NCBI GenBank assembly: GCA_002788675.1
Contig: PFRS01000001.1
Coordinates: 15,009-79,008 of the forward strand
Length of the DNA stretch: 64,000 bases
Source of the DNA: Candidatus Pacebacteria bacterium CG_4_9_14_0_2_um_filter_40_15
Lineage (GTDB): Bacteria > Patescibacteriota > Microgenomatia > UBA1400 > PJMF01
Direction of reading: 5' to 3'
The notes beneath the pieces were generated by a model. The model was not told where the DNA came from. It was given only the letters and a program-made list of their open reading frames with translations, and did not search any database. This document shows positions 1-64,000 of this stretch, one piece after another; position 1 is the first letter of the stretch, and the number at the start of each line of letters is the position of its first letter. The position numbers were made by a program, and so were the translations under genes.

Positions 1-3000
1 TGGGCGGAAACCCAGTTGGAAACATTAATAATTACCCTTGGATGGGTTCCTTCGATTATGAAGCATCCCATCCCTCATGTGGTGTAACACTTGTTGCCAA
101 TAATTGGGCATTAACCGCAAAGCATTGTGTTGATGATCCTGCCAACAATGTGAGTTGGGAGGAAATACAACAACTAACTCCCATTGTTCGATTTAGTAGT
201 TTAGATATGTTTTCTGGTGGAAATACATTTGCAGTAGAAACTGTCGTGACTCATTCGAGTTCTGACTTAGCATTACTAAAGTTGACTCAATCTCCTGCTG
301 TTCCTCCTGTAACGATAGCTACTGATAATAGCCTAAACTATGTAAACAATAATGTAACATTATTAGGCTGGGGTGGACTAAATAATACAGTACACTCCAC
401 ATTGCAGCAGCTATCAACACCCATTGTTAATCCACTTGATTGCGCTGTTAGTCCAAGCTCAGAGTGGATTTGTGTTGGCAATTTTGATGGACAAAGCGCC
501 GTGAAAAGGGATAGTGGTGGACCACTACTGGCCATTAAAAATGGTCAATGGGTACAAATTGGTGTTGCTTCTGGTGGCTACGCAGACTGTGTAGGTAGCA
601 ATACATGTCCTTCACATTACACAAATATTGCACCATTTTACAATTGGATCAATGATGTCATCGACAGTCAACAAGGTGGTCAAGGAAAAGTTGTTGTCTA
701 TAATCAAGACAACTTGTCAGGTGATAGCAGAGATCTCACCTATACTGTTAACTTTGGATATGAAGGCTCAAGTGCCAACTTTGGCACTTCTTCACTCTAT
801 ATCGCTAACGGTTGGTCGGCATTTATCACAAACGGCAGAGATGACTATCTGTGCGCGAGCACAAGTCTTTGGGATTTAGACCAAGACTACTATCATCCAA
901 ACCCTGGAATGAAAATTCATGGGGACATTGCCTTCATTATTACCTATAACGACACATCCTGTGGCGGAGTAGATCAAAATAATGATGGTGTACTAGATAA
1001 TGGCATCCAGTTTCAAGAACCACAAAGTGCTACTGTTCATTTCTATAATGGTGGCTCTTCTGGCGGCTCAAGCAGCGGTGGCGGCACACCAACCCCACCC
1101 TCAACTGGCCACGCCAAGCTCTACAGCCTCTCCAACTACGCCAATCCCATTGGCAACTACGGCCTGGGCTCACACAGTTTTGCCCCCAACACCTACATTC
1201 ACTCTGTGGACCTGGAAGGTGCGGGTAGCTTTATTGTCTATGCTAATGATGGTCGCAGTCGTTGTTTTAGCGAAGACATTCCCAACCTGCAAGACCATGA
1301 AGAATGGTGGAAGGATACCATCCGGATGGATGTGTATGGTAATAATGTCTGCCCAACACCAAACAGCGGTGCTTATGTGGAAATTTGGCAAGCAGCTAAC
1401 TATGGTGGTAATAAACTGGGGAACTACTATGTGGGAACACATACGTTTGCTCCAGACACCTTAATGTACGCTGTTCGGATGAAAGATGGCGCTCAAAGCT
1501 TCGTGGTGCATGCAGCAGACGGCCGTTCGCGGTGTTTCACTGGCGATATGCCAACGCTGCAAGATCACGAAGAGTGGATGCGCGAAACCATTCGCATGGA
1601 CGTGTATGACACTGATGTCTGTGAACCATTCGACTCGAACTACTACACCGGTATTATCGGTGAATGGAACTTCGACAATATGGACGGGACTCGTGTCCTT
1701 AACACTGCTGGATATGGAGACATTTTTGTTTCAAATACCAGTGTGGTAGGTGCAGGGCTGCATGGAAATGGGCTGATTGCAAATGGAACAGACTATGCCT
1801 TCAAGGAACATCCTGAAGGTGGTCTCAACCCCAATAACGATCATCCATTCTCAATTTCATTTTGGATTCAAGGACAAACAACGAGTGGCTTAGATTACCG
1901 ATTCCTCTCAAATATCAATACAGGTGGTGGGTACGACGCTGGCTGGTGGCTCCGCATGGACAAATCAACTGGCAATCTAACCTACTTTTATGGAAAAAAT
2001 GAGGGACCTGGCTACAATCACGCCACTGGGCTCGGTATTACAGGCCTGTTAGATGGACAGCCACATCACGTTGTGATCACTTTTACCGGTATGAATGGTG
2101 GTAAAACCATTCGCACCTATAAAGATGGCGTCCGCGTTGATGACAAAATGATTTCTGGTGGAGGGGATATTTCCTACAACGGATATATGTACCTCTACGT
2201 GGCACACACAACAGTTGCCACTGTCGACGAGCTCAAAATCTACCGCAGCACACTCACACAATCTGAAGTTATGGACCTGTACCTCACTGACACGCCCAAT
2301 CTTCCTTCGCCCCCACAGTCTCAAATTGGACTTGCCGGGCACTGGGATTTTGAAACTGTCAATGGCACAACCATTGTAGACTCGTCTGGGCATAATAACC
2401 TGGTGGCATCGAACGCTTCTGTGATTGATGCAACTGGTATTTTCTCCAACAGTTTACAAACAAATGGCGTTGAGTATGTGTCTGTGACAAATCCCTCAGC
2501 CGCTTTGCGGCCAGGGGATAGTGATCCGTTTTCTGTAGAATTTTGGATTGATGGAAATTCGAGCATTGGAGTTGATTACCAATTCCTCTCGAACATCCAA
2601 ACCGATACGAACGACGCTGGCTGGTGGCTCCGTATGGAAAAATCGGCTGGACAGTTAACGTATTTCTATGGAAAAGGTGGACCTGGACAGAATCATGCAA
2701 CTGGTCTTGCTATCTCAGGTTTGTTAGACGGAAACCCACATCATGTGGTTGTCACGTTTACCGGCATGAATGGTGGCAAAACCATTCGAACCTACAAAGA
2801 CAGCATCTTGGTGGATAACACAGCCATTGTTGGTGGCGATCCAATCGCCTACCATAATAACATGGCGTTCTTCATCGCTAAGAACACGCAGGCAAATGTG
2901 GACAATGTTAAAGTCTACAACCGGATACTCACTGCAGAGGAAGTTGCAACGCACTTTCTTGACGGGATTATTCTGTTACCGTTGCCTGGTTCACAGCCGA

Positions 3001-6000
3001 GTGATATTGCAACGGATTGGCCGTATAGCCAAACCTTAACAATTGATCACACTCTTGTAGCAAATGACTTAGTTAACTTTCCTGTGTTTGTTTCTGGTGA
3101 TGTATTATCTGACCATCTGTTTTCTACAATGGTCACAGAAACGTATGCTCTACCTAATTCTGGAGTAGACTTAACTGGTCTAGCTGGTTATTGGAACTTC
3201 GACGAAGAAGGGGGCAGTACTTTTGCCGATCAAGTTGGTGTGAATGATTTCTTAACTACCAATGATTCTGTCATTGGTAACAACGGCGTTTTTGGCAATG
3301 GCATTACTACAGACGGAACCAATTATGCATATATTCCCAACACCACAAATGCTCTAAAGCCTGGTGATAACTCACCATTCTCTATTTCATTTTGGGTACA
3401 GGGACAAGGAGTTGCTGGAGGCGATCTTGCCTTCCTCTCCAATATGCAAAATCCAGGATCCAATGATGTCGGCTGGTGGTTTCGCATGGATCAACCAACT
3501 GGACATTTGTGGTACTACTATGCAAAAAACGGCATTGGACAAAATCATGCTACTGGCTTAGCTATTGATAACTTACTGGATGGCAAACTACATCACGTTG
3601 TGATAACACTCACAGGCATGAATGGCAGTACAAATAAAACCATTCGTACCTATAAAGACGGTGTCCTCATCGATAATAAAATCGTCAGCGGAGGTGGTTC
3701 AATACAATACCATAGCAATATGGCGCTGTACTTGGCCAAACTCACTGGAGTTACCATCGATGATCTTGCGATCTTTAACCGAGTGCTCGCTGCGTCCGAA
3801 GTACAAACCATCTATCAAGGCAATGCCAACTATATTGACGCAAGAACCATGCGTATAACTTCAGATTCCCAAGGATTCAATGAACTACCTTTCGAGGTTG
3901 TCTCATTTAATCCCAACAGATATGAAGCTGAAATTTGGGTCAAAACTGATGTTTCTGCAACCACCGATACCAAACTCTACGTATGGTACGGAAATGCTTT
4001 AGCTGATGCGCGGCCAAGTAATCATACGTATGGGAGTGGCTCAGTATGGAGTGAGTTTGGTGTAAGAAATCACTTTAATGGCACAACTGCCGATAGCACG
4101 TTACAGTATAAACATGCTGATACTGTTGGTATCAGCTTTGTGCAAAATGCTGTAGGTGAAGGAATAAAGTCAACTGGCGGCACCGATTTTGGCCTCAAGT
4201 ACGGAAATAACTTTTCAGTCTCAACTGGGGATGCGAGATGGTCATTCTGGCTAGAAACCAACTCACCAACCGCCGGAGATGTCATATTCTCTAAAGGTCA
4301 ATCTGTGCTTGATGGATACTACTTCCAAGTTGTATCTGGTAACGCACTTAGATTCACCTCTAACCAGAATGGGACCAGCCAGGCTGTTCTTACTTCAAGC
4401 ACTCTCTCGAACAATGTTTCACATAAAATTGATGTAATAAAGAATGGTAACACTATTTCTATCTACATTGATGGTGTTGAAGCAGCGTACTCAGGGAGTC
4501 AAACAATAAATACTCCAACAAGTAACTCTAAGGATTTTTATCTCTTGAGATATAACCTAGGATCACAAGTTGGGTATTCACTAGAGCTGCCTGCTAAACT
4601 TGATGAGTTTGCTTTCCAAGCAATGGCAAGAACACCAGACTGGATCCAAACTGAGTTTGTTAACCAGTCTGATCCTGCCGCATTCTTTGGGAATGAAATT
4701 CCTGAAAGAATACTGCCAAGCTACATAGCTTCAAACTGGCCCTATAGCCAAACAATCACCATCGATCATACTCAAGTAGCCGGTGACCTCACCGATTTCC
4801 CCGTTCTGATCACTGGCGACGTAATCACAGATCACGTGTTCACAACCTTGCCATCTCAAACAAAATCTTTCCTAGAAAGCGGTGTGAGTACTGCTAACTT
4901 AGCTGGATACTGGACCTTCGATGAAACCAGCGGAACAACATTTGCCGACTATCTGGGCGCCAACAACCTCACAGCCTCAACAGCTGCTGCCGTAGGAAGT
5001 CCTGGTGTATTTGGCAACGGTTTATCTGCAAACGGGTATGCCTACAAAACTAACACCACAAGTGCTCTAAAACCTGGAAATGAAACAGATTTTTCTGTGT
5101 CTTTTTGGGTACAGGGCAGTGGAGGAAGCGGAACAGATTACTCGTTCTTGTCGAATATCCATACCAATAGCACTGATGCCGGTTGGTGGCTTGCAATGAA
5201 CAAGCCTGGCGGCTCATTTACTTACTTTTATGGTAAGAATGGGTCTGGTCTGAACCACGCTACTGGCTTATCAGTGTATCCACTTCTCGATGGGAACCTA
5301 CATCATGTCGTCGTGACATTCACGGGCATGAATGGCGGCAAAATCATCAAAACGTACCGTGATGGAGTGCTTATCGACAACAAAGCCATTGCTGCAGTCG
5401 GAGCCAATATCGCCTACCATAGCACTATGTCCTTGCGCGTAGCCTATGCAACTGGCGCAATGGTTGACGATCTGGCCATCCTTAACCGTACTTTGAGTGC
5501 TGCAGAAGTACAACAAATCTATGCAGGAAATACACCTCAAGCTGATACAAGTAGCATCAGATTCACCTCTGATGCAGAAGGCTTCCAAGAGTTGCCATTC
5601 GAAATCGTGTCTCTTGATCCTATTTCGCATGAGGCAGAAATTTGGGTACAGAGTGATCTATCCTCAACAACGGATACGTCAATCTATCTGTGGTATGGAA
5701 ATGAAGATGCGCAGGCATACGGTGCAACAGCCACCTTTGGTAGTCGGGCTGTATGGTCGAGCTACAAAGCTGTGTACCATAATCCCTTCCATCAAACAGA
5801 TAGCACGGGAACTTACACTCTAAGTTCCGTTGGATCGAATGGTCCAACTTCAACTGATGGTGCTATTTTAAGCGGGACTGATTATGGAACAGTCAAACAC
5901 TCAACCAGTGGCAGTAGTCTCTCAAGAGCTCAGAAGGTTGGCAATGATATGGGCATTCAAGGTGGTTCGTATACTATCCAGATGCTTGTAAGAGCAAATG

Positions 6001-6470
6001 GCAACATTACCGGCTCAGGAACCAACATTGATGGACTTCTGGCAATTACTGATGCGCAGTCAGATTGGCGCCCAATGATCTACACAGCAGCTAAGAATGG
6101 CGCTAGCCTTATCTTCAATCAGAGTGGCATTGGTGGTGGAACAACTGGTAGTTTGACGATTCCTAATCCCATTGGAACAGTAGAGTATGAGTACCTCACC
6201 CTCACTTACAATGGCTCACTCCTTCGTGCTTACCATGATGGAGTAGAAATTGGTTCCATGACGGTAACAGGAACACCCGTAGGAGGTTTCAATCCCTATG
6301 ACGGCGTGATAATTGGTGGTGTGCCGGGGTGGAACGGCATCGATCAGCTCTACGATTCCCTCCATGACATAGACGAAGTGCGTATTTCTGCACAAGTTAA
6401 AAGTCCTGAATGGATTACTACAGAAAGTAATGTCCTAAAAAGCCCCGAGACATTCTTCATCACACCTTAA
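1..6470 (+). CDS. 3' portion of a giant secreted multidomain protein. The frame is open to position 1 and upstream residues (..YPWMGSFDY..) already match the trypsin N-terminal region, so the true start lies outside the window. Domains: trypsin-like serine protease, two tandem ~90-aa Cys-containing repeats, at least five LamG/concanavalin-A-like modules, and interleaved DUF2341-like segments.
   Basis: Trypsin catalytic motifs are present in order: His (WALTAKHC), Asp (SDLALLKL) and Ser (GDSGGPL). The module LDGxxHHVV(I/V)TFTGMNGGKTIRTYKDG recurs four times together with the AGxWxFDE...FWxxG LamG-like signature. The segments WPYSQT(L/I)TIDHT and ELPFE(V/I)VS...AEIWV...LY(V/L)WYGN recur and look DUF2341-like. 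The ORF is 6.4 kb with no in-frame stops. Confidence 0.75.
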   Translation, partial: GGNPVGNINNYPWMGSFDYEASHPSCGVTLVANNWALTAKHCVDDPANNVSWEEIQQLTPIVRFSSLDMFSGGNTFAVETVVTHSSSDLALLKLTQSPAVPPVTIATDNSLNYVNNNVTLLGWGGLNNTVHSTLQQLSTPIVNPLDCAVSPSSEWICVGNFDGQSAVKRDSGGPLLAIKNGQWVQIGVASGGYADCVGSNTCPSHYTNIAPFYNWINDVIDSQQGGQGKVVVYNQDNLSGDSRDLTYTVNFGYEGSSANFGTSSLYIANGWSAFITNGRDDYLCASTSLWDLDQDYYHPNPGMKIHGDIAFIITYNDTSCGGVDQNNDGVLDNGIQFQEPQSATVHFYNGGSSGGSSSGGGTPTPPSTGHAKLYSLSNYANPIGNYGLGSHSFAPNTYIHSVDLEGAGSFIVYANDGRSRCFSEDIPNLQDHEEWWKDTIRMDVYGNNVCPTPNSGAYVEIWQAANYGGNKLGNYYVGTHTFAPDTLMYAVRMKDGAQSFVVHAADGRSRCFTGDMPTLQDHEEWMRETIRMDVYDTDVCEPFDSNYYTGIIGEWNFDNMDGTRVLNTAGYGDIFVSNTSVVGAGLHGNGLIANGTDYAFKEHPEGGLNPNNDHPFSISFWIQGQTTSGLDYRFLSNINTGGGYDAGWWLRMDKSTGNLTYFYGKNEGPGYNHATGLGITGLLDGQPHHVVITFTGMNGGKTIRTYKDGVRVDDKMISGGGDISYNGYMYLYVAHTTVATVDELKIYRSTLTQSEVMDLYLTDTPNLPSPPQSQIGLAGHWDFETVNGTTIVDSSGHNNLVASNASVIDATGIFSNSLQTNGVEYVSVTNPSAALRPGDSDPFSVEFWIDGNSSIGVDYQFLSNIQTDTNDAGWWLRMEKSAGQLTYFYGKGGPGQNHATGLAISGLLDGNPHHVVVTFTGMNGGKTIRTYKDSILVDNTAIVGGDPIAYHNNMAFFIAKNTQANVDNVKVYNRILTAEEVATHFLDGIILLPLPGSQPSDIATDWPYSQTLTIDHTLVANDLVNFPVFVSGDVLSDHLFSTMVTETYALPNSGVDLTGLAGYWNFDEEGGSTFADQVGVNDFLTTNDSVIGNNGVFGNGITTDGTNYAYIPNTTNALKPGDNSPFSISFWVQGQGVAGGDLAFLSNMQNPGSNDVGWWFRMDQPTGHLWYYYAKNGIGQNHATGLAIDNLLDGKLHHVVITLTGMNGSTNKTIRTYKDGVLIDNKIVSGGGSIQYHSNMALYLAKLTGVTIDDLAIFNRVLAASEVQTIYQGNANYIDARTMRITSDSQGFNELPFEVVSFNPNRYEAEIWVKTDVSATTDTKLYVWYGNALADARPSNHTYGSGSVWSEFGVRNHFNGTTADSTLQYKHADTVGISFVQNAVGEGIKSTGGTDFGLKYGNNFSVSTGDARWSFWLETNSPTAGDVIFSKGQSVLDGYYFQVVSGNALRFTSNQNGTSQAVLTSSTLSNNVSHKIDVIKNGNTISIYIDGVEAAYSGSQTINTPTSNSKDFYLLRYNLGSQVGYSLELPAKLDEFAFQAMARTPDWIQTEFVNQSDPAAFFGNEIPERILPSYIASNWPYSQTITIDHTQVAGDLTDFPVLITGDVITDHVFTTLPSQTKSFLESGVSTANLAGYWTFDETSGTTFADYLGANNLTASTAAAVGSPGVFGNGLSANGYAYKTNTTSALKPGNETDFSVSFWVQGSGGSGTDYSFLSNIHTNSTDAGWWLAMNKPGGSFTYFYGKNGSGLNHATGLSVYPLLDGNLHHVVVTFTGMNGGKIIKTYRDGVLIDNKAIAAVGANIAYHSTMSLRVAYATGAMVDDLAILNRTLSAAEVQQIYAGNTPQADTSSIRFTSDAEGFQELPFEIVSLDPISHEAEIWVQSDLSSTTDTSIYLWYGNEDAQAYGATATFGSRAVWSSYKAVYHNPFHQTDSTGTYTLSSVGSNGPTSTDGAILSGTDYGTVKHSTSGSSLSRAQKVGNDMGIQGGSYTIQMLVRANGNITGSGTNIDGLLAITDAQSDWRPMIYTAAKNGASLIFNQSGIGGGTTGSLTIPNPIGTVEYEYLTLTYNGSLLRAYHDGVEIGSMTVTGTPVGGFNPYDGVIIGGVPGWNGIDQLYDSLHDIDEVRISAQVKSPEWITTESNVLKSPETFFITP

Positions 6471-6551
6471 TATTCAACACGTTAACCTAGGTGAACGTAT
6501 ACTCACTGCTGCTTATTGCTAGCAGATAAGTGATGCATACTTCATAAATGT

Positions 6552-6587
6552 AGCCCCTTGAGAAATATCTCAAGGGGCTTTTTTGTT
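6552..6587 (+). terminator. Rho-independent terminator downstream of the giant protein gene
   Basis: GC hairpin agcccctt-gagaaatatctc-aaggggct followed by TTTTTTGTT. Confidence 0.6.
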
Positions 6588-6684
6588 CCTATGCTACAAT
6601 ACACCCAAGATGAAAAACACCTCATATTGCGCTACACTCTATATATACCTAGAAAAGTAGACGGGGTAGTGTGTTAGTTTGTAC

Positions 6685-6709
6685 AAACCCCAGCCTTGGG
6701 GTTTTTTTG
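6685..6709 (+). terminator. Second hairpin with a T-run, about 20 nt upstream of the chorismate mutase start. It may be a second terminator in tandem or an attenuator.
   Basis: aaacccca-gcc-ttggggttt followed by TTTTTTTG. Confidence 0.4.
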
Positions 6710-6728
6710 TTTAGAAAAAGAAAGAAAT

Positions 6729-7001
6729 ATGTCAAAAGTTACAAATGCAATCGAAAAAAAACGAGCAGAAATTGATGCTCTTAATACCCAACTAGTTGCA
6801 CTCATTGCCAAGCGAATTGGCGTGGCAAAAGAGATTGGCGAACTCAAGAAACAAGAAAAAATTGCCGTGCAAGATCATGAGCGTGAACACTTGGTACTGA
6901 CCCAAGCTCGCACTGATGCTGCTCTCTATAACATTGATGCTTCATATATCGAGGACGTCTTCCGCGCTATTATGAAAGGCGCCCGAGACGTCCAAAAATA
7001 A
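6729..7001 (+). CDS. Chorismate mutase, AroQ class, small stand-alone form of about 90 aa
   Basis: The length and the pattern KRAEIDALNTQLVALIAKRIGVAKEIGELKK...DHEREHLVL fit the AroQ helical fold. I chose the ATG at 6729; the ORF tracker's TTG at 6696 lies inside the upstream hairpin. Confidence 0.6.
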   Translation: MSKVTNAIEKKRAEIDALNTQLVALIAKRIGVAKEIGELKKQEKIAVQDHEREHLVLTQARTDAALYNIDASYIEDVFRAIMKGARDVQK

Positions 7002-7048
7002 ATCGTATCAATGTTACAATAATCTAGAGAATACTCAGAAAAGAAATT

Positions 7049-8260
7049 ATGGGAAATACACAACTTACAATCGATCAAGTACTCAGCCGTGGTGTGGCCG
7101 AAGTACTCCCTGGCACAGACACACTTGCCAAACTCATGGGAGAGAAAAAAATTCGTGTCTACTTGGGTATCGATCCAACCGGCTCACTCCTTACGTTAGG
7201 TCATAGTGTGGTACTTCGTAAGCTTCAGCAGTTTGCTGAACTTGGCCACGAAGTTATCCTGCTGATAGGCAACGGCACTGTCAAAATTGGTGACCCAACC
7301 GGCAAGGACTCAACGAGACCAGAACTCACCAACGAACAAATCGAAGAGAACTTCAAAACCTGGAAAGAACAAGCCAGCAAAGTCCTCGATTTTTCAAAGA
7401 TTGAAATTAAACATAACGGGGATTGGCTCGACAAGCTAAACTACAGCGACATCGTCAAACTCATGGCAAAAACTACTGTACAACAGCTCATGGAACGAGA
7501 TATGTTCCAAGAGCGCCTTAAGGCCGGCCGACCAATTCACGGACACGAAATTATGTACCCACTGCTACAAGGCTACGACTCTGTGGTAATGGATGTTGAT
7601 CTTGAAATTGGTGGCAGCGACCAAACTTTTAATATGTTGATGGGGCGCACGCTGCAAAGACAGTATAACAACCGTGAAAAATGGGTGCTTTCAACGCCAA
7701 TTATTAATGGCACAGACGGAAGAAAGATGAGTAAATCGTACGGCAATTTTATTGCCTTAACAGAAAACCCTACCGATATGTATGGCAAGCTTATGTCCGT
7801 GGCCGACGGCATGATTATTGAGTACTTCCAAGTGCTTACCAATCTTACCAACAATGAAATTTCGCAGATGGCACAAGCAATCGAAGCAGGCCAAAATCCA
7901 ATGGAGTTTAAGAAACGTCTTGCCTTTACGATTACAGAAATGTACCATTCGACCGAGGATGCGACTATAGCAGCAGAGCACTTTAAAGCAACGGTTCAGC
8001 AAGGACACATTCCAGATGATCTACCAGAAGTTTCACTCGCAACAATTGGAAACATTTTAGAGGCTATCAAAGCCTGCATGCCAGATCAGAGTAACAGCAA
8101 TATTCGCAGACTTATTGAACAAGGAGCGGTAGAACTCTACTTCGGAGAAGCTTCAGTAAAGCCAAATGATCCGCTTGCCGACTTGCAAAAAAACCGTGAT
8201 GGCGTGGCACTTGATACCATTCGAGTGGGTAAAAGAAATTACTTTACAATAACTCTTTAG
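7049..8260 (+). CDS. tyrS: Tyrosine--tRNA ligase
   Basis: Class I HIGH-region motif (GIDPTGSLLTLGH) and the KMSKS motif (GRKMSKSYGN). At 403 aa, with a C-terminal S4-like region, it fits TyrRS and not TrpRS. Confidence 0.85.
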   Translation: MGNTQLTIDQVLSRGVAEVLPGTDTLAKLMGEKKIRVYLGIDPTGSLLTLGHSVVLRKLQQFAELGHEVILLIGNGTVKIGDPTGKDSTRPELTNEQIEENFKTWKEQASKVLDFSKIEIKHNGDWLDKLNYSDIVKLMAKTTVQQLMERDMFQERLKAGRPIHGHEIMYPLLQGYDSVVMDVDLEIGGSDQTFNMLMGRTLQRQYNNREKWVLSTPIINGTDGRKMSKSYGNFIALTENPTDMYGKLMSVADGMIIEYFQVLTNLTNNEISQMAQAIEAGQNPMEFKKRLAFTITEMYHSTEDATIAAEHFKATVQQGHIPDDLPEVSLATIGNILEAIKACMPDQSNSNIRRLIEQGAVELYFGEASVKPNDPLADLQKNRDGVALDTIRVGKRNYFTITL

Positions 8261-8271
8261 AGAGGAGTTTC

Positions 8272-8376
8272 ATGAAAAAAGCTACCAAACAAAAGGTGGT
8301 ACAGGTGTTTGTGATTTTGGCAATCTTGGGCATGATTGTAAGCTCATTTGCTGGGGGCCTCCTATCACTTTACTAA
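8272..8376 (+). CDS. Small hydrophobic protein of 34 aa, MKKATKQKVVQVFVILAILGMIVSSFAGGLLSLY, missing from the ORF track
   Basis: A strong SD (GAGGAG) sits 6 nt upstream of the ATG, there is a single predicted TM helix, and the ORF fits exactly between tyrS and recG. Confidence 0.4.
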   Translation: MKKATKQKVVQVFVILAILGMIVSSFAGGLLSLY

Positions 8377-8394
8377 CTTTGAGAACAGCACTCC

Positions 8395-10392
8395 ATGTAC
8401 TTTTTAACCACACAACTAGATGAAGTCAAAGGGATAGGTGAAGCCTCTTTTTTGCAGCTGCAAAAAAGAGGCTTCACCACCGTAAAAGACCTCGTTCTGG
8501 CGGTACCGCTGCGGTACGAAGATAGATCACACACTGTTGCTATTGCAGAGCTGCAACCCAACACACTCATCACCATAAAAGCAACTCTCACACAAACAAA
8601 AAATTTCTACAAAGGCCGACGCAGCATGCAGTCTGCAAAGGCTACCGATTCGACTGGCAACGTTAAGTTGCAGTGGTTTAATAACCCACACGTCATTTCA
8701 AATATTAAAGAAGGAGAAGAGTACTACATTAGTGGCACCTTCAATCCAAAGTACAAAAGTATTTCGCAACCAACGATAGAAAAAGCCTACGAAAAAGATG
8801 GCAGTGCTAAAGAAAACTTGCACACTAATCGTTTGGTACCACTCTATAGCATGACCATTCCGCTCAAGCAGGGGACGCAGCGACGAATTCTTAAAGAAAT
8901 TCTTAACAACTTACGCATTCCAGATGATCTTGAGCTTCTAAACATGCGCTTGGTTGAATCCTTTGACGAAATACATTTTCCCACCACCGTTGACCACGTT
9001 ATTTTGGCTCGAGAACGACTTGCTCTCGAGGAATTGCTCTCACTCATTCATCGTTCGAAAGAAATCAAGAAAGAGTGGCTAGAACTCCATACTGCTCCGT
9101 CATTTAAAATCCCTGCAGATGTCAAAGAGGCTCTACCTGACAGCATTCCATTTATGCTAACCAAAGCACAAGAGCGATCCACCAAAGAACTGTTAGGCGA
9201 CCTTGCCCAAACAGCACCCATGAACCGACTTCTAATTGGAGACGTAGGTTCAGGAAAAACAGTCGTTGCTGGCATCGCCTGCAACCTCATAGCAGAGCAG
9301 GGCAGACATAGCGCGATTGTGGCCCCAACCAAAATTTTGGCCACCCAACATGAAGAAACGCTGCGCACCTTATTCCCAAATGCGGCCGTGCAACTCATAA
9401 CGGGTGGCCGCAAGCCACTCGAAACCCCAAAAGAACCAACTATTTTTGTGGGCACTCATGCGGTCCTTAACCGATTGGAAAGTATTGCTCCAGCATTAGT
9501 CATCTACGACGAACAACACCGATTTGGCGTGGCACAACGGTCTAAGGCACTCAATTTGGACTACATGCCGCACATCCTAACTATGTCAGCAACACCAATT
9601 CCACGTAGTCTGATGCTAACTATTTTTTCTCACCTTCAACTAAGTGTTATTAATGAAATGCCAGCTGGCCGCTTGCCTACAAAAACGTGGTTAGTCTCTG
9701 ATTCAAAGCGGGAGAGTTCATATACCTGGATGGCTGAGGAACTACTCGCACACAAAGCGCAAGCAATTGTTGTGTGTCCCTTTATTGATCCTTCAGAACA
9801 CCTAGCATTCGAAAATGTTGCTTCAGCAACTGAAACATTTAGCGCCATGACTGAGTTTATGAAAAAAAACCACCCGGGCCTTCGCCTGGGATTACTCCAT
9901 GGTCGCCAGAAAAAAACAGAACAAAACACTACTATTGAAGCCCTCTATGCTGGCGAAATTGATATCCTCGTCACCACACCAATGGTTGAAGTTGGTTTAG
10001 ACCTGAAGCGCGCCAGCATTATTGTGATCGAAGCAGCCGAGCGATTTGGGATGGCAAGCTTGCACCAGCTGCGTGGCCGCGTTGGCCGGGCCAACCAGCA
10101 AGGATATTGTCTGTTGTTCAGTAATGCCAATAGTATGAGCAGCAAGGAGCGTCTCGAGGCATTTAGTAAAGAGAATGATGGGCTTAAACTTGCAGAGCTC
10201 GATCTTAAAAATAGAGGTTCAGGGAACCTGTTTGGAACCACTCAACATGGCTTTAGTGAACTTGAGTTTGCTGACTGGGCAAATTTGGAATTGATTGGGA
10301 AAGCTCAGAAATCATTCGAAGAACTTCCAAAGACATGGAAACCACTTTTTGAGAAATCATCGGAGTCGGGTGAAACGCCGTTAGCAAACTAG
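8395..10392 (+). CDS. recG: ATP-dependent DNA helicase RecG
   Basis: Walker A (GDVGSGKTVVA), DEQH box (VIYDEQHRFG) and helicase motif VI (HQLRGRVGR). There is an N-terminal wedge-type domain and the protein is 665 aa. Confidence 0.85.
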   Translation: MYFLTTQLDEVKGIGEASFLQLQKRGFTTVKDLVLAVPLRYEDRSHTVAIAELQPNTLITIKATLTQTKNFYKGRRSMQSAKATDSTGNVKLQWFNNPHVISNIKEGEEYYISGTFNPKYKSISQPTIEKAYEKDGSAKENLHTNRLVPLYSMTIPLKQGTQRRILKEILNNLRIPDDLELLNMRLVESFDEIHFPTTVDHVILARERLALEELLSLIHRSKEIKKEWLELHTAPSFKIPADVKEALPDSIPFMLTKAQERSTKELLGDLAQTAPMNRLLIGDVGSGKTVVAGIACNLIAEQGRHSAIVAPTKILATQHEETLRTLFPNAAVQLITGGRKPLETPKEPTIFVGTHAVLNRLESIAPALVIYDEQHRFGVAQRSKALNLDYMPHILTMSATPIPRSLMLTIFSHLQLSVINEMPAGRLPTKTWLVSDSKRESSYTWMAEELLAHKAQAIVVCPFIDPSEHLAFENVASATETFSAMTEFMKKNHPGLRLGLLHGRQKKTEQNTTIEALYAGEIDILVTTPMVEVGLDLKRASIIVIEAAERFGMASLHQLRGRVGRANQQGYCLLFSNANSMSSKERLEAFSKENDGLKLAELDLKNRGSGNLFGTTQHGFSELEFADWANLELIGKAQKSFEELPKTWKPLFEKSSESGETPLAN

Positions 10393-10536
10393 AGGAAATC
10401 GGGCTTTAAAAGAACCCATATTGTCTTTTCAGCAAACAAGTGTTACTATCACACCCTCGTACCATCGAAAAATGGTATACTTTTTAGTGGAAATGAATTT
10501 GTAAGGCCAAAGGTCTTAAAAGTAGGAAAGGCACCC

Positions 10537-10698
10537 ATGGGAGCATTACCAAAAAACAAAATAACTAGTGTTGAAAGAGGCAAGCGTCGCCGAGGGAACC
10601 GTCCAACGGTAACCAAGGACACCAACAGTGCATCAGTTCCTCTTCACAAACAGTCTCTTGTTAATGATATCCTTAAAAAAGTTGGTATCAAAAAATAA
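10537..10698 (+). CDS. Small basic protein of 53 aa, probably ribosomal protein bL32 (rpmF-like). Not in the ORF track.
   Basis: MGALPKNKITSVERGKRRRGNRP fits the bL32 N-terminal pattern (A-PK-K-S--R-KRR). A GGAAAGG SD lies upstream. Its position ahead of an acp-like gene and rnc mirrors the conserved rpmF-plsX-fab-acpP-rnc neighbourhood. Confidence 0.45.
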   Translation: MGALPKNKITSVERGKRRRGNRPTVTKDTNSASVPLHKQSLVNDILKKVGIKK

Positions 10699-10710
10699 CT
10701 AAAGGACAGC

Positions 10711-11166
10711 ATGTCTGACCATCGACATCAAAAGCGCATCAAAATCATGCAAGATCTTTTTGCGTGCACATTTAGTGAGCAAAACACGGCCCTGTGTCTT
10801 GAAGAGCGCGATCCTGAATCAACTGTGTATCAAATTTTGCAAGTCATAGACGAACTTGACGAAAAGTTGCAGTCAGTCGCACCAGAACGTCCACTCCATG
10901 ATATAAACCAAGTTGACTTGGCTATCATGAGAACGACGCTCTATGAGTCAGAACATAAAGAAACGCCTAAAAAAGTACTCATCAACGAAGCAGTAGAAAT
11001 GGCAAAAGAATTTGGAAGTGAATCATCTTCTCGATTCGTCAATGGCGTTCTCGCCACCTTACTCATGCCAAATGGTGATGTTCCAGAAGAAAAAATTGAA
11101 AAAACAGAAGTTTTAGAGTCTACAGAAGAGCAACAACCAGAATCAGAACCATCAACGGAGGAATAA
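10711..11166 (+). CDS. nusB: Transcription antitermination factor NusB with an acidic C-terminal tail
   Basis: NusB-like segments: HQKRIKIMQDLF, VDLAIMRTTLYE and INEAVEMAKEFGSESSSRFVNGVL. Confidence 0.7.
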   Translation: MSDHRHQKRIKIMQDLFACTFSEQNTALCLEERDPESTVYQILQVIDELDEKLQSVAPERPLHDINQVDLAIMRTTLYESEHKETPKKVLINEAVEMAKEFGSESSSRFVNGVLATLLMPNGDVPEEKIEKTEVLESTEEQQPESEPSTEE

Positions 11167-11168
11167 TC

Positions 11169-11438
11169 ATGATTAGTGAAGAAATATACAACTCAACACT
11201 CACTTTAGTAAGAGAAATCATTTCAGCAGAAACGGGTAACGAATTTGATGAAATACTCCCAGAGATGCATCTTGAAGATGAGCTTGAAATCACAGAAGTC
11301 GATTTAGCCCGACTTATTAAAGCAATCAATACTCACTTCAACATTAATCTCGATGCAACCGAAATTGAAGAAGAGGAGAGCGTAGAAACGGTAAAAGAAC
11401 TCGCAGCTGTTGTTGCAGAAGAGGTAGAACTAGGATAA
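11169..11438 (+). CDS. Acyl-carrier-protein-like small acidic protein. The phosphopantetheine-attachment Ser appears to be replaced by Thr.
   Basis: It is 89 aa, acidic, and LEDELEITEVDLARLIKAIN aligns to the ACP segment EDLGADSLDTVELVMALE with Thr at the DSL serine position. It sits immediately upstream of rnc, as acpP does in many bacteria. Confidence 0.45.
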   Translation: MISEEIYNSTLTLVREIISAETGNEFDEILPEMHLEDELEITEVDLARLIKAINTHFNINLDATEIEEEESVETVKELAAVVAEEVELG

Positions 11439-11442
11439 TACC

Positions 11443-12120
11443 ATGCAGTTAAGCACTATTCCGACATTCCAAAACGAAGCACTCCTTGTAAAAGCACTAA
11501 CGCACCGAAGTGCTCTTAACGAAAATACTAGTTCAGCTGAAGAATCAAATGAGCGTCTCGAATTTTTAGGTGATGCCGTTCTGGAATTAATCACCACAAA
11601 ATTCCTTTTCGAAAAATTTACTACAAAACCAGAAGGTATTCTTACTGCCTATCGCAGCGCCTTAGTCAAAACCACCACGCTTGCACACACAGCTACCAAA
11701 CTTGGTCTTGGTCAAGCTCTTTTTATGAGTAAAGGTGAAGAAGCAACCGGAGGTAGAACTAATGAGGGTCTGCTTGCCGACACCATGGAAGCCGTAATCG
11801 GAGCATTATTTCTTGATCAAGGCATTGAAGTTGTCACAGAGTTCCTCATGAAAGAACTTTTTACAGAAATCGACGATATTCTCGAGAACAAACTCTATAA
11901 AGATCCAAAGAGTCATTTGCAAGAAGTTGTGCAGGCTCTGGGATTTGAAACTCCAGACTATCAGGTCACTACCGAAAAAGGTCCCGACCACGACAAAGAA
12001 TTCACCGTGCAAGTGTTTGTAAATGGGAAATCAGTCGCTATTGGCACAGGTTCCAGCAAACAACGAGCCCAACAAGATGCTGCTCAAAAAGCGCTTAAAA
12101 AATACCCCGGCGCGGTCTAG
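11443..12120 (+). CDS. rnc: Ribonuclease III
   Basis: RNase III signature ERLEFLGDAVLEL and a C-terminal dsRBD (KDPKSHLQEVVQA...GTGSSKQRAQQDAAQKAL). Confidence 0.85.
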   Translation: MQLSTIPTFQNEALLVKALTHRSALNENTSSAEESNERLEFLGDAVLELITTKFLFEKFTTKPEGILTAYRSALVKTTTLAHTATKLGLGQALFMSKGEEATGGRTNEGLLADTMEAVIGALFLDQGIEVVTEFLMKELFTEIDDILENKLYKDPKSHLQEVVQALGFETPDYQVTTEKGPDHDKEFTVQVFVNGKSVAIGTGSSKQRAQQDAAQKALKKYPGAV

Positions 12121-12150
12121 ATGCACTCTTGAGTTTTGAACAGTCCAGGT

Positions 12151-12279
12151 GTCTGGACAATAGAACTTCAAGAATCTCTTGAGGACGTCAAGGCGATTTC
12201 TATCGAGTGCACAAGTGTTGTATAGTCCGAAAGGAAGCGAGCTATTGGCGAGCGTTTCTTGAAGTTCTATTGTCCAGAC
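12151..12279 (+). ncRNA. Candidate structured RNA. A 24-bp perfect inverted repeat (12151-12174 and 12256-12279) encloses 81 nt that contain smaller hairpins. The strand is uncertain.
   Basis: gtctggacaatagaacttcaagaa ... ttcttgaagttctattgtccagac. The interior contains GUCCGAAAGGAAGCGAGC, which resembles the SRP RNA domain IV motif (GUCCGGAAGGAAGCAGC), but the rest does not fit SRP RNA. Confidence 0.3.
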
Positions 12280-12396
12280 TTCCTCTTGAGAAAATTCACA
12301 AAGTAACGTATAATTTGGGTTCTGCGTTGAAGAAACGCCAAATTAAGACATGCTCAGTCAGAACATTAGTATAAAAAAGTAAAAAAAGTATCACTT

Positions 12397-12819
12397 ATGC
12401 TTAAAATCAAACTCGCTCGATTCGGAAAACGAAATCAGCCACACTATCGTATTGTTGTTAACGAAGCACGTACCAAACGTGATGGTAAATATAAGGCCCT
12501 TTTAGGTCATTACGCTCCAACTCAGACTCCAAAAGTCCTTGAGATAAATATGGAACTCTACAAAGAGTGGTTAGCTAAAGGTGCTCAACCTACTGATACG
12601 GTTGCACATTTAGTAACTCGCTTCGAGTCTGGCACTTCATTCCCTGAAAAGAAACCAACTCTTTCTAAGAAAGCTCGAGCAAAACTCGCGCTAGCTGCAG
12701 AAGAGAAAGCAACAGCTGCTACCCAAGCTGCTGAAGCTAAAGCTGCTCCAAAAGAGGAAACTCCTGTGGAAGAGAAAGCAACCGCAGAAGAAGCTCCTGT
12801 TGAGACAACAGCAGCATAA
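12397..12819 (+). CDS. rpsP: 30S ribosomal protein S16 with an Ala/Glu/Lys-rich C-terminal extension
   Basis: MLKIKLARFGKRNQPHYRIVV matches the bS16 N-terminus. At 140 aa it carries a low-complexity tail. Confidence 0.8.
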   Translation: MLKIKLARFGKRNQPHYRIVVNEARTKRDGKYKALLGHYAPTQTPKVLEINMELYKEWLAKGAQPTDTVAHLVTRFESGTSFPEKKPTLSKKARAKLALAAEEKATAATQAAEAKAAPKEETPVEEKATAEEAPVETTAA

Positions 12820-12860
12820 ATTTTGAACCTGTACTCAGCCAATTATAGAAAGTTTTCATC

Positions 12861-13118
12861 ATGAAAAATCTGATTGAATACATCCTCATTCATCTTGTAG
12901 AACATCCAGAAGACGTCAAAGTCATTGAATCTGAAGATGATCGTGGCGCAGTCTACACTATCCACGTCAACAAAGAAGATATTGGTCGCGTCATCGGAAA
13001 AGGTGGCTCAGTTATCCAATCTATTCGCAACATCGGAAAGATCCGTGCTGTTAAAGAAGGCATCCATGCTTACATTAACCTTGCTGAAGATGATGACGAA
13101 GCAAGCGACGAAGAATAA
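12861..13118 (+). CDS. KH-domain RNA-binding protein of the UPF0109/YlqC type
   Basis: GxxG KH loop (IGRVIGKGGSVIQSIR). It is 85 aa and lies immediately downstream of rpsP, which is the conserved position. Confidence 0.65.
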   Translation: MKNLIEYILIHLVEHPEDVKVIESEDDRGAVYTIHVNKEDIGRVIGKGGSVIQSIRNIGKIRAVKEGIHAYINLAEDDDEASDEE

Positions 13119-13145
13119 TTCTTCAAAATACACTTAAAACTGATA

Positions 13146-13177
13146 TGAGCCAGGCAGAATGCCTGGCTCATTTTTTT
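13146..13177. terminator. Bidirectional intrinsic terminator between the KH-domain gene (+) and pilO (-)
   Basis: tgagccaggc-agaa-tgcctggctca, flanked by a T7 run on the plus strand and an A/T run on the minus strand. Confidence 0.65.
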
Positions 13178-13195
13178 CAATAAAAAAGCTTACCT

Positions 13196-14134
13196 TTATT
13201 CAGGTGTTCCACCGTCACCGGTAGTTACCTCAGGCGGTGGTGTAGGAGTAGAAAGGAGACCAGTATCTGTAGGTTGTTCTGTTTCAAGAGCAGGAGTTCC
13301 CTGATCGGTTTGATCCGTTTGATCACCTACATCAAGTTGTGACTTAAACTCATTTAATATTTGTAACTTATCAACTCCAAATGGATCTTCAGTGCCGCCA
13401 CCAACTATTTCAGTCTGTTCAGGCAAGTCATAATTCTGGAACTGCGCCAGAGCAGTGAGTACATTTCTATCTAGAGCCGTAAGTTTGGGAAGTGGCGCAT
13501 CAACAGTTGCTTTTATTGACTGGGTGAAGAAATAGGTACTGGTACTCAAAGTCGCTTTAATCTGACGATCACTGCCGCGATCAGCTCCGGATGCTCCCTG
13601 GCCAAGTGAAAGTTTTGTGATTGTAGTAAATGGTGAAATTTTTTCTATATCGAGTAAAAACTGCTGTAGACCATCAAATGAACCTTCAATCTCAAGCTCT
13701 AAATCAAGAGTGTCAACAGATGCTGCAGCTTGCTTAGTAGTTTTAGTGGCATCAGCACTGTCTGTAGAGATCTGGCCAGGACTGAGTTCAAAGTTGCCAA
13801 CACTGATATTGTTTGCAATAGCAATGCTGTTTAAACTAGTCAAAAACTCGAGCAAAGGTTTTTTCGAGGGCAGAGCAGAGTTAACAACATCAGCCTGGGA
13901 AAATTCAGTCGTTGAATCGATAGACTGCAGTTCTAATAACTTGGCTTGCAGTTTTTCTAGCGTAGGATGTTCTTTACTATATTTAGTGTTTAAACTCAGT
14001 GACTCTGTGATTTGAGGATAAATAGCAAAAGCAACAATAGCCATACCAAGAGCTACTAAACCAATGGTGTACACGAGCTTACGTCGTGTTATCCAAATGA
14101 TCTTGTAGTTAAATGCTGTTTTCTTTGCTGCCAT
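13196..14134 (-). CDS. pilO: PilO-like type IV pilus assembly protein with a Thr/Pro/Asp/Gln-rich C-terminal extension
   Basis: N-terminal TM segment, a coiled-coil, a periplasmic domain, and a position downstream of pilM-pilN. The call is mainly positional. Confidence 0.45.
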   Translation of the reverse strand: MAAKKTAFNYKIIWITRRKLVYTIGLVALGMAIVAFAIYPQITESLSLNTKYSKEHPTLEKLQAKLLELQSIDSTTEFSQADVVNSALPSKKPLLEFLTSLNSIAIANNISVGNFELSPGQISTDSADATKTTKQAAASVDTLDLELEIEGSFDGLQQFLLDIEKISPFTTITKLSLGQGASGADRGSDRQIKATLSTSTYFFTQSIKATVDAPLPKLTALDRNVLTALAQFQNYDLPEQTEIVGGGTEDPFGVDKLQILNEFKSQLDVGDQTDQTDQGTPALETEQPTDTGLLSTPTPPPEVTTGDGGTPE

Positions 14135-14140
14135 AGTTTC

Positions 14141-14770
14141 CTATTGATTCACTTCTTCGTTTTCTGTGGTGTCTTGTACTAAGCCTTCTTGTGCGCTTGC
14201 TGCTACGTCTTCAAGATACGTTGAACCACCAAGAATAATAGTAAGTTTAATCGAGTATGCTCCAGATTCACCACGGCCAAGATCGCTTTTCTGTACCTTT
14301 GCATACTTACTGAGAACCTCATCTGATTCTAGAACTGTAAACACGTTTTCTAAATCAAAAACACTTGGAGCTGTGAGGGTGAATGACACAATGCTGTTGT
14401 CATCTTCCGAGTAATCAATACCACTAATGATCACTTGAGGACCGAATACCTGTGAAAAATAGACCATTGCCTCTTGCTTGTCTTGACGTTTACCAAACAA
14501 GTCTGAGAGAGCACGAAGCTTATGGGCAAACACGTTATAGTCTTTTTCAACCTGTTCTTGAGCCTCAATAGCCTTACGCGCATTTGCCTGGTTATCTTTG
14601 AGCGCGTTAATTCTATACAGAAAGAAAAATCTCAGACCAATGGTAATTAAAAAAACTACGAATACTACAATCACACCAATGATGGCGTATTGAAACCACT
14701 TCTCATCCTGGACCTGTTGTGCAGTGAGACGTTTTCTTCGATTCGCAACAAAATTAATACCTTTGGCCAT
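14141..14770 (-). CDS. pilN: PilN-like fimbrial assembly protein
   Basis: 209 aa, a single N-terminal TM helix (YAIIGVIVVFVVFLITIGL), and located directly after pilM. Confidence 0.5.
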   Translation of the reverse strand: MAKGINFVANRRKRLTAQQVQDEKWFQYAIIGVIVVFVVFLITIGLRFFFLYRINALKDNQANARKAIEAQEQVEKDYNVFAHKLRALSDLFGKRQDKQEAMVYFSQVFGPQVIISGIDYSEDDNSIVSFTLTAPSVFDLENVFTVLESDEVLSKYAKVQKSDLGRGESGAYSIKLTIILGGSTYLEDVAASAQEGLVQDTTENEEVNQ

Positions 14771-14771
14771 G

Positions 14772-15779
14772 TTACATTTCTCTCAAGAGTAATCCCATAC
14801 AGACACCCATTGCAGGTGGATTAATAGTTTCAGGAATAGCGCCATCTATGCCCGTAAAAGGAGCAGCAACAAGAACTTCTGTACCCAATTCTTGCGCAAT
14901 ATACTGCACAAGATTAGGCATAGCAGCTGTACCTCCCGATAGGACAACACGCTGAATTGATTCAGTTGGATTCTGAGTCACAAAAAATTGAATTGATTTT
15001 TTCATTTCAGCTGTCAAAATCTGAAGACCAGGAAGCAACGCAGCAGCAACTTTACCCTGGAATTGAGTTTCATCAAGACCATAGGTGCGTTTGTATTTTT
15101 CAGCTTGGTGCTGGTCAAGACCGACCGTTTGTTCCAGAGCCTTGGTAAGAAGTTGACCACCATTCATATGACTGGTAACAAAAGTGAGTTCACCTTTTTG
15201 AATAATAGACATATTCATACTCGAGGCGCCCAAGTGGACAATCATTGTATTTGGATCTTCTGGAGTAAACATGAGCGAACGAATAAGTGAAATCATGTGT
15301 GTTTCAACGAGTGAAGGCTCAATACCTAAAATATGGAACATATCAACAAAACGATCGACAATTTGTTTACGAGCACCAACGAGTAAAATTCTCATTGGCT
15401 CTTTTTCCTTTTTGGGTCCACGATAGAGCACTTGGTACTCAAGAGCTAATTCTTCTGGAGGAATTGGAATATGCTGTTCGGCTTGCCACCCAATTGCTGA
15501 AGCAAGCTCTGCATCGCTGAGTGGTGGAATTTCAATGATTTTAGTTGAGATGACTGATTCAGGGAGTGAAATACGCACATCTGTTCGAGGGAGATCATTG
15601 TCAACAATAACTGATTCAATCAGATTAACGAGTTTATCTTGACTAACATCGTCGGTCGGAACAGCAATACCTGTCGTGTTAAAAACTTCGGCAATACGTT
15701 CAATTTTGGGCTTTGGACCAGCAGTTCCAGCAATTGCTTTTATACTGTAGGTTCCAATATCAAGTGCGAGTGTAGACAT
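14772..15779 (-). CDS. pilM: Type IV pilus assembly ATPase-like protein PilM (actin-like fold)
   Basis: N-terminal LALDIGTYSIKAIAG phosphate-1-like motif, 335 aa, and the pilMNO gene order. Confidence 0.75.
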   Translation of the reverse strand: MSTLALDIGTYSIKAIAGTAGPKPKIERIAEVFNTTGIAVPTDDVSQDKLVNLIESVIVDNDLPRTDVRISLPESVISTKIIEIPPLSDAELASAIGWQAEQHIPIPPEELALEYQVLYRGPKKEKEPMRILLVGARKQIVDRFVDMFHILGIEPSLVETHMISLIRSLMFTPEDPNTMIVHLGASSMNMSIIQKGELTFVTSHMNGGQLLTKALEQTVGLDQHQAEKYKRTYGLDETQFQGKVAAALLPGLQILTAEMKKSIQFFVTQNPTESIQRVVLSGGTAAMPNLVQYIAQELGTEVLVAAPFTGIDGAIPETINPPAMGVCMGLLLREM

Positions 15780-15814
15780 AGGGCAGGCTTTCTTGTCTTA
15801 ATATGAATAGTTTC

Positions 15815-16612
15815 TTACGGATTTTGTGTAATACTAGCTCCTGAGTACAACGCATAGTCCATATATGCAGGACCCGTTGGTAATGTACGCGACACTTCAA
15901 TATTTCGTTCCTCATCGCCTTCTGAATATGTGCCTGTTGAAGAAATGACGTGATATTGAGTTGGGAACCCAACTCCACCAGATATTTTAATGTCGGTATC
16001 GGCGTACACAGGTTTAATTCTCATGAAAAGAGGGTTCGGCGGAAGAGATTGATTAAAGGGTGATCCAACAGAGGTAATGGTAAATTGATGGCGATAGGTG
16101 TTACTAGCACCGGTTGCCGTCCCGTCAAAAAAGTTATCTGAGTCATGACCATTGCATGTTGGTCCAAATGGAATTACTTTTGTACGAACCGTAGCTGGAT
16201 TAGTAGTTGTATCACTGTAAAAAATATTTGCAACTAATGATGCACGCTCAGAACAATCTGCTTCGGATGCCCACTCAAAATTTACACCACTGGTATAGCC
16301 AGTCAAGTCGATATGGACACTTGCACCTTCTGCAACTCGAGTATCGAGCGTGCTACTGCCAGTAACATTATAGGCGACATCAACACCATCGATAGATAAC
16401 GTACCTTGGCCTTGCAACTCACTCAATGCTTGTTCAATTCCAGATTCAGCAGCATTAAAAACACGGGCACTTTCAGACTGCTGATCGGAAAGAAACAGTT
16501 CTTGGGTTGTTCGTGTTGCTAAAGACAAACCAATGGTAAGTAAAACTACCATAATGAGCAGCACTACAACAGCGACTTGTCCAGATTGGGGAGTGGTTTT
16601 TTTATTTTGCAT
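15815..16612 (-). CDS. PilX-like pilus assembly or minor-pilin-associated protein
   Basis: The N-terminus QSGQVAVVVLLIMVVLLTIGLSLATRT...AAESGIEQAL matches the PilX N-terminal domain pattern. Confidence 0.45.
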   Translation of the reverse strand: MQNKKTTPQSGQVAVVVLLIMVVLLTIGLSLATRTTQELFLSDQQSESARVFNAAESGIEQALSELQGQGTLSIDGVDVAYNVTGSSTLDTRVAEGASVHIDLTGYTSGVNFEWASEADCSERASLVANIFYSDTTTNPATVRTKVIPFGPTCNGHDSDNFFDGTATGASNTYRHQFTITSVGSPFNQSLPPNPLFMRIKPVYADTDIKISGGVGFPTQYHVISSTGTYSEGDEERNIEVSRTLPTGPAYMDYALYSGASITQNP

Positions 16613-16723
16613 AGTACGTACACACTACTACTATGCATCATCATACCCTAAAAACTAGGTCACTCGCAAGGGGAGAGATGAGGAAAAAATTTGGAACTTT
16701 TTGCAGAAAATTATTGCTGAAAA

Positions 16724-17287
16724 TTAACGATACTCTTCGTTATCTTCCATATCCTTTTGAATCAGGTTACGAAGATACACAGATCGTGGAATTTTTTTAT
16801 TCTTTGCAATCCAGTCAAGGTAGTTTCCGATGGCAGGGGAGATGAAGAAGTTGAAGCGGACGTCTGCTGATTCGGCAGCATTCTCAAGAATGATATCGAG
16901 CACATCATCAATGGTGTCTTCATTGTAACCAACAATTTGCAATTTTTCTTTTTCAACACCCTTAATACTATTTGGTGGGTTTGATTTTTTGTCATTATAC
17001 AAAGCAATAACCGGTTTATGTAATGAGACAGCTACTGCAAGCTCATAACCAATACTAATATCTGGTTTAGTTGTTTCAAAGACAACTACATCGGCTGTTT
17101 TTATCCAATTCATAGATCGCTCGACATAAAACTTTGCCTCTTGAGGACTTTCCTTATCTATATCATCAAGAGTTCTACTAAGATAATGGTCTGTAACTAA
17201 TGAATGGTCAAGCTTGTGAATAAACTGACAAATTTTTTTAAAATCAGATTTATCACCATCTACCGCTGCTGCGAAGTGTACTTTCAT
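16724..17287 (-). CDS. Paralog A: DNPH1/Rcl-like (nucleoside 2-deoxyribosyltransferase family) domain fused to a C-terminal ribbon-helix-helix DNA-binding domain. The catalytic Glu is retained.
   Basis: VVVFETTKPDISIGYELAVAVSLHKPVIALY matches the Rcl/NDT core (PSLGVGYELGRAVALGKPIL), including the nucleophile Glu in GYEL. The C-terminal DVRFNFFISPAIGNYLDWIAKNKKIPRSVYLRNLIQ is a typical RHH (beta strand followed by two helices). Confidence 0.5.
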   Translation of the reverse strand: MKVHFAAAVDGDKSDFKKICQFIHKLDHSLVTDHYLSRTLDDIDKESPQEAKFYVERSMNWIKTADVVVFETTKPDISIGYELAVAVSLHKPVIALYNDKKSNPPNSIKGVEKEKLQIVGYNEDTIDDVLDIILENAAESADVRFNFFISPAIGNYLDWIAKNKKIPRSVYLRNLIQKDMEDNEEYR

Positions 17288-17296
17288 ATTAACATC

Positions 17297-18331
17297 CTAT
17301 ATTACCTTTTTAATTATTCTCTCAATATCTTTATTTAATTTTTCTCTTTTTTGAGTGACGCTATGACTTCGTTCATTAGACAAATCCTCTGCATGCAGTT
17401 TTGAAAGATTATTTGAGACAAAATGTAGATATCCAAACTGCATGCCCGAATCATGTGCAGCTTTAGCAAAATACCCTATCTCAGAATCAACTAATGAAAA
17501 ATTGCTAAATAACTTAACCCAATCTTTATTCTCAAACAAAACAGAAGGAGAATTAACATGACTCCCCTCAAAGATTAAGTCGAGATCTAGATCTGCAAAT
17601 GGATTTTTCCACTTTATAATCTCACCATTTATATAGCAAATACCACCAGTAGCCAATACCTGGTTTGGAATTATCGACTCATCAATACCACCCACTTTAG
17701 CAGTAAAAAATATTTTCTTATGATGTAATTCGCTAAGATAATGAACAAGTCTATACAAAATGTCTCCCCAAAAACTAAATTGAAGTATTAAATAAGTAAC
17801 ACTTTTTCCATTTGGTAGTGTTTCAACAGCCCAAAGAAATCTATCATTCTCTTGCCAAACTGTAGTTTCATCTGTGAAATTAAACAATCCTGATCCAACA
17901 ACAATTGCATCTGTTACCTCCAGAACATCTAACTCAAGATCATATATTTCTTGCCAACACTCTTCCTGTGACGGCAAAATATAAGTAACATGATCATATT
18001 TTTTCCCCTTAAGTGCTAGATATGAACTTATCAAAGATGCATAGTGTCGGACATAATCTATTCCAGGAAAACATTTAATGTATAGTACATTTTTAACTAC
18101 TTCAGCTGTTGGTCTCTGCCAGTTAGTCAATTTTCCACCTTTTTCGTATTTTGAAATTATGGCGGTTCTATCGTAATTACCCACCACAATAATTTCATCG
18201 TAAAGATCAGTATCAACATCCCTTATCAGATGATGCATCTTTATGTCAATATATTTCCCCAAACTTTTCCCCATACTATGCGTATCTGGATCAATCACAG
18301 TATGTGGATTTAGTTGTCTATTATTTTTCAT
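17297..18331 (-). CDS. Divergent PNP/UDP-phosphorylase-family protein (purine nucleoside phosphorylase or nucleosidase-like fold)
   Basis: YDEIIVVGNYDRTAIISKYE resembles the PNP N-terminal ADVVLMPGDPLRAKYIAE motif. DSEIGYFAKAAHDSGMQFGYLHFVSNN aligns residue-for-residue with the PNP C-terminal [26 protein letters not shown] motif, with Asn in place of the usual Asp as in trimeric PNPs. The gene is AT-rich. Confidence 0.5.
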   Translation of the reverse strand: MKNNRQLNPHTVIDPDTHSMGKSLGKYIDIKMHHLIRDVDTDLYDEIIVVGNYDRTAIISKYEKGGKLTNWQRPTAEVVKNVLYIKCFPGIDYVRHYASLISSYLALKGKKYDHVTYILPSQEECWQEIYDLELDVLEVTDAIVVGSGLFNFTDETTVWQENDRFLWAVETLPNGKSVTYLILQFSFWGDILYRLVHYLSELHHKKIFFTAKVGGIDESIIPNQVLATGGICYINGEIIKWKNPFADLDLDLIFEGSHVNSPSVLFENKDWVKLFSNFSLVDSEIGYFAKAAHDSGMQFGYLHFVSNNLSKLHAEDLSNERSHSVTQKREKLNKDIERIIKKVI

Positions 18332-18430
18332 TGAACTCTCTACTTATCATTACAAAGTCATATCTGGCAATTATACCAAATTAGCACCACAATTGTATCA
18401 TATGAAATCAAGAAGTAGTGAGGATATATT

Positions 18431-18461
18431 GATTTATAGGGTATAATTTAAGTGATATAAT
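18431..18461 (+). promoter_or_regulatory. Candidate sigma70-type promoter for paralog B, inside the AT-rich divergent intergenic region
   Basis: TTGATT (18431-18436), then 16 nt, then an extended -10 TGATATAAT (18453-18461). The ATG lies 27 nt downstream. Confidence 0.3.
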
Positions 18462-18487
18462 AAAAAACTTGTAAAATACAAAAAAAT

Positions 18488-19066
18488 ATGAAAATTTACT
18501 TCACAACATCTGCAAGAGGAGATGAAGTCATTTACTCAAATTCATTGAATATCTATAAAAAAATTAATGACTTAAACCACATACATGTTGATAATTTCTT
18601 TGAAGATATGAACGTCTCGAAGGTCTATTCTGACAATTATGAGGATAAGAAAAAACGATTTATAGATGCAACGAAAAATATCAGAGATGCAGAAATCATT
18701 ATTTTAGAGGTATCAACACATAGTTTATCAATGGGATATTTATTAAAGATGGCGCTCGAAAGTGGAAAGCCTGTAATTCTGCTACATACTCAAAATAAAC
18801 CACCTGCATTTGCTGAAGGCATTGATAATAGTAAACTTCAAATATGGGAATATTCACCAGAAGATATAAAATTTATTTTAACTGACGCAATTGATGCTGC
18901 AAAAAATGAAATAGATGTACGCTTTAACATACTCCTTACATCAGAACTATATGATTACATAAATCAACAAGCTAAAAATTCAAATATCAGTAAGTCTGCA
19001 TTCATAAGAGATTTAATTAACAACAATAAAAATAAAGACCTAGCAGCGGCATACAAAATAGAGTAA
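18488..19066 (+). CDS. Paralog B: NDT/DNPH1-like domain fused to RHH, with the catalytic Glu replaced (GYLL in place of GYEL). Probably an inactive sensor or regulator version.
   Basis: Collinear with paralog A at roughly 35-40% identity over 190 aa (for example KLQIxxY, DVRFN, SxxYIRxLI). The core is HSLSMGYLLKMALESGKPVILL, and the RHH segment is DVRFNILLTSELYDYINQQAKNSNISKSAFIRDLIN. GC content is very low, under 30%. Confidence 0.5.
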   Translation: MKIYFTTSARGDEVIYSNSLNIYKKINDLNHIHVDNFFEDMNVSKVYSDNYEDKKKRFIDATKNIRDAEIIILEVSTHSLSMGYLLKMALESGKPVILLHTQNKPPAFAEGIDNSKLQIWEYSPEDIKFILTDAIDAAKNEIDVRFNILLTSELYDYINQQAKNSNISKSAFIRDLINNNKNKDLAAAYKIE

Positions 19067-19068
19067 AA

Positions 19069-19653
19069 TTGAAAGTAGAGAAGAGCAGAAATTTAGTAGG
19101 ACTGAGCGGAATTTTTATGCAACACAGTGATTATCAAAAAAACTCACAGAATGGCTTTACTTTAATCGAGCTACTTATCGTGACTGCGCTGATGGTAATT
19201 CTCACACTCACTGTTTCAGCAATGTTCATGACGTTCATGGTTACTAATGCTCGCACAAATACAAAGAATACTCTCAAGGTTGAAGGTTCGTATGCATTGT
19301 CGCAAATTGAATTTATGCTACGAAATTCATACAAGTTAGTTGAAAATTCTGATACACAAGTGTGTCAAGGTAATATGGACCGCATTGCACTTGAATCTAT
19401 TGATGGAGGACAAACGGAGTTTTTCCTTGATACATCCGTAACGCCACCAAAGATTGCCTCAAACAGTGGTACCTATTTAACTTCTGATACTGTTCAAGTC
19501 GCTAACTTACAGTTTGATTGTTCCGAAAGATATAGTGGTGAACGATCAGTAACAATTGATTTTGACCTCAGCAAAGTTGTTCCATCAATTTCCAATACCA
19601 CTAGTGAAGAATCGTCACAACACTTCTCATCGGTTGTCTCACTGCGCAACTAA
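19069..19653 (+). CDS. Type IV pilin-like protein on the opposite strand to the rest of the pilin cluster. An alternative start is the ATG at 19117.
   Basis: Class III signal-peptide / N-methylation motif QNGFTLIELLIVTALMVIL. The start overlaps the stop of paralog B with a 2-nt gap. Confidence 0.55.
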   Translation: MKVEKSRNLVGLSGIFMQHSDYQKNSQNGFTLIELLIVTALMVILTLTVSAMFMTFMVTNARTNTKNTLKVEGSYALSQIEFMLRNSYKLVENSDTQVCQGNMDRIALESIDGGQTEFFLDTSVTPPKIASNSGTYLTSDTVQVANLQFDCSERYSGERSVTIDFDLSKVVPSISNTTSEESSQHFSSVVSLRN

Positions 19654-19677
19654 TGTAAGAAAAAAGCAACATACTTT

Positions 19678-20172
19678 TTACTGTCTGGTGAAATCTTTAA
19701 ATGTCTGTGTAACCTTTACATCACTCGTAACACCCGATTTACGCTCCCAGCTTACCGTAATTTCGGCTGAGACGTCAGGACTCGCTCCAGATTGTTTTGT
19801 TAATACAACAGAACGATTAAAATCAAGATTAGACTCGGTTACTATGCACAAATTTTGATTCGTGGTAAGTTCAGTCAGTGAAGACATTCCTGTGGGCATA
19901 CAGAATGTTCCTGGAGTAATCGAATCATGGAACGTTATCCATCCCAAATTACCTCGCTCTGAACGAAGTGTCTCCATTCCTTGTTGAGCCAAAACAGTTG
20001 CAATTTCACGATACCGAGCTTCAGAATTGTTTTTTACTGAGCTGGAAACACCGGCTGCAACAGCAGTTACCACGGTTCCCACAATCATGGTAGCAATAAG
20101 AAGTTCAATAAGCGTTGAACCCTTTTTAAAATTTTTCCGTTGTTTCTTAAGAAATTTTTTAATTATAAGCAT
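19678..20172 (-). CDS. Pseudopilin or minor pilin
   Basis: Prepilin N-terminus KKGSTLIELLIATMIVGTVV. Confidence 0.6.
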   Translation of the reverse strand: MLIIKKFLKKQRKNFKKGSTLIELLIATMIVGTVVTAVAAGVSSSVKNNSEARYREIATVLAQQGMETLRSERGNLGWITFHDSITPGTFCMPTGMSSLTELTTNQNLCIVTESNLDFNRSVVLTKQSGASPDVSAEITVSWERKSGVTSDVKVTQTFKDFTRQ

Positions 20173-20687
20173 GTGGTACTTCCTGAACTAACTACAAAAC
20201 AACCTTCAGAAATTTCACCTGAATCTTTTACTTCAAATGCGTAATAGGTATTATTTCCTTCAATGTGAATAAAGTTGCTTGCTGGTGACGTCACCAAAGC
20301 AGAACCTGTGAGGGTATAGAATGTAATGTCCATTGCTGTTACTGTCACGCCAGATTGTATTTCGTATACATCTCTATTTTGACCTTCTGTAAGTGAAAAT
20401 TTACTTGTTCCACACAGAATCTTACTCTCAAGAGAAGTTCCATTCGTTTTAACTTTGTAGCCTTGCAACACACATCCTGCTTGGTTTGGATTGTCGCGGA
20501 CGCGCGCGCGCGTCCGCGCACTCTCCAGCTGCTGTTTAACTTCACTCATCGTATTCGCCACATTTTGACGATCATTAAATTTAAAAAATCCAGCAATACT
20601 CCCACCAAAAAGCACCAGCATAATTGAAACTGTAATAATCATTTCAATCAGGGTAAGACCAGATTGAGATTGTTTCGGCGTTAACAT
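20163..20687 (-). CDS. Pseudopilin or minor pilin
   Basis: Prepilin N-terminus SQSGLTLIEMIITVSIMLVLFG. Confidence 0.6.
   Translation of the reverse strand: MLTPKQSQSGLTLIEMIITVSIMLVLFGGSIAGFFKFNDRQNVANTMSEVKQQLESARTRARVRDNPNQAGCVLQGYKVKTNGTSLESKILCGTSKFSLTEGQNRDVYEIQSGVTVTAMDITFYTLTGSALVTSPASNFIHIEGNNTYYAFEVKDSGEISEGCFVVSSGSTTCL
20495..20518. repeat. 24-bp perfect palindrome of alternating CG (cgcggacgcgcgcgcgcgtccgcg) inside the pseudopilin coding sequence
   Basis: Direct reading; its reverse complement is identical. It encodes ..ARTRARVRD.. on the minus strand. Confidence 0.9.
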
Positions 20688-20726
20688 AGCGAGCAGGCTT
20701 TCATACCGTTTTATACTGGTAAAATC

Positions 20727-21152
20727 TTAAGGATTCGACACACAGTACCCATTTGTAGGTGCTGAACATCCAGATGCTCCTCCAGCATTTGCTGAATTTT
20801 CCATCGAGGCGCATACACAAAAGTCAGATCCCGCTGAAGAATAAGAATACACATTTGGCGCAGTTCCTTTAGGATCAGTTGGTGCAGGGGACGTTAGGTA
20901 ATCCAGATCGATGAGTCTTGTTGTCATAGTTCCATATACTGAACCAGTTGGGTAGCTTCCTAAGTCTGCACGATATAAAACCAATCCTTGGCGAACGGTC
21001 TCTAGATCTGCTTTGCGTTTTGCATCTCGAGAATTTCTACCTGCACTTTGGAAACTCACTAAGCCAATTGTTGTGAGCACAATAATTATTGTTGCCACAA
21101 CAAGGAGTTCAATTAAACTAAAACCTGATGATTGTGAATATTTTTTTAGCAT
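20727..21152 (-). CDS. Type IV pilin or minor pilin
   Basis: SSGFSLIELLVVATIIIVLTTIGL prepilin N-terminus, with C-terminal Cys pairs. Confidence 0.6.
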   Translation of the reverse strand: MLKKYSQSSGFSLIELLVVATIIIVLTTIGLVSFQSAGRNSRDAKRKADLETVRQGLVLYRADLGSYPTGSVYGTMTTRLIDLDYLTSPAPTDPKGTAPNVYSYSSAGSDFCVCASMENSANAGGASGCSAPTNGYCVSNP

Positions 21153-21162
21153 AAAAACGTCC

Positions 21163-21597
21163 TTATTGTTGGTTCACCACACAGTAATAACTACCAGCCG
21201 TACCTAGACCAGCGCAGGATCCATTAGTTGCATTTCCATTTGTGTTACCGGATGGTTCAAGTTGGGCACACACACAGTAGGTATTCGCGACCGCATTCGA
21301 AACACATGGGTATGCCGCACCACTTTTGGGATCTGTTGGCAGCGAGCTACCTGGAAGTGAAGAAGCCATAGTACTGCAGTTTGCAGCATAGTTACTGCTT
21401 GTGGCTGCATAGTATTGTTCGAAGGATTTAGAGATTGAATTTACATCTCCCTGACGCTTAGCATTACGTGCCTTTTGCTGGGCAGTGGTAAATGCAGCCG
21501 CGCTAATTGCGATAAGAATACCAATAATTGAAATAACGACCAATAATTCTAGGAGTGTAAATCCTAAAGATGTTTTTTTTCTGTGCAAAATGTGCAT
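21163..21597 (-). CDS. Type IV pilin or minor pilin. The start is trimmed to the ATG at 21597 (MHILHRKKTSLGFTLLELLVV).
   Basis: Prepilin motif GFTLLELLVVISIIGILIAI. A GGAAG SD sits 5 nt upstream of that ATG. The ORF tracker's longer N-terminus needs a TTG start with no RBS. Confidence 0.55.
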   Translation of the reverse strand: MHILHRKKTSLGFTLLELLVVISIIGILIAISAAAFTTAQQKARNAKRQGDVNSISKSFEQYYAATSSNYAANCSTMASSLPGSSLPTDPKSGAAYPCVSNAVANTYCVCAQLEPSGNTNGNATNGSCAGLGTAGSYYCVVNQQ

Positions 21598-21655
21598 ATT
21601 CTTCCTTTTATATCTAATCCTCATTCTAGGCAGAGTACTGCCTAAAAGCAAGCTG

Positions 21656-22612
21656 CTACTGTATTGTTACTTTTACTTTACTCACTTCTGTGACTGCCGA
21701 TTCGATTCCCCAGTTATCAACTAGGGTCAGCGTAGCTGTAAATTCACATTTAGGTTGAGTGCAGGCATACTTGTGCATCATAGTTCCTGTATCGGTGGTT
21801 AACGAATCTTTTGCTCCATCTCCATAGTCGATAGCTGCGGTGACTGTGTTACCTTTCCCAGGATCACTTACATATGAGAACTCAATTGTCTCTCCTTTAT
21901 TCACTGCAAGTGCTCTAGTTTGAAAATCATAAAATGGACTGGTAGTAAAAGAGAGCACAAGTGGACGAGTCACACACTGGGAGTAACAACTCTTTTCGCA
22001 TCCAGCTAAACCACTAATGGTACTACCTACACCTTTTTCTGCCACACCATCACAACAAAAATAGCCGTAGCCCGTACAGGAAGTCACTGGACCGTTGTCA
22101 AAGTCATTAATCGAGAAATCCTCAATCAGAGTACCGGCTGACGCTGCAACCGTTGCTGATCGGGTAATAAAGGTAGGTTCAAAAAAGAGCCAACTGGCAA
22201 AAAGATCTTCAACGTCTCTAAACACTTCAAGCTCAACTGCACTTTGTTCTGGTGAAAGGGTAAATCCTGACCCACCCTGTTTTTTGGTCACAAATGGAGG
22301 CAGTACTTTTTTATTAAGCAAAACTGGATCGATAGAGTTCTGCACACAGTTAACTTCAAGTACGTACTCTGTGTCACTAATGAACCTAAGCTGCAATGTT
22401 GGGTTTGTACCAGTAACATTTTCTGACAGTCCTTTTGCACGACAGCTACTGGCAGTGGTTCCTTTATGAGAAACTAAGACTAATTCAGCAATCGATTTTT
22501 TTAAGGTATGGGTTGCAGTCAAAAGTAAAGCTTCTCGTGCAACGAGAAACACACCAACAACAAGGAGTAACAGTAGAAAGGTATACTTAGCAAAAAAAGC
22601 TAAAATGCGCAT
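21656..22612 (-). CDS. Membrane-anchored, cysteine-rich secreted protein encoded inside the pilus gene cluster
   Basis: N-terminal TM/signal anchor (FLLLLLVVGVFLV), a Cys-rich segment (CTGYGYFCCDG...CEKSCYSQC) and a C-terminal beta-rich region. Confidence 0.45.
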   Translation of the reverse strand: MRILAFFAKYTFLLLLLVVGVFLVAREALLLTATHTLKKSIAELVLVSHKGTTASSCRAKGLSENVTGTNPTLQLRFISDTEYVLEVNCVQNSIDPVLLNKKVLPPFVTKKQGGSGFTLSPEQSAVELEVFRDVEDLFASWLFFEPTFITRSATVAASAGTLIEDFSINDFDNGPVTSCTGYGYFCCDGVAEKGVGSTISGLAGCEKSCYSQCVTRPLVLSFTTSPFYDFQTRALAVNKGETIEFSYVSDPGKGNTVTAAIDYGDGAKDSLTTDTGTMMHKYACTQPKCEFTATLTLVDNWGIESAVTEVSKVKVTIQ

Positions 22613-22674
22613 ATTTATATAGTACTAGATATATATGGCACTTGTCACCCCTCTGAAAAGCAAAAACTCCGATC

Positions 22675-23493
22675 TCACAAAATAAAAGTAAGGTACCAGG
22701 CAAAAATTTCATGACCCCACAATAGGCCAATGACTGTACCAATAATCAAAAACGGACCAAAAGGAATTGGTTGCTTCATTTTCTTTTTTCCAACCAACAC
22801 AAATCCAATACCCACAACTGCTCCAACAATAAATGATGCAAACAATCCAATTATGAGCGAAGGCCAACCCATGAGCAGTGAAAGTGGTGCAATGAGCTTA
22901 ACATCCCCAAAGCCCAAACCTCTGCCTCGGGTAAAGTACCAGAGGGAAAAGAAAAAGAGCACAGCACCCACCATTCCCAGCACAGAATAGAGAAAATCGA
23001 GTGGCTGCATAATACCTGCCCAAAGTAATGCACCTTGATACACAACCACCAATGCCGATAATGCTATAACTGCTTTATCGGGAATTAAAAAAACCAGAAT
23101 ATCGGTAAAGAAAATTACAATCAGGATCGCTGCCACTGCCAGCCAGAAAAGTGGCTGCAGCACTACAAACGGTTCTTGGGTTAACTTAAAAAAGAGAGAA
23201 AAGCCAATATACCACCACAAAAAGAGCACACCTGTTAACCCCTCAACAATGGGATGAGAAATAGCTATTGCCTCTTTGCAGTGTCGGCATCGGCCACCTA
23301 AAACCAAGTATGAAAGTAATGGGATATTGTCATACCAGGCAATTGTTTTTCCACAAATATCGCAATGAGAGCGTCCAGTCACCCACGACTCATCTCGTAT
23401 GGATCTGACAATCACCACATTTAAAAAGCTACCAAAGACTATTCCAAGTAGAAATATAAAGAGAGCGGGTAACAAAAAAGTGAGCAATGCCAT
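22675..23493 (-). CDS. pilD: Prepilin peptidase / N-methyltransferase PilD (A24 family)
   Basis: Zinc-binding CDICGKTI...CRHCK pairs, the catalytic Asp motif in GFGDVKL, and a multi-TM protein of 272 aa. Confidence 0.8.
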   Translation of the reverse strand: MALLTFLLPALFIFLLGIVFGSFLNVVIVRSIRDESWVTGRSHCDICGKTIAWYDNIPLLSYLVLGGRCRHCKEAIAISHPIVEGLTGVLFLWWYIGFSLFFKLTQEPFVVLQPLFWLAVAAILIVIFFTDILVFLIPDKAVIALSALVVVYQGALLWAGIMQPLDFLYSVLGMVGAVLFFFSLWYFTRGRGLGFGDVKLIAPLSLLMGWPSLIIGLFASFIVGAVVGIGFVLVGKKKMKQPIPFGPFLIIGTVIGLLWGHEIFAWYLTFIL

Positions 23494-23600
23494 GGCGAAT
23501 TTTAGTATAACACTAGGTTAGAGGAAAAGGAAAGAAAAGAGCCGCGGCGCTTTGCGCCGCGGCTTCATATTTCAAATCTAACTTACATTTGACTGGTCTC

Positions 23601-24266
23601 TTATGGGAGACAGATCATCATAAGGGTTGGATCAGTCGCATATCCTCCACACACCTCATCTGCTATACCAGCCATGTCATTTGGTAAACCAGTTCCTGTT
23701 GCATCTTGGCAGCGAGTTTCAGCTTCCTGAACAAAAGCTCCAGATTGTGGAGTGAAACACACGTAGGTACTCGAACCTTGGGCCCCATCATTGTAAATAT
23801 ACAAAGGGTTAGCACCAGTATCAGTGACACGTGAAGTAAATGATTCTTTAACTTCAAGCGATCCTGTACATGCATCTGTTGCAGCAGCATCACCCGTTCC
23901 CAAACGAAGTAGCACTGAACAGTCATTAGCTGTTGCTGCAGCACCACCAACGAACCAAGCATCAGTCACCTGTAATGGGCCACCGGCGCCATCGTCGATA
24001 GTGTGATCATCGGTTGGGTTATACACCCATGGATAATATCCTTGGAAAGCGTTAAAACGGTCGATTGCACTAAGCAATTGTTCTGCATCAGAACGAGAGC
24101 CAGTGTCGCGACCACGGTTAATTTGTTCAACCGGATTAATTGCTGAAAGAACAGCAACTGCTAAAATACCTAAAATTGAGATCACGATCAACAGTTCGAT
24201 CATGGTAAAACCTGCGGCACTTCGAGCCGAGGCTAAAAATGAGTTGAGTCTTGTGGACAGTTTCAT
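23601..24266 (-). CDS. Type IV pilin; the major pilin is the likely candidate
   Basis: GFTMIELLIVISILGILAVAVLSAI N-terminus, 221 aa. It lies at the head of the pilin/pilD block behind a long AT-rich upstream region. Confidence 0.65.
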   Translation of the reverse strand: MKLSTRLNSFLASARSAAGFTMIELLIVISILGILAVAVLSAINPVEQINRGRDTGSRSDAEQLLSAIDRFNAFQGYYPWVYNPTDDHTIDDGAGGPLQVTDAWFVGGAAATANDCSVLLRLGTGDAAATDACTGSLEVKESFTSRVTDTGANPLYIYNDGAQGSSTYVCFTPQSGAFVQEAETRCQDATGTGLPNDMAGIADEVCGGYATDPTLMMICLP

Positions 24267-24592
24267 ATGTTAGTACCTCTTACTACTTTCTTACTATATT
24301 TTCTTCATGTATTACTACGTACATCCACTTTATACTAAATTACTTGCTCTTGGCAAGTGGCATTCATTTAACCGAGCGCTAGTGTTCAGTGAACACCTAC
24401 ACACTGTGTATGCCTTCTAACATCGCTATTGGACATTAGCAGAACAAACTGTTGACTGCTAATTTTTAACAATACTTGTTTTACTTGCTAAATCAATCAT
24501 TTTTTTGATATATTTTGTTCGTATTAACTTCGGAAATGCTCACCTTTTGCTCCATTAAAAGTTATATTTTTTTTCACTTTCAAGCAAAAAAA

Positions 24593-25792
24593 TTAGAACT
24601 GACTGGTCAAGTTGTAAATTGGCATGATCACAGCAATAACCATTGCACCCACGCCCACGCCCAGTACCACCATAATCAGAGGTTCCATAGCGGCAGTCAA
24701 GTTTTTGACAGCTTGCTCTGCCTCTTGTTCAAAGTATTTTGAAAGTTTGAAGAGCACGTCGTCAAGTTTACCGGTTTCTTCACCAACGGCAATCATCTGC
24801 TGCAAGATAGGGGGGAACTCTTCATAGCGAGCAATAGACTGACTTAAAGAAACACCTTTTTCAACTTGCTTAGTTGCTTCTTTTAAAGCATCGCGATATA
24901 TTTCATTTTCGACACCTTCAGTCACAATTTCAAGCGCCTGAAGCAATGAAATACCCGAGCCCAACAAGAGAGAAAGTGTTCGAGAAAACTCAGTCAAAAT
25001 TGTCTTTTGACGTAAGATACCAAAAATTGGTACTCTCAAAACAAAACGATCCCATTGTTTTCGACCGATTGGTGTTTTTTTCCAGCGATTAAAGAGCATA
25101 AATCCACCAAAAGCACCACCTAAAACGAGGTACCAGAATTTGACCATGAAGTCAGAAATACCAATCAAAATCATTGTTGGAAGCGGGAGTTCTGCACCAA
25201 AGTCTCGGTACATTTCAGTCAGTTTTGGAATAACAAAGATCATCATGATGAATCCTACTGCAACCATTGCTGTAACCACGATGATTGGATAAATCATGGC
25301 ACCTTTGGTTTTTGCTCGGAATTCCTTTTGCTTTTCCATATTATCGGCAAGACGGTTAAGCACTTCATCAAGCACACCACCGGTTTCACCAGCTCTGACT
25401 AATTGAACATAGACTCGCGAAAAGACATCTTGTTTTTCAAGCGAAGAAGCAAACGTATTACCACCTTCAACATCCTGAAGCAGTACCGCCACCATACGAG
25501 ACATCTCAGACTTGCTTTGCCTAACAAGGATCGATAAGCCATTTGCCAAGGGGAGTCCTGCCGTAATCATTGTTGCGAGCTGACGAGTAAAATTAACAAT
25601 ATCATCTTGCTTCACACCAAAAAGCATATTACTAATTGCTGCAAATGATTGTTCTGTAAGAGGATTTAGCTTAATAACTAGTAAGCCACGACTCTGGAGT
25701 AGCGCAGCTGCTTGCTCAATTCCTTGAGATTCAACTTTTCCAGAGATATTTTCTCCGAACTGGTTTTTGGCAGTGTACTTAAAAAATGGCAT
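24593..25792 (-). CDS. pilC: Type IV pilus platform protein PilC (GspF family)
   Basis: 399 aa with two repeats of the GspF-family domain, three TM segments, and adjacency to pilT and pilB. Confidence 0.85.
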   Translation of the reverse strand: MPFFKYTAKNQFGENISGKVESQGIEQAAALLQSRGLLVIKLNPLTEQSFAAISNMLFGVKQDDIVNFTRQLATMITAGLPLANGLSILVRQSKSEMSRMVAVLLQDVEGGNTFASSLEKQDVFSRVYVQLVRAGETGGVLDEVLNRLADNMEKQKEFRAKTKGAMIYPIIVVTAMVAVGFIMMIFVIPKLTEMYRDFGAELPLPTMILIGISDFMVKFWYLVLGGAFGGFMLFNRWKKTPIGRKQWDRFVLRVPIFGILRQKTILTEFSRTLSLLLGSGISLLQALEIVTEGVENEIYRDALKEATKQVEKGVSLSQSIARYEEFPPILQQMIAVGEETGKLDDVLFKLSKYFEQEAEQAVKNLTAAMEPLIMVVLGVGVGAMVIAVIMPIYNLTSQF

Positions 25793-25813
25793 AGTTCCTA
25801 TCCTGAACGAATA

Positions 25814-26875
25814 CTACTTAGCTGAACCAAGTAATCGATCCAAGTCTTCCTTTCTGAAAGCATACTCACGTGCACTTGCTAGAGTAATCGCTCCTTGTTG
25901 TACAAGTTGCTGCAAATGAGTTTCAATCAACATCATACCGTCTCCAGCAGAAGTTTGCATAACGGTATCGATTTGATGTGTCTTAGCTTCACGAATTAAA
26001 TTGCGAATAGCTGGGTTGGCAACCATGATTTCGAGCGCGGCCACACGGCCACCGGATGTCTTTGGCAATAATCGCTGAGAAGCAACAACTTTAAGCGTTG
26101 CTGCCAGCTGCTGTCTAATCTGTCCTTGCTGATGAGCTGGAAACACGTCAATGATACGATCAATTGTTTGTGCTGCAGAAGCGGTATGCAGAGTTGCAAA
26201 CACTAAGTGACCTGTTTCAGCAATAGTAATAGCGGAGGCAATGGTTTCGTAGTCGCGCATTTCACCAATCAAAACAACATCTGGATCTTCACGCAGTACA
26301 GATTTAAGCGCGATATCCCAACCGTGGGTGTCTTGATTTATTTCTCGCTGAGAAATCACACTTTTTGCTGGGGTGTACATAAACTCGATTGGATCTTCGA
26401 TCGTGAGGATGTGTTCCGCACGAGTCTGATTAATTCGATCAATCATAGCAGCCAGCGAAGTTGATTTACCTTCACCAGTTGGACCAGTAATCAACACCAA
26501 ACCTTGCTTAAACATGGTAAAGTCTTTGAAAATTTCAGGCAAATGAAGATCCTCGAGAGACTTTACTTTACTCGGGATTAAACGTAACGCAGCAGCCATC
26601 GCATTTTTACTGTGGTAGACATTTACACGGAAACGACCATATTCCTTAAATTGATACCCAAAGTCTAGTTCTTTATTAACGCCAACATAATCTTTCTGTT
26701 CTTGCGTTAAAATTGGGTGTATCAACGCTTCACATTCCGCTGCGCCAAGAATTGGGGCATTGGGAACAGGGGAGAGCACGCCATCTACACGAATAGTAGG
26801 TGGGGTACCAACTGCGATGTGAATGTCAGAACCCTCTTGTTCGACAAGTGACTGCATGATGTCATGAATGTTCAT
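25814..26875 (-). CDS. pilT: Twitching-motility / retraction ATPase PilT
   Basis: Walker A GLVLITGPTGEGKST, the PilT signature AHQQGQIRQQLAATLKVVASQRL, and 353 aa. Confidence 0.85.
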   Translation of the reverse strand: MNIHDIMQSLVEQEGSDIHIAVGTPPTIRVDGVLSPVPNAPILGAAECEALIHPILTQEQKDYVGVNKELDFGYQFKEYGRFRVNVYHSKNAMAAALRLIPSKVKSLEDLHLPEIFKDFTMFKQGLVLITGPTGEGKSTSLAAMIDRINQTRAEHILTIEDPIEFMYTPAKSVISQREINQDTHGWDIALKSVLREDPDVVLIGEMRDYETIASAITIAETGHLVFATLHTASAAQTIDRIIDVFPAHQQGQIRQQLAATLKVVASQRLLPKTSGGRVAALEIMVANPAIRNLIREAKTHQIDTVMQTSAGDGMMLIETHLQQLVQQGAITLASAREYAFRKEDLDRLLGSAK

Positions 26876-26916
26876 AGAGCTCCTTTACTGCTTCGATTCT
26901 CTCATGTTTGCGCACC

Positions 26917-29277
26917 TTAGATTTGTGCAACACGTAATACTTCCTCAATTGTGGTGACTCCATTTAGAGCCTTCATATACCCATCCTGCTTCATAAGAAG
27001 CATTCCCTCTGTCATGGCGACCTTTTCCATTTCTGAGGCTGGCTGTCGTTCCAAAATCATTTTTGAAATTGTTTCAGAAATTGGCATAACCTCAAAAATA
27101 GCGATACGACCGCGATATTCAGGTTCAGTTGCAGGACGATCAGCTTTACAACGATGGAGAACCAATGTCTCCGCTGTCATATTATTAGTTTTACACCATT
27201 GATCAAATCGAGGACCTAAGACTTTTCTGATGTCATCGACAACTGCTTTTTCAGGCTTATATTCTTCTTTGTATTTTTCATTAATTTTACGTAACACACG
27301 CTGTGCCATAACCAACGTGATTGATGATGCCAAGAGAAATGGCTCAGCGCCCATGTCCAAGAGACGAGGCAGCGCACCGGCAGCACTTGAGGTATGCAGG
27401 GTAGAGAATACTAAGTGACCTGTCAGCGCAGCTTGCACAGCAAGTTCAGCGGTTTCTGAGTCACGAATTTCTCCCACCATGATAATGTTAGGGTCCTGAC
27501 GCAAGAATGAACGCAAACCTGAAGCAAACGTAAGCCCAGCTTGAGGATTAATCTGCACCTGATTAACTCCTGTCATCTGGTACTCAACTGGATCTTCCAG
27601 TGTCATGATGTTCACTTTAGGTGAGTTAATCTTATGCAAAACAGAGTAGAGTGTTGTAGTTTTACCAGATCCTGTAGGACCAGTAACAAGAACAATTCCA
27701 TGCGGAACTTTACTGGCTGTATTAACTCGCTGCAATGCAATTCCATCTAAACCAAGCTGAGGAAGTTCTGGGACAGACTGATCTTTCTTAAGCAAACGCA
27801 TAACAATCTTTTCACCATGAATAGTAGGCAGCGTAGAAACACGCAGGTCAACTTCTTGTTCACTATTTGCGAAGTTAAAACGACCATCTTGTGGAATACG
27901 TTTTTCATCAATTTTTAGGTTGGATAGAATCTTGATACGAGAAACGACCGCATCATGAACTGATGCAGGCAAAATAAGCTTCTCTTGCAAAATACCATCA
28001 ATACGGTAGCGCACCCGGGTACGACTTTCTTGAGGTTCGATGTGAATATCTGAAGCCAATGCTTTCATAGCAAACTCAACAATGGTGTGCACAATTTTTG
28101 TAATTGGAGCCTGTCGAATCGTTTCGCCTGAAAGGCTTGATAAATCGCTCTTTTCTTGCCTTGATTCAGCCACTTGGCTAGTTTCTTGCAGCGCTTCAGT
28201 AACTTCACTTGAGAGTGATTGTGAGTAGTGTTCTGCGAGTGTGCGCTCCAGTTCGGAAGGCGTGGCGTACTTGGCTTCAATACGGACTCCAGATTTTTTC
28301 TCGGCAAAATCAATCGCAGCCAAATCCAACGGATTGATCATAGCTACAACCATGTGATTATCAGCTTTATCAAAACTGATAGGCAGCATCTTGTAAGTGC
28401 GAGCTACACTTTCTGGAAGCTGAGTAAGCGCTTGTGGATCGGTACCGGTATCTGCAATGCGAATAAAAGGAATACCATTGAACTCAGCTTTTGCCTTGGT
28501 TATTTCTTCTTCACTGGCATATTTTTTTTCTGAAAGAATTTGCTCGATTGGCTTACCTGTTGAAATATGTGCCACACTTACCTGGTTAAACGACTCTTGG
28601 GTAATCTCACCTTTTGTAAGCAAAATATCCAAAATTGAGTTTGGATTACCACTGGTGACAGGGGTTGGGACTGCATCTAGGGTAGCCGCAGGGTCAGCTG
28701 GTTTTTGAGTTTCCTCAACTGGTTCTGCAGCTGGTGCAGGAGCATCAGCAGGCAGTTCTGGAGCTGGCGTTTCTGCCACAACTTCGGGGGTTGGTGTTTC
28801 AGCGACTTCGGGGATTTCAGGTATTTTTTCAGGTGCTGCATCTGCTGCGAGTGAGTCTGCTGTTGATGCAGTGACGGACTCCGTTGTAGCTTCAGCTGGT
28901 GTCGTAGATTCGATAGTTTCAGTAGGTTCAACTGTCATTTCAGCTTGAACTGCAGGCTCTATTTCCTCAGTTGGCAGTTCAACTGGAACGGCTGAAATTG
29001 CTGGGGCAGCAACACCTTCATCCGCACTCGCCAAAAGCTGATCAACAGCTCCGGCTGCTGCTGATAAATCTTCGGCACCCACATTTTGTTCATCTTGAAG
29101 TGTTTGATCAGTAGGAGAAATTGTTGGCGTAACAACCGTAGCAACGGAGGAACTGTCACTGAGTGAACTTCCTCCTAACACACTCGAGTCAGAGCCACTA
29201 GAAACACTACCCATACTACTAACGGGTTTATTTTCAGGAATCTTAAGTGGTTGTGGATCTTGGGCAGGATCTTGCAT
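26917..29277 (-). CDS. pilB: Type IV pilus extension ATPase PilB (GspE family) with a roughly 330-aa Ala/Pro/Glu/Thr-rich low-complexity N-terminal region. An alternative TTG start is at 29319.
   Basis: Walker A LVTGPTGSGKTTTL, the Asp box, and the tetracysteine-less GspE core with VEYQMTG. Confidence 0.85.
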   Translation of the reverse strand: MQDPAQDPQPLKIPENKPVSSMGSVSSGSDSSVLGGSSLSDSSSVATVVTPTISPTDQTLQDEQNVGAEDLSAAAGAVDQLLASADEGVAAPAISAVPVELPTEEIEPAVQAEMTVEPTETIESTTPAEATTESVTASTADSLAADAAPEKIPEIPEVAETPTPEVVAETPAPELPADAPAPAAEPVEETQKPADPAATLDAVPTPVTSGNPNSILDILLTKGEITQESFNQVSVAHISTGKPIEQILSEKKYASEEEITKAKAEFNGIPFIRIADTGTDPQALTQLPESVARTYKMLPISFDKADNHMVVAMINPLDLAAIDFAEKKSGVRIEAKYATPSELERTLAEHYSQSLSSEVTEALQETSQVAESRQEKSDLSSLSGETIRQAPITKIVHTIVEFAMKALASDIHIEPQESRTRVRYRIDGILQEKLILPASVHDAVVSRIKILSNLKIDEKRIPQDGRFNFANSEQEVDLRVSTLPTIHGEKIVMRLLKKDQSVPELPQLGLDGIALQRVNTASKVPHGIVLVTGPTGSGKTTTLYSVLHKINSPKVNIMTLEDPVEYQMTGVNQVQINPQAGLTFASGLRSFLRQDPNIIMVGEIRDSETAELAVQAALTGHLVFSTLHTSSAAGALPRLLDMGAEPFLLASSITLVMAQRVLRKINEKYKEEYKPEKAVVDDIRKVLGPRFDQWCKTNNMTAETLVLHRCKADRPATEPEYRGRIAIFEVMPISETISKMILERQPASEMEKVAMTEGMLLMKQDGYMKALNGVTTIEEVLRVAQI

Positions 29278-29359
29278 AGCTACACTATCCACTATACTGT
29301 AAAATAGACACAGCAACAATACACTGTCTCAATATCACCGTAATTTAGTAGAAAATCTC

Positions 29360-30010
29360 ATGCATTTTGACCCTACAACAACTCATCTCCTCATAGCAGC
29401 AGAACCGCTGAAAGAAAAAGCAACGCAGTTTTTGCTCGATCAGTGGCAAGTCGACACAAACTATCCGCATATTGCTTGGTTTGGCGATGAAGCTGCACTC
29501 AAAATAGCTACCGTGCGCAACCTGCAAGAGTATTTAAGCTTTGCCAGCAGTCCCACTGACACTCGATTTTGCGTGGTGCTGGGACTCGAGTCTGCAACGC
29601 TTCCAGCACAGAATGCACTTTTAAAATTAGTTGAAGAGCCACCGGTAAACACTCAAATTGTTTTGGTGGGTCAATCTCTTGAAAAGATACTCCCGACTAT
29701 TCAGTCCAGATGCTTAGTTACCAAACAAACAGAAAAATGGGATACCGATGCAGCCAAAGAACTCTATACAAAACTTTCTGGCAGTACCATTCCAGTGGCC
29801 CTTCAGCTAGCTGAAGAGTACACAGACAGAACTGCAGCTATTGAGTTGGCTAACCAGCTGACCACATACTTTCATACTGAACTTGAAAAAAATGGTGAAA
29901 ACGCCCAACTGCAAAAGCACATTGCTGAAACACTCCGATTAAAAAAACGGTTAGGTCAAAATGGAAACGTGCAGCTTGCTGTTGAGGAGTTTTTTTTACA
30001 ACTGATTTAG
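29360..30010 (+). CDS. holB: DNA polymerase III delta-prime-like subunit, a short form that lacks the N-terminal P-loop
   Basis: NALLKLVEEPP and TIQSRC motifs, which are characteristic of delta-prime / clamp-loader box VII and sensor 2. Confidence 0.55.
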   Translation: MHFDPTTTHLLIAAEPLKEKATQFLLDQWQVDTNYPHIAWFGDEAALKIATVRNLQEYLSFASSPTDTRFCVVLGLESATLPAQNALLKLVEEPPVNTQIVLVGQSLEKILPTIQSRCLVTKQTEKWDTDAAKELYTKLSGSTIPVALQLAEEYTDRTAAIELANQLTTYFHTELEKNGENAQLQKHIAETLRLKKRLGQNGNVQLAVEEFFLQLI

Positions 30011-30071
30011 ATACAAAATTGCCCTGCTAAAAAAGCAGGGCAATTTAAAAGGGGTTCTAACAATGCTCAGG

Positions 30072-30434
30072 TTAAAAAATGATAGCCTTGAGCAAAACAA
30101 AAAAAGAAACCGAAAACACAACCATATACCAACGGTACTGGTTAACTTCTTCCCGGGGGGCACCTTTGATATCGCCAATCCAAACTGATGCCAGTCCCAG
30201 TAGGTACACAATAACAGCCAGAGCAACTGTCGCAGTGGTTGGCAACACTTCACCAATCTTGGCTGAAATAAGCACTGCAATTAATGCAGATACTAATACC
30301 AGCCAACCACTCAAAATGCTGTATGCCAACCCAAACAGCGGGTAAATCAGCATAAACACGCTGAATTTGCTCAAAACTGCAGCCAGGTCAACGTTTAACC
30401 GTAATTTAAATCCGGATTTCATCTTATTTACCAC
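30072..30434 (-). CDS. Small multi-TM membrane protein of unknown function
   Basis: 120 aa, three predicted TM helices, and a terminator hairpin (ccctgct-aaaaa-agcaggg) between it and holB. Confidence 0.4.
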   Translation of the reverse strand: MVNKMKSGFKLRLNVDLAAVLSKFSVFMLIYPLFGLAYSILSGWLVLVSALIAVLISAKIGEVLPTTATVALAVIVYLLGLASVWIGDIKGAPREEVNQYRWYMVVFSVSFFVLLKAIIF

Positions 30435-30823
30435 CTTTTAAAGAATGTTCTCTCCCGCAAACACAAAGTGTGAACGAGGTGTTCACTGTGGGCAAAGAAA
30501 GATACACTATTATAGCACTTTAATTATTATGGGTCAATATAATAGGTATATTTTATATATGTTGCTATATAGTAATGAATATTTCGATATGTTCCGACTT
30601 ATTCAGGTCCAAATACAGCAAAATAAACCGAAATTGAAGCGCTCAGAGCCTCGTCTTGAGGACACTGTGTCTATTCTACGGCGAAAATATGTGGTAGTAT
30701 CATTTTGTACTAGTAACTTGTAGTTAATCAAATACACACTCCACTCGCGCTGCCCACCAGGTGGATCTTTGTTTTTATATCAAAGATGTGCTATAAAAGT
30801 GTTTCTGATAACTACCTTCAAGA

Positions 30824-32848
30824 ATGGATATGGCAAACACAAATAATCACTATCAAGCATCAGAAATTAAAGTCCTCGAAGGCTTAGAGCCAGTTCGCAA
30901 ACGCCCTGGTATGTACATCGGTTCAACCGATGGCAGAGGTCTGCATCACCTCGCAAAAGAAATTCTCGATAACGCTGTTGACGAAGCAATTGCTGGATAT
31001 GGAAAAGGTATTGAACTCTACCACACAGAAGTAGGGGACAGGGAACGAAAACTTGCAACAGTTGAATTAACCGAACAAGAGGCGATTACCGTAGTCGACA
31101 ATGGTCGCGGTATCCCTGTTGATATGCATGCTTCAGGAGTTTCAGCACTACAAGTAGTTATGACCAAACTGCATGCCGGTGGAAAGTTTGAAGAAACAGC
31201 CTACCAAGCTAGTGGTGGTTTGCATGGTGTGGGATCTTCTGCTGTTAACGCACTTTCTAACTTAGTACAAGTCATCGTCAAACGTGACAAAGCTTACTAC
31301 TATCAAAGCTATACTCGAGGAATTCCACATGAGGCAGTTCGAAAACTAACTGAAAAACAAGTTAAAGACATGTTCCCACTTCAAACTGAAAAGTTTGTGA
31401 CTTACGATACCGGAACACTTCTGCAGTTTATTCCTGATAGCTCTATTTTTTCAACAACAGCATTCAGTCATAAAACTCTTGTTAGCGTCATTAAAGACCG
31501 CGCCTATCTTATGGCAGGTATTTATTTCCAATTAGTTGACACCATCGAAAACTCAGAAGAACACTACTACTTTGAAGGCGGTATCCGCAGTCTGGTTGAA
31601 CATATCAACATGACCAAAAAGCCACTTCACAAAGTTATGTACACCGAAGGAGTATGGACCGACGACACAACCGGCAAAAAAATTGGTGTCGAAGTCGCCC
31701 TACAATACAACGACTCATACAAAGAAAGAGTAGAATCCTACGTTAACGTTATTCACACACCAGATGGTGGTGCTCATGTAAATGGCTTCACCTTAGCTTT
31801 GGGAAATGTACTCCGTAAGTACGCCAAAGACCATAACTTGCTTAAAGAAAAAGAAAGTTTCACCAGTGAAGACATGAAAGAAGGTGTTTCAGCAGTTATT
31901 TTCGTTAAAATGCCGTCGAACGACCTTCAATTTGAATCACAAACCAAAACTAAACTAAACAATAGCGAAGCCCAGTCGGCTGTCTACCAAGTCTTTAAAG
32001 ATGGACTCGATACGTTCCTCGAAGAAGATCCCAAAGCTGGAAAAGCCATTATCGATAAAATCATGCTTTCTGCCCGAGCTCGCATGGCAGCTCGTGCCGC
32101 TAAAGATGCCGTTATTCGAAAAGGTGTGTTTGAAGGTAGTTCACTCCCAGGAAAACTAGCTGACTGTCAGAGCAAAAACCCAGCAGATAGTGAAATTTAC
32201 ATCGTAGAGGGTGACTCTGCAGGCGGTTCAGCAAAGCAGGGAAGAGACCGCAAATTTCAGGCTATTTTCCCACTGCGTGGAAAAATTCTTAACACAGAGC
32301 GTGCTCGCCTCGATAAAATTGTGGCTTCAGAAGAAGTCAAAAACTTAGTTATCGCTCTTGGCGCCGGTATTGGTGAAACATTCGACCCAGAAAAACTCCG
32401 CTACCATCGCATTATTCTTATGAATGACGCTGACGTCGATGGAGAACATATCACCACGCTCGGACTAACTTTTTTCTTCCGCCATCTTCCAGAAGTAGTC
32501 GAACAAGGCTACCTCTACATTGCTATGCCACCACTTTTCAAGATCTCATGGGGAAAAAATGAAGAATACGTCTACAGTGAAGAAGAGCGCGACAAAGTCA
32601 TCACCGGCATCCGCGCCGACAGCGCAAATGCAAACATTGGTGTCCAACGCTACAAAGGTTTGGGAGAAATGAACCCAGAACAACTCTGGGAAACCACCAT
32701 GAACCCAGAAAAACGCATGCTTAAACGCGTCACTATTGCCGACGCAGATAAAGCAGACACAACCTTCAGCACCTTAATGGGTGACGACGTTGCGCCACGT
32801 AAGAAGTTTATCCAGACACATGCTAAGCTGGCAAATATTGATATTTAG
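30824..32848 (+). CDS. gyrB: DNA gyrase subunit B
   Basis: GHKL ATPase N-terminus (LEGLEPVRKRPGMYIGS), the TOPRIM motif (EGDSAGGS, DADVDGEHI) and the C-terminal tail; 674 aa. Confidence 0.9.
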   Translation: MDMANTNNHYQASEIKVLEGLEPVRKRPGMYIGSTDGRGLHHLAKEILDNAVDEAIAGYGKGIELYHTEVGDRERKLATVELTEQEAITVVDNGRGIPVDMHASGVSALQVVMTKLHAGGKFEETAYQASGGLHGVGSSAVNALSNLVQVIVKRDKAYYYQSYTRGIPHEAVRKLTEKQVKDMFPLQTEKFVTYDTGTLLQFIPDSSIFSTTAFSHKTLVSVIKDRAYLMAGIYFQLVDTIENSEEHYYFEGGIRSLVEHINMTKKPLHKVMYTEGVWTDDTTGKKIGVEVALQYNDSYKERVESYVNVIHTPDGGAHVNGFTLALGNVLRKYAKDHNLLKEKESFTSEDMKEGVSAVIFVKMPSNDLQFESQTKTKLNNSEAQSAVYQVFKDGLDTFLEEDPKAGKAIIDKIMLSARARMAARAAKDAVIRKGVFEGSSLPGKLADCQSKNPADSEIYIVEGDSAGGSAKQGRDRKFQAIFPLRGKILNTERARLDKIVASEEVKNLVIALGAGIGETFDPEKLRYHRIILMNDADVDGEHITTLGLTFFFRHLPEVVEQGYLYIAMPPLFKISWGKNEEYVYSEEERDKVITGIRADSANANIGVQRYKGLGEMNPEQLWETTMNPEKRMLKRVTIADADKADTTFSTLMGDDVAPRKKFIQTHAKLANIDI

Positions 32849-32880
32849 AAACAGAGTACCAGGTACAGGAAACATCCTTC

Positions 32881-33828
32881 ATGCCAAAAACATACATCAT
32901 CGGACATCAAAAACCAGACACAGACGCAGTTGTAGCAGCTATGGCGCTTGCTTATTTGCACGAAAGCTCACCAGCACACGCTGAGCACGAGAATTCCGTG
33001 GCAGTCATTGCCGATCCACTCAACCCAGAGACGACATTTTTGTTTGAAAAATTTGGCATTGCGGCACCACAACAAATCACAGCAGCAGATATTGCTCCAG
33101 AAGACAAAATTGTGCTGGTCGACCACAACGAAGAAGTGCAACGTTTAGCTGGCATTAATCCAGATCAAATTGTTAACATCGTGGACCATCACAAAGCAAA
33201 CATTAACTTTAACGGACCCATTTGTTTGGTCTTCCGTCCTTGGGGCTCAACCTCAACAATCGTGTATCACATGATGAAAATTAAGAATGTAGTCCCTTCA
33301 AAAACAATTGCCTCACTCATGTTGGCAGCCATTTTGTCCGACACAGTTGGCTACAAAAGCGCTACTACAACTCAAAAAGACAAAGAATATGGCGCAGAAC
33401 TAGCTCAAATCGCAGAAATTGGGGACGTCGAGGCCTTCACCCTAGAAATATTCAAAGCAAAATCGGACGTTTCACAACTTTCAGACATAGAAATCGTTAA
33501 AAACGACTACAAAGTCTTTGAGTTCAGCAAAAAAACCATGATTGACCAGCTCGAAACAGTGGAACAAGACATGATCCTCACCGAGAAAAAAGCCTCACTC
33601 CTTGCTGCCATGCAGACAGTCAAAGCAGAACTTGGCGTTGAACTCCTGTTTGTCGCCATTACCGATATATTGAAAGTTAACACTAAACTACTTATTCTTG
33701 GTGAAGCTGAAGCCAGCGTTGCCCAGAAGGCATTTGGGGGCACCGTGAGCGACAACATGATCGACATCGGCCCAAAAATGTCTCGTAAAAAGGAAATTGC
33801 ACCAGCTATTGAAAAAGCAGTGGCCTAA
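32881..33828 (+). CDS. ppaC: Family II (Mn-dependent, DHH-type) inorganic pyrophosphatase
   Basis: GHQKPDTDAV (DHH motif I), VLVDHNE, IVDHH, and DHHA2-like C-terminal motifs; 315 aa. Confidence 0.75.
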   Translation: MPKTYIIGHQKPDTDAVVAAMALAYLHESSPAHAEHENSVAVIADPLNPETTFLFEKFGIAAPQQITAADIAPEDKIVLVDHNEEVQRLAGINPDQIVNIVDHHKANINFNGPICLVFRPWGSTSTIVYHMMKIKNVVPSKTIASLMLAAILSDTVGYKSATTTQKDKEYGAELAQIAEIGDVEAFTLEIFKAKSDVSQLSDIEIVKNDYKVFEFSKKTMIDQLETVEQDMILTEKKASLLAAMQTVKAELGVELLFVAITDILKVNTKLLILGEAEASVAQKAFGGTVSDNMIDIGPKMSRKKEIAPAIEKAVA

Positions 33829-33870
33829 AGCACGCAGAGGAGAGAAGACCTACTAGAAAACACGACAACT

Positions 33871-36669
33871 ATGACAGACGAAAACAACAAGCAACCAGAA
33901 AACGAAGTGACAGATGCTGCAAAAGCAGAGGAAGCTGAAACAAAGCCAGTAGAAACAATGGCAGAGGCAGTTGCTGAAGAACACCTCGAAACCGAAGCTG
34001 AAGCATTAATCGGCACCATCGAAGAAACTCGTTTTGGCCGCATGAAGTACATTTCCATTAAATCGGAAATGGAAAAGAGTTACCTCGACTACGCCATGAG
34101 TGTCATCGTCTCTCGTGCGCTTCCTGACGTGCGTGACGGTCTTAAACCAGTCCACCGCCGTATTCTTTACTCAATGCATAAAAGTGGCATTAACCACAAA
34201 AGTGGCTACAAAAAATCAGCTCGTATTGTTGGAGACGTCCTCGGTAAATATCACCCACATGGTGACTCGTCCGTGTATATGGCCATGGTCCGTTTGGCTC
34301 AAGACTTTAGCATGCGCTATGAATTAATTGATGGCCAAGGTAACTTCGGTTCCGTCGACGGAGATAGCCCAGCTGCAATGCGTTACACCGAGGCTCGCAT
34401 GGCTAAAATTTCGCAAGAACTCTTGGTCGACATCGACAAAAACACCGTTCCTTTTATTGATAACTTTGACGGTTCACTTCAAGAACCATCAGTCCTTCCG
34501 GCAAAACTTCCAAACTTGCTCCTTATGGGTGCAGAAGGAATTGCTGTAGGTATGGCAACAAAAATTCCACCACATAACTTAGTTGAAGTCTGTAACGCCA
34601 TTACTGCTATGATTGTCAGCGGTGAATCCGCTCGACCAGAGGGAAATACCTTTAGTTTACCTGACCGAGGGGCATCTAAAAAAGGTGACAACGTTGCTGA
34701 TGAAATTAAAACCATGCATGCGCAAATTGACGTGCTGCTTACCACTGATCCAAAAGAACTTGCTGGAAACTTCCAAACCGACACCACCATCGACAACATC
34801 ATGGAGCACATCAATGGTCCAGACTTCCCAACCGGCGGTATCATTTATGATTTCAACGCCATAAAAGAAGGTTACAAAACCGGAAAAGGTCGTGTCGTTA
34901 TCCGCGCTAAAGCTGCAATCGAAGAAACTAAAAAGGGTGGCTTCCAAATTATTGTGACTGAACTACCTTACCAGGTTAACAAAGCTCGCTTACTCCAAAA
35001 AATTGCCCAACTAGCTCGTGACAAAAAAGTAAACGGCATCCGCGACCTCAATGACGACTCTGACCGTAACGGTATGCAGGTTACCATCGACCTTAAACGA
35101 GATGCCAGGCCAAAGGTTGTGCTGAACAAGCTCTTCAAGTACTCTGAACTCCAAACCAGTTTCTCTATGAATATGGTGGCTCTGACCAGTGAGGGAACCC
35201 CACAACTCTTAAATATTCGCCAAATCCTAATGGAATACATTGCTCACCGCCAACTTATCGTGGTCCGCCGCAGTCAGCAAGAACTTATTCAAGCTCGTGA
35301 CCGCGCTCACATCTTGGAAGGCTTGCTCATTGCCCTGGGAAATCTTGATGACGTTGTCGCCATTATCCGCAAATCTCCCGACACCGATGCAGCTCGCGAG
35401 GCCTTAATGAAGAAATTCGGCCTCTCACATATTCAGGCGACCGCAATCCTTGATATGCAACTCAAGCGGCTCGCCGCCCTCGAACGCAAAAAAATCGAAG
35501 AAGAGTACGCAGAAGTCAAGAAAACACTCGAAACGCTTATTACCTTACTTTCAGAACCAGCACACATCCTGGCTGTTATTAAAGATGAAACAGCAGAACT
35601 TATCACGCTCTACGGAGACGAACGCCGCACCAAGCTCATCAAGGGCAAAGTTGGCGAGTTCAGTGAAGAAGACCTCGTTCCAAATGAAGAAGCTGTCATC
35701 ACCCTTACTGAGACCGGCTACATCAAGCGTCTTAACCCAGCAGCTTTCCGCACGCAATCACGAGGTGGAAAAGGCAGCATCGGCGTCAAGATGAAAGCAG
35801 AAGACATGGTCAGCACCTTGCTCACCATCAACACTCACGATAACTTATTGGTGTTTACAAACCAGGGACGCGTCTTCAAACTTCGTGGTTACGAGATTCC
35901 AGAGTCATCACGTCAGGCAAAGGGCACCGCAATGGTAAACCTTATTAACTTGCAACATGATGAACGTGTGCAATCTATCCTAGTTGTCGATCCTGAAAAA
36001 GATGCAGAAAAATTTATCTGTCTTGCCACTGAAAAAGGTTTAATTAAGAAGACCGCAGTCAAACTCTATGACAACATTCGTCAGAACGGTATTATCGCTA
36101 TCACACTTAATGATAGTGACATTCTTGTTCACGGCAGACTCACTTCAGGTGAAGATGAAATCATGATGATCACCCACGAAGGCAAGTCAATTCGCTTCTC
36201 AGAGACCGAAGTTAAAAGCTCAAATCGGGACACAAAAGGTGTCAAAGGCATTACGTTGAAGAAAGAAGATTACGTGGTCGGATTTGAAGTACTCAGTGCC
36301 TCAGAAGACCTGCTTAAATCGGCTACTGAACGTCAGCTTTTGCTTATTACCAAGAACGGAATGGGTAAGCGAACTAACCTCGATCAATACCCAGTTCAGA
36401 AGCGTTCAGGCATGGGTGTAAAAGTTGCAGAAATCACCAAGAAAACCGGCAAAGTTGCCAGCGCTCGAAAAGTAATTGCAGCTGATCACAAAGAAGTTGT
36501 GATCACTACCAAAGAAGGCCAAACCATAAAACTGCCACTTACAAAGAAGTCTATTCCAATCTTAACTCGCCCAACACAAGGTGTCATTTTAATGCGACTC
36601 AAGAAGACTGATGAAGTCGTCGCAGTGGCCCTAACCTTCAAAAAAGTTGAGGGAGACGACGAGGACTAA
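33871..36669 (+). CDS. gyrA: DNA gyrase subunit A with an acidic N-terminal extension of about 60 aa
   Basis: Active-site tyrosine context [10 protein letters not shown], a QRDR-like region (GDSSVY), and C-terminal beta-pinwheel repeats; 932 aa. Confidence 0.9.
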
Positions 36670-36696
36670 GGTACAAAAGCACACGCAAAAACAAAA

Positions 36697-36737
36697 AATT
36701 CAGTGAGGTGTCCGAAAGAGAGTAGGGCGCCTCATTT
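36697..36737 (+). terminator. Probable intrinsic terminator after gyrA
   Basis: tgaggtg-N17-cgcctca followed by a T7 run. Confidence 0.4.
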
Positions 36738-37036
36738 TTTTACGATTACACCTGCAGTACAGCTGAAAAATCTCATACTCAAGCAAGGAGCTTATAATGA
36801 ACATTCTAAGTCGTTACTACATAACTATTCTTGAGGTAAGTGGTGAGGAGGATACACACCAGCTACGCATAGCCAATGCACCTATTTAGATTGATATATA
36901 GAGGAAAACGAACAAGGTCATATTTTAGCAGTCTAATCATTACTCTGCTAGTGTCCCATAGCCATAAAACAACTTCTTTCCTCTATAATTTCCTCAAGGT
37001 GGATGATATACTAAGACTTTGTTAACAATTACGTTT

Positions 37037-37110
37037 GGGCCTGTGGCGCAGTTGGCTAGCGCGCCTGTATGGCATACAGGAGGTCAGGGGTTCAAATCCC
37101 CTCAGGTCCA
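37037..37110 (+). tRNA. tRNA-Ala (anticodon GGC). CCA is not encoded.
   Basis: Cloverleaf read by eye. The acceptor stem gggcctg/caggtcc carries the G3:U70 alanine identity pair, the anticodon stem cctgt/acagg holds the loop atGGCat, the T-arm is agggg-ttcaaat-cccct, and the discriminator is A. Confidence 0.8.
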
Positions 37111-37119
37111 CATCCAACC

Positions 37120-37926
37120 ATGAAGTTTACCACACTTTCATTTTCTAACCACCCAGACATCATCGTTCCAGAATATCTCACTTTAGTCTATCCAGACGAC
37201 TCACAATTGCCACTTTCAGAGCAGCATTTTCTGCTCTCAATTCCATGGAATGACGAGTATCTACAATTAGTTCCCACAGAGTACCAAGATTTTTTCAAAG
37301 CTGTTTTACCACATTTGCATGCCCGCACAACGGATGTCCATACTGCCACTTGTTGTACCTATATCGACAGTATTTGTACTGCTATTTCTGCTGAACTTGG
37401 ACTGTCAAATATCAATAAAAAAGTTGTCACACTGGCTCTCATTTTGCATGATAGTGGGTGGAGCAAACTCACTGAATTTGAGGTTGCCGCAAGCTTAGGT
37501 GTCAGCGGTTTAGCACTCACAAAATCAGCCATGGGACCTAAAGAAAAACATGCTGTTGAAGGTGTTGCACTTGCCACTGAAATTCTTCAGTCGCACGCAG
37601 ATGAGCTTTCACTTTCAGCCGACGAAATTAACCTTATTCTTAAAGCAGTACGGTTCCACGATCAACCTGAAAAAGTCGCTGCCCAGGGAAATTCTATACC
37701 TGCTGAAGTACGAGCTTTAGTCGATTTAGACCATTTGTGGTCGTTTACTCAGGCAAATTTTTGGCAAGATATCTATAGAAAGGGCATAGCAACCCCACAA
37801 ACCTACCTTGATAACCTTTCCCGCGACCTTCCAACCTATTTTGTAACCCAGTCGGGCAGAGAACTAGCCCTAAAACTCCTCTCAGAACGTCAAAATGAGG
37901 TCTCTGAGTTCCCACAGGTCAAGTAA
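37120..37926 (+). CDS. HD-domain phosphohydrolase-like protein. The start is trimmed to the ATG at 37120, because the ORF tracker's start overlaps the tRNA.
   Basis: H...HD signature (VTLALILHDSGW), with further His and Asp residues downstream. Confidence 0.55.
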   Translation: MKFTTLSFSNHPDIIVPEYLTLVYPDDSQLPLSEQHFLLSIPWNDEYLQLVPTEYQDFFKAVLPHLHARTTDVHTATCCTYIDSICTAISAELGLSNINKKVVTLALILHDSGWSKLTEFEVAASLGVSGLALTKSAMGPKEKHAVEGVALATEILQSHADELSLSADEINLILKAVRFHDQPEKVAAQGNSIPAEVRALVDLDHLWSFTQANFWQDIYRKGIATPQTYLDNLSRDLPTYFVTQSGRELALKLLSERQNEVSEFPQVK

Positions 37927-38162
37927 TTGCTCTCAAAAACGGTTAAATAACACACGTTCCAGATACACACGCATAAAAATGATGTACTTGAATACATTAA
38001 TTACCCTTTTGATGCTATAAAATATTATTTGATTTTACGTATAAAAATAGTATTATTTGTATTTTCCAGATATAGTCAGAGAAGGGGAGGGTAAATAAGT
38101 TATATTAATATATCAAAAAGTATAATAATAGTTAAAAGAGTATGGAATGTGATCGAAAGACA

Positions 38163-39134
38163 CTACAAATCGGTGTGGTGCTCACGATGCGTTTTTTTAA
38201 GTTGTGGGCGAGTAACATGCGTGTAAATTTGAGTAGTGGAGATATTCTTATGCCCCAACATCTCCTGAACGTCTCGGAGCCCTGCTCCATTCGAAAGCAA
38301 GTCAGTTGCAAAGCTGTGTCGAATACCATGCGGACTAATCTTGATAGGCAAGTGAGCCTTGCGGCAATACTTGTCGACTATGCGCTGCACACTTCGAGTG
38401 GTGAGGCGCATTTCTTCACCTGAGTCAAGTAATTCAGGTTTCTTGCCTGCAAAACGCACAAAGACTGGCCGCCACTGATCTTCTCGAGAAGCAAGCCATC
38501 TATCCAACCAATCTGCTGCTCTATCACTTAAGAAAACTACTCGAGGTCTGCGACCTTTTCCAATCACACCAAATTCTCTGGATTTAATGTCAATCTGGTC
38601 TCGATTAAGAGAAATGAGCTCACTTACACGCAACCCTGTTGAGAACAAAACCTCAAGAATTGCCCGGTCTCTCAGGCCTGTTTTACTCGAGAGCAAAGGC
38701 TGGGCCAAGAGCTTTTCGATCTTTTCAATATTTAAAAACTTCATGTGCTGTGACTCAGACTTGGGTAAATCAATCTTTTCTGGGTGGAGAACTGGCACAT
38801 CGTTCTTGACTAGCCACTTCAGCATCGACCTGAGGGCAATGATGTAATACCCTTGCGTTTTCTTAGAAAGAGTTCTCCCTTTGTCATCTTCATACCGAGA
38901 GAGGTACATACGATATTCACGAACAGCATCTTGGTCAACCTTAGTAATGTCGGTAACTCCATACTCCTTTAACCAGTCAGCAAAACGACGGAGGTAATGC
39001 CCATAGTTACGCAGCGTTAATTTTGAAACATTACGTTCAACTTCTAAGTGTTCTAAAAAGACGACCATGCATGCATGCGGTTGTGTTGGGATTCCCATAG
39101 TACAGTCACTATACAGCTTTGACTCATACTTCAC
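38163..39134 (-). CDS. Tyrosine site-specific recombinase of the XerC/XerD family
   Basis: N-terminal SAM-like domain, RDRAILEVLFSTGLRVSELISL (Xer box I) and HGIRHSFATDLLSNGAGLRDVQEMLGHKNISTTQIYTHV (the R-H-R-Y catalytic residues including the nucleophile Tyr). Confidence 0.8.
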   Translation of the reverse strand: MKYESKLYSDCTMGIPTQPHACMVVFLEHLEVERNVSKLTLRNYGHYLRRFADWLKEYGVTDITKVDQDAVREYRMYLSRYEDDKGRTLSKKTQGYYIIALRSMLKWLVKNDVPVLHPEKIDLPKSESQHMKFLNIEKIEKLLAQPLLSSKTGLRDRAILEVLFSTGLRVSELISLNRDQIDIKSREFGVIGKGRRPRVVFLSDRAADWLDRWLASREDQWRPVFVRFAGKKPELLDSGEEMRLTTRSVQRIVDKYCRKAHLPIKISPHGIRHSFATDLLSNGAGLRDVQEMLGHKNISTTQIYTHVTRPQLKKTHREHHTDL

Positions 39135-39386
39135 AATGTTTTACGACAGAAATAGGTATTTTGGACTTGTTAAGCACATATTGCCACTACAATCGGCATT
39201 TCGAATGATGAGTAAGTCACCTACTAATTAAAAAGCCGATTTTGAGGCTCCTAGAGCCTTTTAGCCTGGTGTACGGGCATTTTTAGATAGCAACCACACG
39301 CTTATAACCCCACGCACTAGGTTTAGCTCACACATTTCTGCACTCCAATACCTCCCCACTCCAAAGAGACCTCAATATATTATTTT

Positions 39387-39630
39387 TATGTCGCACAATA
39401 TTTACGGACGAGCAGAAGCACTGTGGTGAAGCAGGCCAATCCTGCCAAATAGCCAAAATTGACCTAGCCAAGACCGAGGGAGAACTCAGGCAAAAAAGAT
39501 AAAAAAGAATAAAAATAAAAACAATTAGAGAGTCAGGGCATAGAAATAAAAAAGTGAAAAATGCAATTTGCAAACGAGCTGTCTCAAGTACAATTAGCCT
39601 TACGTCGTAAAAGTTATATTGTGCGACATA
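39387..39630. repeat. 15-bp perfect inverted-repeat pair (tatgtcgcacaatat at 39387-39401 and atattgtgcgacata at 39616-39630) bracketing 214 bp of A-rich non-coding sequence. It could be a MITE-like element or a structured RNA locus.
   Basis: Direct reading. The region lies inside a 1.2-kb stretch with no credible ORF. Confidence 0.6.
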
Positions 39631-40344
39631 ACAAATATTGGGCAATATGGGGGTCTCTCAAAAGAGGGGTTTCCTCTCTCACTGCCGCACAGTATGTTAC
39701 AAAGTAATAATGTATGTGTACCTTTTTATTCAAAAGTATCCCCATTTCACACTCTTGCTACCTCTAGGTAGATTGCCCTAAATGCCTCAATTCCGGTGTC
39801 TCACCAAACACCGCTTCGGGTTTTCTTTATTCTTGCAGGCACCTGAGGTCTCCCCAGAGGAGCACCAGGCTAGTATGCCTGTTTAGTTATTCTTGCATAT
39901 ACACCACTTCTGTTACACGATATGGCTGTGTATAAGTATATATTTAGCCTGGTACAAACTCAATAATGTCCTATAGTTTTTAAAGTTATCCACATGATAA
40001 GTCCTATAATTTCACATGTTTCACGCTCGTACATATCAAAGTGTATCAAACTATATCACTTCCCCATTCTTCCAGGCTAACTGAAATCTTTTTTTGCTCA
40101 CTTCTCCACTGATTTTTTTAATATATTTTATGGTATTTATCGATTTTTTATGTCTAATTTTATATTTATCTATTATTTTTGCTTGGTATTTAGCTATTAA
40201 AAGTTGCATTACTGTCACCTTGTATACCTCAAGAACAGATTTTCACTACTCCTCTGCTCTTACCCGTACATTTCCCGCCTGGACTCCAGGCAAAGAAAAA
40301 TGCCAAAAAAATGAATAAATAGTGACAATTTTTGTGAAAAAAAA

Positions 40345-41112
40345 TTACTTAAGCGGTACAACGAAAGCGAAAACTAAGGCTATAAACAGTGCTACCAGGC
40401 TATATTCTGTCAGCGTACGAGTAAAAAGACGTCCTTTAAGCGCTGCTTGAAGTATTCCTACACCAATATAGAGCAAGGACATAACAAACAACGCATCGTA
40501 CCAGACTGACAACGGGAAAAATGAGATAATTACCCCAACTTCAGCAAGAATAAGCGCTAACACTGTTGACAACTGCAGAGTCTCTTTTTGAATCTTTTGC
40601 TCGAGGTTTACCGACCACAGCGAAGTGAAAATCAAAGGAAAATGCAACACACCAATAAACAAGCCATTCAAAAAAAACGGAAACTTGAGAGAAAAAACAG
40701 TGTTACTCAGCAATAATGAGGTTACTAGGGTCACAATCAGCGAAATTGCCTGGGCTGCGTGCACTAACTGGATTGTTCGTCCCTTTGCAACCGAAAAAAT
40801 GTTGGCCGTAAGATAGATTGCGTACATACCAACGCCAAAAAATACTAACAGTAATATACGGGACAAAACGTTAGGTGGAAGTAAAAAGTAAAAGAGACTA
40901 ACAGAGACAGCATATAAAGCCGGAAATGGCACGATTGTAAGCCGCTCGTGTGGCTGCAAATCATCGTGTAATGCCCATGAACTCACAAGATAGGTAACAA
41001 CAAAAAATGCCAATACTGCCCAATATCTAAAGTCCAATGCAGTCACTTGCACACCAAGCAAGCCAAAACTCAGCAAAATTGCAGCAATCACAAATTTTTC
41101 TCGTCTTCTCAT
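40345..41112 (-). CDS. Polytopic membrane protein of unknown function
   Basis: 255 aa with about 8 hydrophobic helices. Confidence 0.5.
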   Translation of the reverse strand: MRRREKFVIAAILLSFGLLGVQVTALDFRYWAVLAFFVVTYLVSSWALHDDLQPHERLTIVPFPALYAVSVSLFYFLLPPNVLSRILLLVFFGVGMYAIYLTANIFSVAKGRTIQLVHAAQAISLIVTLVTSLLLSNTVFSLKFPFFLNGLFIGVLHFPLIFTSLWSVNLEQKIQKETLQLSTVLALILAEVGVIISFFPLSVWYDALFVMSLLYIGVGILQAALKGRLFTRTLTEYSLVALFIALVFAFVVPLK

Positions 41113-41149
41113 ACGCTGGGCCTCATGTTACTTATAGCAGATGTGAGCA

Positions 41150-41722
41150 TTACTCTTCACTGTCATTTTCAATAGCATCAGTAGCAAAGTATACATCTTC
41201 AATGTCATCCATTTCTCGGATAGCATCAATCAGTTTTTTTAGCTGCTGCTTAACTTCTTCATCTTCAACGTCAATGTTCATGGTAGCTTCGTAGCCACCG
41301 TCTTGAGCTCTCTGAAACATATACATGGCACTTCCAGGACTCCCCAATGAGCCACTGTTGCGAGAGAATGCAAATTTAATTTCGCCAGCAGTACGGTTCA
41401 CGTTATCGGTATGCGCCACAGCAATTATGGCAACTCCGCCGGGACCAAACCCTTCATAGGCTATTTCTTGGATAGTTGCACCAGTGGCTGATTTACCCAT
41501 GCCACGTTCGATTGCCTTCTGAATTTTGTCTTTGGGCATGTTTGCTACTCGAGCTTTATCGAGGGCAAATCGCAATCCTGGATTAAATTTTGGATCGTCA
41601 GAAGATCCTTCCTTAACTGCAATACGAATTAATTTTGCAACCTCCCCAAAGGCTTTTGCTCGAGCAATGTCTTGCGCACCTTTTCTATTCTTGATGTTAT
41701 TCCACTTGCTATGACCAGACAT
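41150..41722 (-). CDS. YebC/PmpR-family probable transcriptional regulator (DUF28), a short 190-aa form
   Basis: N-terminal MSGHSKWNNIKNRKGAQDIARAKAF matches the YebC signature MAGHSKWANIKHRK. Confidence 0.65.
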   Translation of the reverse strand: MSGHSKWNNIKNRKGAQDIARAKAFGEVAKLIRIAVKEGSSDDPKFNPGLRFALDKARVANMPKDKIQKAIERGMGKSATGATIQEIAYEGFGPGGVAIIAVAHTDNVNRTAGEIKFAFSRNSGSLGSPGSAMYMFQRAQDGGYEATMNIDVEDEEVKQQLKKLIDAIREMDDIEDVYFATDAIENDSEE

Positions 41723-41949
41723 AGAACCTTTCTGAATCGCTATTATTGTGTGTGTATATCTCCTGTGTGGTGAAGTTATTATACCGCAGGCCCTGACGAA
41801 AGGTGTAGCCTAAATCAACTATTCTGTGTATACTGTTTCAGCCTCGAGGGAAGTAGAAAATTGGCATTTGTTATTTAAATATTTTTTGCTACAATCTACA
41901 TCCGAAATCTACATCTAAAAACACCAGGTAATTTGGAAGAAAGTTTGAG

Positions 41950-42699
41950 ATGAACACGCAAGCAGCCCTAAGACTAAAAGCTATCAAAAATGCTAAAGAA
42001 GGCCTCTGGGAAACAGCAATTGAGACAAACCTATCTCTCATTACAATCGACCCTAAAGACACCAACGCCTACAACCGTTTGGGTGTTGCCTACCTCCAAC
42101 TCGGAAAAACACGTTTAGCCACCAAACAATTTAAACAATCACTCGATCTTGATAGAAATAATAAGATTGCTAAGAAACAACTCGAGAGAATTAAAAATAA
42201 ACAAACTATTTCTCCAGCCTTTGTTTCACAGCACTTTATTGAAGAACCTGGTAAAACAAAAACTGTTGAACTTACGCGCCTAGCAGGCAAGGAAACGCTC
42301 GATAATCTCTCCGTAGGTAAATCATGCAAACTTGTCATCAAAAACCGCTACATTTCGATCATGGTCGATAACGCCTATATTGGTGCATTACCTGAAGATC
42401 TTTCATTCAGACTAACAAAACTTATCAACACAGGAAACATCTACTCTTGCGCTGTCCGCTCAGCTTGCAGAAAAGCATGCGAGGTGTACATTCGTGAAGA
42501 AGAACGTTCAAAACAAAATGCGCTTACACACTCATTCCCACCAAATAAAATTGCTTTAAGTAGTTTAAATGACGATACTGACTTTGATGATACATTAACT
42601 CTCGAGGAAAATATCCCAGTCGAAATTGTTGAAACAGATACCGACAGCGAAAAAAACCTTGACGAATTCAATACTGAAGACGTAATTAGAAATCACTAA
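41950..42699 (+). CDS. TPR-repeat protein with a Cys-containing C-terminal region
   Basis: TPR-like helical repeats (NAYNRLGVAYLQLGKTRLATKQFKQSLDLD). Confidence 0.45.
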   Translation: MNTQAALRLKAIKNAKEGLWETAIETNLSLITIDPKDTNAYNRLGVAYLQLGKTRLATKQFKQSLDLDRNNKIAKKQLERIKNKQTISPAFVSQHFIEEPGKTKTVELTRLAGKETLDNLSVGKSCKLVIKNRYISIMVDNAYIGALPEDLSFRLTKLINTGNIYSCAVRSACRKACEVYIREEERSKQNALTHSFPPNKIALSSLNDDTDFDDTLTLEENIPVEIVETDTDSEKNLDEFNTEDVIRNH

Positions 42700-42746
42700 T
42701 CTCAGTCTGATCTCAATAGTTTTTGAGTTGCACAACAACTCAGTTG

Positions 42747-43955
42747 TTATTCTGTGGTTGAAACTGCCACATCATTTCCAAGCAAAATCACTATGTCTGC
42801 TCTGTAGCGCTTGGTTTCTGTGGTCTGCGGCTCACGTATGCTGGTTTCTGGAAAAAATGGCGCAAGTTTAGTGTACAAAGCTTCACACTCTGATTTCAAA
42901 TCTGGTGTAACCTGAAGATGCGTAACATCTTCAACTTGAGAAACACTATCCTCTCTCACCACATACACTCCATTTTGCTCGAGCAGATGCGCCGTATCAC
43001 GAGCTAAATTTCGCTTCCCTGTAGTATTAATTACGGCTATCGAACATGACTTTTCTTCTGGTGAAAGCTCTAGGGATGACGTCTCAAAAAAACTACTCGT
43101 GTCTTCATATGAATCTAAACTCTGAATATTTTCAGTCGTGTGAGCCATAAAACTTAAGCTTAAAATAGTAAGTGCATGTGAAGGATGACGGAGTGCCGTT
43201 CTCAGTGCAATGGCTCTGAGCTCACTCGCTACTGAGCTGGAGAAAGGCATGTCGCTGTCTGTTGCAGTATCTACTGTGAGCGGTTCAGACATCACAATTT
43301 GATCAATCGGAATTTCAAATATACGACTCATAATTGATCGCATAGTTTCATCACTTTGTTGTTCCATTCGAAGGAGGGATGGCACTGCACCAACAGCATA
43401 TTTGCCATATCCATTCGGGACTTCAACTTCCTCACTGCCGTCAATGAGATATGCCGTAGTATGTTTTGGATCTTTGTCAAAATGTGCGAAGATAATTTTG
43501 CCCTTTAATGAGTCTATATTATCTGAAACGTACAAAATATTTCTTGTTCCAATCAAACTGAAAAGTACCGAAGGTAGTATGAAATTCCAAACGATACAAA
43601 AAATAAAAATCACGCCTAAAAGCGAAAAGACAACTCCACGTAGCATACTAATAAACACTGGTGTTTTACTACTCGATTTCGAACGTGTATTCGACGTGCG
43701 TCGAGTCCTAGTAACTTTAGTTTTCGCCTGAGATTTTGATCCCGTTTTAGTAGACTTAGCACTCGTAGAAGTGACGCTTTTCTTAGCGGCACTGCTTAAG
43801 CGACGTGACCCACTACGCACAGACTTCGCTGTCGAAGTCGACTTCTTTACTGTTCGTCGTGTAGCTGTGGTTGATGCTGCAGCTCGACGACTTCTTGGAG
43901 TGGTCTTCGCAGCAGATCTTCGAGATGTTAGTGGCTTCCGGGCAGGTGTGGCCAT
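42747..43955 (-). CDS. Membrane-anchored protein with a roughly 100-aa Lys/Arg/Ser/Thr-rich cytoplasmic tail, a single TM helix, and a C-terminal LytR_C-like domain
   Basis: The N-terminus is an extreme basic low-complexity tract. The TM segment is VVFSLLGVIFIFCIVW. The C-terminal segment ...IAVINTTGKRNLARDTAHLLEQNGVYVV...ADIVILLGND resembles the LytR C-terminal domain. Confidence 0.45.
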   Translation of the reverse strand: MATPARKPLTSRRSAAKTTPRSRRAAASTTATRRTVKKSTSTAKSVRSGSRRLSSAAKKSVTSTSAKSTKTGSKSQAKTKVTRTRRTSNTRSKSSSKTPVFISMLRGVVFSLLGVIFIFCIVWNFILPSVLFSLIGTRNILYVSDNIDSLKGKIIFAHFDKDPKHTTAYLIDGSEEVEVPNGYGKYAVGAVPSLLRMEQQSDETMRSIMSRIFEIPIDQIVMSEPLTVDTATDSDMPFSSSVASELRAIALRTALRHPSHALTILSLSFMAHTTENIQSLDSYEDTSSFFETSSLELSPEEKSCSIAVINTTGKRNLARDTAHLLEQNGVYVVREDSVSQVEDVTHLQVTPDLKSECEALYTKLAPFFPETSIREPQTTETKRYRADIVILLGNDVAVSTTE

Positions 43956-43980
43956 AAAAAATACTTCTTAAGTGTTTCTA

Positions 43981-45171
43981 TTATTGTTCTAGTATATAAC
44001 TTCGCAGCTGCTCTGTCAGCCGAATCATGAAGCGTAGGTTATGTTGCGTTGCTAATCTGAAGTATGAAAGTTCTTTCGTTTTGTACAAATGACGCAGATA
44101 GCCACGGGTATATCCAGCTTTACATGTTTCACAATCGCATCCTTCTTGAATCAGACCAGAATCAGTTGTGTACGCCGCCGCACCAATCGACATACGTCCA
44201 TTTTTGAATTCGGACTGGAATACTGGTTCACCATTTTCAATTTCAAGTGAACCTACATACAGTGAACCATTGCGCGCCAGCCTGGCTGGAGCGACACAAT
44301 CAAACATATCGAATCCCATCTTAACACCATCGACTAAATCAATAGGATTCATACCCATACCCATGGCATAGCGAGGTTTTTCCTTCGGCATCAGTGGTTC
44401 AATCCACTCCATCACGCGACGCGTGCCATCAAGGTCATAGCCAACAGTTTCACCACCCAAAGCAACTCCATCAAAATCGAGACTGACAATATGTTCTACT
44501 GCTTCTCGACGTAGATCTTCAAAAAGTCCCCCTTGGATAATGCCAAAAAGAGATTGGTAGGTACCATAGACACTTCTGCGATCATGTTTTTCCCAGTACT
44601 CATAGCAGGCAGTCGCCCATCTGTTTGTTTTTGCAAGTGAATCGACTGCGTATTCGTGCGGTTTACTATCTGGAAGCGCTTCATCAAAGGCCATCATAAT
44701 GTCAGAACCAATTTCACGCTGAATTTGAATTGATTTTTCAGGAGTAAATGTATGCTTAGAACCATCCAGATGTGACCTGAACTCAACGCCATCATCACTA
44801 ATCTTTACACTTGGACCACTTTTTTGTGATGAACCATCTTGTTTATGAGCAATAGCATCACCTAAAGACAGTACCTGAAACCCACCTGAGTCGGTCAAAA
44901 TAGGTTTGTCCCACTGCATAAAAGCATGGAGACCTCCCATCTCTTGCATCGTCTGCATTCCCGGACGTAAATACAAATGGTAGGTATTTCCTAAAATTAT
45001 ATGTGCTTGGGTATTTTTAACATCGGCTGAATCAAGTGCTTTGACTGAACCCACGGTGCCAACTGGCATAAAAATAGGAGTCTGCACCACTCCATGAGGT
45101 GTGGTCATCGTGCCCGCACGCATTTTGCCTTTGGTTTTGAGTAATTTGAAACTAAATTCTTTATTTGCCAT
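43981..45171 (-). CDS. tgt: Queuine tRNA-ribosyltransferase. The start is trimmed to MANKEF.. at 45171.
   Basis: VQTPIFMPVGTVGSVK, LGGETVG and the zinc motif CDCETC...H. Confidence 0.8.
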   Translation of the reverse strand: MANKEFSFKLLKTKGKMRAGTMTTPHGVVQTPIFMPVGTVGSVKALDSADVKNTQAHIILGNTYHLYLRPGMQTMQEMGGLHAFMQWDKPILTDSGGFQVLSLGDAIAHKQDGSSQKSGPSVKISDDGVEFRSHLDGSKHTFTPEKSIQIQREIGSDIMMAFDEALPDSKPHEYAVDSLAKTNRWATACYEYWEKHDRRSVYGTYQSLFGIIQGGLFEDLRREAVEHIVSLDFDGVALGGETVGYDLDGTRRVMEWIEPLMPKEKPRYAMGMGMNPIDLVDGVKMGFDMFDCVAPARLARNGSLYVGSLEIENGEPVFQSEFKNGRMSIGAAAYTTDSGLIQEGCDCETCKAGYTRGYLRHLYKTKELSYFRLATQHNLRFMIRLTEQLRSYILEQ

Positions 45172-45265
45172 AGGGACTATTATACCAGTAACAGTGATGA
45201 AGGTTTTTGATTCAGCCTGACGATAGTAGATGAAGCGAAAACCTTCATCCTGTACAATATGCGTC

Positions 45266-46363
45266 ATGAAACTCACTCTCAACGACTTCGACTATTACCT
45301 GCCACCAGAACGCATCGCAAAGTACCCGGCGGAACCTCGCGATAGCAGTCGCCTGCTTGTTGTTGATCGCACCACAGGAGAAATCAAAGACGATTATTTC
45401 TACAACCTAGGAGTGTACTTAAACCCTGGCGATGTAATTGTTCGCAATAACACCAAAGTAATTCCTGCCCGCATTGTTGGTAAAAAAGACACTGGCGGCA
45501 AACTTGAGCTTCTTCTTGTTAAAAAAATCTCTCATACAGCTACCGTTGAAACTTGGGAATGTCTGAGTAAACCGGGACTCAAAGTTGATCAAAAAGGTAT
45601 TTTTAGTGATGTACTCCAAGCTACCTGTACAGGCATTTGTGAAGATGCCTACACCCGCACGGTTGAATTTAATATGGCTGGACCAGAATTTATCGCTGAA
45701 CTCACTCGCATTGGAATTACTCCCCTGCCCCCTTATATTGCTGAGGCTCACACTGATGAAAATGTTTTTAGAGAACAATATCAGACCATTTACGCCAAGT
45801 TTGATGGCTCTGCAGCAGCGCCAACCGCTGGGCTCCACTTTACCAAAAAGCTGGATGAAAACTTAAAAAAACACGGCATTCACATTGTTGAAGTTACCCT
45901 ACATGTCGGCTTGGGCACTTTTCTACCGGTAAAAACAGAAAATATTACTGAACATCACATGCACAGTGAATGGTTTGAACTTCCGGCTGAAACTGCTGCG
46001 GCAGTTCAAAAAGCGAAAGATAATGGTAATCGAGTTATTGCTGTAGGCACTACTTCAAATCGCGTTTTGGAGTCGTGTTCTTCTCTAAATTCAGAAGGTG
46101 AATTTACAATTACACCACAGATTGCCGATACCGATATCTACATCTATCCACCATACAAATTTGTTTGTGTTGATACTCTAATCACGAACTTTCACTTACC
46201 TAAATCAACCTTACTAATGCTGGTCTCTGCATTTGTGAGCCAACCCAACTCTGATGAATTATTCACAAAATTTTGCGAGTCACTTATTGGCCGTGCATAC
46301 ACTTATGCTATCAAAAATGAGTATAGATTTTATTCTTTTGGCGATGGGATGATTATACTCTAG
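45266..46363 (+). CDS. queA: S-adenosylmethionine:tRNA ribosyltransferase-isomerase. The start is trimmed to MKLTLNDFDY at 45266.
   Basis: The QueA N-terminal pattern DFDYYLPPERIAKYPAEPRDSSRLLV, and its divergent pairing with tgt. Confidence 0.8.
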   Translation: MKLTLNDFDYYLPPERIAKYPAEPRDSSRLLVVDRTTGEIKDDYFYNLGVYLNPGDVIVRNNTKVIPARIVGKKDTGGKLELLLVKKISHTATVETWECLSKPGLKVDQKGIFSDVLQATCTGICEDAYTRTVEFNMAGPEFIAELTRIGITPLPPYIAEAHTDENVFREQYQTIYAKFDGSAAAPTAGLHFTKKLDENLKKHGIHIVEVTLHVGLGTFLPVKTENITEHHMHSEWFELPAETAAAVQKAKDNGNRVIAVGTTSNRVLESCSSLNSEGEFTITPQIADTDIYIYPPYKFVCVDTLITNFHLPKSTLLMLVSAFVSQPNSDELFTKFCESLIGRAYTYAIKNEYRFYSFGDGMIIL

Positions 46364-46525
46364 AAAGATATATTTTATCTTATAATAATTTACAAAAGGC
46401 TTAAAATAGTCTATAATGGAATGTCATTATTTTTTCAGTTAGGTATTTTTATCTAATCTGAAGGAATAGCACACCTTTAACAACTTTTCTCACCCCACGC
46501 TACCCATGAAGTCGGAGGATTTCAA

Positions 46526-47131
46526 ATGAACAAATCAAGATTTTTAGTTTTTGTTCTCAGCATGGCGATCGTGCTCACAGTAGCATGCACCGCTAACGAA
46601 GCTGAACCAGTAGCGCAGCTTAATGCTGCGCCGGTAACAAATGTTCCACCAACGCCAACATTCACCATAGATATGTTGGCCTCATATCACCCAAGGACGT
46701 ATTACCTACGTCCTGGTGAAAACTTGTTGAGTGTAGCTGAAATGATAGCTGGCTACACGCCATACGAACCTGAGATTGTAGTGGAAGCCCTAGTTCGGTT
46801 TAATGCCGGCAATCTGGCATATACAGACACAGGTCTCCCAGAATTTGCAAACAACTCGGAACTAGCCTCAGTGCTCATTCCAGACGCACCAGGGATACCG
46901 AGCAACATCCAACTGGGAATTCAAAACCCCCGGAGAAATTGGATGAGTATCACAATTGTGGAAGGTGATACCTTATGCGACCTTGCCCAGGCATATGGGT
47001 TTGGCACCTACCAAGAATTCGCCACAGCAGTAGGCATCAGGAACCCTGATTCATACGTGCTGATGCCCAATAATGTCCTGCACTGGGAGGTCGAAGAGCC
47101 AGCAGAATTTCTAGGCTGGCCACAAAATTGA
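46526..47131 (+). CDS. Putative lipoprotein with LysM-like peptidoglycan-binding repeats
   Basis: Signal peptide plus lipobox (LTVAC), then two LysM-like segments (YYLRPGENLLSVAEMIAGY... and ITIVEGDTLCDLAQAYGFG...). Confidence 0.45.
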   Translation: MNKSRFLVFVLSMAIVLTVACTANEAEPVAQLNAAPVTNVPPTPTFTIDMLASYHPRTYYLRPGENLLSVAEMIAGYTPYEPEIVVEALVRFNAGNLAYTDTGLPEFANNSELASVLIPDAPGIPSNIQLGIQNPRRNWMSITIVEGDTLCDLAQAYGFGTYQEFATAVGIRNPDSYVLMPNNVLHWEVEEPAEFLGWPQN

Positions 47132-47152
47132 ATATCGGTGAGAAATAGTTGA

Positions 47153-47180
47153 AACACCCGTCAGCAATGGCGGGTGTTTT
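47153..47180 (+). terminator. Intrinsic terminator after the LysM lipoprotein gene
   Basis: acacccg-tcagcaatgg-cgggtgt followed by TTTTG. Confidence 0.45.
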
Positions 47181-47207
47181 GCGTTTCTATGCAACGCTAT
47201 ACCCACC

Positions 47208-47237
47208 ACTAAAAAGCCAGGCATCTTGCCTGGCTTT
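47208..47237 (-). terminator. Intrinsic terminator for tsf; it reads as a terminator on both strands
   Basis: aaaagccaggc-atctt-gcctggctttt. Confidence 0.55.
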
Positions 47238-47264
47238 TCTAGTTCAATTTGAAACAATAAGCGA

Positions 47265-47723
47265 TTACTCACCAACAACGTATTTCACAAATCTGTTTAC
47301 AACAAACTTTTCACCAATTTTTCCTGAAAGACCTTTAACAACTTCTTCAACCGTCATTGAAGGATCTTTGATGTAATCTTGTGAGAGAAGCTCTTCAACA
47401 GTTTCTGGCGACATAGCAACAACCTGCATTGCCAAACCTTTAGCCATGGCTTGAAATTCGTCATTGCGAGCAACAAAGTCTGTTTCGCACAGGAGTTCGA
47501 CCATAGATGCGGTCTTACCTGTTGCGTGTACATAACTTGAAATGTACCCTTCTTTTGTTTCGCGATCAGCTTTCTTTTCTGCCCGAGCAAGTCCTTTTTG
47601 ACGAACTATTTCTTTTGCAGCTTCGTAATCACCATTTGAAGAATCGAGGGCCTTTTTACAGTCCATCATTCCAGCACCGGTTTCTTCACGAAGTTTCTTA
47701 ACATCTGAAACTGAGTATGACAT
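47265..47723 (-). CDS. tsf: Elongation factor Ts, short 152-aa form
   Basis: N-terminal UBA-like VKKLREETGAGMMDCKKAL and the core LLCETDFVARNDEF. Confidence 0.75.
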   Translation of the reverse strand: MSYSVSDVKKLREETGAGMMDCKKALDSSNGDYEAAKEIVRQKGLARAEKKADRETKEGYISSYVHATGKTASMVELLCETDFVARNDEFQAMAKGLAMQVVAMSPETVEELLSQDYIKDPSMTVEEVVKGLSGKIGEKFVVNRFVKYVVGE

Positions 47724-47760
47724 AGTTTTCTTTCTATTAACTTGAATTTATACGAGCAGC

Positions 47761-48480
47761 TTACTTAGCAGCTTTTCCTGCCATGTAACCAGCAGCAAAT
47801 TGATCAACGATGAAGCGAATTGACTTCACAGCGTCGTCGTTAGCTGGAATTGGAAGGTCAACTAAATCTGGATCTGCATTCGAGTCGATTAAAGCAACAA
47901 CTGGTACTCCTTCAGCGCGAGCTTCAGTAATAGCAATTATTTCTCTCTTTGGATCAACAACAAACACACAATCAGGAGTTGATTTAACATCTTTTACACC
48001 AAGGAAAAATCTCTCAAGCTTGTTCTGCTCTTTTTCAAGCTGAACACGTTCAAATTTGGTATAGCCATCGTACTTACCATTTTTAAGACCGGTTTCGATC
48101 TCATTCATTTTCTTTATTGATTGCTTAACTTGTTCCCAGTTGGTTAAGAATCCACCGAGCCATCGAGAAACGATATAACTTACACCAGCTTGTTTTGCAG
48201 CACCTGAGACAATCTCACGTGCTTGGCGTTTGGTTCCGACCATAACAACGGTCTTACCTTTTGCACCTAAGTCGTAAGCGAAGTTATATGCTAATTGAAG
48301 TTGTGCAGCAGTTTTTGCTAAATCAAAGATGTGCACGCCATCTTTTTCCATATAGATCCACTCAGCCATGTGAGGGTTCCACTTTGCTTTTTGATGTCCA
48401 AAATGACATCCGGCTTCGAGAAGATCTCGAAGGTCGTAGTCTGGAGCTTTGTTTGGTAGGTCAGCGAAATTTGTATTCAT
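47761..48480 (-). CDS. rpsB: 30S ribosomal protein S2
   Basis: HFGHQKAKWNPHM, GVHIFDL and VVMVGTKRQA, adjacent to tsf (the rpsB-tsf operon). Confidence 0.9.
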   Translation of the reverse strand: MNTNFADLPNKAPDYDLRDLLEAGCHFGHQKAKWNPHMAEWIYMEKDGVHIFDLAKTAAQLQLAYNFAYDLGAKGKTVVMVGTKRQAREIVSGAAKQAGVSYIVSRWLGGFLTNWEQVKQSIKKMNEIETGLKNGKYDGYTKFERVQLEKEQNKLERFFLGVKDVKSTPDCVFVVDPKREIIAITEARAEGVPVVALIDSNADPDLVDLPIPANDDAVKSIRFIVDQFAAGYMAGKAAK

Positions 48481-48635
48481 ATCTGTCCTTTGTTCCCCTT
48501 TCTTAAGGGATGCAGGTATTCGTGAGCAAATTCAGGACGCTTCACGATTCTGCATATATATTAATTACTAGAGGTGTATTGTATCACACCTTATTAAAAA
48601 TTTTCAATCTAATTATTGACGACACTCCCCTTCAG

Positions 48636-49484
48636 CTACTCATCACCCTTGCCAACAAAAATAGCAAGCATGCGAGCAAATAGTGTTTCTTTTTCATCGG
48701 AAGCTTCTGCTTCGAACTGGGGCTTCAACTCTTCAAGTTTTGTAACAACTTGCTCGCGCTGTGGAGCAGTCATTTCAGCAGCCCTTGCCTCAATTTCCTC
48801 GAGAAGAGACATGTCATCAGTTGAATATATAGGAGTCAATCTGGCAGGATTTTTTGCATAGATTTCGCTGAAGTGCTTAGCATTTTCTGCATTCTCAAGA
48901 TCAAATCTATCAACAAAAAAAGTATTTCCTAATTTAATAATATCCATCTGTAGTGTTCCACCTTCAGCTGGCTCTAAATCAACATCAGAATCAATATAAT
49001 AGTGACCATTTGCATCATATGAAATTTCCCAAGGAACTGCCCAACCAATCTGACCAGACTCCATCTGTGCAAGACTTCCCTCATACCTCACATAATCGCC
49101 TGTTCTGGTATCAACAATTTCACCAGCGTCTTCAGACTCAGATCTAGAAGCTCTTGTCATAGGGGTGCGTTCAGTCTGAATCTCATCTACGTCAGTTTGC
49201 GCGACAGGTCTTTTATCACGCATTTGAGTAGCTGTTGCATCATCATATTCTGGCTTTCTTTTCGTGTACTCACTTGAACTAGTTGAGTAGGGACTACCAT
49301 CACTACCATGCAAAGTTGTACGAATTATAGATCCTGCGGCAGAATATGGGTTGTTTATAATACCGGTTGCATACCCCATCGCTAATTCCATTGAATGTGA
49401 TCGTTCCATGTGCATCTCTCCTGCTTGTTTCAATTTTTCCCTGTATTTCCGCTCTTTCGAGGATTTTTCACTTAATAATCTCAC
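48636..49484 (-). CDS. Hypothetical protein
   Basis: Long ORF with no recognised motif; the start is uncertain. Confidence 0.4.
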   Translation of the reverse strand: MRLLSEKSSKERKYREKLKQAGEMHMERSHSMELAMGYATGIINNPYSAAGSIIRTTLHGSDGSPYSTSSSEYTKRKPEYDDATATQMRDKRPVAQTDVDEIQTERTPMTRASRSESEDAGEIVDTRTGDYVRYEGSLAQMESGQIGWAVPWEISYDANGHYYIDSDVDLEPAEGGTLQMDIIKLGNTFFVDRFDLENAENAKHFSEIYAKNPARLTPIYSTDDMSLLEEIEARAAEMTAPQREQVVTKLEELKPQFEAEASDEKETLFARMLAIFVGKGDE

Positions 49485-49508
49485 GATTATATTAGTATAT
49501 TTACTCTA

Positions 49509-50477
49509 TCATAGCTCTTTGTGTTTTACCAAAAAGACTGCATTCTGCAACAGACTCACAATGGTAAGTGGGCCAACTCCCCCAGGAACTGGCGTAATGA
49601 AACTCACTTTTCCAGATGAAATAACTGATTCTAAGTCGACATCAGGCTGTGGCTCTCCCACATCAATCAGAGCAGTCCCCTCGCCTAACAATTTTTCTGT
49701 AATAAGTCCAGAAACTCCTGTGGCTGAAACAATAATATCTGACTGAGTCAAACCAGCTCCGGCTTCAATTTTTTCCTGTAACTCTGTTCTTCCAAGCAAT
49801 TCACACATCACTCCCCTTCTCTTCAACTCGAAGTACAAAGGCGTTCCAAGCAAATCTGATTTACCAATAATACTAATGTTATAGGAAGAGAGTGGTTTTT
49901 GGTTTTGCTGTGAAAAGTCGTCCAAAATAGTTAAAACTGCTTGGGCGGTAGCTGGCAACACTCTGCCCTGATCTTGCCAATTGCCATGCTTAATAGCAGC
50001 CAATGACTCGGGATGTAGTCCGTCGACATCTTTTTGGACTGAAAGTGCTGAAACGAGTGAAGTCCACCAGGTGGCATACTCTTTTGCAGAAGCTGTACTA
50101 CCTTGTAATTTTTGCCAGGTTTTGCGCCATGGTTTCTGAATTATGATGCCAGTAATACTGTCATCGCCATTAAGCTGATTAATTTTTGCTTGCACAGTCT
50201 CGACTGAATCAATCAGCGAAAACTCATACACGCGGTAAGAAATGCCAGAACGCGCAGCGGCTTCACCTTTAAGGCGCGTATACAAACGACTGCCGCTATC
50301 CTCGGTGAACAAAATTGCGGCAATAGTTAGGTTCACGCCCTTTTCAAACAAGGCTTTCACTTCACGCTGCACACCTTTTTCTAGTTCCTGTGCTCGCTGG
50401 TTTCCATCGTAAATATACATAAGAACCCTATTATACCAGCAATCTTGAGGTATGAGTAGACCTATAAGTATTGACAA
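49509..50477 (-). CDS. folD: Bifunctional methylene-THF dehydrogenase / methenyl-THF cyclohydrolase (FolD-like) with an internal insertion
   Basis: KDVDGLHP, IIGKSDLLGTPL and the C-terminal GTALIDVG Rossmann segment, in FolD order. Confidence 0.65.
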   Translation of the reverse strand: MSILIGLLIPQDCWYNRVLMYIYDGNQRAQELEKGVQREVKALFEKGVNLTIAAILFTEDSGSRLYTRLKGEAAARSGISYRVYEFSLIDSVETVQAKINQLNGDDSITGIIIQKPWRKTWQKLQGSTASAKEYATWWTSLVSALSVQKDVDGLHPESLAAIKHGNWQDQGRVLPATAQAVLTILDDFSQQNQKPLSSYNISIIGKSDLLGTPLYFELKRRGVMCELLGRTELQEKIEAGAGLTQSDIIVSATGVSGLITEKLLGEGTALIDVGEPQPDVDLESVISSGKVSFITPVPGGVGPLTIVSLLQNAVFLVKHKEL

Positions 50478-50562
50478 TAAGGCTAAAATAGGCTACAATC
50501 CTCCTACTTCTGTTGCGGCTGACTCTAAACGCCAAATCAGCAGATCTTTAACAATCAATTAT

Positions 50563-50826
50563 GTAGAGAGCAAGGTGTGTGTGACTGCCCTGCACTTGTG
50601 CAGCGACCTGTCGCGCTCACCTACACTCTCTACGATGTTATATATTTTTACTTTCTTTTGAGTTGTTCGCTTTTGGCGCGCAGTGCCTTTTCCACAAAGG
50701 TGCTGCGCGCCATCAGTGAGCACACAATACAAAGGAGGTGAAAAACCAAAATTGTGCTTACACTAAATTACCAACTCACCTTAGGTGGCAGAGTTGGAAA
50801 CAGTCGACTGTTTGCAAGCTTTTTTT
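50563..50826 (+). promoter_or_regulatory. Highly structured non-coding leader upstream of the orphan gene. It contains a 71-nt imperfect hairpin, a 13-bp GC stem-loop, an orphan perfect SD (AAGGAGGTGA) with no usable start codon, a 7-bp hairpin, and an intrinsic terminator (aaacagtcgactgttt followed by a U-run).
   Basis: Inverted repeats read directly: 50563-50570/50626-50633, 50675-50687/50699-50711, 50771-50777/50791-50797, the palindrome 50798-50813 and the T-run 50820-50826. No ORF longer than 8 codons starts after the SD, apart from the in-frame read-through frame. Confidence 0.45.
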
Positions 50827-50884
50827 ACTTTTTTTCGATAACCACACATATTCCTCATCAAAATTTTTTGATGAGAAAACCTTT

Positions 50885-52387
50885 ATGGAGAAAATGATGA
50901 CTACTGAAAAAACTTTTGTTCAACTGTTAGCCGAAGATATGGGCGAAAAAAATGTCCCCGCTATTGTTGTTGAAAAACTGGAAGCCGGTGGATACGATTC
51001 TGTCCAGGTGCTACAAGAAAATCCGACAACCAAAGATGAATTTTTGGCGATGGAAGTTCCTATGCTCTGGGCGAAAAAATTGGCGGCCAAGTATGGCCCT
51101 CAAGAATCCCCGGTTCCTGTCCTGGTGCCAACGCCTGCGCCAACCGATCTCACCGATCTTGATGCTCTCATCGTAGATCAAAAGGTCGCAGAATTCTCGT
51201 GGACCCGCATCAAAACCCTGCAACGGTCTATGGTGACGACGTTGGTACAGAACTTCTTTGCCGACACCACCAGCACGACCTCAACCGGGTACCGCTTCAT
51301 GGAAGCAATGCGGACCAATACTCAACGTCCTGTGATTGCCAAAGTCCGTGGGCAAGTGAATCAAATCGCCACAGAAGTATTAGTTTGGCGCCTGATCCAA
51401 GGAACGGCCGTGATCAACGGTGATATCTTCGAATTGTCGCCGACCGAAAAATTTGTGGTTTGTGACCTTTCGGAAGTTAACACCAAAATGTTGAAGCGCG
51501 ATGTCATGTCCCCCACAGGCGGCACTCTGCCAGTTGGCGCAATGAAAAACTCATACGGGGTCACTCTGTATGACGCTGAAGGTGGTTTTGTTTTACCCGA
51601 GGCAGTACAGCAGTTTCTTGCTCTTGCCTTCAACAAAAACGAGATCAATGATCTGCTCATGCGCCAAATGGCTCGTGACTGGCGCGGCCGTGAATCCGAA
51701 GTTACTGTTGAGGAGTTGCAGTATGAGTTCCCCAAAACTTGGGAAGAAGTCACTCTGCGCGACGTTGAACAATATCCCCCCTTGGAAGTCAAGGAGGGTG
51801 AGAATCGCCCCCCTTTCGGCAACGGAGTCGTCGTTAATAACGACTTCGACCAAAGACTCCCCGGCTTATGGGCAGAAATTGAACAAAACATCCAAATCGG
51901 TCCCATGGTGAGTTTTGACGTGGACAACGAAATGTTTTACGCCAAAGCAGAACAACTTAGGGTGGGTGGTGTTCAAATCAACATCAGACGAGAAGGAAGC
52001 CGAGAAAATGTCACATTTACTGCAAAGGATGCTGAATCTTTTGGTTTTTCAATCGAGTGGTTTGGACTGAGCGCCCGTGAGGGAACCAAGATGGTGATCA
52101 ATCTCCATCGGACCGTCATGGCCCAAGTCAGTACTCCTGCTTCAAACAGCAGTGGTCTACCTTCTCCGACTCTAATCCGAGACGAGGTTATTCGCCTCTA
52201 CGATGACGGAGAACTGCGGACCCTGTGCATGGATCTTGGCATTGATTATGAAGACTTAGCAGGTGACCGCAAAAGTGGCAAAGCACAAGACCTGGTCGCT
52301 TACATGCAACGTCAAGAGCGTTTATCTGAACTGGTAAACACAATCAAACGTCAGCGCCCCCACGCAAAATGGGAAATGCACCTCTAA
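50885..52387 (+). CDS. Orphan hypothetical protein of about 500 aa, GC-rich relative to its neighbours, with a C-terminal helical domain showing an effector-associated/death-like pattern. The start is set at the first ATG after the leader terminator.
   Basis: About 52% GC against about 42% locally, with its own leader and its own terminator. The C-terminus is LRTLCMDLGIDYEDLAGDRKSGKAQDLVAYMQRQERLSELVNTIKRQRP. Confidence 0.5.
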   Translation: MEKMMTTEKTFVQLLAEDMGEKNVPAIVVEKLEAGGYDSVQVLQENPTTKDEFLAMEVPMLWAKKLAAKYGPQESPVPVLVPTPAPTDLTDLDALIVDQKVAEFSWTRIKTLQRSMVTTLVQNFFADTTSTTSTGYRFMEAMRTNTQRPVIAKVRGQVNQIATEVLVWRLIQGTAVINGDIFELSPTEKFVVCDLSEVNTKMLKRDVMSPTGGTLPVGAMKNSYGVTLYDAEGGFVLPEAVQQFLALAFNKNEINDLLMRQMARDWRGRESEVTVEELQYEFPKTWEEVTLRDVEQYPPLEVKEGENRPPFGNGVVVNNDFDQRLPGLWAEIEQNIQIGPMVSFDVDNEMFYAKAEQLRVGGVQINIRREGSRENVTFTAKDAESFGFSIEWFGLSAREGTKMVINLHRTVMAQVSTPASNSSGLPSPTLIRDEVIRLYDDGELRTLCMDLGIDYEDLAGDRKSGKAQDLVAYMQRQERLSELVNTIKRQRPHAKWEMHL

Positions 52388-52408
52388 TAACATCGTAGAA
52401 ACCTAACT

Positions 52409-52441
52409 AAAAGCCCGGTGCTTCACGTACCGGGCTTTTTT
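52409..52441. terminator. Bidirectional intrinsic terminator between the orphan gene (+) and nfo (-)
   Basis: aaagcccggt-gcttcacgt-accgggcttt followed by TTTT. Confidence 0.65.
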
Positions 52442-52471
52442 GCGTCAATTTTCAAAAAATAAGCATCTCCC

Positions 52472-53296
52472 CTACTCCACATACCCCTTCAAAACCTCAA
52501 CATTAGCAGCATCCGGCCCATTGCCATCAAGCCCAGGCACTTCAATTACCAACGGAATATCTAACACCTCTGGCAAATTCAAAAAATGCCTAAAATTATC
52601 GACTCCAATATTCCCCTGCCCCAGGTTATCATGGCGATCCCGCCCGCTATCAAAGTCATCGCGGCTATCGTTAACGTGAATACATTTTAAGTGCTCCCAC
52701 AAACCAAGACGAGTAATTTCATCGCCAGCAGTCATCAGACTATAGCCTGCTGCATGCGCATGACAAGTATCAAAGCACCACCCCAACTGTGGGGACGAAA
52801 TTTCCTCAATTAACCAAGCAATTTCAGCTAAATCACTACACAGCTTGCCTTTTTGCCCAGCGCTGTTCTCAATCAAAAAAGTTGCATCATCGGGACTCTC
52901 AGCAATGATCTCGCGAATAGCAGCAGCAACACCCTCGCGCACTGCTTCCCACCCAGCACCCAAATGACTTCCTAAGTGCACCACGATACCCGAACCACCA
53001 ATTTTGCTATCAAACGCCATGTCGTACTTTAAGACCCGTAAAGACTTCTCTAAGAGTTCGGGATTAGGAGAGGCCAAATTAATAAGGTAGAGCGAATGAG
53101 TAAAGACTGGTCCAAAATGAGATTCAACGCGAAGTGAAGACATTTTGCTCACAGACACTTCTGCCAAATCTTTTCGCTTCCAGACCCTTGGGCTGCCACT
53201 AAAGAGTTGTAGGCAGTTACACCCGATAGCCTTTGCCCTTTCTACGGCCTTTTCGAGGCCTCCACTTGCTGAAACGTGTGCACCAATGTATCGCAT
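52472..53296 (-). CDS. nfo: Endonuclease IV (AP endonuclease family 2)
   Basis: MRYIGAHVSASGGL N-terminus and the TIM-barrel metal-ligand His/Glu/Asp pattern; 274 aa. Confidence 0.85.
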   Translation of the reverse strand: MRYIGAHVSASGGLEKAVERAKAIGCNCLQLFSGSPRVWKRKDLAEVSVSKMSSLRVESHFGPVFTHSLYLINLASPNPELLEKSLRVLKYDMAFDSKIGGSGIVVHLGSHLGAGWEAVREGVAAAIREIIAESPDDATFLIENSAGQKGKLCSDLAEIAWLIEEISSPQLGWCFDTCHAHAAGYSLMTAGDEITRLGLWEHLKCIHVNDSRDDFDSGRDRHDNLGQGNIGVDNFRHFLNLPEVLDIPLVIEVPGLDGNGPDAANVEVLKGYVE

Positions 53297-53496
53297 AATC
53301 TTCTCCTTTTATTTTTTATCGTACCACATTCATTGTGACACGCTGTTTAACGAATAAAAGAAAGAGGTAAACTGCAAGTATGGCATACTCTTTTGCACAA
53401 AAACATCCTATAATTATTGACATATACTTGAGAAAATGCTAAAATAGTGCGTTGTTTAAAATCTTTTTTTAATATATTAGCTCTCATTTTTGAAAA

Positions 53497-53811
53497 ATGG
53501 GAACTAAAAGGAGTAGAAACATGATCAAGAAGGTGACAACTTGGCTCACCTATCTGCTAGTTTGGGCTGCACTCCTGGCAGCCAACTCCAGCTTTATTTT
53601 TGCCTTTGGTTTATTCCTCATATTTTTTTCAGTATTAAAATGGGGACCACAGTTATTTTCAGGCAGCGAGACTGAAACCCGAGGTTTGCTCCTTTTGTTT
53701 ATAGGAGTCATATGCCTTTCAGCAGCAAACGTATCCAATTTGTATTGGGTAACGTTTGTAGTCTGCATATTTATCGCAGGCAGAAAAGAAAACGAGGAAA
53801 AAGAAAAATAG
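53497..53811 (+). CDS. Small membrane protein of unknown function; the start is possibly the ATG at 53521
   Basis: Three hydrophobic helices, followed by a terminator. Confidence 0.4.
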   Translation: MGTKRSRNMIKKVTTWLTYLLVWAALLAANSSFIFAFGLFLIFFSVLKWGPQLFSGSETETRGLLLLFIGVICLSAANVSNLYWVTFVVCIFIAGRKENEEKEK

Positions 53812-53821
53812 CAACAAACGT

Positions 53822-53851
53822 AAGGGCAGCACAACGCTGCCCTTTTCTTTT
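53822..53851 (+). terminator. Intrinsic terminator
   Basis: aagggcagc-acaac-gctgccctt followed by TTTTCTTTT. Confidence 0.6.
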
Positions 53852-53873
53852 ACCTCCTGGTATACTACCAGGG

Positions 53874-54575
53874 ATGCAATCCGCCAAACTAAAAAACTTC
53901 ACCGTCCACTATCATAACTCAGAAGAATATCATCTCCTCAAGCGTGAGATTTTTTCGCACGACGAATACTACTTCGAGACTGACAATCCTGCACCAGTTA
54001 TTATCGACGCCGGAGCTCACATTGGCCTAAGTACCCTCTACTTCAAGTCACTCTACCCAAATGCCAAAATTATTGCCATCGAACCCAATCCACAATTGTT
54101 TGAAATTCTCGAAAAAAATATCTGGGAAAACCAGTTGCAAGATGTGACCGCCGTTAATGGCGCACTCGATGCAGAACGTGGCAGGACTGAGCTCTTTGTC
54201 GATTCAACAAAAAATGAGTGGTGGTCGACAGGAAGCTTCACCAAAGGAGCCTGGACCAAGCAGCAAGAGTCGGAGCCAATCGAAGTCGAGACCTGGCCCC
54301 TTTCAGAATTCATCACTCAACCTATCGATCTCCTTAAAATGGATATTGAAGGCGCCGAACAAGCTGTCCTTGAAGGTAGTGAAGAAGCGCTTAGCCAAGT
54401 TAAACAAATCGTGATGGAATATCACTCAGTTAAAAAACAAAACCTCTTCTATCTTTCTGAAATGCTGATTCAAAATGGTTTCAGACTCGAGTATGGCCAA
54501 GATGGTAAAACCATTACTAAGTTCAACATCAAACAATCAAAAGGCTTAATTAGCGTACACGCTTGGCGGAAATAA
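53874..54575 (+). CDS. FkbM-family methyltransferase. The start is trimmed to the ATG at 53874, downstream of the terminator.
   Basis: VIIDAGAHIGLSTLYFKSLYPNAKIIAIEPNP (SAM-binding motif I, FkbM type). Confidence 0.6.
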   Translation: MQSAKLKNFTVHYHNSEEYHLLKREIFSHDEYYFETDNPAPVIIDAGAHIGLSTLYFKSLYPNAKIIAIEPNPQLFEILEKNIWENQLQDVTAVNGALDAERGRTELFVDSTKNEWWSTGSFTKGAWTKQQESEPIEVETWPLSEFITQPIDLLKMDIEGAEQAVLEGSEEALSQVKQIVMEYHSVKKQNLFYLSEMLIQNGFRLEYGQDGKTITKFNIKQSKGLISVHAWRK

Positions 54576-55011
54576 TGTGCTCGTGCACATTACTTCTCTC
54601 AAAATCCTCAAGCTGCCAAACAGTCACCGCATCCCGCTCACTATCCTTAAATTTTAAGGCATGCAAAAAGTGTGGTGCACCGGCCTCAACGGCAATACAC
54701 ACCGACATGTGGAGAAACTTAGGGTCAAAATTGTCTGGTCTCTGATAGGTAAACAAAATATCACCAGGACGCCAGCCATCAACCTCTGGATCAATCGGAA
54801 AAGTAAAGTCAGTATCTTCGTACAACTCTTTGGAGCGCATGTCTTTTGGCAATCCATACCCCAACTCTTCTAAAGCTATATGGGCAAGTAACTGACAATT
54901 CAAACCCACCTCAAAGATATGCTCTGCCCGCTCTATGAGCGGGCCAGAGTTGAAGTCATACTTTACACCGGAAAATAAACTTGTAATTTCTTCAAGTACT
55001 TCTCGAGACAT
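54550..55011 (-). CDS. Possible NlpC/P60-like cysteine hydrolase
   Basis: A Cys (LNCQLL) and then His residues (GDILF...HMSVCIA...H) in NlpC/P60 order. This is weak. Confidence 0.3.
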   Translation of the reverse strand: MSREVLEEITSLFSGVKYDFNSGPLIERAEHIFEVGLNCQLLAHIALEELGYGLPKDMRSKELYEDTDFTFPIDPEVDGWRPGDILFTYQRPDNFDPKFLHMSVCIAVEAGAPHFLHALKFKDSERDAVTVWQLEDFERSNVHEHIISAKRVR

Positions 55012-55047
55012 TCTGTCCTCAATGCGTTCACAGTGAACCCTTACTAC

Positions 55048-56379
55048 CTACCACTTGAACAATGGGAACGTTGTTGCCATCGCCTCTACTTCTTCCCGAA
55101 TCGAACGCAAAACCTTGTCAGTTTTGGCACGCTTCTTAAAGTCCTTGAGGAAGGCCCTGCGAGCCTTCAAATCCTTCGGAAGCTGTTCGGTCGTAGTGTG
55201 CTCGATCACCCGGGCAATCCATTCAGCAATTTGTTTCATTTCTGCAGTGTTCATACCTCGAGTAGTTACCAGCGGTGTGCCAATGCGAATTCCACTTGGA
55301 TAGAAAGGTGAACCAGGTTCATTTGGAACCGTGTTTTTGTTAGCATAGATACCAGCTACATCAAGCGCATAAGCTACTTGAGTACCCAGACCAGCCCCAA
55401 GCCTAGTCAGATCAATTACCATCAAATGCGTCTCTGTCCCACCACCGACCAACTGCACGCCTCGAGCCAACATACCTTCAGCCAACGCCGTGGCATTTGC
55501 CGTCACGCGCTTGGCATACTGCGTAAATTCCGGCCGCATGGCCTGCGCGGCCGCGATCGCAATGCCTGCCGTTGTCGCATTATGTGGTCCGCCCTGCAGG
55601 CCTGGGATAATAGCAGCATCAATTTTCTTACCAAGCTTTGGATCTCGAGCCATACCTTCATCAGTAACCATAATCATGGCCCCTCGAGGACCTCTAAAGG
55701 TTTTATGAGTGGTCGACATAACAACATGCGCAAACGGGACCGGCGACATGTGTTCTCCGCCAATTACCAAACCAGTCACATGCGAAATATCTGCAACAAG
55801 CCAGGCGTCAACCTCATCGGCAATAGCGCGAAACTTCTTGAAGTCTAATTCAAACGGATAGGCCGTATTTCCGGCCACGATCACTTTTGGTTTGTGCTTG
55901 TGTGCTAACTCGCGAACTTCGTCAAAATCTATCCGTGCATCGGCCAGAACACCATACTGAACAGAGTTGTAGAAAGTACCAGACCCCGTCACCTTTGGAT
56001 GGCCGTGAGTTAAGTGTCCCCCATTTGCCAATTTAAGTCCCAAAAGTGTATCTCCAGGCTGCATCAGCGCAAAATAAATAGCCAAGTTTGCCGGCGAACC
56101 AGAATAGGGCTGCACATTTACATACGGAACACTAAATAACTCTTTAACTCGATCACGAGCCAGGTTTTCGACCTTGTCGATAATTTGGTTACCTTCGTAA
56201 TAGCGCTTTCCAGGGTAACCTTCGGCATATTTATTCGATAAACAGGAGGACAAAACCTCCGAAACTTCTGGCGAAACAGCGTTCTCCGAAGGAATTAATC
56301 CAATCATCTTAATTTGACGATCCTCTTCCTGAGTAATTAAACTAACTATTTCATCTCTCTGTGGTGACTTATTTTGCAT
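55048..56379 (-). CDS. glyA: Serine hydroxymethyltransferase
   Basis: GYPGKRYYEGNQ and the PLP-lysine motif TTHKTFRGPRGAMI; 443 aa. Confidence 0.9.
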   Translation of the reverse strand: MQNKSPQRDEIVSLITQEEDRQIKMIGLIPSENAVSPEVSEVLSSCLSNKYAEGYPGKRYYEGNQIIDKVENLARDRVKELFSVPYVNVQPYSGSPANLAIYFALMQPGDTLLGLKLANGGHLTHGHPKVTGSGTFYNSVQYGVLADARIDFDEVRELAHKHKPKVIVAGNTAYPFELDFKKFRAIADEVDAWLVADISHVTGLVIGGEHMSPVPFAHVVMSTTHKTFRGPRGAMIMVTDEGMARDPKLGKKIDAAIIPGLQGGPHNATTAGIAIAAAQAMRPEFTQYAKRVTANATALAEGMLARGVQLVGGGTETHLMVIDLTRLGAGLGTQVAYALDVAGIYANKNTVPNEPGSPFYPSGIRIGTPLVTTRGMNTAEMKQIAEWIARVIEHTTTEQLPKDLKARRAFLKDFKKRAKTDKVLRSIREEVEAMATTFPLFKW

Positions 56380-56610
56380 CTTATTCCGTTTCTCCCGTTT
56401 TGGGACTAAGTAGGTATCACTGTGGCACTACGCCACTGTATTTTACACTATAAAAATGACGCCATCGTTTGTGGCGCCTGTACACTAGGGAAAAACTCTT
56501 AAAGAGTTGAAAATTGAATCTGGAATGTGTTGGCCGACTTAATCATGGGCAGCCTCCATTTGAGTATGTGTCATTCTGATGAAAGTATAACATACCTAGC
56601 TAAAAATGCA

Positions 56611-57936
56611 TTATTCATCATTCTTTTGTAAGCTATTCAGGAGTATCGCTTGTCTGAGTAAAAAGTCAACTTGTCCTGCCTCGCCTGGGAGAATAACACT
56701 ATCTGTTGCAATAAATGCATCATCAACGAGCCCCATCCTTTCCTTAAATGTATCCAATCGCTCCATAAGTTCACTCAAATGTAATCTATTTTCTTCCTTA
56801 AAGATAGCTTTCATCTTAGGAATAGCATCCATATCAGCTTCTTGAATTGCTCTGAGAGCGTGCATAGCTTTTCTACTTGGAATGTACTTTTCACGAGTAA
56901 ACCATTCCAAAGCTTGTTGAGAGGTTAACTTGCCAGTACTAATAAATCCTGCTAAATCATGATATTTAATCAGAAATTTAAGAAAAAATGCAGCTTCATC
57001 AGATTTCTTTGCCTGTGAAATAATTATTTCCTCGCGAACTTCTGGAGGTAAATGAACCAGCATGTCGGGATCCTTAAACGAAACTAATTTTGATGAGATA
57101 CCGTGAATCCAGTTCTCTGCCCAAAAAACTGAGCCTACTGCATGTGTTGGATCTTGAGGATTGTGGAGCTTACCAAAGTCGTGCAACATGATTGCACTCA
57201 GCTGCATAGCAATCAAGTCGACGTCAATTCGTGTATAAGTATCACTCTCTTTTTGATAGAGCCCTATACTAACGGCCATACTTGCCATGGCTTCACAGAT
57301 ATGTTCAAGAGGATCACGTCCACCGTGCTGTGCGGTCACAAGGCCACCCATTTCGGCGTCTGATAGAGCCAACATAGCCTTAGGAAAGTAGATTGCTCTA
57401 TTTCCATACAACTGATCTCGCACTTGATCTCTGAAAATAATTCTACGTTCCTCTTTGGTTTGGCCTTCACGATATGGAACATCAAAGTAAAAATCTCGAC
57501 CATCTGCAATTTGCTGGACTGTATCCATTAACACTGCTAGAGCTCTTGAGATTTGCTTAAAATCAGCATCAAGTCGTAGTTTCCCTTCTTCTGTCTCATT
57601 GGTTGCCGTCATGGTCTCCTGTATGAGTTTTCCTTTGTTCTGTCGAGCAACAAATTGTGACTCAGATTCATCTATGAGCCTCTCTGGATTAAGTAAGGCA
57701 TCAAGAACTTTCTGATATTCAACAGCCATACTGCTGTCGTCATACATAACCATCTCTCCAGTAGGAGAAATAAAGGCAGGAGTTACTCCCTCAAGATGTG
57801 GAAGTATTTTTTCAGGTAAAGATATATGTGATGTCAGGCGCTCATCAGGATACACAGGAACGCCACTACTCAAATCCGGGCCCTGTTGGCCAAGTCGGTA
57901 TTGTGCTGCATATGATGTATCTTGTTCGCTCGACAT
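56611..57936 (-). CDS. HD-domain-containing protein
   Basis: H...HD motif (AIMLHDFGKLH) with upstream His residues. Confidence 0.45.
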   Translation of the reverse strand: MSSEQDTSYAAQYRLGQQGPDLSSGVPVYPDERLTSHISLPEKILPHLEGVTPAFISPTGEMVMYDDSSMAVEYQKVLDALLNPERLIDESESQFVARQNKGKLIQETMTATNETEEGKLRLDADFKQISRALAVLMDTVQQIADGRDFYFDVPYREGQTKEERRIIFRDQVRDQLYGNRAIYFPKAMLALSDAEMGGLVTAQHGGRDPLEHICEAMASMAVSIGLYQKESDTYTRIDVDLIAMQLSAIMLHDFGKLHNPQDPTHAVGSVFWAENWIHGISSKLVSFKDPDMLVHLPPEVREEIIISQAKKSDEAAFFLKFLIKYHDLAGFISTGKLTSQQALEWFTREKYIPSRKAMHALRAIQEADMDAIPKMKAIFKEENRLHLSELMERLDTFKERMGLVDDAFIATDSVILPGEAGQVDFLLRQAILLNSLQKNDE

Positions 57937-58060
57937 AGTGTGTGTTCTTTGTCTGAGGAGAATGGTGAAGTGGATAATAAAAAAAGCACCTACTTCAACA
58001 CTCTGCTCTACTTGGTTTCCCGGGCGGAAGGTTTCTCTGAGGGAAAACCCGTCGCCTTTT

Positions 58061-58416
58061 GTTACTTGGGAGCGAATGGTGACCTAGTGTGCCAGTTCGC
58101 TATTCCAGTATCAGTTTTATTTGATACAGTCTCATAATAATATATATTGGATATAATTGCAACTAGCAATTTCCTCGAGAGTCTTATAGCAATTTGAGTA
58201 ATTGGCTTTACTCTTGGCTATATAACTCATTTAGACCGACAATATATTATTAAAGACTGATAACATTTTATTAGCAGATGTTAATATTTGTTGATTATAA
58301 TAATTAAACAACGAATTTTGAATAAAAAAAGAACACCTCTGTAGTTTTCGACTCAACTTGGTCTCTTCTATCTTGAAAGCTGCTGCTCTCGAGATAAATC
58401 GTTACTTGGGAGCGAA
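58061..58416. repeat. 16-bp perfect direct repeat (gttacttgggagcgaa at 58061-58076 and 58401-58416) bracketing 324 bp of AT-rich non-coding DNA
   Basis: Direct reading. Confidence 0.6.
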
Positions 58417-58506
58417 AACAGGATGTCCTCGCAACGCTAATATGTTATGAATATGTATTTTATACTTTAAAAAAAGAAGCTCAAGCCCCAATTTTCGTCT
58501 TGATAG

Positions 58507-59133
58507 CTATTCAACTAATAAAGCTGTCTCAACAAAGTAGCGGACCTGATTTTCAGGGAACTGCAGCGTTATGAATCTTGAGATAACTTCATCTGGAGAA
58601 ATGCTGTCTGTTAGCCATCTGGTACCGATGTCCTTCAGAGATTCAACCAACTCGTAGGGAAAAATAATCCACTCTGCTACTTGAGCTGAAAAGAAATCTG
58701 GCACGATTTGGGAGCGTTCTTTATAGAAGACCGTAGCTGTGGTGACACTTGCCGCTCCTCTTTCTTTCAGGTACTCAGTTGCAAACAGCAAAGATTCACC
58801 CGTATCTGCCACGTCATCAAACAACAAAATGTGCTCTCCCATGATATTCACGGGAAGATCCTGATAGACAGTCGGCTTTGCTTTGCGTTCATTCACCCCT
58901 TTGTAGAAAGAAAGACCCAAACTTTGCACTTCCGAGACTTCAAGAAAATCAGCCAAAGATCTACTCATTGGCCAGCCTCCCTTAGCAAGGGTTACTACTC
59001 GATCAAACGAGTGATCAGATGCACGAATCTGCTGCGCCATTTCAAACGCAAGTGCGTGCAGTTCTTCCCAGGTGGGAGCAACATACGAAATCGAATCGTT
59101 TTCAAATGTGTGAAGTGTGAGTGATGGATGCAT
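58507..59133 (-). CDS. Phosphoribosyltransferase (type I PRTase; purine/pyrimidine salvage)
   Basis: PRPP-binding motif ILLFDDVADTGESL. Confidence 0.65.
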   Translation of the reverse strand: MHPSLTLHTFENDSISYVAPTWEELHALAFEMAQQIRASDHSFDRVVTLAKGGWPMSRSLADFLEVSEVQSLGLSFYKGVNERKAKPTVYQDLPVNIMGEHILLFDDVADTGESLLFATEYLKERGAASVTTATVFYKERSQIVPDFFSAQVAEWIIFPYELVESLKDIGTRWLTDSISPDEVISRFITLQFPENQVRYFVETALLVE

Positions 59134-59145
59134 ACTATCTGTATG

Positions 59146-59982
59146 CTACTTATTTGCGGAAACAAACTCAAGTGCAGATTGAAGATCTTCTGCCAATGGC
59201 GCCTCAAAAGTAACGCGTTTAAGCGTGCGAGGATGGGTCAGCTCAATCTGGGAAGCATGTAAAAATTGTCGAGGACACCAGCCCACATCAACGCGGGCTC
59301 GTTTTTTACCTACATATTTTTCGTCTCCCACCAACGGATGCTGCAAATGGGCCATGTGCACACGAATTTGGTGCGTTCTGCCCGTTTTTGGCCAACAGTG
59401 CACTAAAGAAAAACCTTGGTACATGCTGAGTCTTGGTTTTTTTATTCCAGTAGTTTGGCTGTATGCTGCTTCATTGAAAGTCGGATAGTACTGCTGAACT
59501 TGATACTTGGTAAGTGATGGTCTGCCATCAGAAACAACGGCAAAAAGTTTTCTATCTGAACTCCGCCTACCAATCGGCACATTTACTTCACCTTCAGGCA
59601 TAGCAAACTTGCCATGCGTTAAACAAGTGTAGCGTTTTTGAACGGTGCGTTGGCGGAATTGCGCCAGTAAAGACAAAAGTGCCCCTGGGTGCTTGGCACA
59701 CACAAAGATGCCACTGGTATTTTTATCAAGGCGATGTGCTATTCCGGTGCGAGCTTCAAAAATTGATTCTGGAGTTCCGAATGCATCAGTAAAATCTACA
59801 GGCAAAAGCTGCTGCCAATTGTCTGGATAGTTTTTCTGTGCAACTTCAGGCACATTTTTCTCAATCCAATCTTGAATTGTTTCGGTAACCACCGTTTGGG
59901 CTCGATTAACCACAACTCCAGCGGGCTTATTGAGTATGAGTAAGTCTTGATCTTGGTAGACAATGGTAATTTTAGCTGACAT
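59146..59982 (-). CDS. RluA-family pseudouridine synthase
   Basis: Catalytic motif GIAHRLDKNTSGIFVCAK (HRLDxxTSG). Confidence 0.8.
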   Translation of the reverse strand: MSAKITIVYQDQDLLILNKPAGVVVNRAQTVVTETIQDWIEKNVPEVAQKNYPDNWQQLLPVDFTDAFGTPESIFEARTGIAHRLDKNTSGIFVCAKHPGALLSLLAQFRQRTVQKRYTCLTHGKFAMPEGEVNVPIGRRSSDRKLFAVVSDGRPSLTKYQVQQYYPTFNEAAYSQTTGIKKPRLSMYQGFSLVHCWPKTGRTHQIRVHMAHLQHPLVGDEKYVGKKRARVDVGWCPRQFLHASQIELTHPRTLKRVTFEAPLAEDLQSALEFVSANK

Positions 59983-60397
59983 TTTTTTCCTTCAATACGC
60001 TGAGTCCAAAGAAGAAAAGTACTCCAAATATCAGCCAATCCGCAAGGTTATTTGTAATTGCTGTTCCTGGAACAGGAAGCCAGTCGCGCACTGCGCCATA
60101 CCAGGCACGATCTAAAATATTTGAGAGTCCGGCTCCAAAAAATAGTCCTGATAAGACAGGCTTTTCTTTCCACAGGGGTGCAAAAGCATACCAAAGTGCT
60201 ACTAAAATAAGGAGAGTTCCACCAGTGAGGAGCTCTGAAGGAAACTGAGCCAACGCATTTAATGAAACTCCAGTGTTGTAGTGAGTTACAAATCCAAATA
60301 TATGTGCCCCGTCCTTAGTGAGTTGGTCAAACCCAAAGGTCAACAGTAACGAAATCAAAAGAGTTCTTTCGGGAGTGATCTGTTTCATGATCTGCAC
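59972..60397 (-). CDS. lspA: Lipoprotein signal peptidase (signal peptidase II)
   Basis: YNTGVSLN and GLSNILDRAWYGAVRDW motifs, and four TM helices. Confidence 0.7.
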   Translation of the reverse strand: MQIMKQITPERTLLISLLLTFGFDQLTKDGAHIFGFVTHYNTGVSLNALAQFPSELLTGGTLLILVALWYAFAPLWKEKPVLSGLFFGAGLSNILDRAWYGAVRDWLPVPGTAITNNLADWLIFGVLFFFGLSVLKEKNVS

Positions 60398-61236
60398 TAT
60401 TTCTCACTACTCTGTTTTAGGCGGCGCACCAGTTTTTTTTGTTTTTTCTTTTCTCGGGTGAAAGGAAGTGGACGTCCAGATCTGTGGTACATTAGCAGTG
60501 TTCCAACAATAAACATGATAAGTGACAAAATTTGGTCAACATTGGTACCCCAAAGCTCAATGATTGCTGGTTTAAAGAAGGACAGTACAAAAAAGAAGAA
60601 GCCACTCGATATCAAACTCACCGACAATAAGAACCCAGTCTGAGCCGATTTTTTACCAGAGCGATACCACTGAAAATTTCGATACTCGAGTTCAACCCAA
60701 GATACATACCTAAACAAAATAATAAAGAAAACTGCTTGATAGAGCTGCACTGGATGCACCGGTTCAAAAAGCCCTGGGAACTGCACTCCCATTGGCAGAC
60801 TGGTTGGATATCCTGCTCCACTGCCATCCAAGAACTGACCCAAATAAATTAAACTGAGCATGAGAGCCACCGCGATCATCCAAAAATCAATAATTTCAAA
60901 ACTGTCCCATTTCTTTTTCTTTGCATATTTATAGATATATACACCCGCGATAAAAATACCGATAATTCCGCTAAAACCAGCGTTTGAGATCATATCAAAC
61001 CACTTAAGCGGAGCAAGTCCAAACTGATTAAAGTTAAACATGATATACCCCACTCGAGCACCAATTGCTCCCAAAAGTGAAGAAACTAAAAACATATCAA
61101 ACACCTGATCTTCAGGGTAATGTTCCTCACGCGATTTTCTCCATAAAACGAACGCCCCAAAGAAAAAAGCTACCAATAAGATCACACTCAGCGTGCGTAA
61201 TGAAAATGAACCAATTGAAAACAGTTCCGGAAACAT
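60397..61236 (-). CDS. lgt: Prolipoprotein diacylglyceryl transferase. The start is trimmed to the ATG MFPELFSIG at 61236.
   Basis: The Lgt signature region (HPVQLYQAVF) and a polytopic membrane protein. It is adjacent to lspA. Confidence 0.7.
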   Translation of the reverse strand: MFPELFSIGSFSLRTLSVILLVAFFFGAFVLWRKSREEHYPEDQVFDMFLVSSLLGAIGARVGYIMFNFNQFGLAPLKWFDMISNAGFSGIIGIFIAGVYIYKYAKKKKWDSFEIIDFWMIAVALMLSLIYLGQFLDGSGAGYPTSLPMGVQFPGLFEPVHPVQLYQAVFFIILFRYVSWVELEYRNFQWYRSGKKSAQTGFLLSVSLISSGFFFFVLSFFKPAIIELWGTNVDQILSLIMFIVGTLLMYHRSGRPLPFTREKKKQKKLVRRLKQSSEK

Positions 61237-61314
61237 ACTGGTATTATACCGCACCTTTGCCACCTTTGCGCTAGCCCATACAGAAAGTATCAAAATGCGG
61301 TATACTTAGACGGT

Positions 61315-61773
61315 ATGTTGTCGATACCACACGCGCTCACCGGAGCATTTGTTGCCAGTCAATTTCCTTCACCAGTCTACTACGTGCCTGGTGCTTTTGG
61401 TTTGCATTACCTGCAAGATTGGATTCCGCATTGGGATTTTGGCACCGGACTTTCAACAGGAAAGCGCAAAAAAAGCACTGCTATTTTGCTTGAACTCTGT
61501 GAATTAGTGGTAACTTTTGCCCTGATTTACTTTGTCTTTCAATACGGAAAAACTGAAATCCAATACCACATTTGGGCTGGAGCCCTCATGGGCATTATGC
61601 CTGATTTCATTGAAGCACCGCGTAATTTTCTGAAGTGGGAACCATTCTTTTTAAAACCTTTAAATGAGTTTCATGGGTTATTCCACAACTCCACACATAA
61701 CAAGTTTGTTGGACTGTTACCACAAGTTTTAACGGTTCTCGTCATTCTTTGGCTCGTTTTTAGACCTATCTAA
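61315..61773 (+). CDS. Membrane protein of unknown function
   Basis: 152 aa with hydrophobic helices. Confidence 0.4.
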   Translation: MLSIPHALTGAFVASQFPSPVYYVPGAFGLHYLQDWIPHWDFGTGLSTGKRKKSTAILLELCELVVTFALIYFVFQYGKTEIQYHIWAGALMGIMPDFIEAPRNFLKWEPFFLKPLNEFHGLFHNSTHNKFVGLLPQVLTVLVILWLVFRPI

Positions 61774-61822
61774 AAAAACAGCCCCAATGCTGTGATGCCT
61801 GGGGCCTGATACATTTTTTATT

Positions 61823-62500
61823 CTATATTTTGAACGGACCGATGTCTTCTTCAGTCTGCTGGCGTGTAATTGCAGCAACTGCTGATGACCATCCATACCC
61901 GTGGTAGTGGCCTGCTACCGAGGGGCCACTGGCCATTACTGGATTATTTGGGGTGAGATACACCCCTCGTTCTGCTGAAGGATACACTAAGGTGTGTGTT
62001 GCTTGTAGTGCTTCTGCTCGCACCCAAGCTTGGTAGCCAGGGTATATGACAATCATCCCCACCGGGTAGTGGTCTTGCTGAGTTATAGAATATACTTTAG
62101 ATAACTCATGATTCATAGCTGCTAAAAAGCCTCCTTTTGATTCATCTGCCAGGTTCTGGTGCGGTTTCTTTCCGGAGTGCAGGTCTATTAGCAACAAGAT
62201 TGCATCAGAAGCAAAATCTTCATCACTTCTGCGAACGAGAGCAAGCACATCTGAAACAGTACCAAAAGTTTTTGGTTCTGCATCTCGAATAAACGGACGC
62301 AGCCAATTGCGTTTCCAGTCCCACACGACTTCTGGACCATCCTCACGGATATCAATCCAGAGACTGAGCGGATAGTTACCTCCAACAGGACGACCTAACT
62401 GAACTGCCATACCTTTCATGGCACCGTTATGTGCAACTGGCGCCCAACTTTTTAAGGTTGGGTAACCCCAAAAGTTTGTTTTTAAATGAACAATTTGCAT
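61823..62500 (-). CDS. Hypothetical protein
   Basis: Long ORF with no recognised motif. Confidence 0.4.
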   Translation of the reverse strand: MQIVHLKTNFWGYPTLKSWAPVAHNGAMKGMAVQLGRPVGGNYPLSLWIDIREDGPEVVWDWKRNWLRPFIRDAEPKTFGTVSDVLALVRRSDEDFASDAILLLIDLHSGKKPHQNLADESKGGFLAAMNHELSKVYSITQQDHYPVGMIVIYPGYQAWVRAEALQATHTLVYPSAERGVYLTPNNPVMASGPSVAGHYHGYGWSSAVAAITRQQTEEDIGPFKI

Positions 62501-62641
62501 GGTTTACAACCTCCTTCCCCTTGGGGAATGAATATGGTGAAAAAATAAAAAATGTTAAAAGTCATACCCGCTTGAAAAGGCGTAAAAGTGCCCATCTATC
62601 AAGCAAGTAATTGAAGGCATTATATCATTAGAGAAAAATGC

Positions 62642-62678
62642 AAAAAAATACAACAGATTGTTGCTGTTGTATTTTTTT
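62642..62678. terminator. Bidirectional terminator hairpin flanked by an A7 run and a T7 run, immediately 3' of tRNA-Leu
   Basis: aaaaaaa-tacaacag-attgttg-ctgttgta-ttttttt. Confidence 0.6.
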
Positions 62679-62679
62679 G

Positions 62680-62763
62680 TGCCGAGAGAGGGAATCGAAC
62701 CCTCACGAGGTTGCCCTCATGGGTTTTTGAGACCCACGCGTCTACCGGTTCCGCCACCTCGGC
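62680..62763 (-). tRNA. tRNA-Leu (anticodon CAA) with a long variable arm
   Basis: Cloverleaf read on the reverse complement: acceptor gccgagg/tctcggc, anticodon loop ctCAAaa, variable stem gaggg/cctc, and T-arm gaggg-ttcgatt-ccctc. Confidence 0.8.
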
Positions 62764-62951
62764 GTGTCGATGTATTCATCTATGTTCTGAAACAAGGATG
62801 TATCAGACTGCTATTGTATCAAATTTTTTGGGTTTAGCAGATTGAAAAATCTCTCCTGTCTTTCTGAATGAAAGGTTGTAGACGCAAAAGAGCCGATCAC
62901 GGTGGATCGGCTCTTCTTTTTCAAGTTATGTATTTAGTTGTATTTGTTTAA

Positions 62952-63944
62952 CTACGGGGCGTCGTATTGATTGCCCCAGTCATTAAACGGTACGAAAAAA
63001 TTGTGATTCGTCAGACGTTGTCCATCTGCTGAATTCACAAATAGTGCCATAGGACCGCTATAATCAGTCGTAAACTCACGCCGATAACAGCCGTCTACGA
63101 CGGTGTATCCGTCTGACACAGTGATATCTTGATCACTGCTCTCTATTGTCACTTCACCGAAAATCGGATTCGTGACTACAATGTTTAAGTGGCCGCTTCC
63201 GTTACCTTTAATGATAAAGGCATTCGGGTTTTGATCAAACTGACATTGCACCTGATCATCTACTTGTGCCAAATCGGCCTGATCAGCAAGTGCTTGGTCA
63301 TCATTCGACAACGCTCGCGTGTGCCACTCAGTAAAACTGGCGGCCCAAACAGCAGCATCGTCTAGATGAGACTCGGCCCATGCCAATAGTTCAGATTCAG
63401 AACAATTGTTTGCCCGATCAAATCGAACCACAATATACGTGCGGTTCGAATTTGAATACTGCCAGTCGCCACCCTGCCATGCCATAAAATGCATATTAGG
63501 GTCTTGACCAGGAACGAAATAAATAACCATATCATAAAAATTATCAAACGCTGGTAAATAGGACACCGTCGTGAACGGGGTATCTTCTTTTCCAACGTAA
63601 ATCGAATACTCAAAATTTGCACCGCCACAAACTTCTGCATCAGTTACGAACTCAGGCATGCCGGGTTTAACCAGCAATTCTTCATCAGTAACTTCCACTT
63701 CTGGTTCAGAAGTTACGGTTGGCACTGGCGTTTGTGCCGCGGGTGCTTGAGTGACCCCAATCGTGGGGACCGCTGTGCTTGTTGCCAGAACAGTTTGAGC
63801 AGCAGGTGTAACAGCCGGCGTAGGCGCTTCTTGAAATTCTCCAGAAGTCGCAGTCTGATGCACTATGTCTGACGTAGTTTGGCTGCAAGCAGCCATTACG
63901 AATACAACAATTACCAATAGAAAAAACATTTTCCAATTTTTCAT
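62952..63944 (-). CDS. Secreted lipoprotein of unknown function
   Basis: Signal peptide with a lipobox (VMAAC), then Thr/Pro/Ala-rich linkers. Confidence 0.5.
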   Translation of the reverse strand: MKNWKMFFLLVIVVFVMAACSQTTSDIVHQTATSGEFQEAPTPAVTPAAQTVLATSTAVPTIGVTQAPAAQTPVPTVTSEPEVEVTDEELLVKPGMPEFVTDAEVCGGANFEYSIYVGKEDTPFTTVSYLPAFDNFYDMVIYFVPGQDPNMHFMAWQGGDWQYSNSNRTYIVVRFDRANNCSESELLAWAESHLDDAAVWAASFTEWHTRALSNDDQALADQADLAQVDDQVQCQFDQNPNAFIIKGNGSGHLNIVVTNPIFGEVTIESSDQDITVSDGYTVVDGCYRREFTTDYSGPMALFVNSADGQRLTNHNFFVPFNDWGNQYDAP

Positions 63945-64000
63945 TTCAACAGTACCTCAAATGTGATATGAGGCGCACTCTTCTAAAGTTTCTTTGAATG

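Follow-up and report, generated by a model that had tools for sequence, protein, structure and literature searches.

The window analysed here is a 64,000-nucleotide stretch from the genome (~1.2 Mb) of Candidatus Pacebacteria, a groundwater bacterium of the CPR, and it opens inside a very long gene. One open frame fills bases 3-6470 of the forward strand; the start at 42 given in the ORF list (42..6470) is simply the first ATG, and the frame itself is open from base 3. A first-pass annotation of this DNA, which had proposed an episymbiont host in keeping with the CPR assignment, regarded the full architecture as hidden by the window edge. The truncation is real but trivial: identical public proteins of 2,184 amino acids reveal the complete architecture and show that only 29 N-terminal residues (VTNKQLILFFCSIFFFLLLAPVRDVKAVV, the signal peptide plus two residues) lie outside the window, whose first residue is G30. 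The 5' end of the full gene carries a ribosome binding site and a GTG start codon. Given that dN/dS ranges from 0.01 to 0.22 across all domains and that more than 10 contigs, drawn from several samples, carry the identical sequence, we consider the gene to be real and under selection.

The gene codes for a secreted protein in which a Sec-type signal peptide is followed by an S1A peptidase, three beta-gamma-crystallin domains, and then six LamG/ConA-like domains together with two split DUF2341 domains. All of these parts are of known kinds, and their combination is rare. Pfam searches with the whole protein return Trypsin (3e-28), Laminin_G_3 (6e-61, six stretches) and DUF2341 (4e-11, two stretches), and thus uphold the trypsin, LamG and DUF2341 composition originally read from the letters. 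The features, all on the forward strand, are as follows.

1..650, forward: S1A (chymotrypsin-fold) serine peptidase domain; the window edge falls just past the signal peptide (Pfam Trypsin 3e-28 / 1.9e-30; PDB phmmer)
123-125, 264-266, 495-497, 507-509 and 513-515, forward: key codons of the head, for His57, Asp102, Ser189, Arg193 and Ser195, respectively
651..971, forward: divergent 'X-type' beta-gamma-crystallin domain (aa 246-352; Cys313, Cys349; converging iterated profiles, AlphaFold)
972..1031, forward: DQNNDGVLD loop (DxNxDGxxD) with a short tail, behind the X domain (motif conservation in relatives)
1032..1088, forward: Gly/Ser/Pro/Thr linker GGSSGGSSSGGGTPTPPS (sliding pS; model pLDDT <35)
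1089..1352, forward: beta-gamma-crystallin domain 1, 'NLQDHE' type (aa 392-479; Cys450, Cys479; self-similarity, PDB profile, model)
1353..1622, forward: beta-gamma-crystallin domain 2, 'NLQDHE' type (aa 480-569; Cys540, Cys569; same evidence)
1647..2300, forward: LamG/ConA-like domain 1, A-type, LDGQPHHV (Laminin_G_3 1.3e-10, above gathering score; repeat map)
2331..2960, forward: LamG/ConA-like domain 2, A-type, LDGNPHHV (Laminin_G_3 6e-12; Toxin_R_bind_N 1e-7; NCBIfam NTNH, partial, 1.4e-12)
2997..3155, forward: DUF2341 copy a, N-terminal piece (WPYSQTLTIDHT...FPVFV; counterpart, by alignment, of the first half of the unsplit DUF2341 in P0003 and P0004)
3174..3809, forward: LamG domain 3, A-type, inside DUF2341 copy a (Laminin_G_3 8e-13; fills the ~225-aa alignment gap)
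3831..4040, forward: DUF2341 copy a, C-terminal piece (MRITSD...ELPFEVVSF...AEIWV...LYVWYGN; Pfam DUF2341, alignments)
4110..4700, forward: LamG domain 4, B-type, the canonical partner after DUF2341, ending ...TPDWIQTEFVNQSDPAAFF (Laminin_G_3 1.6e-14)
4716..4871, forward: DUF2341 copy b, N-terminal piece (57% identity with copy a)
4899..5510, forward: LamG domain 5, A-type, inside DUF2341 copy b (Laminin_G_3 6.7e-13; alignment)
5544..5744, forward: DUF2341 copy b, C-terminal piece (Pfam DUF2341 26.9 bits, above cut-off)
5817..6467, forward: LamG domain 6, B-type, and protein C-terminus ...SPEWITTESNVLKSPETFFITP (Laminin_G_3 1.4e-7)
6468-6470, forward: stop codon (ORF listing)
6552..6579, forward: terminator-like hairpin (stem of 12 bp, 7 of them GC pairs, and a T run behind it)

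The hairpin lies 82 nt past the stop codon, and the gene appears to be transcribed as a unit by itself; such hairpins, which are consensus matches only, number three where 0.7 are expected in shuffles.

The head most resembles plasma kallikrein (top PDB phmmer match, 3.5e-19), and its fold-level matches to S1A peptidases, including factor XIa, chymotrypsin, elastase and the trypsin entry 1os8, extend to 1e-13. In alignments that also included chymotrypsinogen, the ortholog P0002 and the S1-headed relative P0048, the head shares with these enzymes the catalytic triad, Asp194, Ser214, the Cys42-Cys58 and Cys168-Cys182 pairs, and an I/V-x-G-G mature N-terminus. The TAKHC and DLALL motifs noted earlier are located at nt 114-128 and 264-278, and His57, Asp102 and Ser195 are in register with plasma kallikrein. 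However, the serine motif had been misread as GDSGGPL. It is KRDSGGPL (nt 504-527), which sets Arg opposite Gly193, and therefore calling the triad 'intact' is correct for the three residues but overstates the state of the active site. S1 enzymes almost always have Gly at this position of the oxyanion hole, which an Arg could cripple. Unlike secreted bacterial and animal S1A peptidases, the head also lacks the Cys191-Cys220 pair and a pro-peptide, and it bears a C-terminal extension of ~1,940 residues.

In chymotrypsin-fold enzymes, an Ile16-type N-terminus activates the enzyme by pairing with Asp194. The signal peptide of the Pacebacteria protein abuts VVGG, and the predicted mature N-terminus is V28-V-G-G. 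The protease would be switched on at export, with no pro-peptide involved, because signal peptidase cleavage after VKA would directly expose an N-terminus of this type. The cleavage context (A/VVGG, A/ISGG and A/IHNG, where the slash marks the cut) is kept in all three S1-headed members. Ser189, Gly216 and Ser226 predict a P1 preference that is chymotrypsin- or elastase-like rather than trypsin-like.

The two tandem ~90-aa Cys repeats behind the head (53% identity, E 2e-32) were correctly recognized in the first-pass annotation, and profile searches assign them to the beta-gamma-crystallins. The family profile matches Clostrillin (4e-6) in the PDB, as well as Protein S and M-crystallin, and the top 50 Foldseek matches with the AlphaFold model are all gamma/beta-crystallins (pLDDT 82-91 for the first NLQDHE domain and 84-95 for the second). 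The X-type domain has no Pfam match, and its model is all-beta (pLDDT 75-85); iterated profiles seeded with X and with the Cys repeats end on the same domains. On the strength of these converging profiles, PDB matches and models, the two repeats and the segment preceding them are identified as three beta-gamma-crystallin domains. As in the microbial proteins Clostrillin (3snz), Flavollin (3hzb), Protein S (1prr) and M-crystallin (2k1w), the domains are ~90 aa long with two Greek keys, and the relationship is detectable by profile and predicted fold. In contrast, the alignment shows only a degenerate form of the canonical N/D-N/D-x-x-S/T-S calcium motif, and none of the domains reaches a Pfam crystallin model. 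The subfamily is marked instead by NLQDHExWW, two invariant Cys and one invariant Trp, and each NLQDHE-type domain carries one Cys pair. The DxNxDGxxD loop is conserved in P0003, P0013, P0014, P0016, P0018 and P0024, and its resemblance to calcium loops suggests that it may bind this ion.

The tail is free of Cys, with all 13 residues of the protein located within aa 1-569. As the first reading of more than five LamG modules implied, six are present, each individually above the gathering score, and the LDGxxHHV cassette (seen then 'at least four times') occurs four times, with WPYSQT and WYGN found twice each. What had been described as DUF2341-like pieces is better explained as two DUF2341 domains, each split by an inserted LamG domain: when the uninterrupted DUF2341 domains from P0003 and P0004 are aligned with the N- and C-terminal pieces, a gap of ~225 aa separates the two halves. 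The C-terminal piece of copy a alone scores 23.2 bits (cut-off 23.4), and the whole protein scores 43.6 bits.

The A-type LamG modules match Toxin_R_bind_N and, in part, NTNH. An AlphaFold model of a DUF2341/LamG unit, of moderate confidence (pLDDT 66), has the lectin-like HCN domain of the clostridial neurotoxins TeNT and BoNT and of NTNH as its best PDB matches (E 5e-10). However, HCN is all that is held in common: the Pacebacteria protein has no M27 light chain, translocation domain or HCC trefoil, and at 46 bits it falls well short of the 800-bit cut-off for NTNH. The likeness is one of fold and not of toxin-family membership. Another parallel is offered by the giant secreted proteins of small-genome Patescibacteria and archaea (COG MJ1470), in which a Laminin_G_3 domain with a terminal ...WIxxE...P..FF motif likewise comes after DUF2341. 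Compared with these proteins, each DUF2341 domain is interrupted by an extra LamG, a protease head and crystallin cassette are added, the class III signal peptide is absent, and the gene lies outside any pilus operon.

A search of 1.84 billion sequences yielded only 56 representatives of the crystallin subfamily, whose domains typically sit directly behind an enzymatic head. Local profiles applied to the 42 relatives with an N-terminal head region assign 21 to M23, three to CHAP and three to S1, with 15 left without a family. Pfam identifies M23 in P0007, P0010, P0012, P0013, P0020, P0023 and P0028, CHAP in P0015 and P0017, and Trypsin in P0048. These relatives are uncharacterised metagenomic proteins. 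The nearest are P0007, which combines an M23 head with a body of the same X-Cys-Cys-LamG-DUF2341 type, P0003 (head family unassigned; PA14, LamG and DUF2341) and P0048 (S1 head, fn3 tail). Like the Pacebacteria protein, the relatives have a signal peptide and head, then directly an X-type domain and NLQDHE-type crystallin modules. P0003 and P0007 resemble it further in their A-type LamG and DUF2341 modules, which are 44-54% identical. They differ in their heads (M23, CHAP or unassigned) and tails (fn3, PKD, PA14), and many end in a short [YF]LP[LIV][IV]x[RK] tail that is missing here. Because the same cassette bears M23 or CHAP peptidoglycan hydrolases elsewhere, the architecture suggests that cassette and tail form a delivery scaffold for exchangeable lytic heads.

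In the single ortholog pair compared (with P0002), the head is 45% identical at the amino-acid level, whereas X reaches 67% and the body 90-99%. Synonymous divergence (dS) is ~2.3 in the head and X, 1.8-5.3 in the flanking genes g617, g495 and TyrRS, and 0.14-0.48 over aa 392-1655 (0.14-0.5 for the body overall). Sliding pS drops from 0.55-0.9 to 0.16-0.3 over aa 363-413, at the linker, and patches within the body range from 0.03 to 0.8. Because the head is saturated at synonymous sites as the flanking genes are, and dS collapses from the Gly/Ser linker onward, the gene appears to be a recombination mosaic with the linker as its junction. The head would have diverged along with the genome, and the body would have been swapped recently between lineages.

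Taken together, we lean towards an extracellular protease that is tethered to its target by its tail and built as a mosaic gene on a head-swap scaffold. The protein probably grips and digests the surface of another cell. The lectin-like tail may attach to polymers such as glycans, either in the envelope of another cell or in detritus. The crystallin modules would serve as a rigid stalk, and the N-terminal protease would thus be kept at whatever surface the tail has bound. No membrane anchor or sorting motif was found in the protein, and a hydropathy scan shows the signal peptide as its sole hydrophobic segment; that the protease is kept at a surface is suggested by the lectin-like folds. The earlier description as a surface adhesin or processing protein is accordingly still a conjecture, and a tethered lytic or degradative enzyme is favoured over a pure adhesin because the relatives bearing the crystallin cassette mostly have cell-wall hydrolase heads.

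The same Sec signal and missing anchor would also suit an exoprotease released to the water, whose tail binds polysaccharide or glycoprotein detritus while its head frees peptides for an amino-acid-auxotrophic cell. The domain logic of secreted enzymes with carbohydrate-binding modules and the small genome are consistent with such scavenging, which we nevertheless judge unlikely. Peptidoglycan hydrolase heads in half of the assessed relatives point to cell envelopes as the target, and recurrent exchange of the binding tail among lineages, in a gene of 6.5 kb, suggests partner-specific recognition, although neither argument is decisive.

Somewhat more doubtful is the idea of a pure adhesin or structural surface protein by which the cell sticks to a host, with the head reduced to a dead binding module by loss of the oxyanion hole. 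The Arg193 replacement, the eight lectin-like or DUF2341 modules, and a head that is the fastest-evolving domain (dN 0.50) are in line with this proposal, as is the published view that giant Patescibacteria proteins with DUF2341 take part in adhesion or in interaction with a host (PMC11809585). However, the head retains His57, Asp102, Ser195, Asp194 and Ser214 as well as the activating N-terminus, there is no anchor, and relatives bear bona fide hydrolase heads. A basic residue at 193 recurs as Lys in P0048, whose triad is intact, and the ortholog has the canonical GGDSGGP. Moreover, snake-venom S1 enzymes with a bulky residue 193 are reported to be active and inhibitor-resistant (PMC3123349), so that substitutions at this position are compatible with activity. 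For the tethered protease, Arg193 probably narrows the substrate range or blocks protein inhibitors, and probably does not abolish catalysis.

The literature counts DUF2341 (COG MJ1470) among the predicted components of type IV pili-like systems (PMC4858521; PMC11809585), and a complete pilus locus occupies 13196-29319 of the window, 6.7 kb downstream. A pilus-associated tip adhesin is nonetheless very improbable: the signal peptide is Sec-type rather than class III (N-methylation) as in the four pilins of that locus, housekeeping genes intervene (chorismate mutase-like, TyrRS, RecG, NusB, RNase III and S16), the first pilus genes are on the opposite strand, the protease gene has its own terminator-like hairpin, and P0003 and P0007 do not adjoin pilus genes. 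Capture of a phage tail-fibre or tail-lysin-like protein by the chromosome is hardly credible, since the resemblance to tail-associated lysins, the weak PHROG matches to tail-fibre and baseplate families (confined to generic LamG regions, with none over head or crystallins) and the serine recombinase, methylase and HTH_17 gene beside P0003 are set against zero relatives among 2.9 million viral contigs, an N-terminal Sec signal and chromosomal neighbours conserved in two lineages.

The repeat DNA had also been noted as GC-richer than the rest of the gene. The enrichment is real but modest, at 0.505 compared with 0.41 for the protease part, 0.45 for the whole gene and 0.425 for the window. GC3 of the two Cys repeats (0.58 and 0.48, compared with a mean of 0.365, sd 0.059 and maximum 0.496 for 50 other ORFs) is a shift inside the upper range of native genes.

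The giant gene lies on the + strand, where frame 3 is open from base 3 of the window to a stop codon at 6468-6470 (an ORF listing gives only 42..6470 because it starts at the first ATG). The first-pass annotation considered the full architecture to be out of reach given that the window edge cuts the protein, but this concern can be set aside. A search of 5.8 billion clustered proteins returned a protein of 2,184 aa with 100% identity (P0001), which is represented by 17 member sequences on 12 contigs of up to 1,189,027 bp, and the part of the protein that falls outside the window is VTNKQLILFFCSIFFFLLLAPVRDVKAVV only. A longer locus containing the gene and its upstream DNA (L001) is 100% identical to the window across 16.5 kb, and in it the start codon is a GTG located 6 nt after a GAGGT ribosome-binding site. 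The 14 other cluster members compared carry 0-2 substitutions, and the population is essentially clonal. GenBank lists the protein, whose gene accounts for about 0.5% of the ~1.2 Mb genome, as ‘hypothetical protein’ (PIZ79053.1, PJA69258.1 and PJC42019.1), and lists fragments of it as ‘trypsin-like serine protease’ and ‘LamG domain-containing protein’; all of these records come from Candidatus Pacebacteria MAGs, and GyrA, TyrRS and SHMT encoded in the window are attributed to the same group. The domain content proposed from inspection of the DNA proved to be largely right, and the finding is real.

Features of the giant gene (+ strand), by residue of the full-length protein (29 higher than the residue number within the window) or, where stated, by window position
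aa 1-27, signal peptide
aa 28-245, S1 peptidase (Pfam Trypsin, 1.9e-30)
aa 246-372, segment X, a third and divergent beta-gamma-crystallin copy
aa 392-479 and 480-569, Cys repeats 1 and 2, 53% identical to each other
aa 570-2184, tail with six Laminin_G_3 and two DUF2341 domains
window 6552-6579, terminator-like hairpin with a 12-bp stem, 3' of the stop codon

The Pfam Trypsin model is matched at 106.8 bits (cut-off 20.6) over profile positions 3-220 of 220, and 380 PDB S1 chains match at E<=1e-5, the best sequence match being plasma kallikrein (3.5e-19). In alignments to kallikrein and chymotrypsinogen, His57, Asp102 and Ser195 (chymotrypsin numbering) are present in order and in register, with LTAKHC opposite LTAAHC, SDLALLKL opposite HDIALIKL, and DSGGPL opposite DSGGPL. 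Asp194 and Ser214 are in register as well, and the Cys42-58 and Cys168-182 pairs are retained while Cys191-220 is missing. The proposed catalytic triad is thus confirmed, although the serine motif, initially read as GDSGGPL, is in fact KRDSGGPL. All 13 cysteines of the protein fall within the first 569 residues, one of them in the signal peptide, and the 1,615-residue tail (window 1647-6467) is without any cysteine.

Ser occupies position 189 and Arg position 193 (KRDSGG), whereas the head of the sole ortholog (P0002) has the trypsin-like Asp189 together with Gly193. The residues of the S1 pocket suggest that the P1 preference is not trypsin-like. The oxyanion-hole Gly193 expected of S1 enzymes is also replaced in a metagenomic relative, P0048, which has Lys, and 2/3 of the S1-headed members therefore carry a basic residue at this position. 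The backbone NH of Arg193 could still fill the oxyanion-hole role. Gly193 is highly conserved in S1 peptidases, and bulky replacements, such as Phe193 in TSV-PA, have been linked to less inhibitor sensitivity and a narrower substrate interaction (PMC3123349); given this literature, Arg193 would more likely tune than abolish activity. A putative signal-peptide cut placed by eye between VKA and VVGG would give an Ile/Val16-type N-terminus, with Asp194 present to meet it. The same putative layout is evident in P0002 and P0048, such that the predicted cut directly precedes an I/V-x-G/N-G N-terminus in 3/3 S1-headed members. Enzymes with the chymotrypsin fold are activated by the Ile16-Asp194 salt bridge, and by analogy, removal of the signal peptide would itself activate the enzyme.

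As single sequences, segment X and both Cys repeats have no Pfam match, and a phmmer search of 1.84 billion representatives with the 333-aa cassette stretch yielded 56 matches only. Iterated profiles built from X and from repeat 1 reach the same domains, and therefore X is a third, divergent copy. When a 32-sequence repeat profile (A1) was compared with PDB sequences, Clostrillin was matched at 4.1e-6 across the full domain (profile positions 7-85 of 92), followed by 3i9h, Flavollin (3hzb), Protein S (1prr) and M-crystallin (2k1w). An AlphaFold model made from a 14-sequence alignment has pLDDT values of 82-95 in the two repeats and 75-85 in X, and its top 50 Foldseek matches in the PDB are all gamma/beta-crystallins (best E 2.9e-7), which supports a double Greek-key fold. 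The canonical calcium motif N/D-N/D-x-x-S/T-S is degenerate, with domain 1 reading PNTYIHS and KDTIRM at these places. The hallmarks of the subfamily are instead NLQDHExWW, an invariant Trp and a pair of invariant Cys, and a conserved DxNxDGxxD loop comes after X. A word-index homology search with a crystallin alignment (A3) returned nothing, and a metagenome scan with a further alignment (A5) returned only two loci (L009 and L010), both distant.

The tandem Cys repeats described from the DNA hold at the protein level only, as Tandem Repeats Finder reports no DNA-level tandem repeat at nt 1080-1700. The repeat map was made with chunked queries, because self-BLAST of the whole protein gave the identity match alone. 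The suggestion that the repeat DNA is GC-richer was borne out: nt 1091-1625 have a GC content of 0.505, compared with 0.41 in the protease part and 0.425 in the window. Third-position GC (GC3) is 0.58 and 0.48 in the two repeats against a mean of 0.365 (sd 0.059, maximum 0.496) in 50 other ORFs, and only the 88-codon domain of repeat 1 exceeds this native maximum. A foreign origin of the GC-rich segment was considered, but at 0.478 the GC3 of aa 392-1027 still falls within the native range, if at its upper end. Composition is kept as weak support only, and the mosaic described below rests on synonymous divergence.

The tail was expected to hold more than five LamG modules, and Pfam finds six Laminin_G_3 pieces, each of which passes the gathering score (32.2-54.8 bits, cut-off 27.6). 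DUF2341 (PF10102; COG MJ1470) is found twice, with 43.6 bits for the whole protein (cut-off 23.4), 26.9 for copy b alone, and 23.2, just below the cut-off, for copy a alone. Neither copy presents the contiguous domain (W-x-x-R/S-x-x-I-T-I ... FPV ... D-l-R-F ... WV ... YYGN), as both are split. The WPYSQT...FPV and RITSD...EIWV...WYGN pieces are halves of one DUF2341 domain; they are contiguous in P0003, a metagenomic relative (aa 976-1090), and in the four copies of another, P0004, and these align across the gap. The halves here are ~225 aa apart, and the gap is exactly LamG3 or LamG5. The body therefore consists of two A-type LamG domains (the LDGxxHHV kind), followed by two units of DUF2341 with an inserted A-type LamG and then a B-type LamG, the kind that follows DUF2341. 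A DUF2341 profile gave no credible match among PDB sequences, and the DUF2341/LamG unit, used as query in a word-index homology search, retrieved one fragment only (P0101).

The four A-type domains (LDGxxHHV...TFTGMNGGK) also match Toxin_R_bind_N and NTNH, and a model of the DUF2341/LamG unit (pLDDT 66) finds its match in the lectin-like HCN subdomain that clostridial neurotoxins and NTNH contain (E 5e-10). However, the NTNH model receives 46 bits against a cut-off of 800, over model positions 811-1002 only, and a full-length match with light chain, translocation domain and HC is absent. A toxin reading was dropped, given that the shared HCN-like jelly-roll fold is all that matches.

Relatives of the protein are scarce. 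Among the 5.8 billion clustered proteins, there is a single ortholog (P0002; 2,180 aa, 87% identity), beyond which the search gave just P0003 (44% identity over 15% of the query) plus two weak matches at the level of single domains. A scan of GTDB species representatives with the whole protein gave zero relatives, and no paralog of any part is located elsewhere in the window. The P0002 locus is syntenic, with the same genes for proteins of 617, 495 and 274 aa upstream and the same chorismate-mutase-like and TyrRS genes downstream.

Divergence from the ortholog P0002 (segment, amino acid identity, dS)
protease, 45%, 2.26
segment X, 67%, 2.27
Cys repeats, 97-99%, 0.23-0.42
LamG1-4 and both DUF2341-N pieces, 91-98%, 0.14-0.48
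last three modules, 80-92%, 0.8-1.1
flanking g617, g495 and TyrRS, 54-82%, 1.8, 2.3 and 5.3

In a sliding window, synonymous distance falls at the Gly/Ser/Pro linker (aa 373-391). In the body beyond it the distance varies from patch to patch: pS is 0.03-0.08 at aa 1414-1563, yet 0.6-0.8 at aa 589-638 and 1739-1838. Constraint at the protein level cannot lower synonymous divergence in this way, and so the body, to judge from this one ortholog pair, must have been swapped between the two lineages by recombination, recently and more than once. Signal peptide, protease and X have diverged along with the genome. A ‘hypervariable’ head was considered as the main story and rejected, as in dS it is on a par with the flanking genes; what stands out is how similar the body is, not how different the head, even though no other part of the locus has a dN as high as that of the head. 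With dN/dS at 0.01-0.22 in each of its domains, the gene as a whole is subject to purifying selection.

In most of the 56 cassette relatives, the crystallin cassette directly follows an N-terminal head. Pfam identifies this head as Peptidase_M23 in P0007, P0010, P0012, P0013, P0020 (from a Candidatus Microgenomates MAG), P0023 and P0028, as CHAP with a second M23 domain in P0015 and P0017, and as Trypsin in P0048. Profiles seeded from these Pfam-verified heads sorted 42 heads into 21 M23, 3 S1, 3 CHAP and 15 unassigned. P0007 carries its M23 head on the same type of body (X, two crystallin domains of the NLQDHE type, A-type LamG and a DUF2341 N piece) at 44-54% identity. Many cassette relatives end in a C-terminal [YF]LP[LIV][IV]x[RK] tail, for example YLPLINR, FLPLVSK or YLPLIQK (P0006, P0012, P0013, P0014, P0016, P0019, P0022-P0026, P0028 and P0030), which looks like an undescribed sorting or anchoring signal; the window protein is without it.

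The giant protein is predicted to be exported and unanchored, and the complete S1 triad at its very N-terminus is followed by three crystallin modules and by eight that are lectin-like or DUF2341. Its signal peptide is the sole hydrophobic stretch, and a search of the protein for a C-terminal sorting motif found none. By analogy with the relatives, the crystallin cassette and tail would serve as a scaffold that presents the lytic head to a bound surface, which may be a host envelope, the cell’s own envelope or detritus. The prevailing view is that CPR/Patescibacteria live attached to other cells, yet only a handful of the molecules by which they attach or feed are known. A secreted enzyme-plus-lectin protein under purifying selection is therefore a concrete, testable candidate for host-surface recognition and digestion. 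Less probably, the protein is a pure adhesin with a dead protease, as Arg193 might imply; against this, every other catalytic and activation residue is kept and the relatives carry hydrolase heads.

DUF2341 pilus adhesins have been proposed for archaea as type IV pilus-associated proteins. How DUF2341 is annotated in the literature (PMC4858521, PMC11809585) suggests a role as an adhesin at a pilus tip, as does a complete type IV pilus locus in the window.

Type IV pilus locus (window 13196-29319)
13196-15779, PilO/N/M-like genes
15815-16612, PilX-like gene
19069-21651, four pilins with N-methylation motifs
22675-23493, PilD prepilin peptidase
24593-25792, PilC
25814-26875, PilT
26917-29319, PilB (800 aa)

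Nevertheless, the signal of the giant protein is Sec-type rather than class III (prepilin-like), its gene is 6.7 kb from the pilus locus with housekeeping genes between, it looks like a separate transcription unit with its own terminator-like hairpin, and neither P0003 nor P0007 has pilus genes nearby. A phage origin has no support, as a viral-contig scan gave no relative.

Returning to the giant protein, a broader interpretation can be offered, which we regard as rather doubtful. The cassette of X and NLQDHE-type domains may define an undescribed family of modular extracellular ‘lysins’ in CPR and other metagenomic lineages, wherein M23, CHAP or S1 heads are recombined at the flexible linker onto target-recognition bodies. 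The Pacebacteria protein would then be an effector that attacks the host envelope with a traded recognition tail, while its head diverges in specificity (Ser189 and Arg193 here, Asp189 and Gly193 in the sister lineage).

The protein is not categorically new, in that all its modules come from known superfamilies, and LamG/DUF2341 proteins of giant size had been noted in Patescibacteria before. Already present in GenBank as a hypothetical protein, it does not overturn current views. What is new in degree is the combination, seen in two lineages only among 5.8 billion clustered sequences, along with a Pfam-invisible crystallin subfamily tied to lytic heads, LamG nested in DUF2341, and the head/body recombination mosaic. 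If true, the crystallin subfamily, the clear nesting, and a sharp recombination boundary, with a catalytic head that diverges fast on one side and a binding body exchanged recently on the other, would each be useful beyond this gene.

Several features of the surrounding DNA were also recorded. A second terminator-like hairpin is located at 6685-6704, ~100 nt from the first, and both lie in the 258-nt spacer (6471-6728) before the chorismate-mutase-like gene. Upstream of the giant gene in both lineages are the multi-pass membrane proteins of 617 and 495 aa (L001 1-5475), which have no Pfam match and by eye resemble GT-C/PMT-type glycosyltransferases. These are followed by the 274-aa single-pass membrane protein, and a partial ORF with a PA14-like segment lies further upstream; these could act on the secreted protein by modifying it, or work with it as partners. 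P0003 (L008 1-7800), which comes closest among the relatives that are not orthologs, adjoins genes for a serine recombinase, an N6 methylase/specificity protein, HTH_17 and SpoVG, a mobile-element-like neighbourhood. P0007 (L007 4142-6634), which lies 105 nt from a contig end and may be incomplete, has a SMODS and AGS_C (CBASS-like) gene nearby, as well as one for a LexA-like repressor. At the N-terminus of PilB, ~230-300 aa give a weak match to the NfrB model (residues 227-418, E 2.7e-08). GyrA (window 33871-36669) aligns with its family model over two separate segments, aa 61-248 and 303-920, which implies a putative insertion of ~55 aa in the N-terminal domain that is too short for an intein.

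Follow-up and report, generated by a model that had tools for sequence, protein, structure and literature searches.

The closest known systems to the two paralogous proteins described here, A and B, are DNPH1/Rcl, a 2'-deoxynucleoside 5'-phosphate N-hydrolase, and the CMP hydrolases MilB and BlsM. The A/B family departs from DNPH1/Rcl in that no single paralog carries the full catalytic set, the equivalent of Asp69 being gone family-wide, and in that it has expanded into tandem paralog arrays in Patescibacteria. It also carries a fused C-terminal ribbon-helix-helix (RHH) module that the characterised DNPH1, NDT and MilB proteins lack. In this respect the family resembles RHH one-component regulators such as NikR, MetJ and PutA, which, with a DNA-binding part like that of Arc, Mnt and CopG, likewise combine a strand-helix-helix module with a small-molecule domain in one polypeptide. 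In those regulators the RHH is N-terminal, whereas in A and B it is C-terminal with putative DNA binding, and their sensor domain is DNPH1-like, a combination for which we found no description in the literature. SLOG-type sensors (the SLOG domain of ThsA and, at the level of the fold, TIR/ThsB) likewise have a Rossmann-like nucleotide-binding fold and are partly non-catalytic. A and B differ from these in occupying housekeeping loci with neither a defence context nor an effector partner of a known type, and in having a predicted DNA-binding tail as their output. The third protein of the locus, M, is closest to the NP-I superfamily (PNP, MTAP, MTAN, uridine phosphorylase and AMP nucleosidase; PF01048), from which it is set apart by an identity of 8-14%, a score under the Pfam cut-off, about 140 extra residues bearing invariant Arg and Lys, and an invariant L-S-N-E-R motif.

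The three genes lie side by side in the window, by which we mean the whole 64,000-nucleotide stretch of DNA that was analysed, from an uncultured Pacebacteria (CPR) bacterium. All three open reading frames proposed by a first-pass annotation, which worked from the letters and their translations, were confirmed as real with the same coordinates and strands. A (187 aa; 16724..17287, minus strand) consists of a type-A DNPH1-like domain (residues 1-140) and an RHH-like tail (residues 141-182). M (344 aa; 17297..18331, minus strand) is a predicted NP-I (PNP/MTAP/MTAN/UP) fold enzyme from an unnamed, widely distributed family, and B (192 aa; 18488..19066, plus strand) joins a DNPH1-like domain of what we call type B to a C-terminal RHH. 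M and A are separated by 9 bp and B is divergent across an intergenic region at 18332..18487, which supports the earlier proposal that M and A form a minus-strand operon. Directly downstream of A lies a PilX-like gene (15815..16612, minus strand), the first of a pilX-pilM-pilN-pilO series that continues on the same strand with pilM (14772-15779), a pilN-like gene (14141-14770) and a pilO-like gene (13196-14134). On the plus strand B is followed directly by a pilin-like gene with a prepilin N-methylation motif (19069..19653). The overlap that had been claimed between these two genes does not exist, as the stop codon of B ends at 19066, the longest pilin reading frame begins at 19069, and 19117 is the probable position of the ATG. 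The pairing of B with the pilin-like gene also occurs in two relatives (L010 and L011).

A and B are homologous from end to end (28% identity, E 1e-23), which establishes the paralogy suggested for them. Both belong to the DNPH1/Rcl-NDT superfamily (PF05014) by sequence and by fold, as had been assigned: the family profile matches DNPH1 with an E of 3e-22, and A retains the DNPH1/MilB fold. At the column of the Rcl nucleophile E93, A has Glu (Glu82) and B has Leu, so that the reported loss of this residue in B is real; across the family the column holds E in 85 of 142 sequences, L in 39 and V in 12. Neither protein has the catalytic Tyr13 and Asp69 pair of Rcl. The Y13 column is His in A (His4) and Tyr in B (Tyr4), while the D69 column is Ser in A and Ala in B, with Asp in no subtype. 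Because the D69 equivalent is absent family-wide, the Glu-bearing copies may be inactive or use other chemistry. At the phosphate-pocket sites S17, R19, S87 and S117' of Rcl, A carries Ala, Asp (Asp10), Asp (Asp76) and Asn and so matches none of them. B carries Ser, Arg, Ser and Ala and keeps three of the four; its pocket motif is Ser8-x-Arg10-Gly11 plus the Ser at the S87 column, together with Tyr4. The description of the pair as one catalytic and one Glu-less paralog thus holds for the Glu, which is present in A and absent in B, but a catalytic A is put in doubt by its loss of the Tyr, Asp and phosphate-binding residues of DNPH1, and it is the Glu-less B that keeps the phosphate pocket.

This division extends through the family, in which we defined three subtypes by the residues at the Rcl-equivalent sites in the 142 sequences. 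Type B keeps S17 in 56 of 57 sequences, R19 in 54 of 57 and S87 in 57 of 57, with L, V, I or M at E93. In type A, Y13 is H in all 55 sequences, R19 is mostly D, E or N, and S87 is D in 33 of 55. Glu-less copies with an intact phosphate pocket make up 57 of the 142 family sequences and 48 of 133 metagenome copies. As judged from these residue patterns, type A and type B are conserved subtypes within a Patescibacteria family. A phmmer match of B to Photorhabdus lectins sums weak repeat matches and was disregarded, and NCBIfam matches (DarT, RelB-like and others) lay far under their cut-offs and were dismissed.

A clear RHH had been called in both proteins, and of this the call for B stands. Scanned alone, the B tail scored 21.4 bits against RHH_1 with a cut-off of 20.5 (PF01402 and relatives were the models used), and B also gave a weak PHROG match to Arc-like proteins (E 0.0023). 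The A tail had no significant RHH match among the Pfam profiles. Other family members gave sub-threshold RHH_3 matches in the same register as the tail, and only two of 44 full-length members matched an RHH model at E<=0.01. The assignment of the A tail as RHH-like rests on its homology to B, on the RHH_3 register in relatives and on the topology of an AlphaFold2 model, in which an extended segment at 141-150 and helices at 151-164 and 168-182 follow one another in strand-helix-helix order with a block-mean pLDDT of 77 to 96, lowest over 141-150.

The tail is the best-conserved part of the family, with R144, F145, N146, R173 and I176 invariant or nearly so in the 142 sequences, and its conservation exceeds that of the presumed catalytic domain. 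Its strand R-F-N-F resembles the Arc/Mnt strands H-F-N-F/Q-F-N-L, and by the same pattern we take positions of the R144/N146 type to face DNA. Invariance at such positions would be expected of a tail that reads DNA rather than one that merely dimerises. A profile of the family tail compared with Arc, Mnt, CopG, NikR, ParD and MetJ sequences scored no better than shuffled controls, and the RHH call therefore relies on Pfam, PHROG and the structure model instead. Tails of paralogs from one genome locus are almost identical; this is unusual for transcription factors, which would avoid cross-talk, and it counts against reading A and B as regulators.

Structure prediction gives M a confident nucleoside-phosphorylase (NP-I) fold, and it is on this model that the fold call rests. 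PF01048 scored 19.2 bits, below its cut-off of 25.1, and aligned over residues 255-341 only; the PNP fold proposed earlier is thus supported by structure but not by the Pfam score. PDB sequence searches with the single M sequence and with the M profile returned nothing significant, and we know of no characterised member of the family. Invariant residues include R55, E63, K64, K67, N70, R73, K212, N223, E267, the L-S-N-E-R motif (317-321) and R329. In weak, non-significant alignments to E. coli sequences, N307 falls at the presumed general-acid position (PNP D204/MTAN D197), which across the M family is N in 39 of 56 sequences and D in 17 of 56, E284 falls at the ribose Glu position, and the invariant K212 falls at the PNP S90 column. 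By equally weak, non-significant alignments the PNP R87 column is mostly Tyr, Phe or Ile in the family, with Tyr as consensus and Thr in the window protein.

The M family is unnamed, occurs in many phyla and is always found beside nucleotide genes. Its neighbours or fusion partners elsewhere include a Tmk-like kinase, TK, DCD/dUTPase, an NrdG-like radical-SAM activase and an unclassified P-loop NTPase that we read as kinase-like; NUDIX is both a fusion and a neighbour, and Ppx/GppA occurs as a fusion. The family is also present in a GTP-cyclohydrolase/QueD/QueE cluster, the QueD-QueE-FolE cluster being conserved in Actinobacteria. A search of the literature found no paper that deals with the DNPH1-RHH fusion, with DUF2797 in such a setting or with the actinobacterial cluster. 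M represents a widespread, strongly conserved and unnamed branch of the nucleoside-phosphorylase fold, whose contexts (the QueD-QueE-FolE cluster and the Ppx/GppA and NUDIX fusions) point to unexplored nucleotide chemistry. A further M-associated protein, U, had no Pfam match and its profile found nothing in the PDB; our guess is that it is a TGT/DpdA-like TIM barrel.

The A/B family is centred on Patescibacteria (317 clusters at 50% identity), and its conserved neighbours are the housekeeping genes pilMNO and dnaX-ybaB-recR. Glu-less copies adjoin pilX-pilMNO and Glu-bearing copies adjoin recR/dnaX: the copy nearest pilX is Glu-less in nine of 11 loci and the copy nearest recR bears Glu in 17 of 21 (Fisher p 0.0016). 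Of the family loci with enough flank, only about a quarter are near pilus genes, so pilus control cannot be what the family does in general. In all Patescibacteria loci examined (L010-L013, L099, L100, L004 and L024), including those away from pilus genes, M has a type-A copy as its partner, and the match lists of the M and A/B families share eleven contigs. The order found in the window, B<>M-A-pilX-pilMNO, is common to four species-level relatives (L010-L013) among which PilM identity falls to 62%.

The reading we prefer, in which our confidence is evenly balanced, is that the three genes form a conserved nucleotide module within the type IV pilus locus of a Pacebacteria clade, with A and B as regulators of M and of the pilus genes. 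A and B would be one-component transcription factors of the RHH (Arc/CopG) type whose ligand pocket comes from a nucleotide N-glycosidase. Since B has the 5'-phosphate pocket and the Tyr but no nucleophile, a (deoxy)nucleoside monophosphate should bind to it and stay uncleaved, and B would act as a pseudoenzyme-type sensor of this ligand; it would be transcribed with a minor pilin, and copies of its subtype are normally located immediately upstream of pilX-pilMNO. A, in which the Glu is retained and acidic residues replace the phosphate binders, probably binds an unphosphorylated ligand and may also process it; it is the obligate partner of M. M itself would be an N-glycosidase or phosphorylase of the NP-I fold that acts on nucleosides or nucleotides and whose phosphate site has been remodelled. 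Through such a module M and the pilus genes (DNA uptake, attachment) would be expressed according to the state of the (deoxy)nucleotide pool, in an organism that depends on scavenged nucleotides. Beside the observed folds, residue patterns, subtypes, gene order and family distribution, this reading contains parts that we infer, namely DNA binding, the identity of the ligands, the regulatory targets and the direction of the reaction of M.

CPR/Patescibacteria are not known to make nucleotides de novo, and they presumably rely on scavenged DNA and on pili. The triad probably links the pilus genes to nucleotide supply, and a DNPH1-derived sensor with an RHH, of a Glu-less phosphate-binding subtype beside pilX-pilMNO, is a testable candidate for that link. 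A and B may also offer a clear example of an enzyme fold that has become a regulator. The two models offered by the first-pass annotation, RHH coupling of nucleotide sensing to transcription and a self-regulated salvage island, are both compatible with the data.

Salvage in a mainly metabolic form would make A an active N-glycosidase of (deoxy)nucleotides or nucleosides and M a nucleoside phosphorylase, recycling bases and (deoxy)ribose from pilus-imported DNA, with an RHH that only autoregulates and a B that is a degenerate duplicate. The nucleophile Glu and DNPH1/MilB fold of A, the NP-I fold and ribose-binding Glu motif of M, and the absence of de novo synthesis in CPR are all consistent with this, and the nucleoside and nucleotide kinases beside M elsewhere fit a route from base to nucleoside to nucleotide. 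We nevertheless consider it doubtful, as B is no one-off degenerate copy but belongs to a conserved Glu-less subtype whose phosphate pocket is intact, as A lacks equivalents of Tyr13, Asp69 and the phosphate-binding residues, and as the RHH is better conserved than the domain that would do the catalysis. The tail could instead serve dimerisation or hetero-oligomerisation, or act as a non-specific DNA tether for DNPH1-like proteins whose work lies close to DNA uptake or replication. In DNPH1 the active site is completed across the dimer interface. The near identity of tails within a locus, the presence of family genes not only beside pilus genes but also beside recR, dnaX and ybaB, and the lack of a shared operator in a k-mer search also speak for such an element. 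Against it, the B tail passes RHH_1 and matches Arc-like repressors, and the invariant R144 and N146, presumably DNA-facing, suggest base contacts; we regard this explanation as improbable.

Less probable again is an anti-phage or conflict module, as raised by the first-pass annotation, with sensors of the SLOG/NDT-like kind and a nucleosidase as effector, which would deplete or sense (modified) nucleotides. PNP-fold effectors are part of some defence systems, the family forms tandem arrays of diverging paralogs, and the domain of A is kin to TIR/ThsB at the fold level. However, PADLOC gave no significant match for A, B or M, the best being a weak fold match of A to TIR-like ThsB (E 0.0014, 16.5 bits) and one of B to the unnamed model PDC-M13C (E 0.027), with none for M. 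IMG/VR held no relative of either the A/B or the M family, PHROGs were negative for a defence role, and no defence genes were found near the triad, whose neighbours are pilus and housekeeping genes and whose position beside housekeeping operons is fixed across species. Neither a PADLOC-DB model nor an island context places the triad in a known defence system. Recent acquisition as a genomic island, proposed earlier from the low GC, is the least credible account of all and is largely refuted. The dip itself is real, the lowest-GC kilobase of the whole window lying at the triad (0.305 against a mean of 0.425, sd 0.032), and since other Patescibacteria (L004, L100) have the M-A pair in different surroundings, the pair has moved as a unit at some time. 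The dip is present in all four relatives with the same gene order, though, and in 76 copies elsewhere the family genes are on average 3.8 GC points lower than the genes around them, so that low GC is a trait of the whole A/B family; no tRNA (by tRNA scan), flanking repeats or integrase was found at the locus. Conservation of the triad in the pilus locus of relatives, which the annotation had itself named as evidence against acquisition, is largely what we observe, and the triad is an old, conserved part of the pilus locus and not a recent import.

A broader extension of the regulatory reading is speculative, and as a whole we think it unlikely. Microgenomates/Patescibacteria may carry undescribed DNPH1-derived transcription factors whose subtypes would be pseudoenzyme sensors of different (deoxy)nucleotides, gating the type IV pilus (DNA uptake, host attachment) and dnaX-recR-linked genes by nucleotide supply. 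M would found a new NP-I class, working in Actinobacteria and archaea with GTP-cyclohydrolase/QueD/QueE and a fused uncharacterised protein in a pathway of 7-deazapurine or pterin nucleotides that has not yet been described.

Searches for regulatory sites covered the locus and the family. No k-mer (k = 6 to 8) was enriched beyond chance in 43 upstream regions of family genes relative to 261 control intergenic regions, and an Rfam scan found no riboswitch. A perfect 9-nt inverted repeat, TGCATAGTA-N12-TACTATGCA (16608..16637), spans the start codon of the pilX-like gene and is a candidate for either an operator or an RNA hairpin that masks the start codon; its half-site GCATAGTA shows no enrichment across the window (48 occurrences against 42.6 expected). 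From M to the end of pilO no terminator-like site was found except a weak one within M (17569-17545, minus strand; a 9-pair stem with three G-C pairs). A hairpin terminator with a 12-bp stem lies after pilO (13145..13171) and probably closes the minus-strand transcription unit. Promoter-like sites were no more numerous than in shuffled sequence in the promoter/terminator scan, so only individual sites can be used. The M/B intergenic region contains an imperfect palindrome (18358-18405) and two GGTATAAT extended -10-like boxes, one per strand, at 18369-18377 (minus) and 18440-18448 (plus). A (T)GGTATAAT box is also present upstream of M in each of the four relatives.

The three open reading frames proposed in the first-pass annotation lie where it placed them, with A (16724–17287, 187 aa) and M (17297–18331, 344 aa) on the minus strand separated by a 9-bp gap, and B (18488–19066, 192 aa) on the plus strand. 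Identical proteins in the databases carry names that make the host an uncultured Candidatus Pacebacteria bacterium (Patescibacteria/CPR). A and B combine a DNPH1/Rcl-like domain with a C-terminal ribbon-helix-helix (RHH)-like tail, and M has the NP-I (nucleoside phosphorylase) fold. The next gene after A, across a 111-bp gap, is PilX-like, and pilM, pilN and pilO come after it. A terminator scan placed a strong terminator-like hairpin after pilO (13145–13171) and, from M to this hairpin, found no other terminator-like site save a weak one inside M (17569–17545). B is oriented opposite to M and A, and downstream of it lies a pilin-like gene. The longest ORF of this gene begins at 19069, and the point at which alignments with relatives start indicates 19117 as the likely ATG. 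B ends at 19066, so the overlap of the two genes claimed earlier is absent. A very large ORF of 2142 aa occupies positions 42–6470 at the start of the window.

Full-length alignment of A with B (28% identity, E 1e-23) upholds their paralogy. Besides passing Pfam Nuc_deoxyrib_tr, A has a match to mammalian DNPH1/Rcl (E 1.5e-15); for B the match to Rcl is at 4e-6, and the family profile finds DNPH1 at 3e-22 versus true nucleoside deoxyribosyltransferases at only 0.036. The domain assignments proposed earlier hold, with one qualification regarding the claim of a clear RHH module in both proteins. The isolated B tail passes Pfam RHH_1 (21.4 bits, cut-off 20.5) and weakly matches a PHROG of Arc-like repressors, whereas the A tail gave no significant RHH match; in the A model, residues 141–150 are extended and residues 151–164 and 168–182 helical, which is the RHH layout. 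Accordingly, we regard the predicted RHH assignment as sound for B and, by homology and modeled topology, as reasonable for A. Other family members give sub-threshold RHH_3 matches in the same register, and a tail profile scored against classical RHH proteins did not rise above shuffled controls.

To read the known functional sites, we aligned rat Rcl with 142 family sequences; sites are given in Rcl numbering. A retains the nucleophile E93 and B has Leu there, as described earlier. The earlier contrast of a catalytic with a Glu-less paralog was incomplete, as A is altered at Y13 (His), D69 (Ser), R19 (Asp), S87 (Asp) and S117 (Asn), while B retains Tyr at Y13, S17, R19, G20 and S87. These patterns define subtypes and are not specific to this genome. 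In type A (n = 55), Y13 is His in all 55 sequences, R19 is mostly acidic and S87 is Asp in 33; type B (n = 57) has L, V, I or M at E93, with S87 retained throughout, S17 in 56 sequences and R19 in 54; type C (n = 25) has the Tyr, both Ser and the Glu without the Arg. No subtype in the alignment retains an equivalent of Asp69. Because S17, R19 and S87 are kept in B, it is the Glu-less paralog that is predicted to have an intact nucleotide 5′-phosphate pocket, as would be expected of a non-catalytic binder.

The DNPH1-RHH fusion is common in Patescibacteria. A word-indexed search returned 439 matches, nearly all of 185–195 aa, those with names being nearly all Pacebacteria, Woesebacteria or Microgenomates. 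An exhaustive search with a cut-off of E ≤ 1e-30 yielded 317 clusters (50% identity), nearly every one covering the full profile. The most conserved part of the family is the RHH-like tail, where R144, F145, N146, R173 and I176 vary little or not at all. We located 133 copies in 83 loci, frequently as tandem arrays of 2–5 paralogs, with recR (23), cysS (15), ybaB (13), pilX/pilM (11), dnaX (10) and thymidine-kinase-like genes (9) as recurring neighbors. Subtype goes with neighborhood: at 9 of 11 pilX loci the closest copy is Glu-less, and at 17 of 21 recR loci it carries the Glu (p = 0.0016). A second conserved home consists of dnaX-ybaB-recR, a thymidine-kinase-like or methyltransferase gene and then a DNPH1-RHH gene with the Glu, in many cases with cysS next (loci L136, L139, L141, L143, L158, L164 and others). 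A dCMP deaminase gene adjoins family copies in some Patescibacteria loci (L009, 5415–5933; L105; L110), a further tie to deoxynucleotide metabolism. Our literature search found no paper on this fusion, and by that measure the family is undescribed.

The AT-rich dip reported earlier is real and is the lowest kilobase of the window (GC 0.305 versus 0.425 ± 0.032), but its reading as a recent insert is ruled against by synteny and by low GC elsewhere in the family. Four species-level relatives (L010–L013; PilM identity 85, 83, 73 and 62%) share the order divergent DNPH1-RHH copy, M, A, pilX, pilM, pilN, pilO. The divergent copy is B-like in L010, L012 and L013 and nearer A than B in L011, and the pilin-like gene still adjoins it in L010 and L011. 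The dip is also shared, with GC of 0.28–0.33 for B, 0.33–0.38 for M and 0.36–0.37 for A versus 0.37–0.47 for the pil genes, and at other loci the mean GC of family genes is 3.8 points lower than that of their neighbors (76 copies, 88% lower, p = 2e-12). No tRNA, flanking repeat, integrase or riboswitch was found in this region. A recent genomic island is thus extremely improbable. In more distant Patescibacteria pilX is immediately preceded by a Glu-less copy, with no M beside it. The most parsimonious account has the type-B gene as a long-standing part of the pilus locus, to which a portable M-A pair was added in the clade ancestor, an old event rather than a recent acquisition. A defense module, as also suggested earlier, is highly unlikely, as no defense model matched and IMG/VR held no relative of either family. 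The earlier observation is largely correct, and its interpretation was half right, in its domains and not in its transfer and defense framing.

M belongs to an uncharacterized and unnamed enzyme family whose members are listed as hypothetical proteins. Its sequence is strongly conserved: 56 diverse members share 25 invariant positions, among them many Arg and Lys and an L-S-N-E-R motif. In weak, self-consistent alignment registers, E284 may correspond to the ribose-binding Glu, N307 to the general-acid Asp of MTAN/PNP (39 of the 56 members have N and 17 have D) and the invariant Lys212 to PNP Ser90; the PNP Arg87 column would be mostly Tyr, Phe or Ile, and Thr in the window protein. Hosts include Patescibacteria, an archaeon, Parachlamydiaceae, Bacillota, a Planctomycete-like organism, a fungus and, most of all, Actinobacteria. 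In at least 62 actinobacterial species (loci L017–L089; e.g., L037, 5293–11590, and L006, 4337–10607) M lies in a conserved cluster ordered QueD-QueE-GTP cyclohydrolase I-U-M-thymidylate-kinase-like-DUF2797-SAM methyltransferase, in which we saw no QueC and on which our literature search found no paper. NUDIX and 5-formyl-THF cyclo-ligase genes lie near it on the opposite strand in Nocardiopsis (L006); other actinobacterial genomes have conserved opposite-strand ORFs there, the gene identities coming from L006 only. The 273-aa U, for which neither Pfam nor PDB gave a sequence match, forms the N-terminal part of a fusion with M in two archaeal proteins of ∼600 aa (P0029 and P0088, E 6e-27; L015, 7194–9011), which identifies U and M as functional partners. 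Elsewhere the M domain is C-terminal to a Ppx/GppA phosphatase (with DUF952 as well in L014) or N-terminal to NUDIX (L014, 7890–10376; L016, 1863–4067; L019, 7830–9536; P0099), fusions that suggest phosphate-bearing substrates. Other members adjoin thymidine kinase and NUDIX, dCTP deaminase/dUTPase and an unclassified P-loop NTPase that we read as kinase-like, or an NrdG-like activase. Collectively these contexts point to a predicted (deoxy)nucleotide chemistry and do not fix the reaction. M and type A form a conserved pair, since M adjoins a type-A copy in every Patescibacteria locus examined, divergent or co-directional and with pilus genes near or not; 11 matches of the M and A searches fell on shared contigs.

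Starting from the folds, residue patterns, subtypes, synteny and subtype-neighborhood association established here, we infer, with roughly even confidence, a role as one-component regulators for A and B: in each, the pocket derived from DNPH1 would detect a nucleotide-related ligand, and the RHH domain would read DNA. For B, the ligand would be a (deoxy)nucleoside 5′-monophosphate, bound without cleavage, and the target the B-pilin unit, perhaps also the divergent M promoter. For A, the ligand would be an unphosphorylated product or substrate of M and the target the M-A unit, from which transcription may continue into pilX-pilMNO. A nucleotide scavenger might in this way tie pilus or uptake functions and a salvage enzyme to its nucleotide pool. 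RHH one-component regulators, pseudoenzyme sensors and NP-I enzymes are known kinds, of which this module would be a variant. The regulator reading is weakened by the lack of a shared operator found for the family and by most family loci lying away from pilus genes. A mainly metabolic salvage role with autoregulation is possible but rather unlikely. Near-identical RHH tails among paralogs would be odd for independent regulators and leave room for hetero-oligomers or a non-specific role; that the tail is instead an oligomerization or tethering element we consider quite improbable. Arrays of 4–5 mixed-subtype paralogs (L108, 4291–8115; L155, 3841–8233; L105, 5082–7635; L100, 4968–8774) have nearly identical RHH tails and differing pocket residues. 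The conserved module, an undescribed DNPH1-RHH family together with an uncharacterized NP-I enzyme family, suggests a testable connection of pilus genes with the nucleotide supply of CPR bacteria and brings to light an unnamed enzyme family in intriguing gene contexts.

A perfect 9-nt inverted repeat, TGCATAGTA-N12-TACTATGCA (16608–16637), lies over the pilX-like start codon, its 3′ arm holding the ATG; it is unique in the window, where none is expected by chance, and as RNA it forms a more stable hairpin than shuffled sequences do (z = −3.15). L010 has the repeat at the corresponding position, as does L011 with a shorter spacer. This variation in spacer length may favor a candidate RNA hairpin that would hide the start codon over a candidate operator of fixed geometry. 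The M-B intergenic region contains two GGTATAAT extended −10-like boxes, one per strand (18369–18377 and 18440–18448), and the (T)GGTATAAT box upstream of M is kept in all four relatives.

Follow-up and report, generated by a model that had tools for sequence, protein, structure and literature searches.

The transcription unit and its coding sequence

The locus forms a transcription unit of one gene in a Candidatus Pacebacteria genome, lying within a window of 64 kb (the whole stretch of DNA that was analysed). Candidatus Pacebacteria belong to the CPR, and the host genome is tiny (1.19 Mb). The unit comprises, in order, a strong sigma-70 promoter, a structured leader of ~390 nt, the gene for a modular protein of 496 aa, a 12-nt box in the 3'UTR and a bidirectional terminator:

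50471-50499, + strand: near-consensus sigma-70 promoter (TTGACA, 17-nt spacer, TACAAT), 11 of 12 consensus matches
50506-50896, + strand: structured 5' leader RNA, ~390 nt, fold z=-8.7, conserved
50897-52387, + strand: coding sequence, 496 aa, placed by Shine-Dalgarno and ATG alignment across orthologues
52388-52399, + strand: box X', TAACATCGTAGA, exact reverse complement of leader box X, in all family members
52411-52441, either strand: bidirectional intrinsic terminator, common to the convergent nfo, dG -23.6, z=-5.2
52472-53296, - strand: nfo, convergent neighbour

The -35 and -10 hexamers and their 17-nt spacing are kept in the orthologous loci L001, L006 and L009, and transcription is predicted to start at ~50506. 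At the other end, the bidirectional terminator that the first-pass annotation had placed 3' of the gene was recovered, and its stem covaries among loci.

The open frame of the + strand extends from 50738 to 52387 and the ORF is real. Its start has been placed at 50885 by the JGI gene call (500 aa) and at a GTG at 50738 by the NCBI gene call (549 aa), the latter of which would translate the leader. Besides the ATG at 50897, further upstream ATGs are found at 50885 and 50894, and the Shine-Dalgarno sequence GGAG occupies 50887-50890. In orthologues, the extension 5' of 50897 is interrupted by stop codons while the Shine-Dalgarno sequence and the ATG align at 50897; the protein is therefore 496 aa long. 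A leader-encoded peptide was also considered and rejected, since the in-frame extension from GTG 50738 is stopped in orthologues and no conserved start follows the Shine-Dalgarno-like GGAGG.

The gene is surrounded by rpsB, an orphan ORF, folD, nfo, an FkbM methyltransferase gene and SHMT. It adjoins nfo in every orthologue with flanking sequence, all from Pacebacteria lineages (nfo proteins 79-93% identical); the upstream folD was confirmed in the window and L001 only, the downstream FkbM in these two and in L006. A variable gene slot lies alongside, occupied by a 1508-aa Fic-domain gene in L001 and by a 282-aa orphan in the window.

A structured leader and a complementary box in the 3'UTR

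Comparison of four full-length and two to three partial sequences resolves the leader into a series of hairpins, some of them mutually exclusive:

50549-50640, + strand: hairpin H1, basal stem UAACA..UGUAGAGAG with CUCUCUACGAUGUUA invariant, upper stem covarying (helices 2-5)
50629-50640, + strand: box X, TCTACGATGTTA, 3' strand of the H1 base, invariant in every locus covering the site
50645-50745, + strand: long hairpin H2, GGCGCGC/GCGCGCC core, covarying tip (helices 6-7)
50716-50761, + strand: alternative helix H3, GUGAGCAC (50716-50723) with GUGCUUAC (50754-50761)
50771-50836, + strand: H4 (CCAAC/GUUGG), H5 and U-runs (50820-50836), a weak terminator-like element (helices 8-10)
50854-50875, + strand: hairpin H6, 10-20 nt 5' of the Shine-Dalgarno sequence, compensatory change in 7 of 8 pairs (helix 11)

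Across the leader, compensatory changes occur in 24 of 89 pairs, against 4-9 in slid controls, and 93% of cells pair. The leader core retains 63-83% nucleotide identity among loci that encode proteins of 39-75% identity. At its base, H2 pairs a CU-rich tract with the Shine-Dalgarno-like GGAGG (50733-50737). H3 (8 pairs, two of them compensatory with GC to UA in L009; 97% of cells paired) excludes the middle stem of H2 and vice versa, and places GGAGG in its loop. H5 is a perfect 16-nt palindrome (AAACAGTCGACTGTTT, 50798-50813) with GC to AU compensation, and H6 is conserved in structure but variable in sequence. In Rfam 15, the window reaches the gathering score for two tRNAs only, the best leader match (E=0.025) falling far below threshold. 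No second copy of the leader was detected in the window by blastn, and a two-block DNA pattern of the leader retrieved from the JGI metagenomes only an identical copy (L012). The leader is a candidate for a new structured RNA class. The first-pass annotation had spoken of a leader with terminator: the long structured leader stands, but the terminator-like hairpin and U-run (50793-50836) are weak (dG -10.1, z=-1.4) and the U-run is not kept in L006 or L009.

Box X of the leader has one further occurrence, its complement past the stop codon. Box X' lies 0-15 nt 3' of the stop codon in all family members, as part of a conserved 3'UTR consensus (TAACATCGTAGAAACCTAACCAAAAGCCC). The X/X' match is exact, with two boxes per locus in all six protein clusters of the family, for a chance expectation of ~0.008 per 64 kb. 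The X:X' duplex is worth -15.3 kcal/mol. In folding of full-length mRNAs, it belongs to the minimum free energy structure for two of four orthologues and comes within 1.1-2.9 kcal/mol of it for the others, with pairing probabilities of 0.37-0.99 in mini-constructs. The two boxes are invariant, and covariation therefore lends no support to their pairing. Some 250 nt lie between box X and the Shine-Dalgarno sequence further downstream; in the predictions, X:X' pairing hardly alters how often the SD-AUG region is unpaired, and the ribosome-binding site is not occluded. A second perfect inverted repeat of 13 nt (50739-50751 with 52039-52051) was taken as a chance match, as it involves A/U-rich sequence and a non-conserved module of the gene. 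The conservation and covariation of the leader and its complementary box at the 3' end are new and are the most unusual features of the locus; the first-pass annotation had seen neither.

The succession of a promoter, a structured RNA, a terminator-like hairpin with U-runs and an ORF recalls type III toxin-antitoxin pairs (ToxIN, CptIN, TenpIN), in which a structured non-coding RNA directly precedes a putative effector gene with a terminator-like hairpin between them. The leader ending at H5 and the U-run would then be an RNA of its own, produced in excess, that binds and neutralises the protein, guides it or is its ligand. The better conservation of the RNA than of the protein and an HhH-like domain that could bind RNA fit this scheme. 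However, a ToxI-like repeat RNA was rejected: the leader has no tandem repeats and no direct-repeat families, the one repeat reported by TRF being of 10 nt, in two copies, within the promoter spacer. The protein has no match to a ToxN/AbiQ-like endoribonuclease, and the terminator is weak with a U-run lost from L006 and L009. Moreover, the leader and the ORF appear to form one functional transcript, and are argued to act on one molecule because of the complementary box in the 3'UTR. We consider a toxin-antitoxin-like pair improbable.

A mosaic protein with a terminal EAD7 domain

Alignments, a Pfam match and AF2 models of only moderate quality (pLDDT 59 and 66) delimit the following parts of the protein:

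50912-51094, + strand: N-terminal five-helix domain, HhH/SAM-like, aa 10-70, AF2 pLDDT ~85
51095-51169, + strand: Pro-rich linker
51170-51829, + strand: central conserved orphan domain, aa 96-315 (~220 aa), from alignments A6 and A8
51830-52156, + strand: swappable module, aa 316-424 (~110 aa), from the family alignment and nucleotide comparison with L001
52175-52360, + strand: EAD7 domain, aa 431-492, four helices, PF19960 E=2.4e-20

AF2 bears out the small helical domain at the N-terminus and the Pro-rich linker after it, as had been read from the sequence beforehand, and the C-terminal ~60 aa, previously likened to effector-associated adaptor domains, proved to be an EAD7 domain. The PF19960 match covers positions 1-62 of the 62 of the HMM with 72.5 bits for a cut-off of 32 and was obtained in six of six family members; AF2 likewise models a small, all-alpha C-terminal domain of four helices (aa 428-490, pLDDT 79-88). 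Upstream of it, aa 1-424 gave no recognisable effector or signalling domain in Pfam, NCBIfam, PADLOC, PHROG, PDB sequences or Foldseek, the central domain in particular having no sequence or fold match in these collections. Foldseek searches of PDB and BFVD with the two AF2 models returned no significant match; the best, weak one for the N-domain is the N-terminal HhH domain of RadA/Rad51 (E ~1.5, probability 0.84). This payload could be a new effector.

Judged from its relatives, the gene is a fast-evolving orphan of Pacebacteria lineages. The family is made of six protein clusters: phmmer against 1.84 billion representatives yielded five matches only, and a profile search with alignment A8 added no further member. 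Its proteins are 39-75% identical, compared with 79-93% for nfo at the same loci, which corresponds to a divergence 3-8 times that of the adjoining gene. The gene is a mosaic of four modules that have been exchanged independently, including the cassette of ~110 aa. The latter is unrelated in P0002, missing from P0007 and common to P0003, P0006 and P0008, and the segment 51810-52154 shows no nucleotide similarity to L001. Relative to L001, dS is 0.23 in the central module, versus 0.82 in the N-domain and 0.81 in nfo, and the N-domain is under strong purifying selection (omega 0.03). Between conserved non-coding flanks, the gene offers a clean natural case of mosaic evolution, one module at a time. 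An identical protein is encoded by 24 or more contigs drawn from many samples; it is therefore not hypervariable within the species, which we count against a role in conflict.

These features bear on a lineage-specific housekeeping or regulatory protein that binds nucleic acids, with the HhH-like domain contacting DNA or RNA, EAD7 acting as a generic oligomerisation bundle and the UTRs serving autoregulation (e.g. by the protein on its own leader). Such a role would suit the fixed site between folD and nfo, among housekeeping genes, wherever flanks are available, as well as the sequence identity across many samples, the resemblance of the N-domain to that of RadA/Rad51 and its low omega, and the lack of a defence-library match or of a partner nearby. 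Yet a divergence several times that of nfo together with wholesale swap or loss of a module would be unusual in a housekeeping gene, the family is limited to its six clusters among all representatives searched, and EAD7 is otherwise carried by conflict-system proteins. We regard this role as possible but rather unlikely.

Composition, isolation and the C-terminal domain had together suggested a horizontal acquisition. The GC content is indeed raised, though to 49.1% for 50885-52387 against 42.5% for the window (6.6 points over its mean) rather than the ~52% against 42% given before. The gene ranks first among 58 ORFs for GC and GC3 (z=2.1 and 2.6) and a sliding-window GC scan peaks there; SHMT (48.0%) and nfo (47.2%) follow closely. 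The GC3-rich part is the central domain (0.58), whereas the N-terminal domain is native (0.41). Synonymous codon choice is ordinary (rank 9 of 58, z=-1.2), and the raised GC is common to the four of four orthologues checked. Of the refuting outcome named in the first-pass annotation (a conserved housekeeping context with native GC), one half is observed: the context is conserved, with raised GC. With nfo adjacent in all orthologues with flanks, a common GC excess and ordinary codons, recent horizontal acquisition is not supported by these sequence data. A genomic island would combine atypical composition with a patchy, non-syntenic spread; this locus has a modest GC excess and common synteny.

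A foreign defence or toxin island of recent arrival, or else a DNA-level element that recombines at 12-bp inverted repeats (either an inverton or a domesticated cassette with these as its terminal repeats), appears very improbable. Readings of this kind could invoke the GC and GC3 excess, the origin of the closest EAD7 sequences in Chloroflexota, the bracketing of the ORF by exact inverted repeats of 12-13 bp, module exchange between lineages, the low dS of the central module and the many contigs ending at conserved flanks. Against a foreign island stand the adjacency to nfo and the GC excess in orthologues of every lineage with flanks, together with the unremarkable codon usage. As for the DNA element, its left repeat sits in a covarying RNA hairpin within the transcript. 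At the level of assembled contigs, an inverton was rejected, as 24 of 24 contigs read have the same orientation and no invertase is near, the sole recombinase within 64 kb being a Xer-like gene (38163-39134) 12 kb away.

A partner for EAD7 was sought around the gene. Six-frame hmmsearch found no second EAD7 in the 64-kb window or in the 21 kb of L001, and neither stretch contains a STAND, vWA, MoxR or GTPase core, the P-loop matches in the window belonging to PilB. PADLOC and PHROG gave no matches. No closely related EAD7 (>55% identity) was found in database searches, where the EAD7-only search returned only proteins of <140 aa, a size range that leaves out a long core protein. A scan of GTDB genomes retrieved EAD7 proteins from Chloroflexota only, and one of IMG/VR gave matches to the EAD7 domain alone. 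A canonical carrier is found in L014, which combines a Zn-ribbon, AAA_16, EAD7, FHA and a kinase and adjoins a Type ISP restriction-modification gene. In its fast divergence, module shuffling and adjacent variable slot the gene resembles conflict genes, but it does not belong to a recognisable defence locus.

Proposed function and known systems

We favour, with a probability of about 0.5, a conflict effector or sensor that is tagged with EAD7 and restricted to this lineage, its mRNA being under the control of an RNA switch with 5'-3' UTR pairing. Within a biological-conflict system directed against phages or engaged in host or competitor interactions, the protein would act as the effector or sensor arm. 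EAD7 would mediate homotypic coupling, either by self-assembly or by docking on a core that carries EAD7 and is encoded at another site of the 1.19-Mb genome, and the swappable module may act as the specificity determinant. A bistable RNA would hold synthesis under post-transcriptional control, box X pairing either within H1 or with box X' of the 3'UTR, and a second toggle would operate downstream between the H2 middle stem and H3. The alternative leader fold would be open only to a full-length mRNA carrying the EAD7-coding end and the 3'UTR. Against a conflict function weigh the lack of a second EAD7 or NTPase core and of PADLOC or PHROG matches in the stretches searched, the sequence constancy within the species, the failure of our searches to find a recognisable enzymatic fold in the effector part, and the biology of CPR cells, which are not multicellular as are the prokaryotes in which EAD systems have been described.

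In a bolder version, which we hold to be unlikely, the gene would be a self-contained conflict module of a kind not described before, in ultra-small CPR bacteria: an orphan effector whose specificity cassette can be exchanged and whose EAD7 serves as a handle for assembly, dispensing with an NTPase core. It would be gated by the ~390-nt leader through a three-way RNA switch with a 5'UTR-3'UTR handshake, and the leader might itself be the RNA ligand or antidote of the HhH-like domain.

At the RNA level, the nearest precedent is the icaR mRNA of Staphylococcus aureus, whose translation is blocked by pairing between a 3' box and the Shine-Dalgarno region (PMC3868564). Both transcripts have a short 3'UTR box complementary to their own 5'UTR, the pairing being here predicted and thermodynamically competitive. 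In contrast to icaR, the target is far upstream of the Shine-Dalgarno sequence, inside a competing hairpin, and the ribosome-binding site is predicted to be unaffected. Like the leaders of riboswitches and attenuators, this one is long and conserved, its helices covary, and two or more sets of pairings exclude one another (X with X'1 at 50549-50570 or X'2 at 52388-52399; CAGUGAG with GUUCGCU or UGCUCAC). It differs from them in that no Rfam match, ligand-pocket architecture, canonical terminator or sequestering platform was recognised, and in that one competing strand is located 1.75 kb downstream. The invariant complementary boxes at both ends would represent a rare bacterial case of long-range UTR-UTR control.

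At the protein level, the reference is the EAD7-tagged effectors of Kaur, Burroughs, Iyer and Aravind 2020/2021 (Pfam PF19960). EAD domains were defined by computation, from large immune systems built around NTPases in multicellular prokaryotes, and are described as coupling effectors homotypically to NTPase cores, EAD7 being placed in the effector-recruiting class (PMC7159879, PMC8195603). As in these proteins, a small, all-helical EAD7 occupies the terminus of a non-homologous, fast-evolving payload in modular, shuffled architectures. Unlike them, the present protein lacks a nearby VMAP, STAND or GTPase core with a cognate EAD7, its payload displays no known effector fold and its gene occupies a fixed syntenic site among housekeeping genes. 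The host is likewise a CPR genome of 1.2 Mb and not a multicellular actinobacterium, cyanobacterium or Chloroflexota. The long retention of an EAD7 protein in an episymbiont-type genome of this size, with no core in sight, would either extend the EAD principle to solitary proteins or point to a hidden partner.

Gene extent and domain architecture

The reading frame of the EAD7 gene, annotated in databases as 'hypothetical', is open from 50738 to 52387. In the orthologues, the upstream extension is interrupted by stop codons, and a Shine-Dalgarno sequence and an ATG align with the ATG at 50897; the encoded protein is therefore 496 aa long. The JGI call starts at 50885 (500 aa). The NCBI entry (e.g. 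PIR63976.1, 549 aa) uses GTG 50738 as its start codon, so that 53 codons of the structured leader (50738-50896) are read as protein; given these orthologous stops, that start is very probably wrong. A leader peptide fails on the same ground.

The C-terminal 62 aa match the effector-associated domain EAD7 (PF19960; 72.5 bits, E=2.4e-20). This assignment is solid and gives a name to the helical adaptor domain proposed by the first-pass annotation. In the AF2 model of the full protein (six-sequence alignment, pLDDT 59), EAD7 forms four helices and the N-domain (aa 10-70) five, both with confidence; the Pro-rich linker that follows the N-domain is disordered, the central domain is alpha/beta and confident in part, and the variable module (aa 316-424) is of low confidence. 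The sole fold likeness of the N-domain is a weak one, to the RadA/Rad51 HhH N-domain (E ~1.5). Fold searching with a domain-only model (pLDDT 66) returned no match, nor did family libraries and PDB profiles searched with aa 1-424; the payload of the protein is without known homologue.

A structured leader and a box shared by both mRNA ends

Features of the EAD7-gene transcription unit
50471-50499: near-consensus promoter, conserved across four lineages
50506-50896: 5' leader (~390 nt)
50549-50640: helix H1
50629-50640: box X, the 12-mer TCTACGATGTTA, 3' strand of the H1 base
50645-50745: H2, a CU tract paired with an SD-like GGAGG
50716-50723 with 50754-50761: H3, alternative helix excluding the H2 middle stem, with its own compensatory changes
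within the leader: H4 and H5, helices, H5 being a 16-nt palindrome
within the leader: H6, helix directly 5' of the true Shine-Dalgarno sequence
50897-52387 (+): coding sequence
52388-52399: X', reverse complement of box X
52411-52441: terminator hairpin

This work reveals on the EAD7-gene mRNA a structured leader not described before, together with a conserved box whose complementary copies lie at the 5' and 3' ends. The leader is far more stable than shuffled sequence (fold z=-8.7), is single-copy in the window and found no match in Rfam. Its core is 63-83% identical among four loci, compared with 76-85% for nfo coding DNA over the same loci, and the identity of the protein encoded downstream goes down to 39%. 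In the four-sequence alignment, 93% of the cells pair, and compensatory changes are seen in 24 of 89 pairs versus 4-9 in slid controls, a level that none of 500 shuffles reached. For so few sequences, the structured RNA is well supported. A ToxI-like RNA reading of the leader fails its test.

In loci spanning both gene ends, TCTACGATGTTA recurs exactly once as its reverse complement, 0-15 nt past the stop codon (chance expectation ~0.008 per 64 kb), and the X/X' pair is present in all six protein clusters of the family, even at 25% protein identity. The 5'-3' duplex is predicted at -15.3 kcal/mol; upon folding of the full-length mRNA, it belongs to the MFE structure of two orthologues and comes within 1.1-2.9 kcal/mol of it in the remaining pair; mini-constructs give predicted pairing probabilities of 0.37-0.99. 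Box X pairs as well with an invariant strand inside H1. Having two partners, it would be held under a three-way constraint together with the H1 strand and X', which would explain the lack of variation in any of the three. The predicted accessibility of the SD-AUG region is unchanged by X:X' pairing. Reading the boxes at the DNA level, as an inverton or terminal repeats, fails, given a single orientation in 24/24 contigs and no recombinase seen in the window other than a Xer-type enzyme. The bidirectional terminator noted at first pass is indeed a strong hairpin.

A second perfect inverted repeat, of 13 nt, joins TGAAAAACCAAAA in the leader (50739-50751) to TTTTGGTTTTTCA in the variable module (52039-52051). 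It is probably due to chance, since it is A/U-rich and lies within non-conserved sequence.

Mosaic evolution at a syntenic locus

Protein identity among loci is 79-93% for nfo versus 39-75% for the EAD7 gene, which evolves as a mosaic of modules. Clusters P0001 and P0002 are ~95% identical up to aa 312, then unrelated over ~110 aa (no nucleotide similarity across 51810-52154), and ~75% identical in EAD7; the ~110-aa module is missing from P0007. For P0003 and P0007, the central domain is shared (70-87%), and the N-domain (25-38%) and EAD7 (27-47%) are not. For P0006 and P0008, it is the module that is shared (52-60%), and the central domain (17-25%) is not. A comparison of the window with orthologous locus L001 gives a dS of 0.82 in the N-domain, 0.81 in nfo and only 0.23 in the central module; the low value means that this module was exchanged recently or is under synonymous constraint. 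Two divergent alleles (L007 and L008) co-occur in one sample, their ORFs being 63% identical between near-identical flanks (5', 91%; 3', 100%). Such coexistence probably explains why many contigs are only 1.6-1.9 kb long and end in the conserved UTRs.

The window order is queA, tsf, rpsB, a 282-aa orphan, folD, EAD7 gene, nfo, FkbM methyltransferase and SHMT. Every orthologue with flanking sequence (L001, L006, L009) has nfo directly downstream; of these, L001 alone confirms folD on the other side, while FkbM follows in L001 and L006. For the identical protein, the folD/nfo/FkbM arrangement was found in all contigs read (24/24). The gene tops the 58 ORFs in GC (49.1% for 50885-52387 versus 42.5% for the window, z=2.1; first-pass figure, ~52% against 42%) and in GC3 (0.51 versus a mean of 0.36, z=2.6), and coincides with the sliding-window GC maximum. 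SHMT (48.0%) and nfo (47.2%) come close to it in GC. The excess stems from the central domain, the variable module and EAD7, GC3 of the N-domain being native; synonymous codon choice is ordinary (rank 9/58, z=-1.2). Since nfo synteny is shared and GC exceeds the flanks in all four orthologues checked, the gene is not a recent acquisition, and the horizontal origin first suggested is not supported.

Gene content on the two sides of folD is variable: the 282-aa orphan is absent in L001, where a gene for a 1508-aa protein with a Fic/DOC domain (4920-9446, -; E=2.9e-5), absent in the window, lies between folD and the EAD7-gene promoter.

Other features of the window
42-6470 (+): giant protein of at least 2142 aa (the ORF may extend beyond the window start), with an N-terminal trypsin domain, six Laminin_G_3 repeats, clostridial-neurotoxin-type receptor-binding domains and DUF2341; weak PADLOC LmuA/Avs1b matches arise via the protease; probably an interaction protein that the episymbiont displays on its surface or secretes
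16700-19100: low-GC patch (30-36% versus 42.5%) that may be an acquired segment, with nucleoside 2-deoxyribosyltransferase-like, weak PNP_UDP-like and 192-aa (faint NikA-like match) ORFs; a pilin-like gene (N_methyl motif) lies just downstream
33871-36669 (+): long GyrA (932 aa), whose DNA_topoisoIV match in two separate stretches suggests an insertion after ~aa 252
38163-39134 (-): Xer-type tyrosine recombinase (Phage_integrase, SAM_1), adjoining tRNA-Ala(GGC) (37037-37111) and an HD-domain ORF
48636-49484 (-): 282-aa orphan, without Pfam, PADLOC or PHROG match

Family and proposed role

Word-indexed searches and exhaustive phmmer (1.84 billion representatives) delimit a family of six clusters (P0001, P0002, P0003, P0006, P0007, P0008); GTDB representative genomes and IMG/VR yielded matches to the EAD7 domain only. 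In our view, the gene encodes a putative conflict effector or sensor that carries an EAD7 tag, is mosaic and is restricted to its lineage; we give roughly even odds (about 0.5) to the inferred role in conflict and to the inferred RNA switch. The 64-kb window holds no NTPase core, no PADLOC match and no second EAD7. The nearest EAD7 sequences (identity at most 55%) bear Chloroflexota or Anaerolineae names. They include a canonical carrier from an Anaerolineales MAG (locus L014, 7091-11803; 1570 aa), which combines a double Zn-ribbon, an AAA_16 NTPase, EAD7, FHA and a Ser/Thr kinase and adjoins a Type ISP restriction-modification gene.
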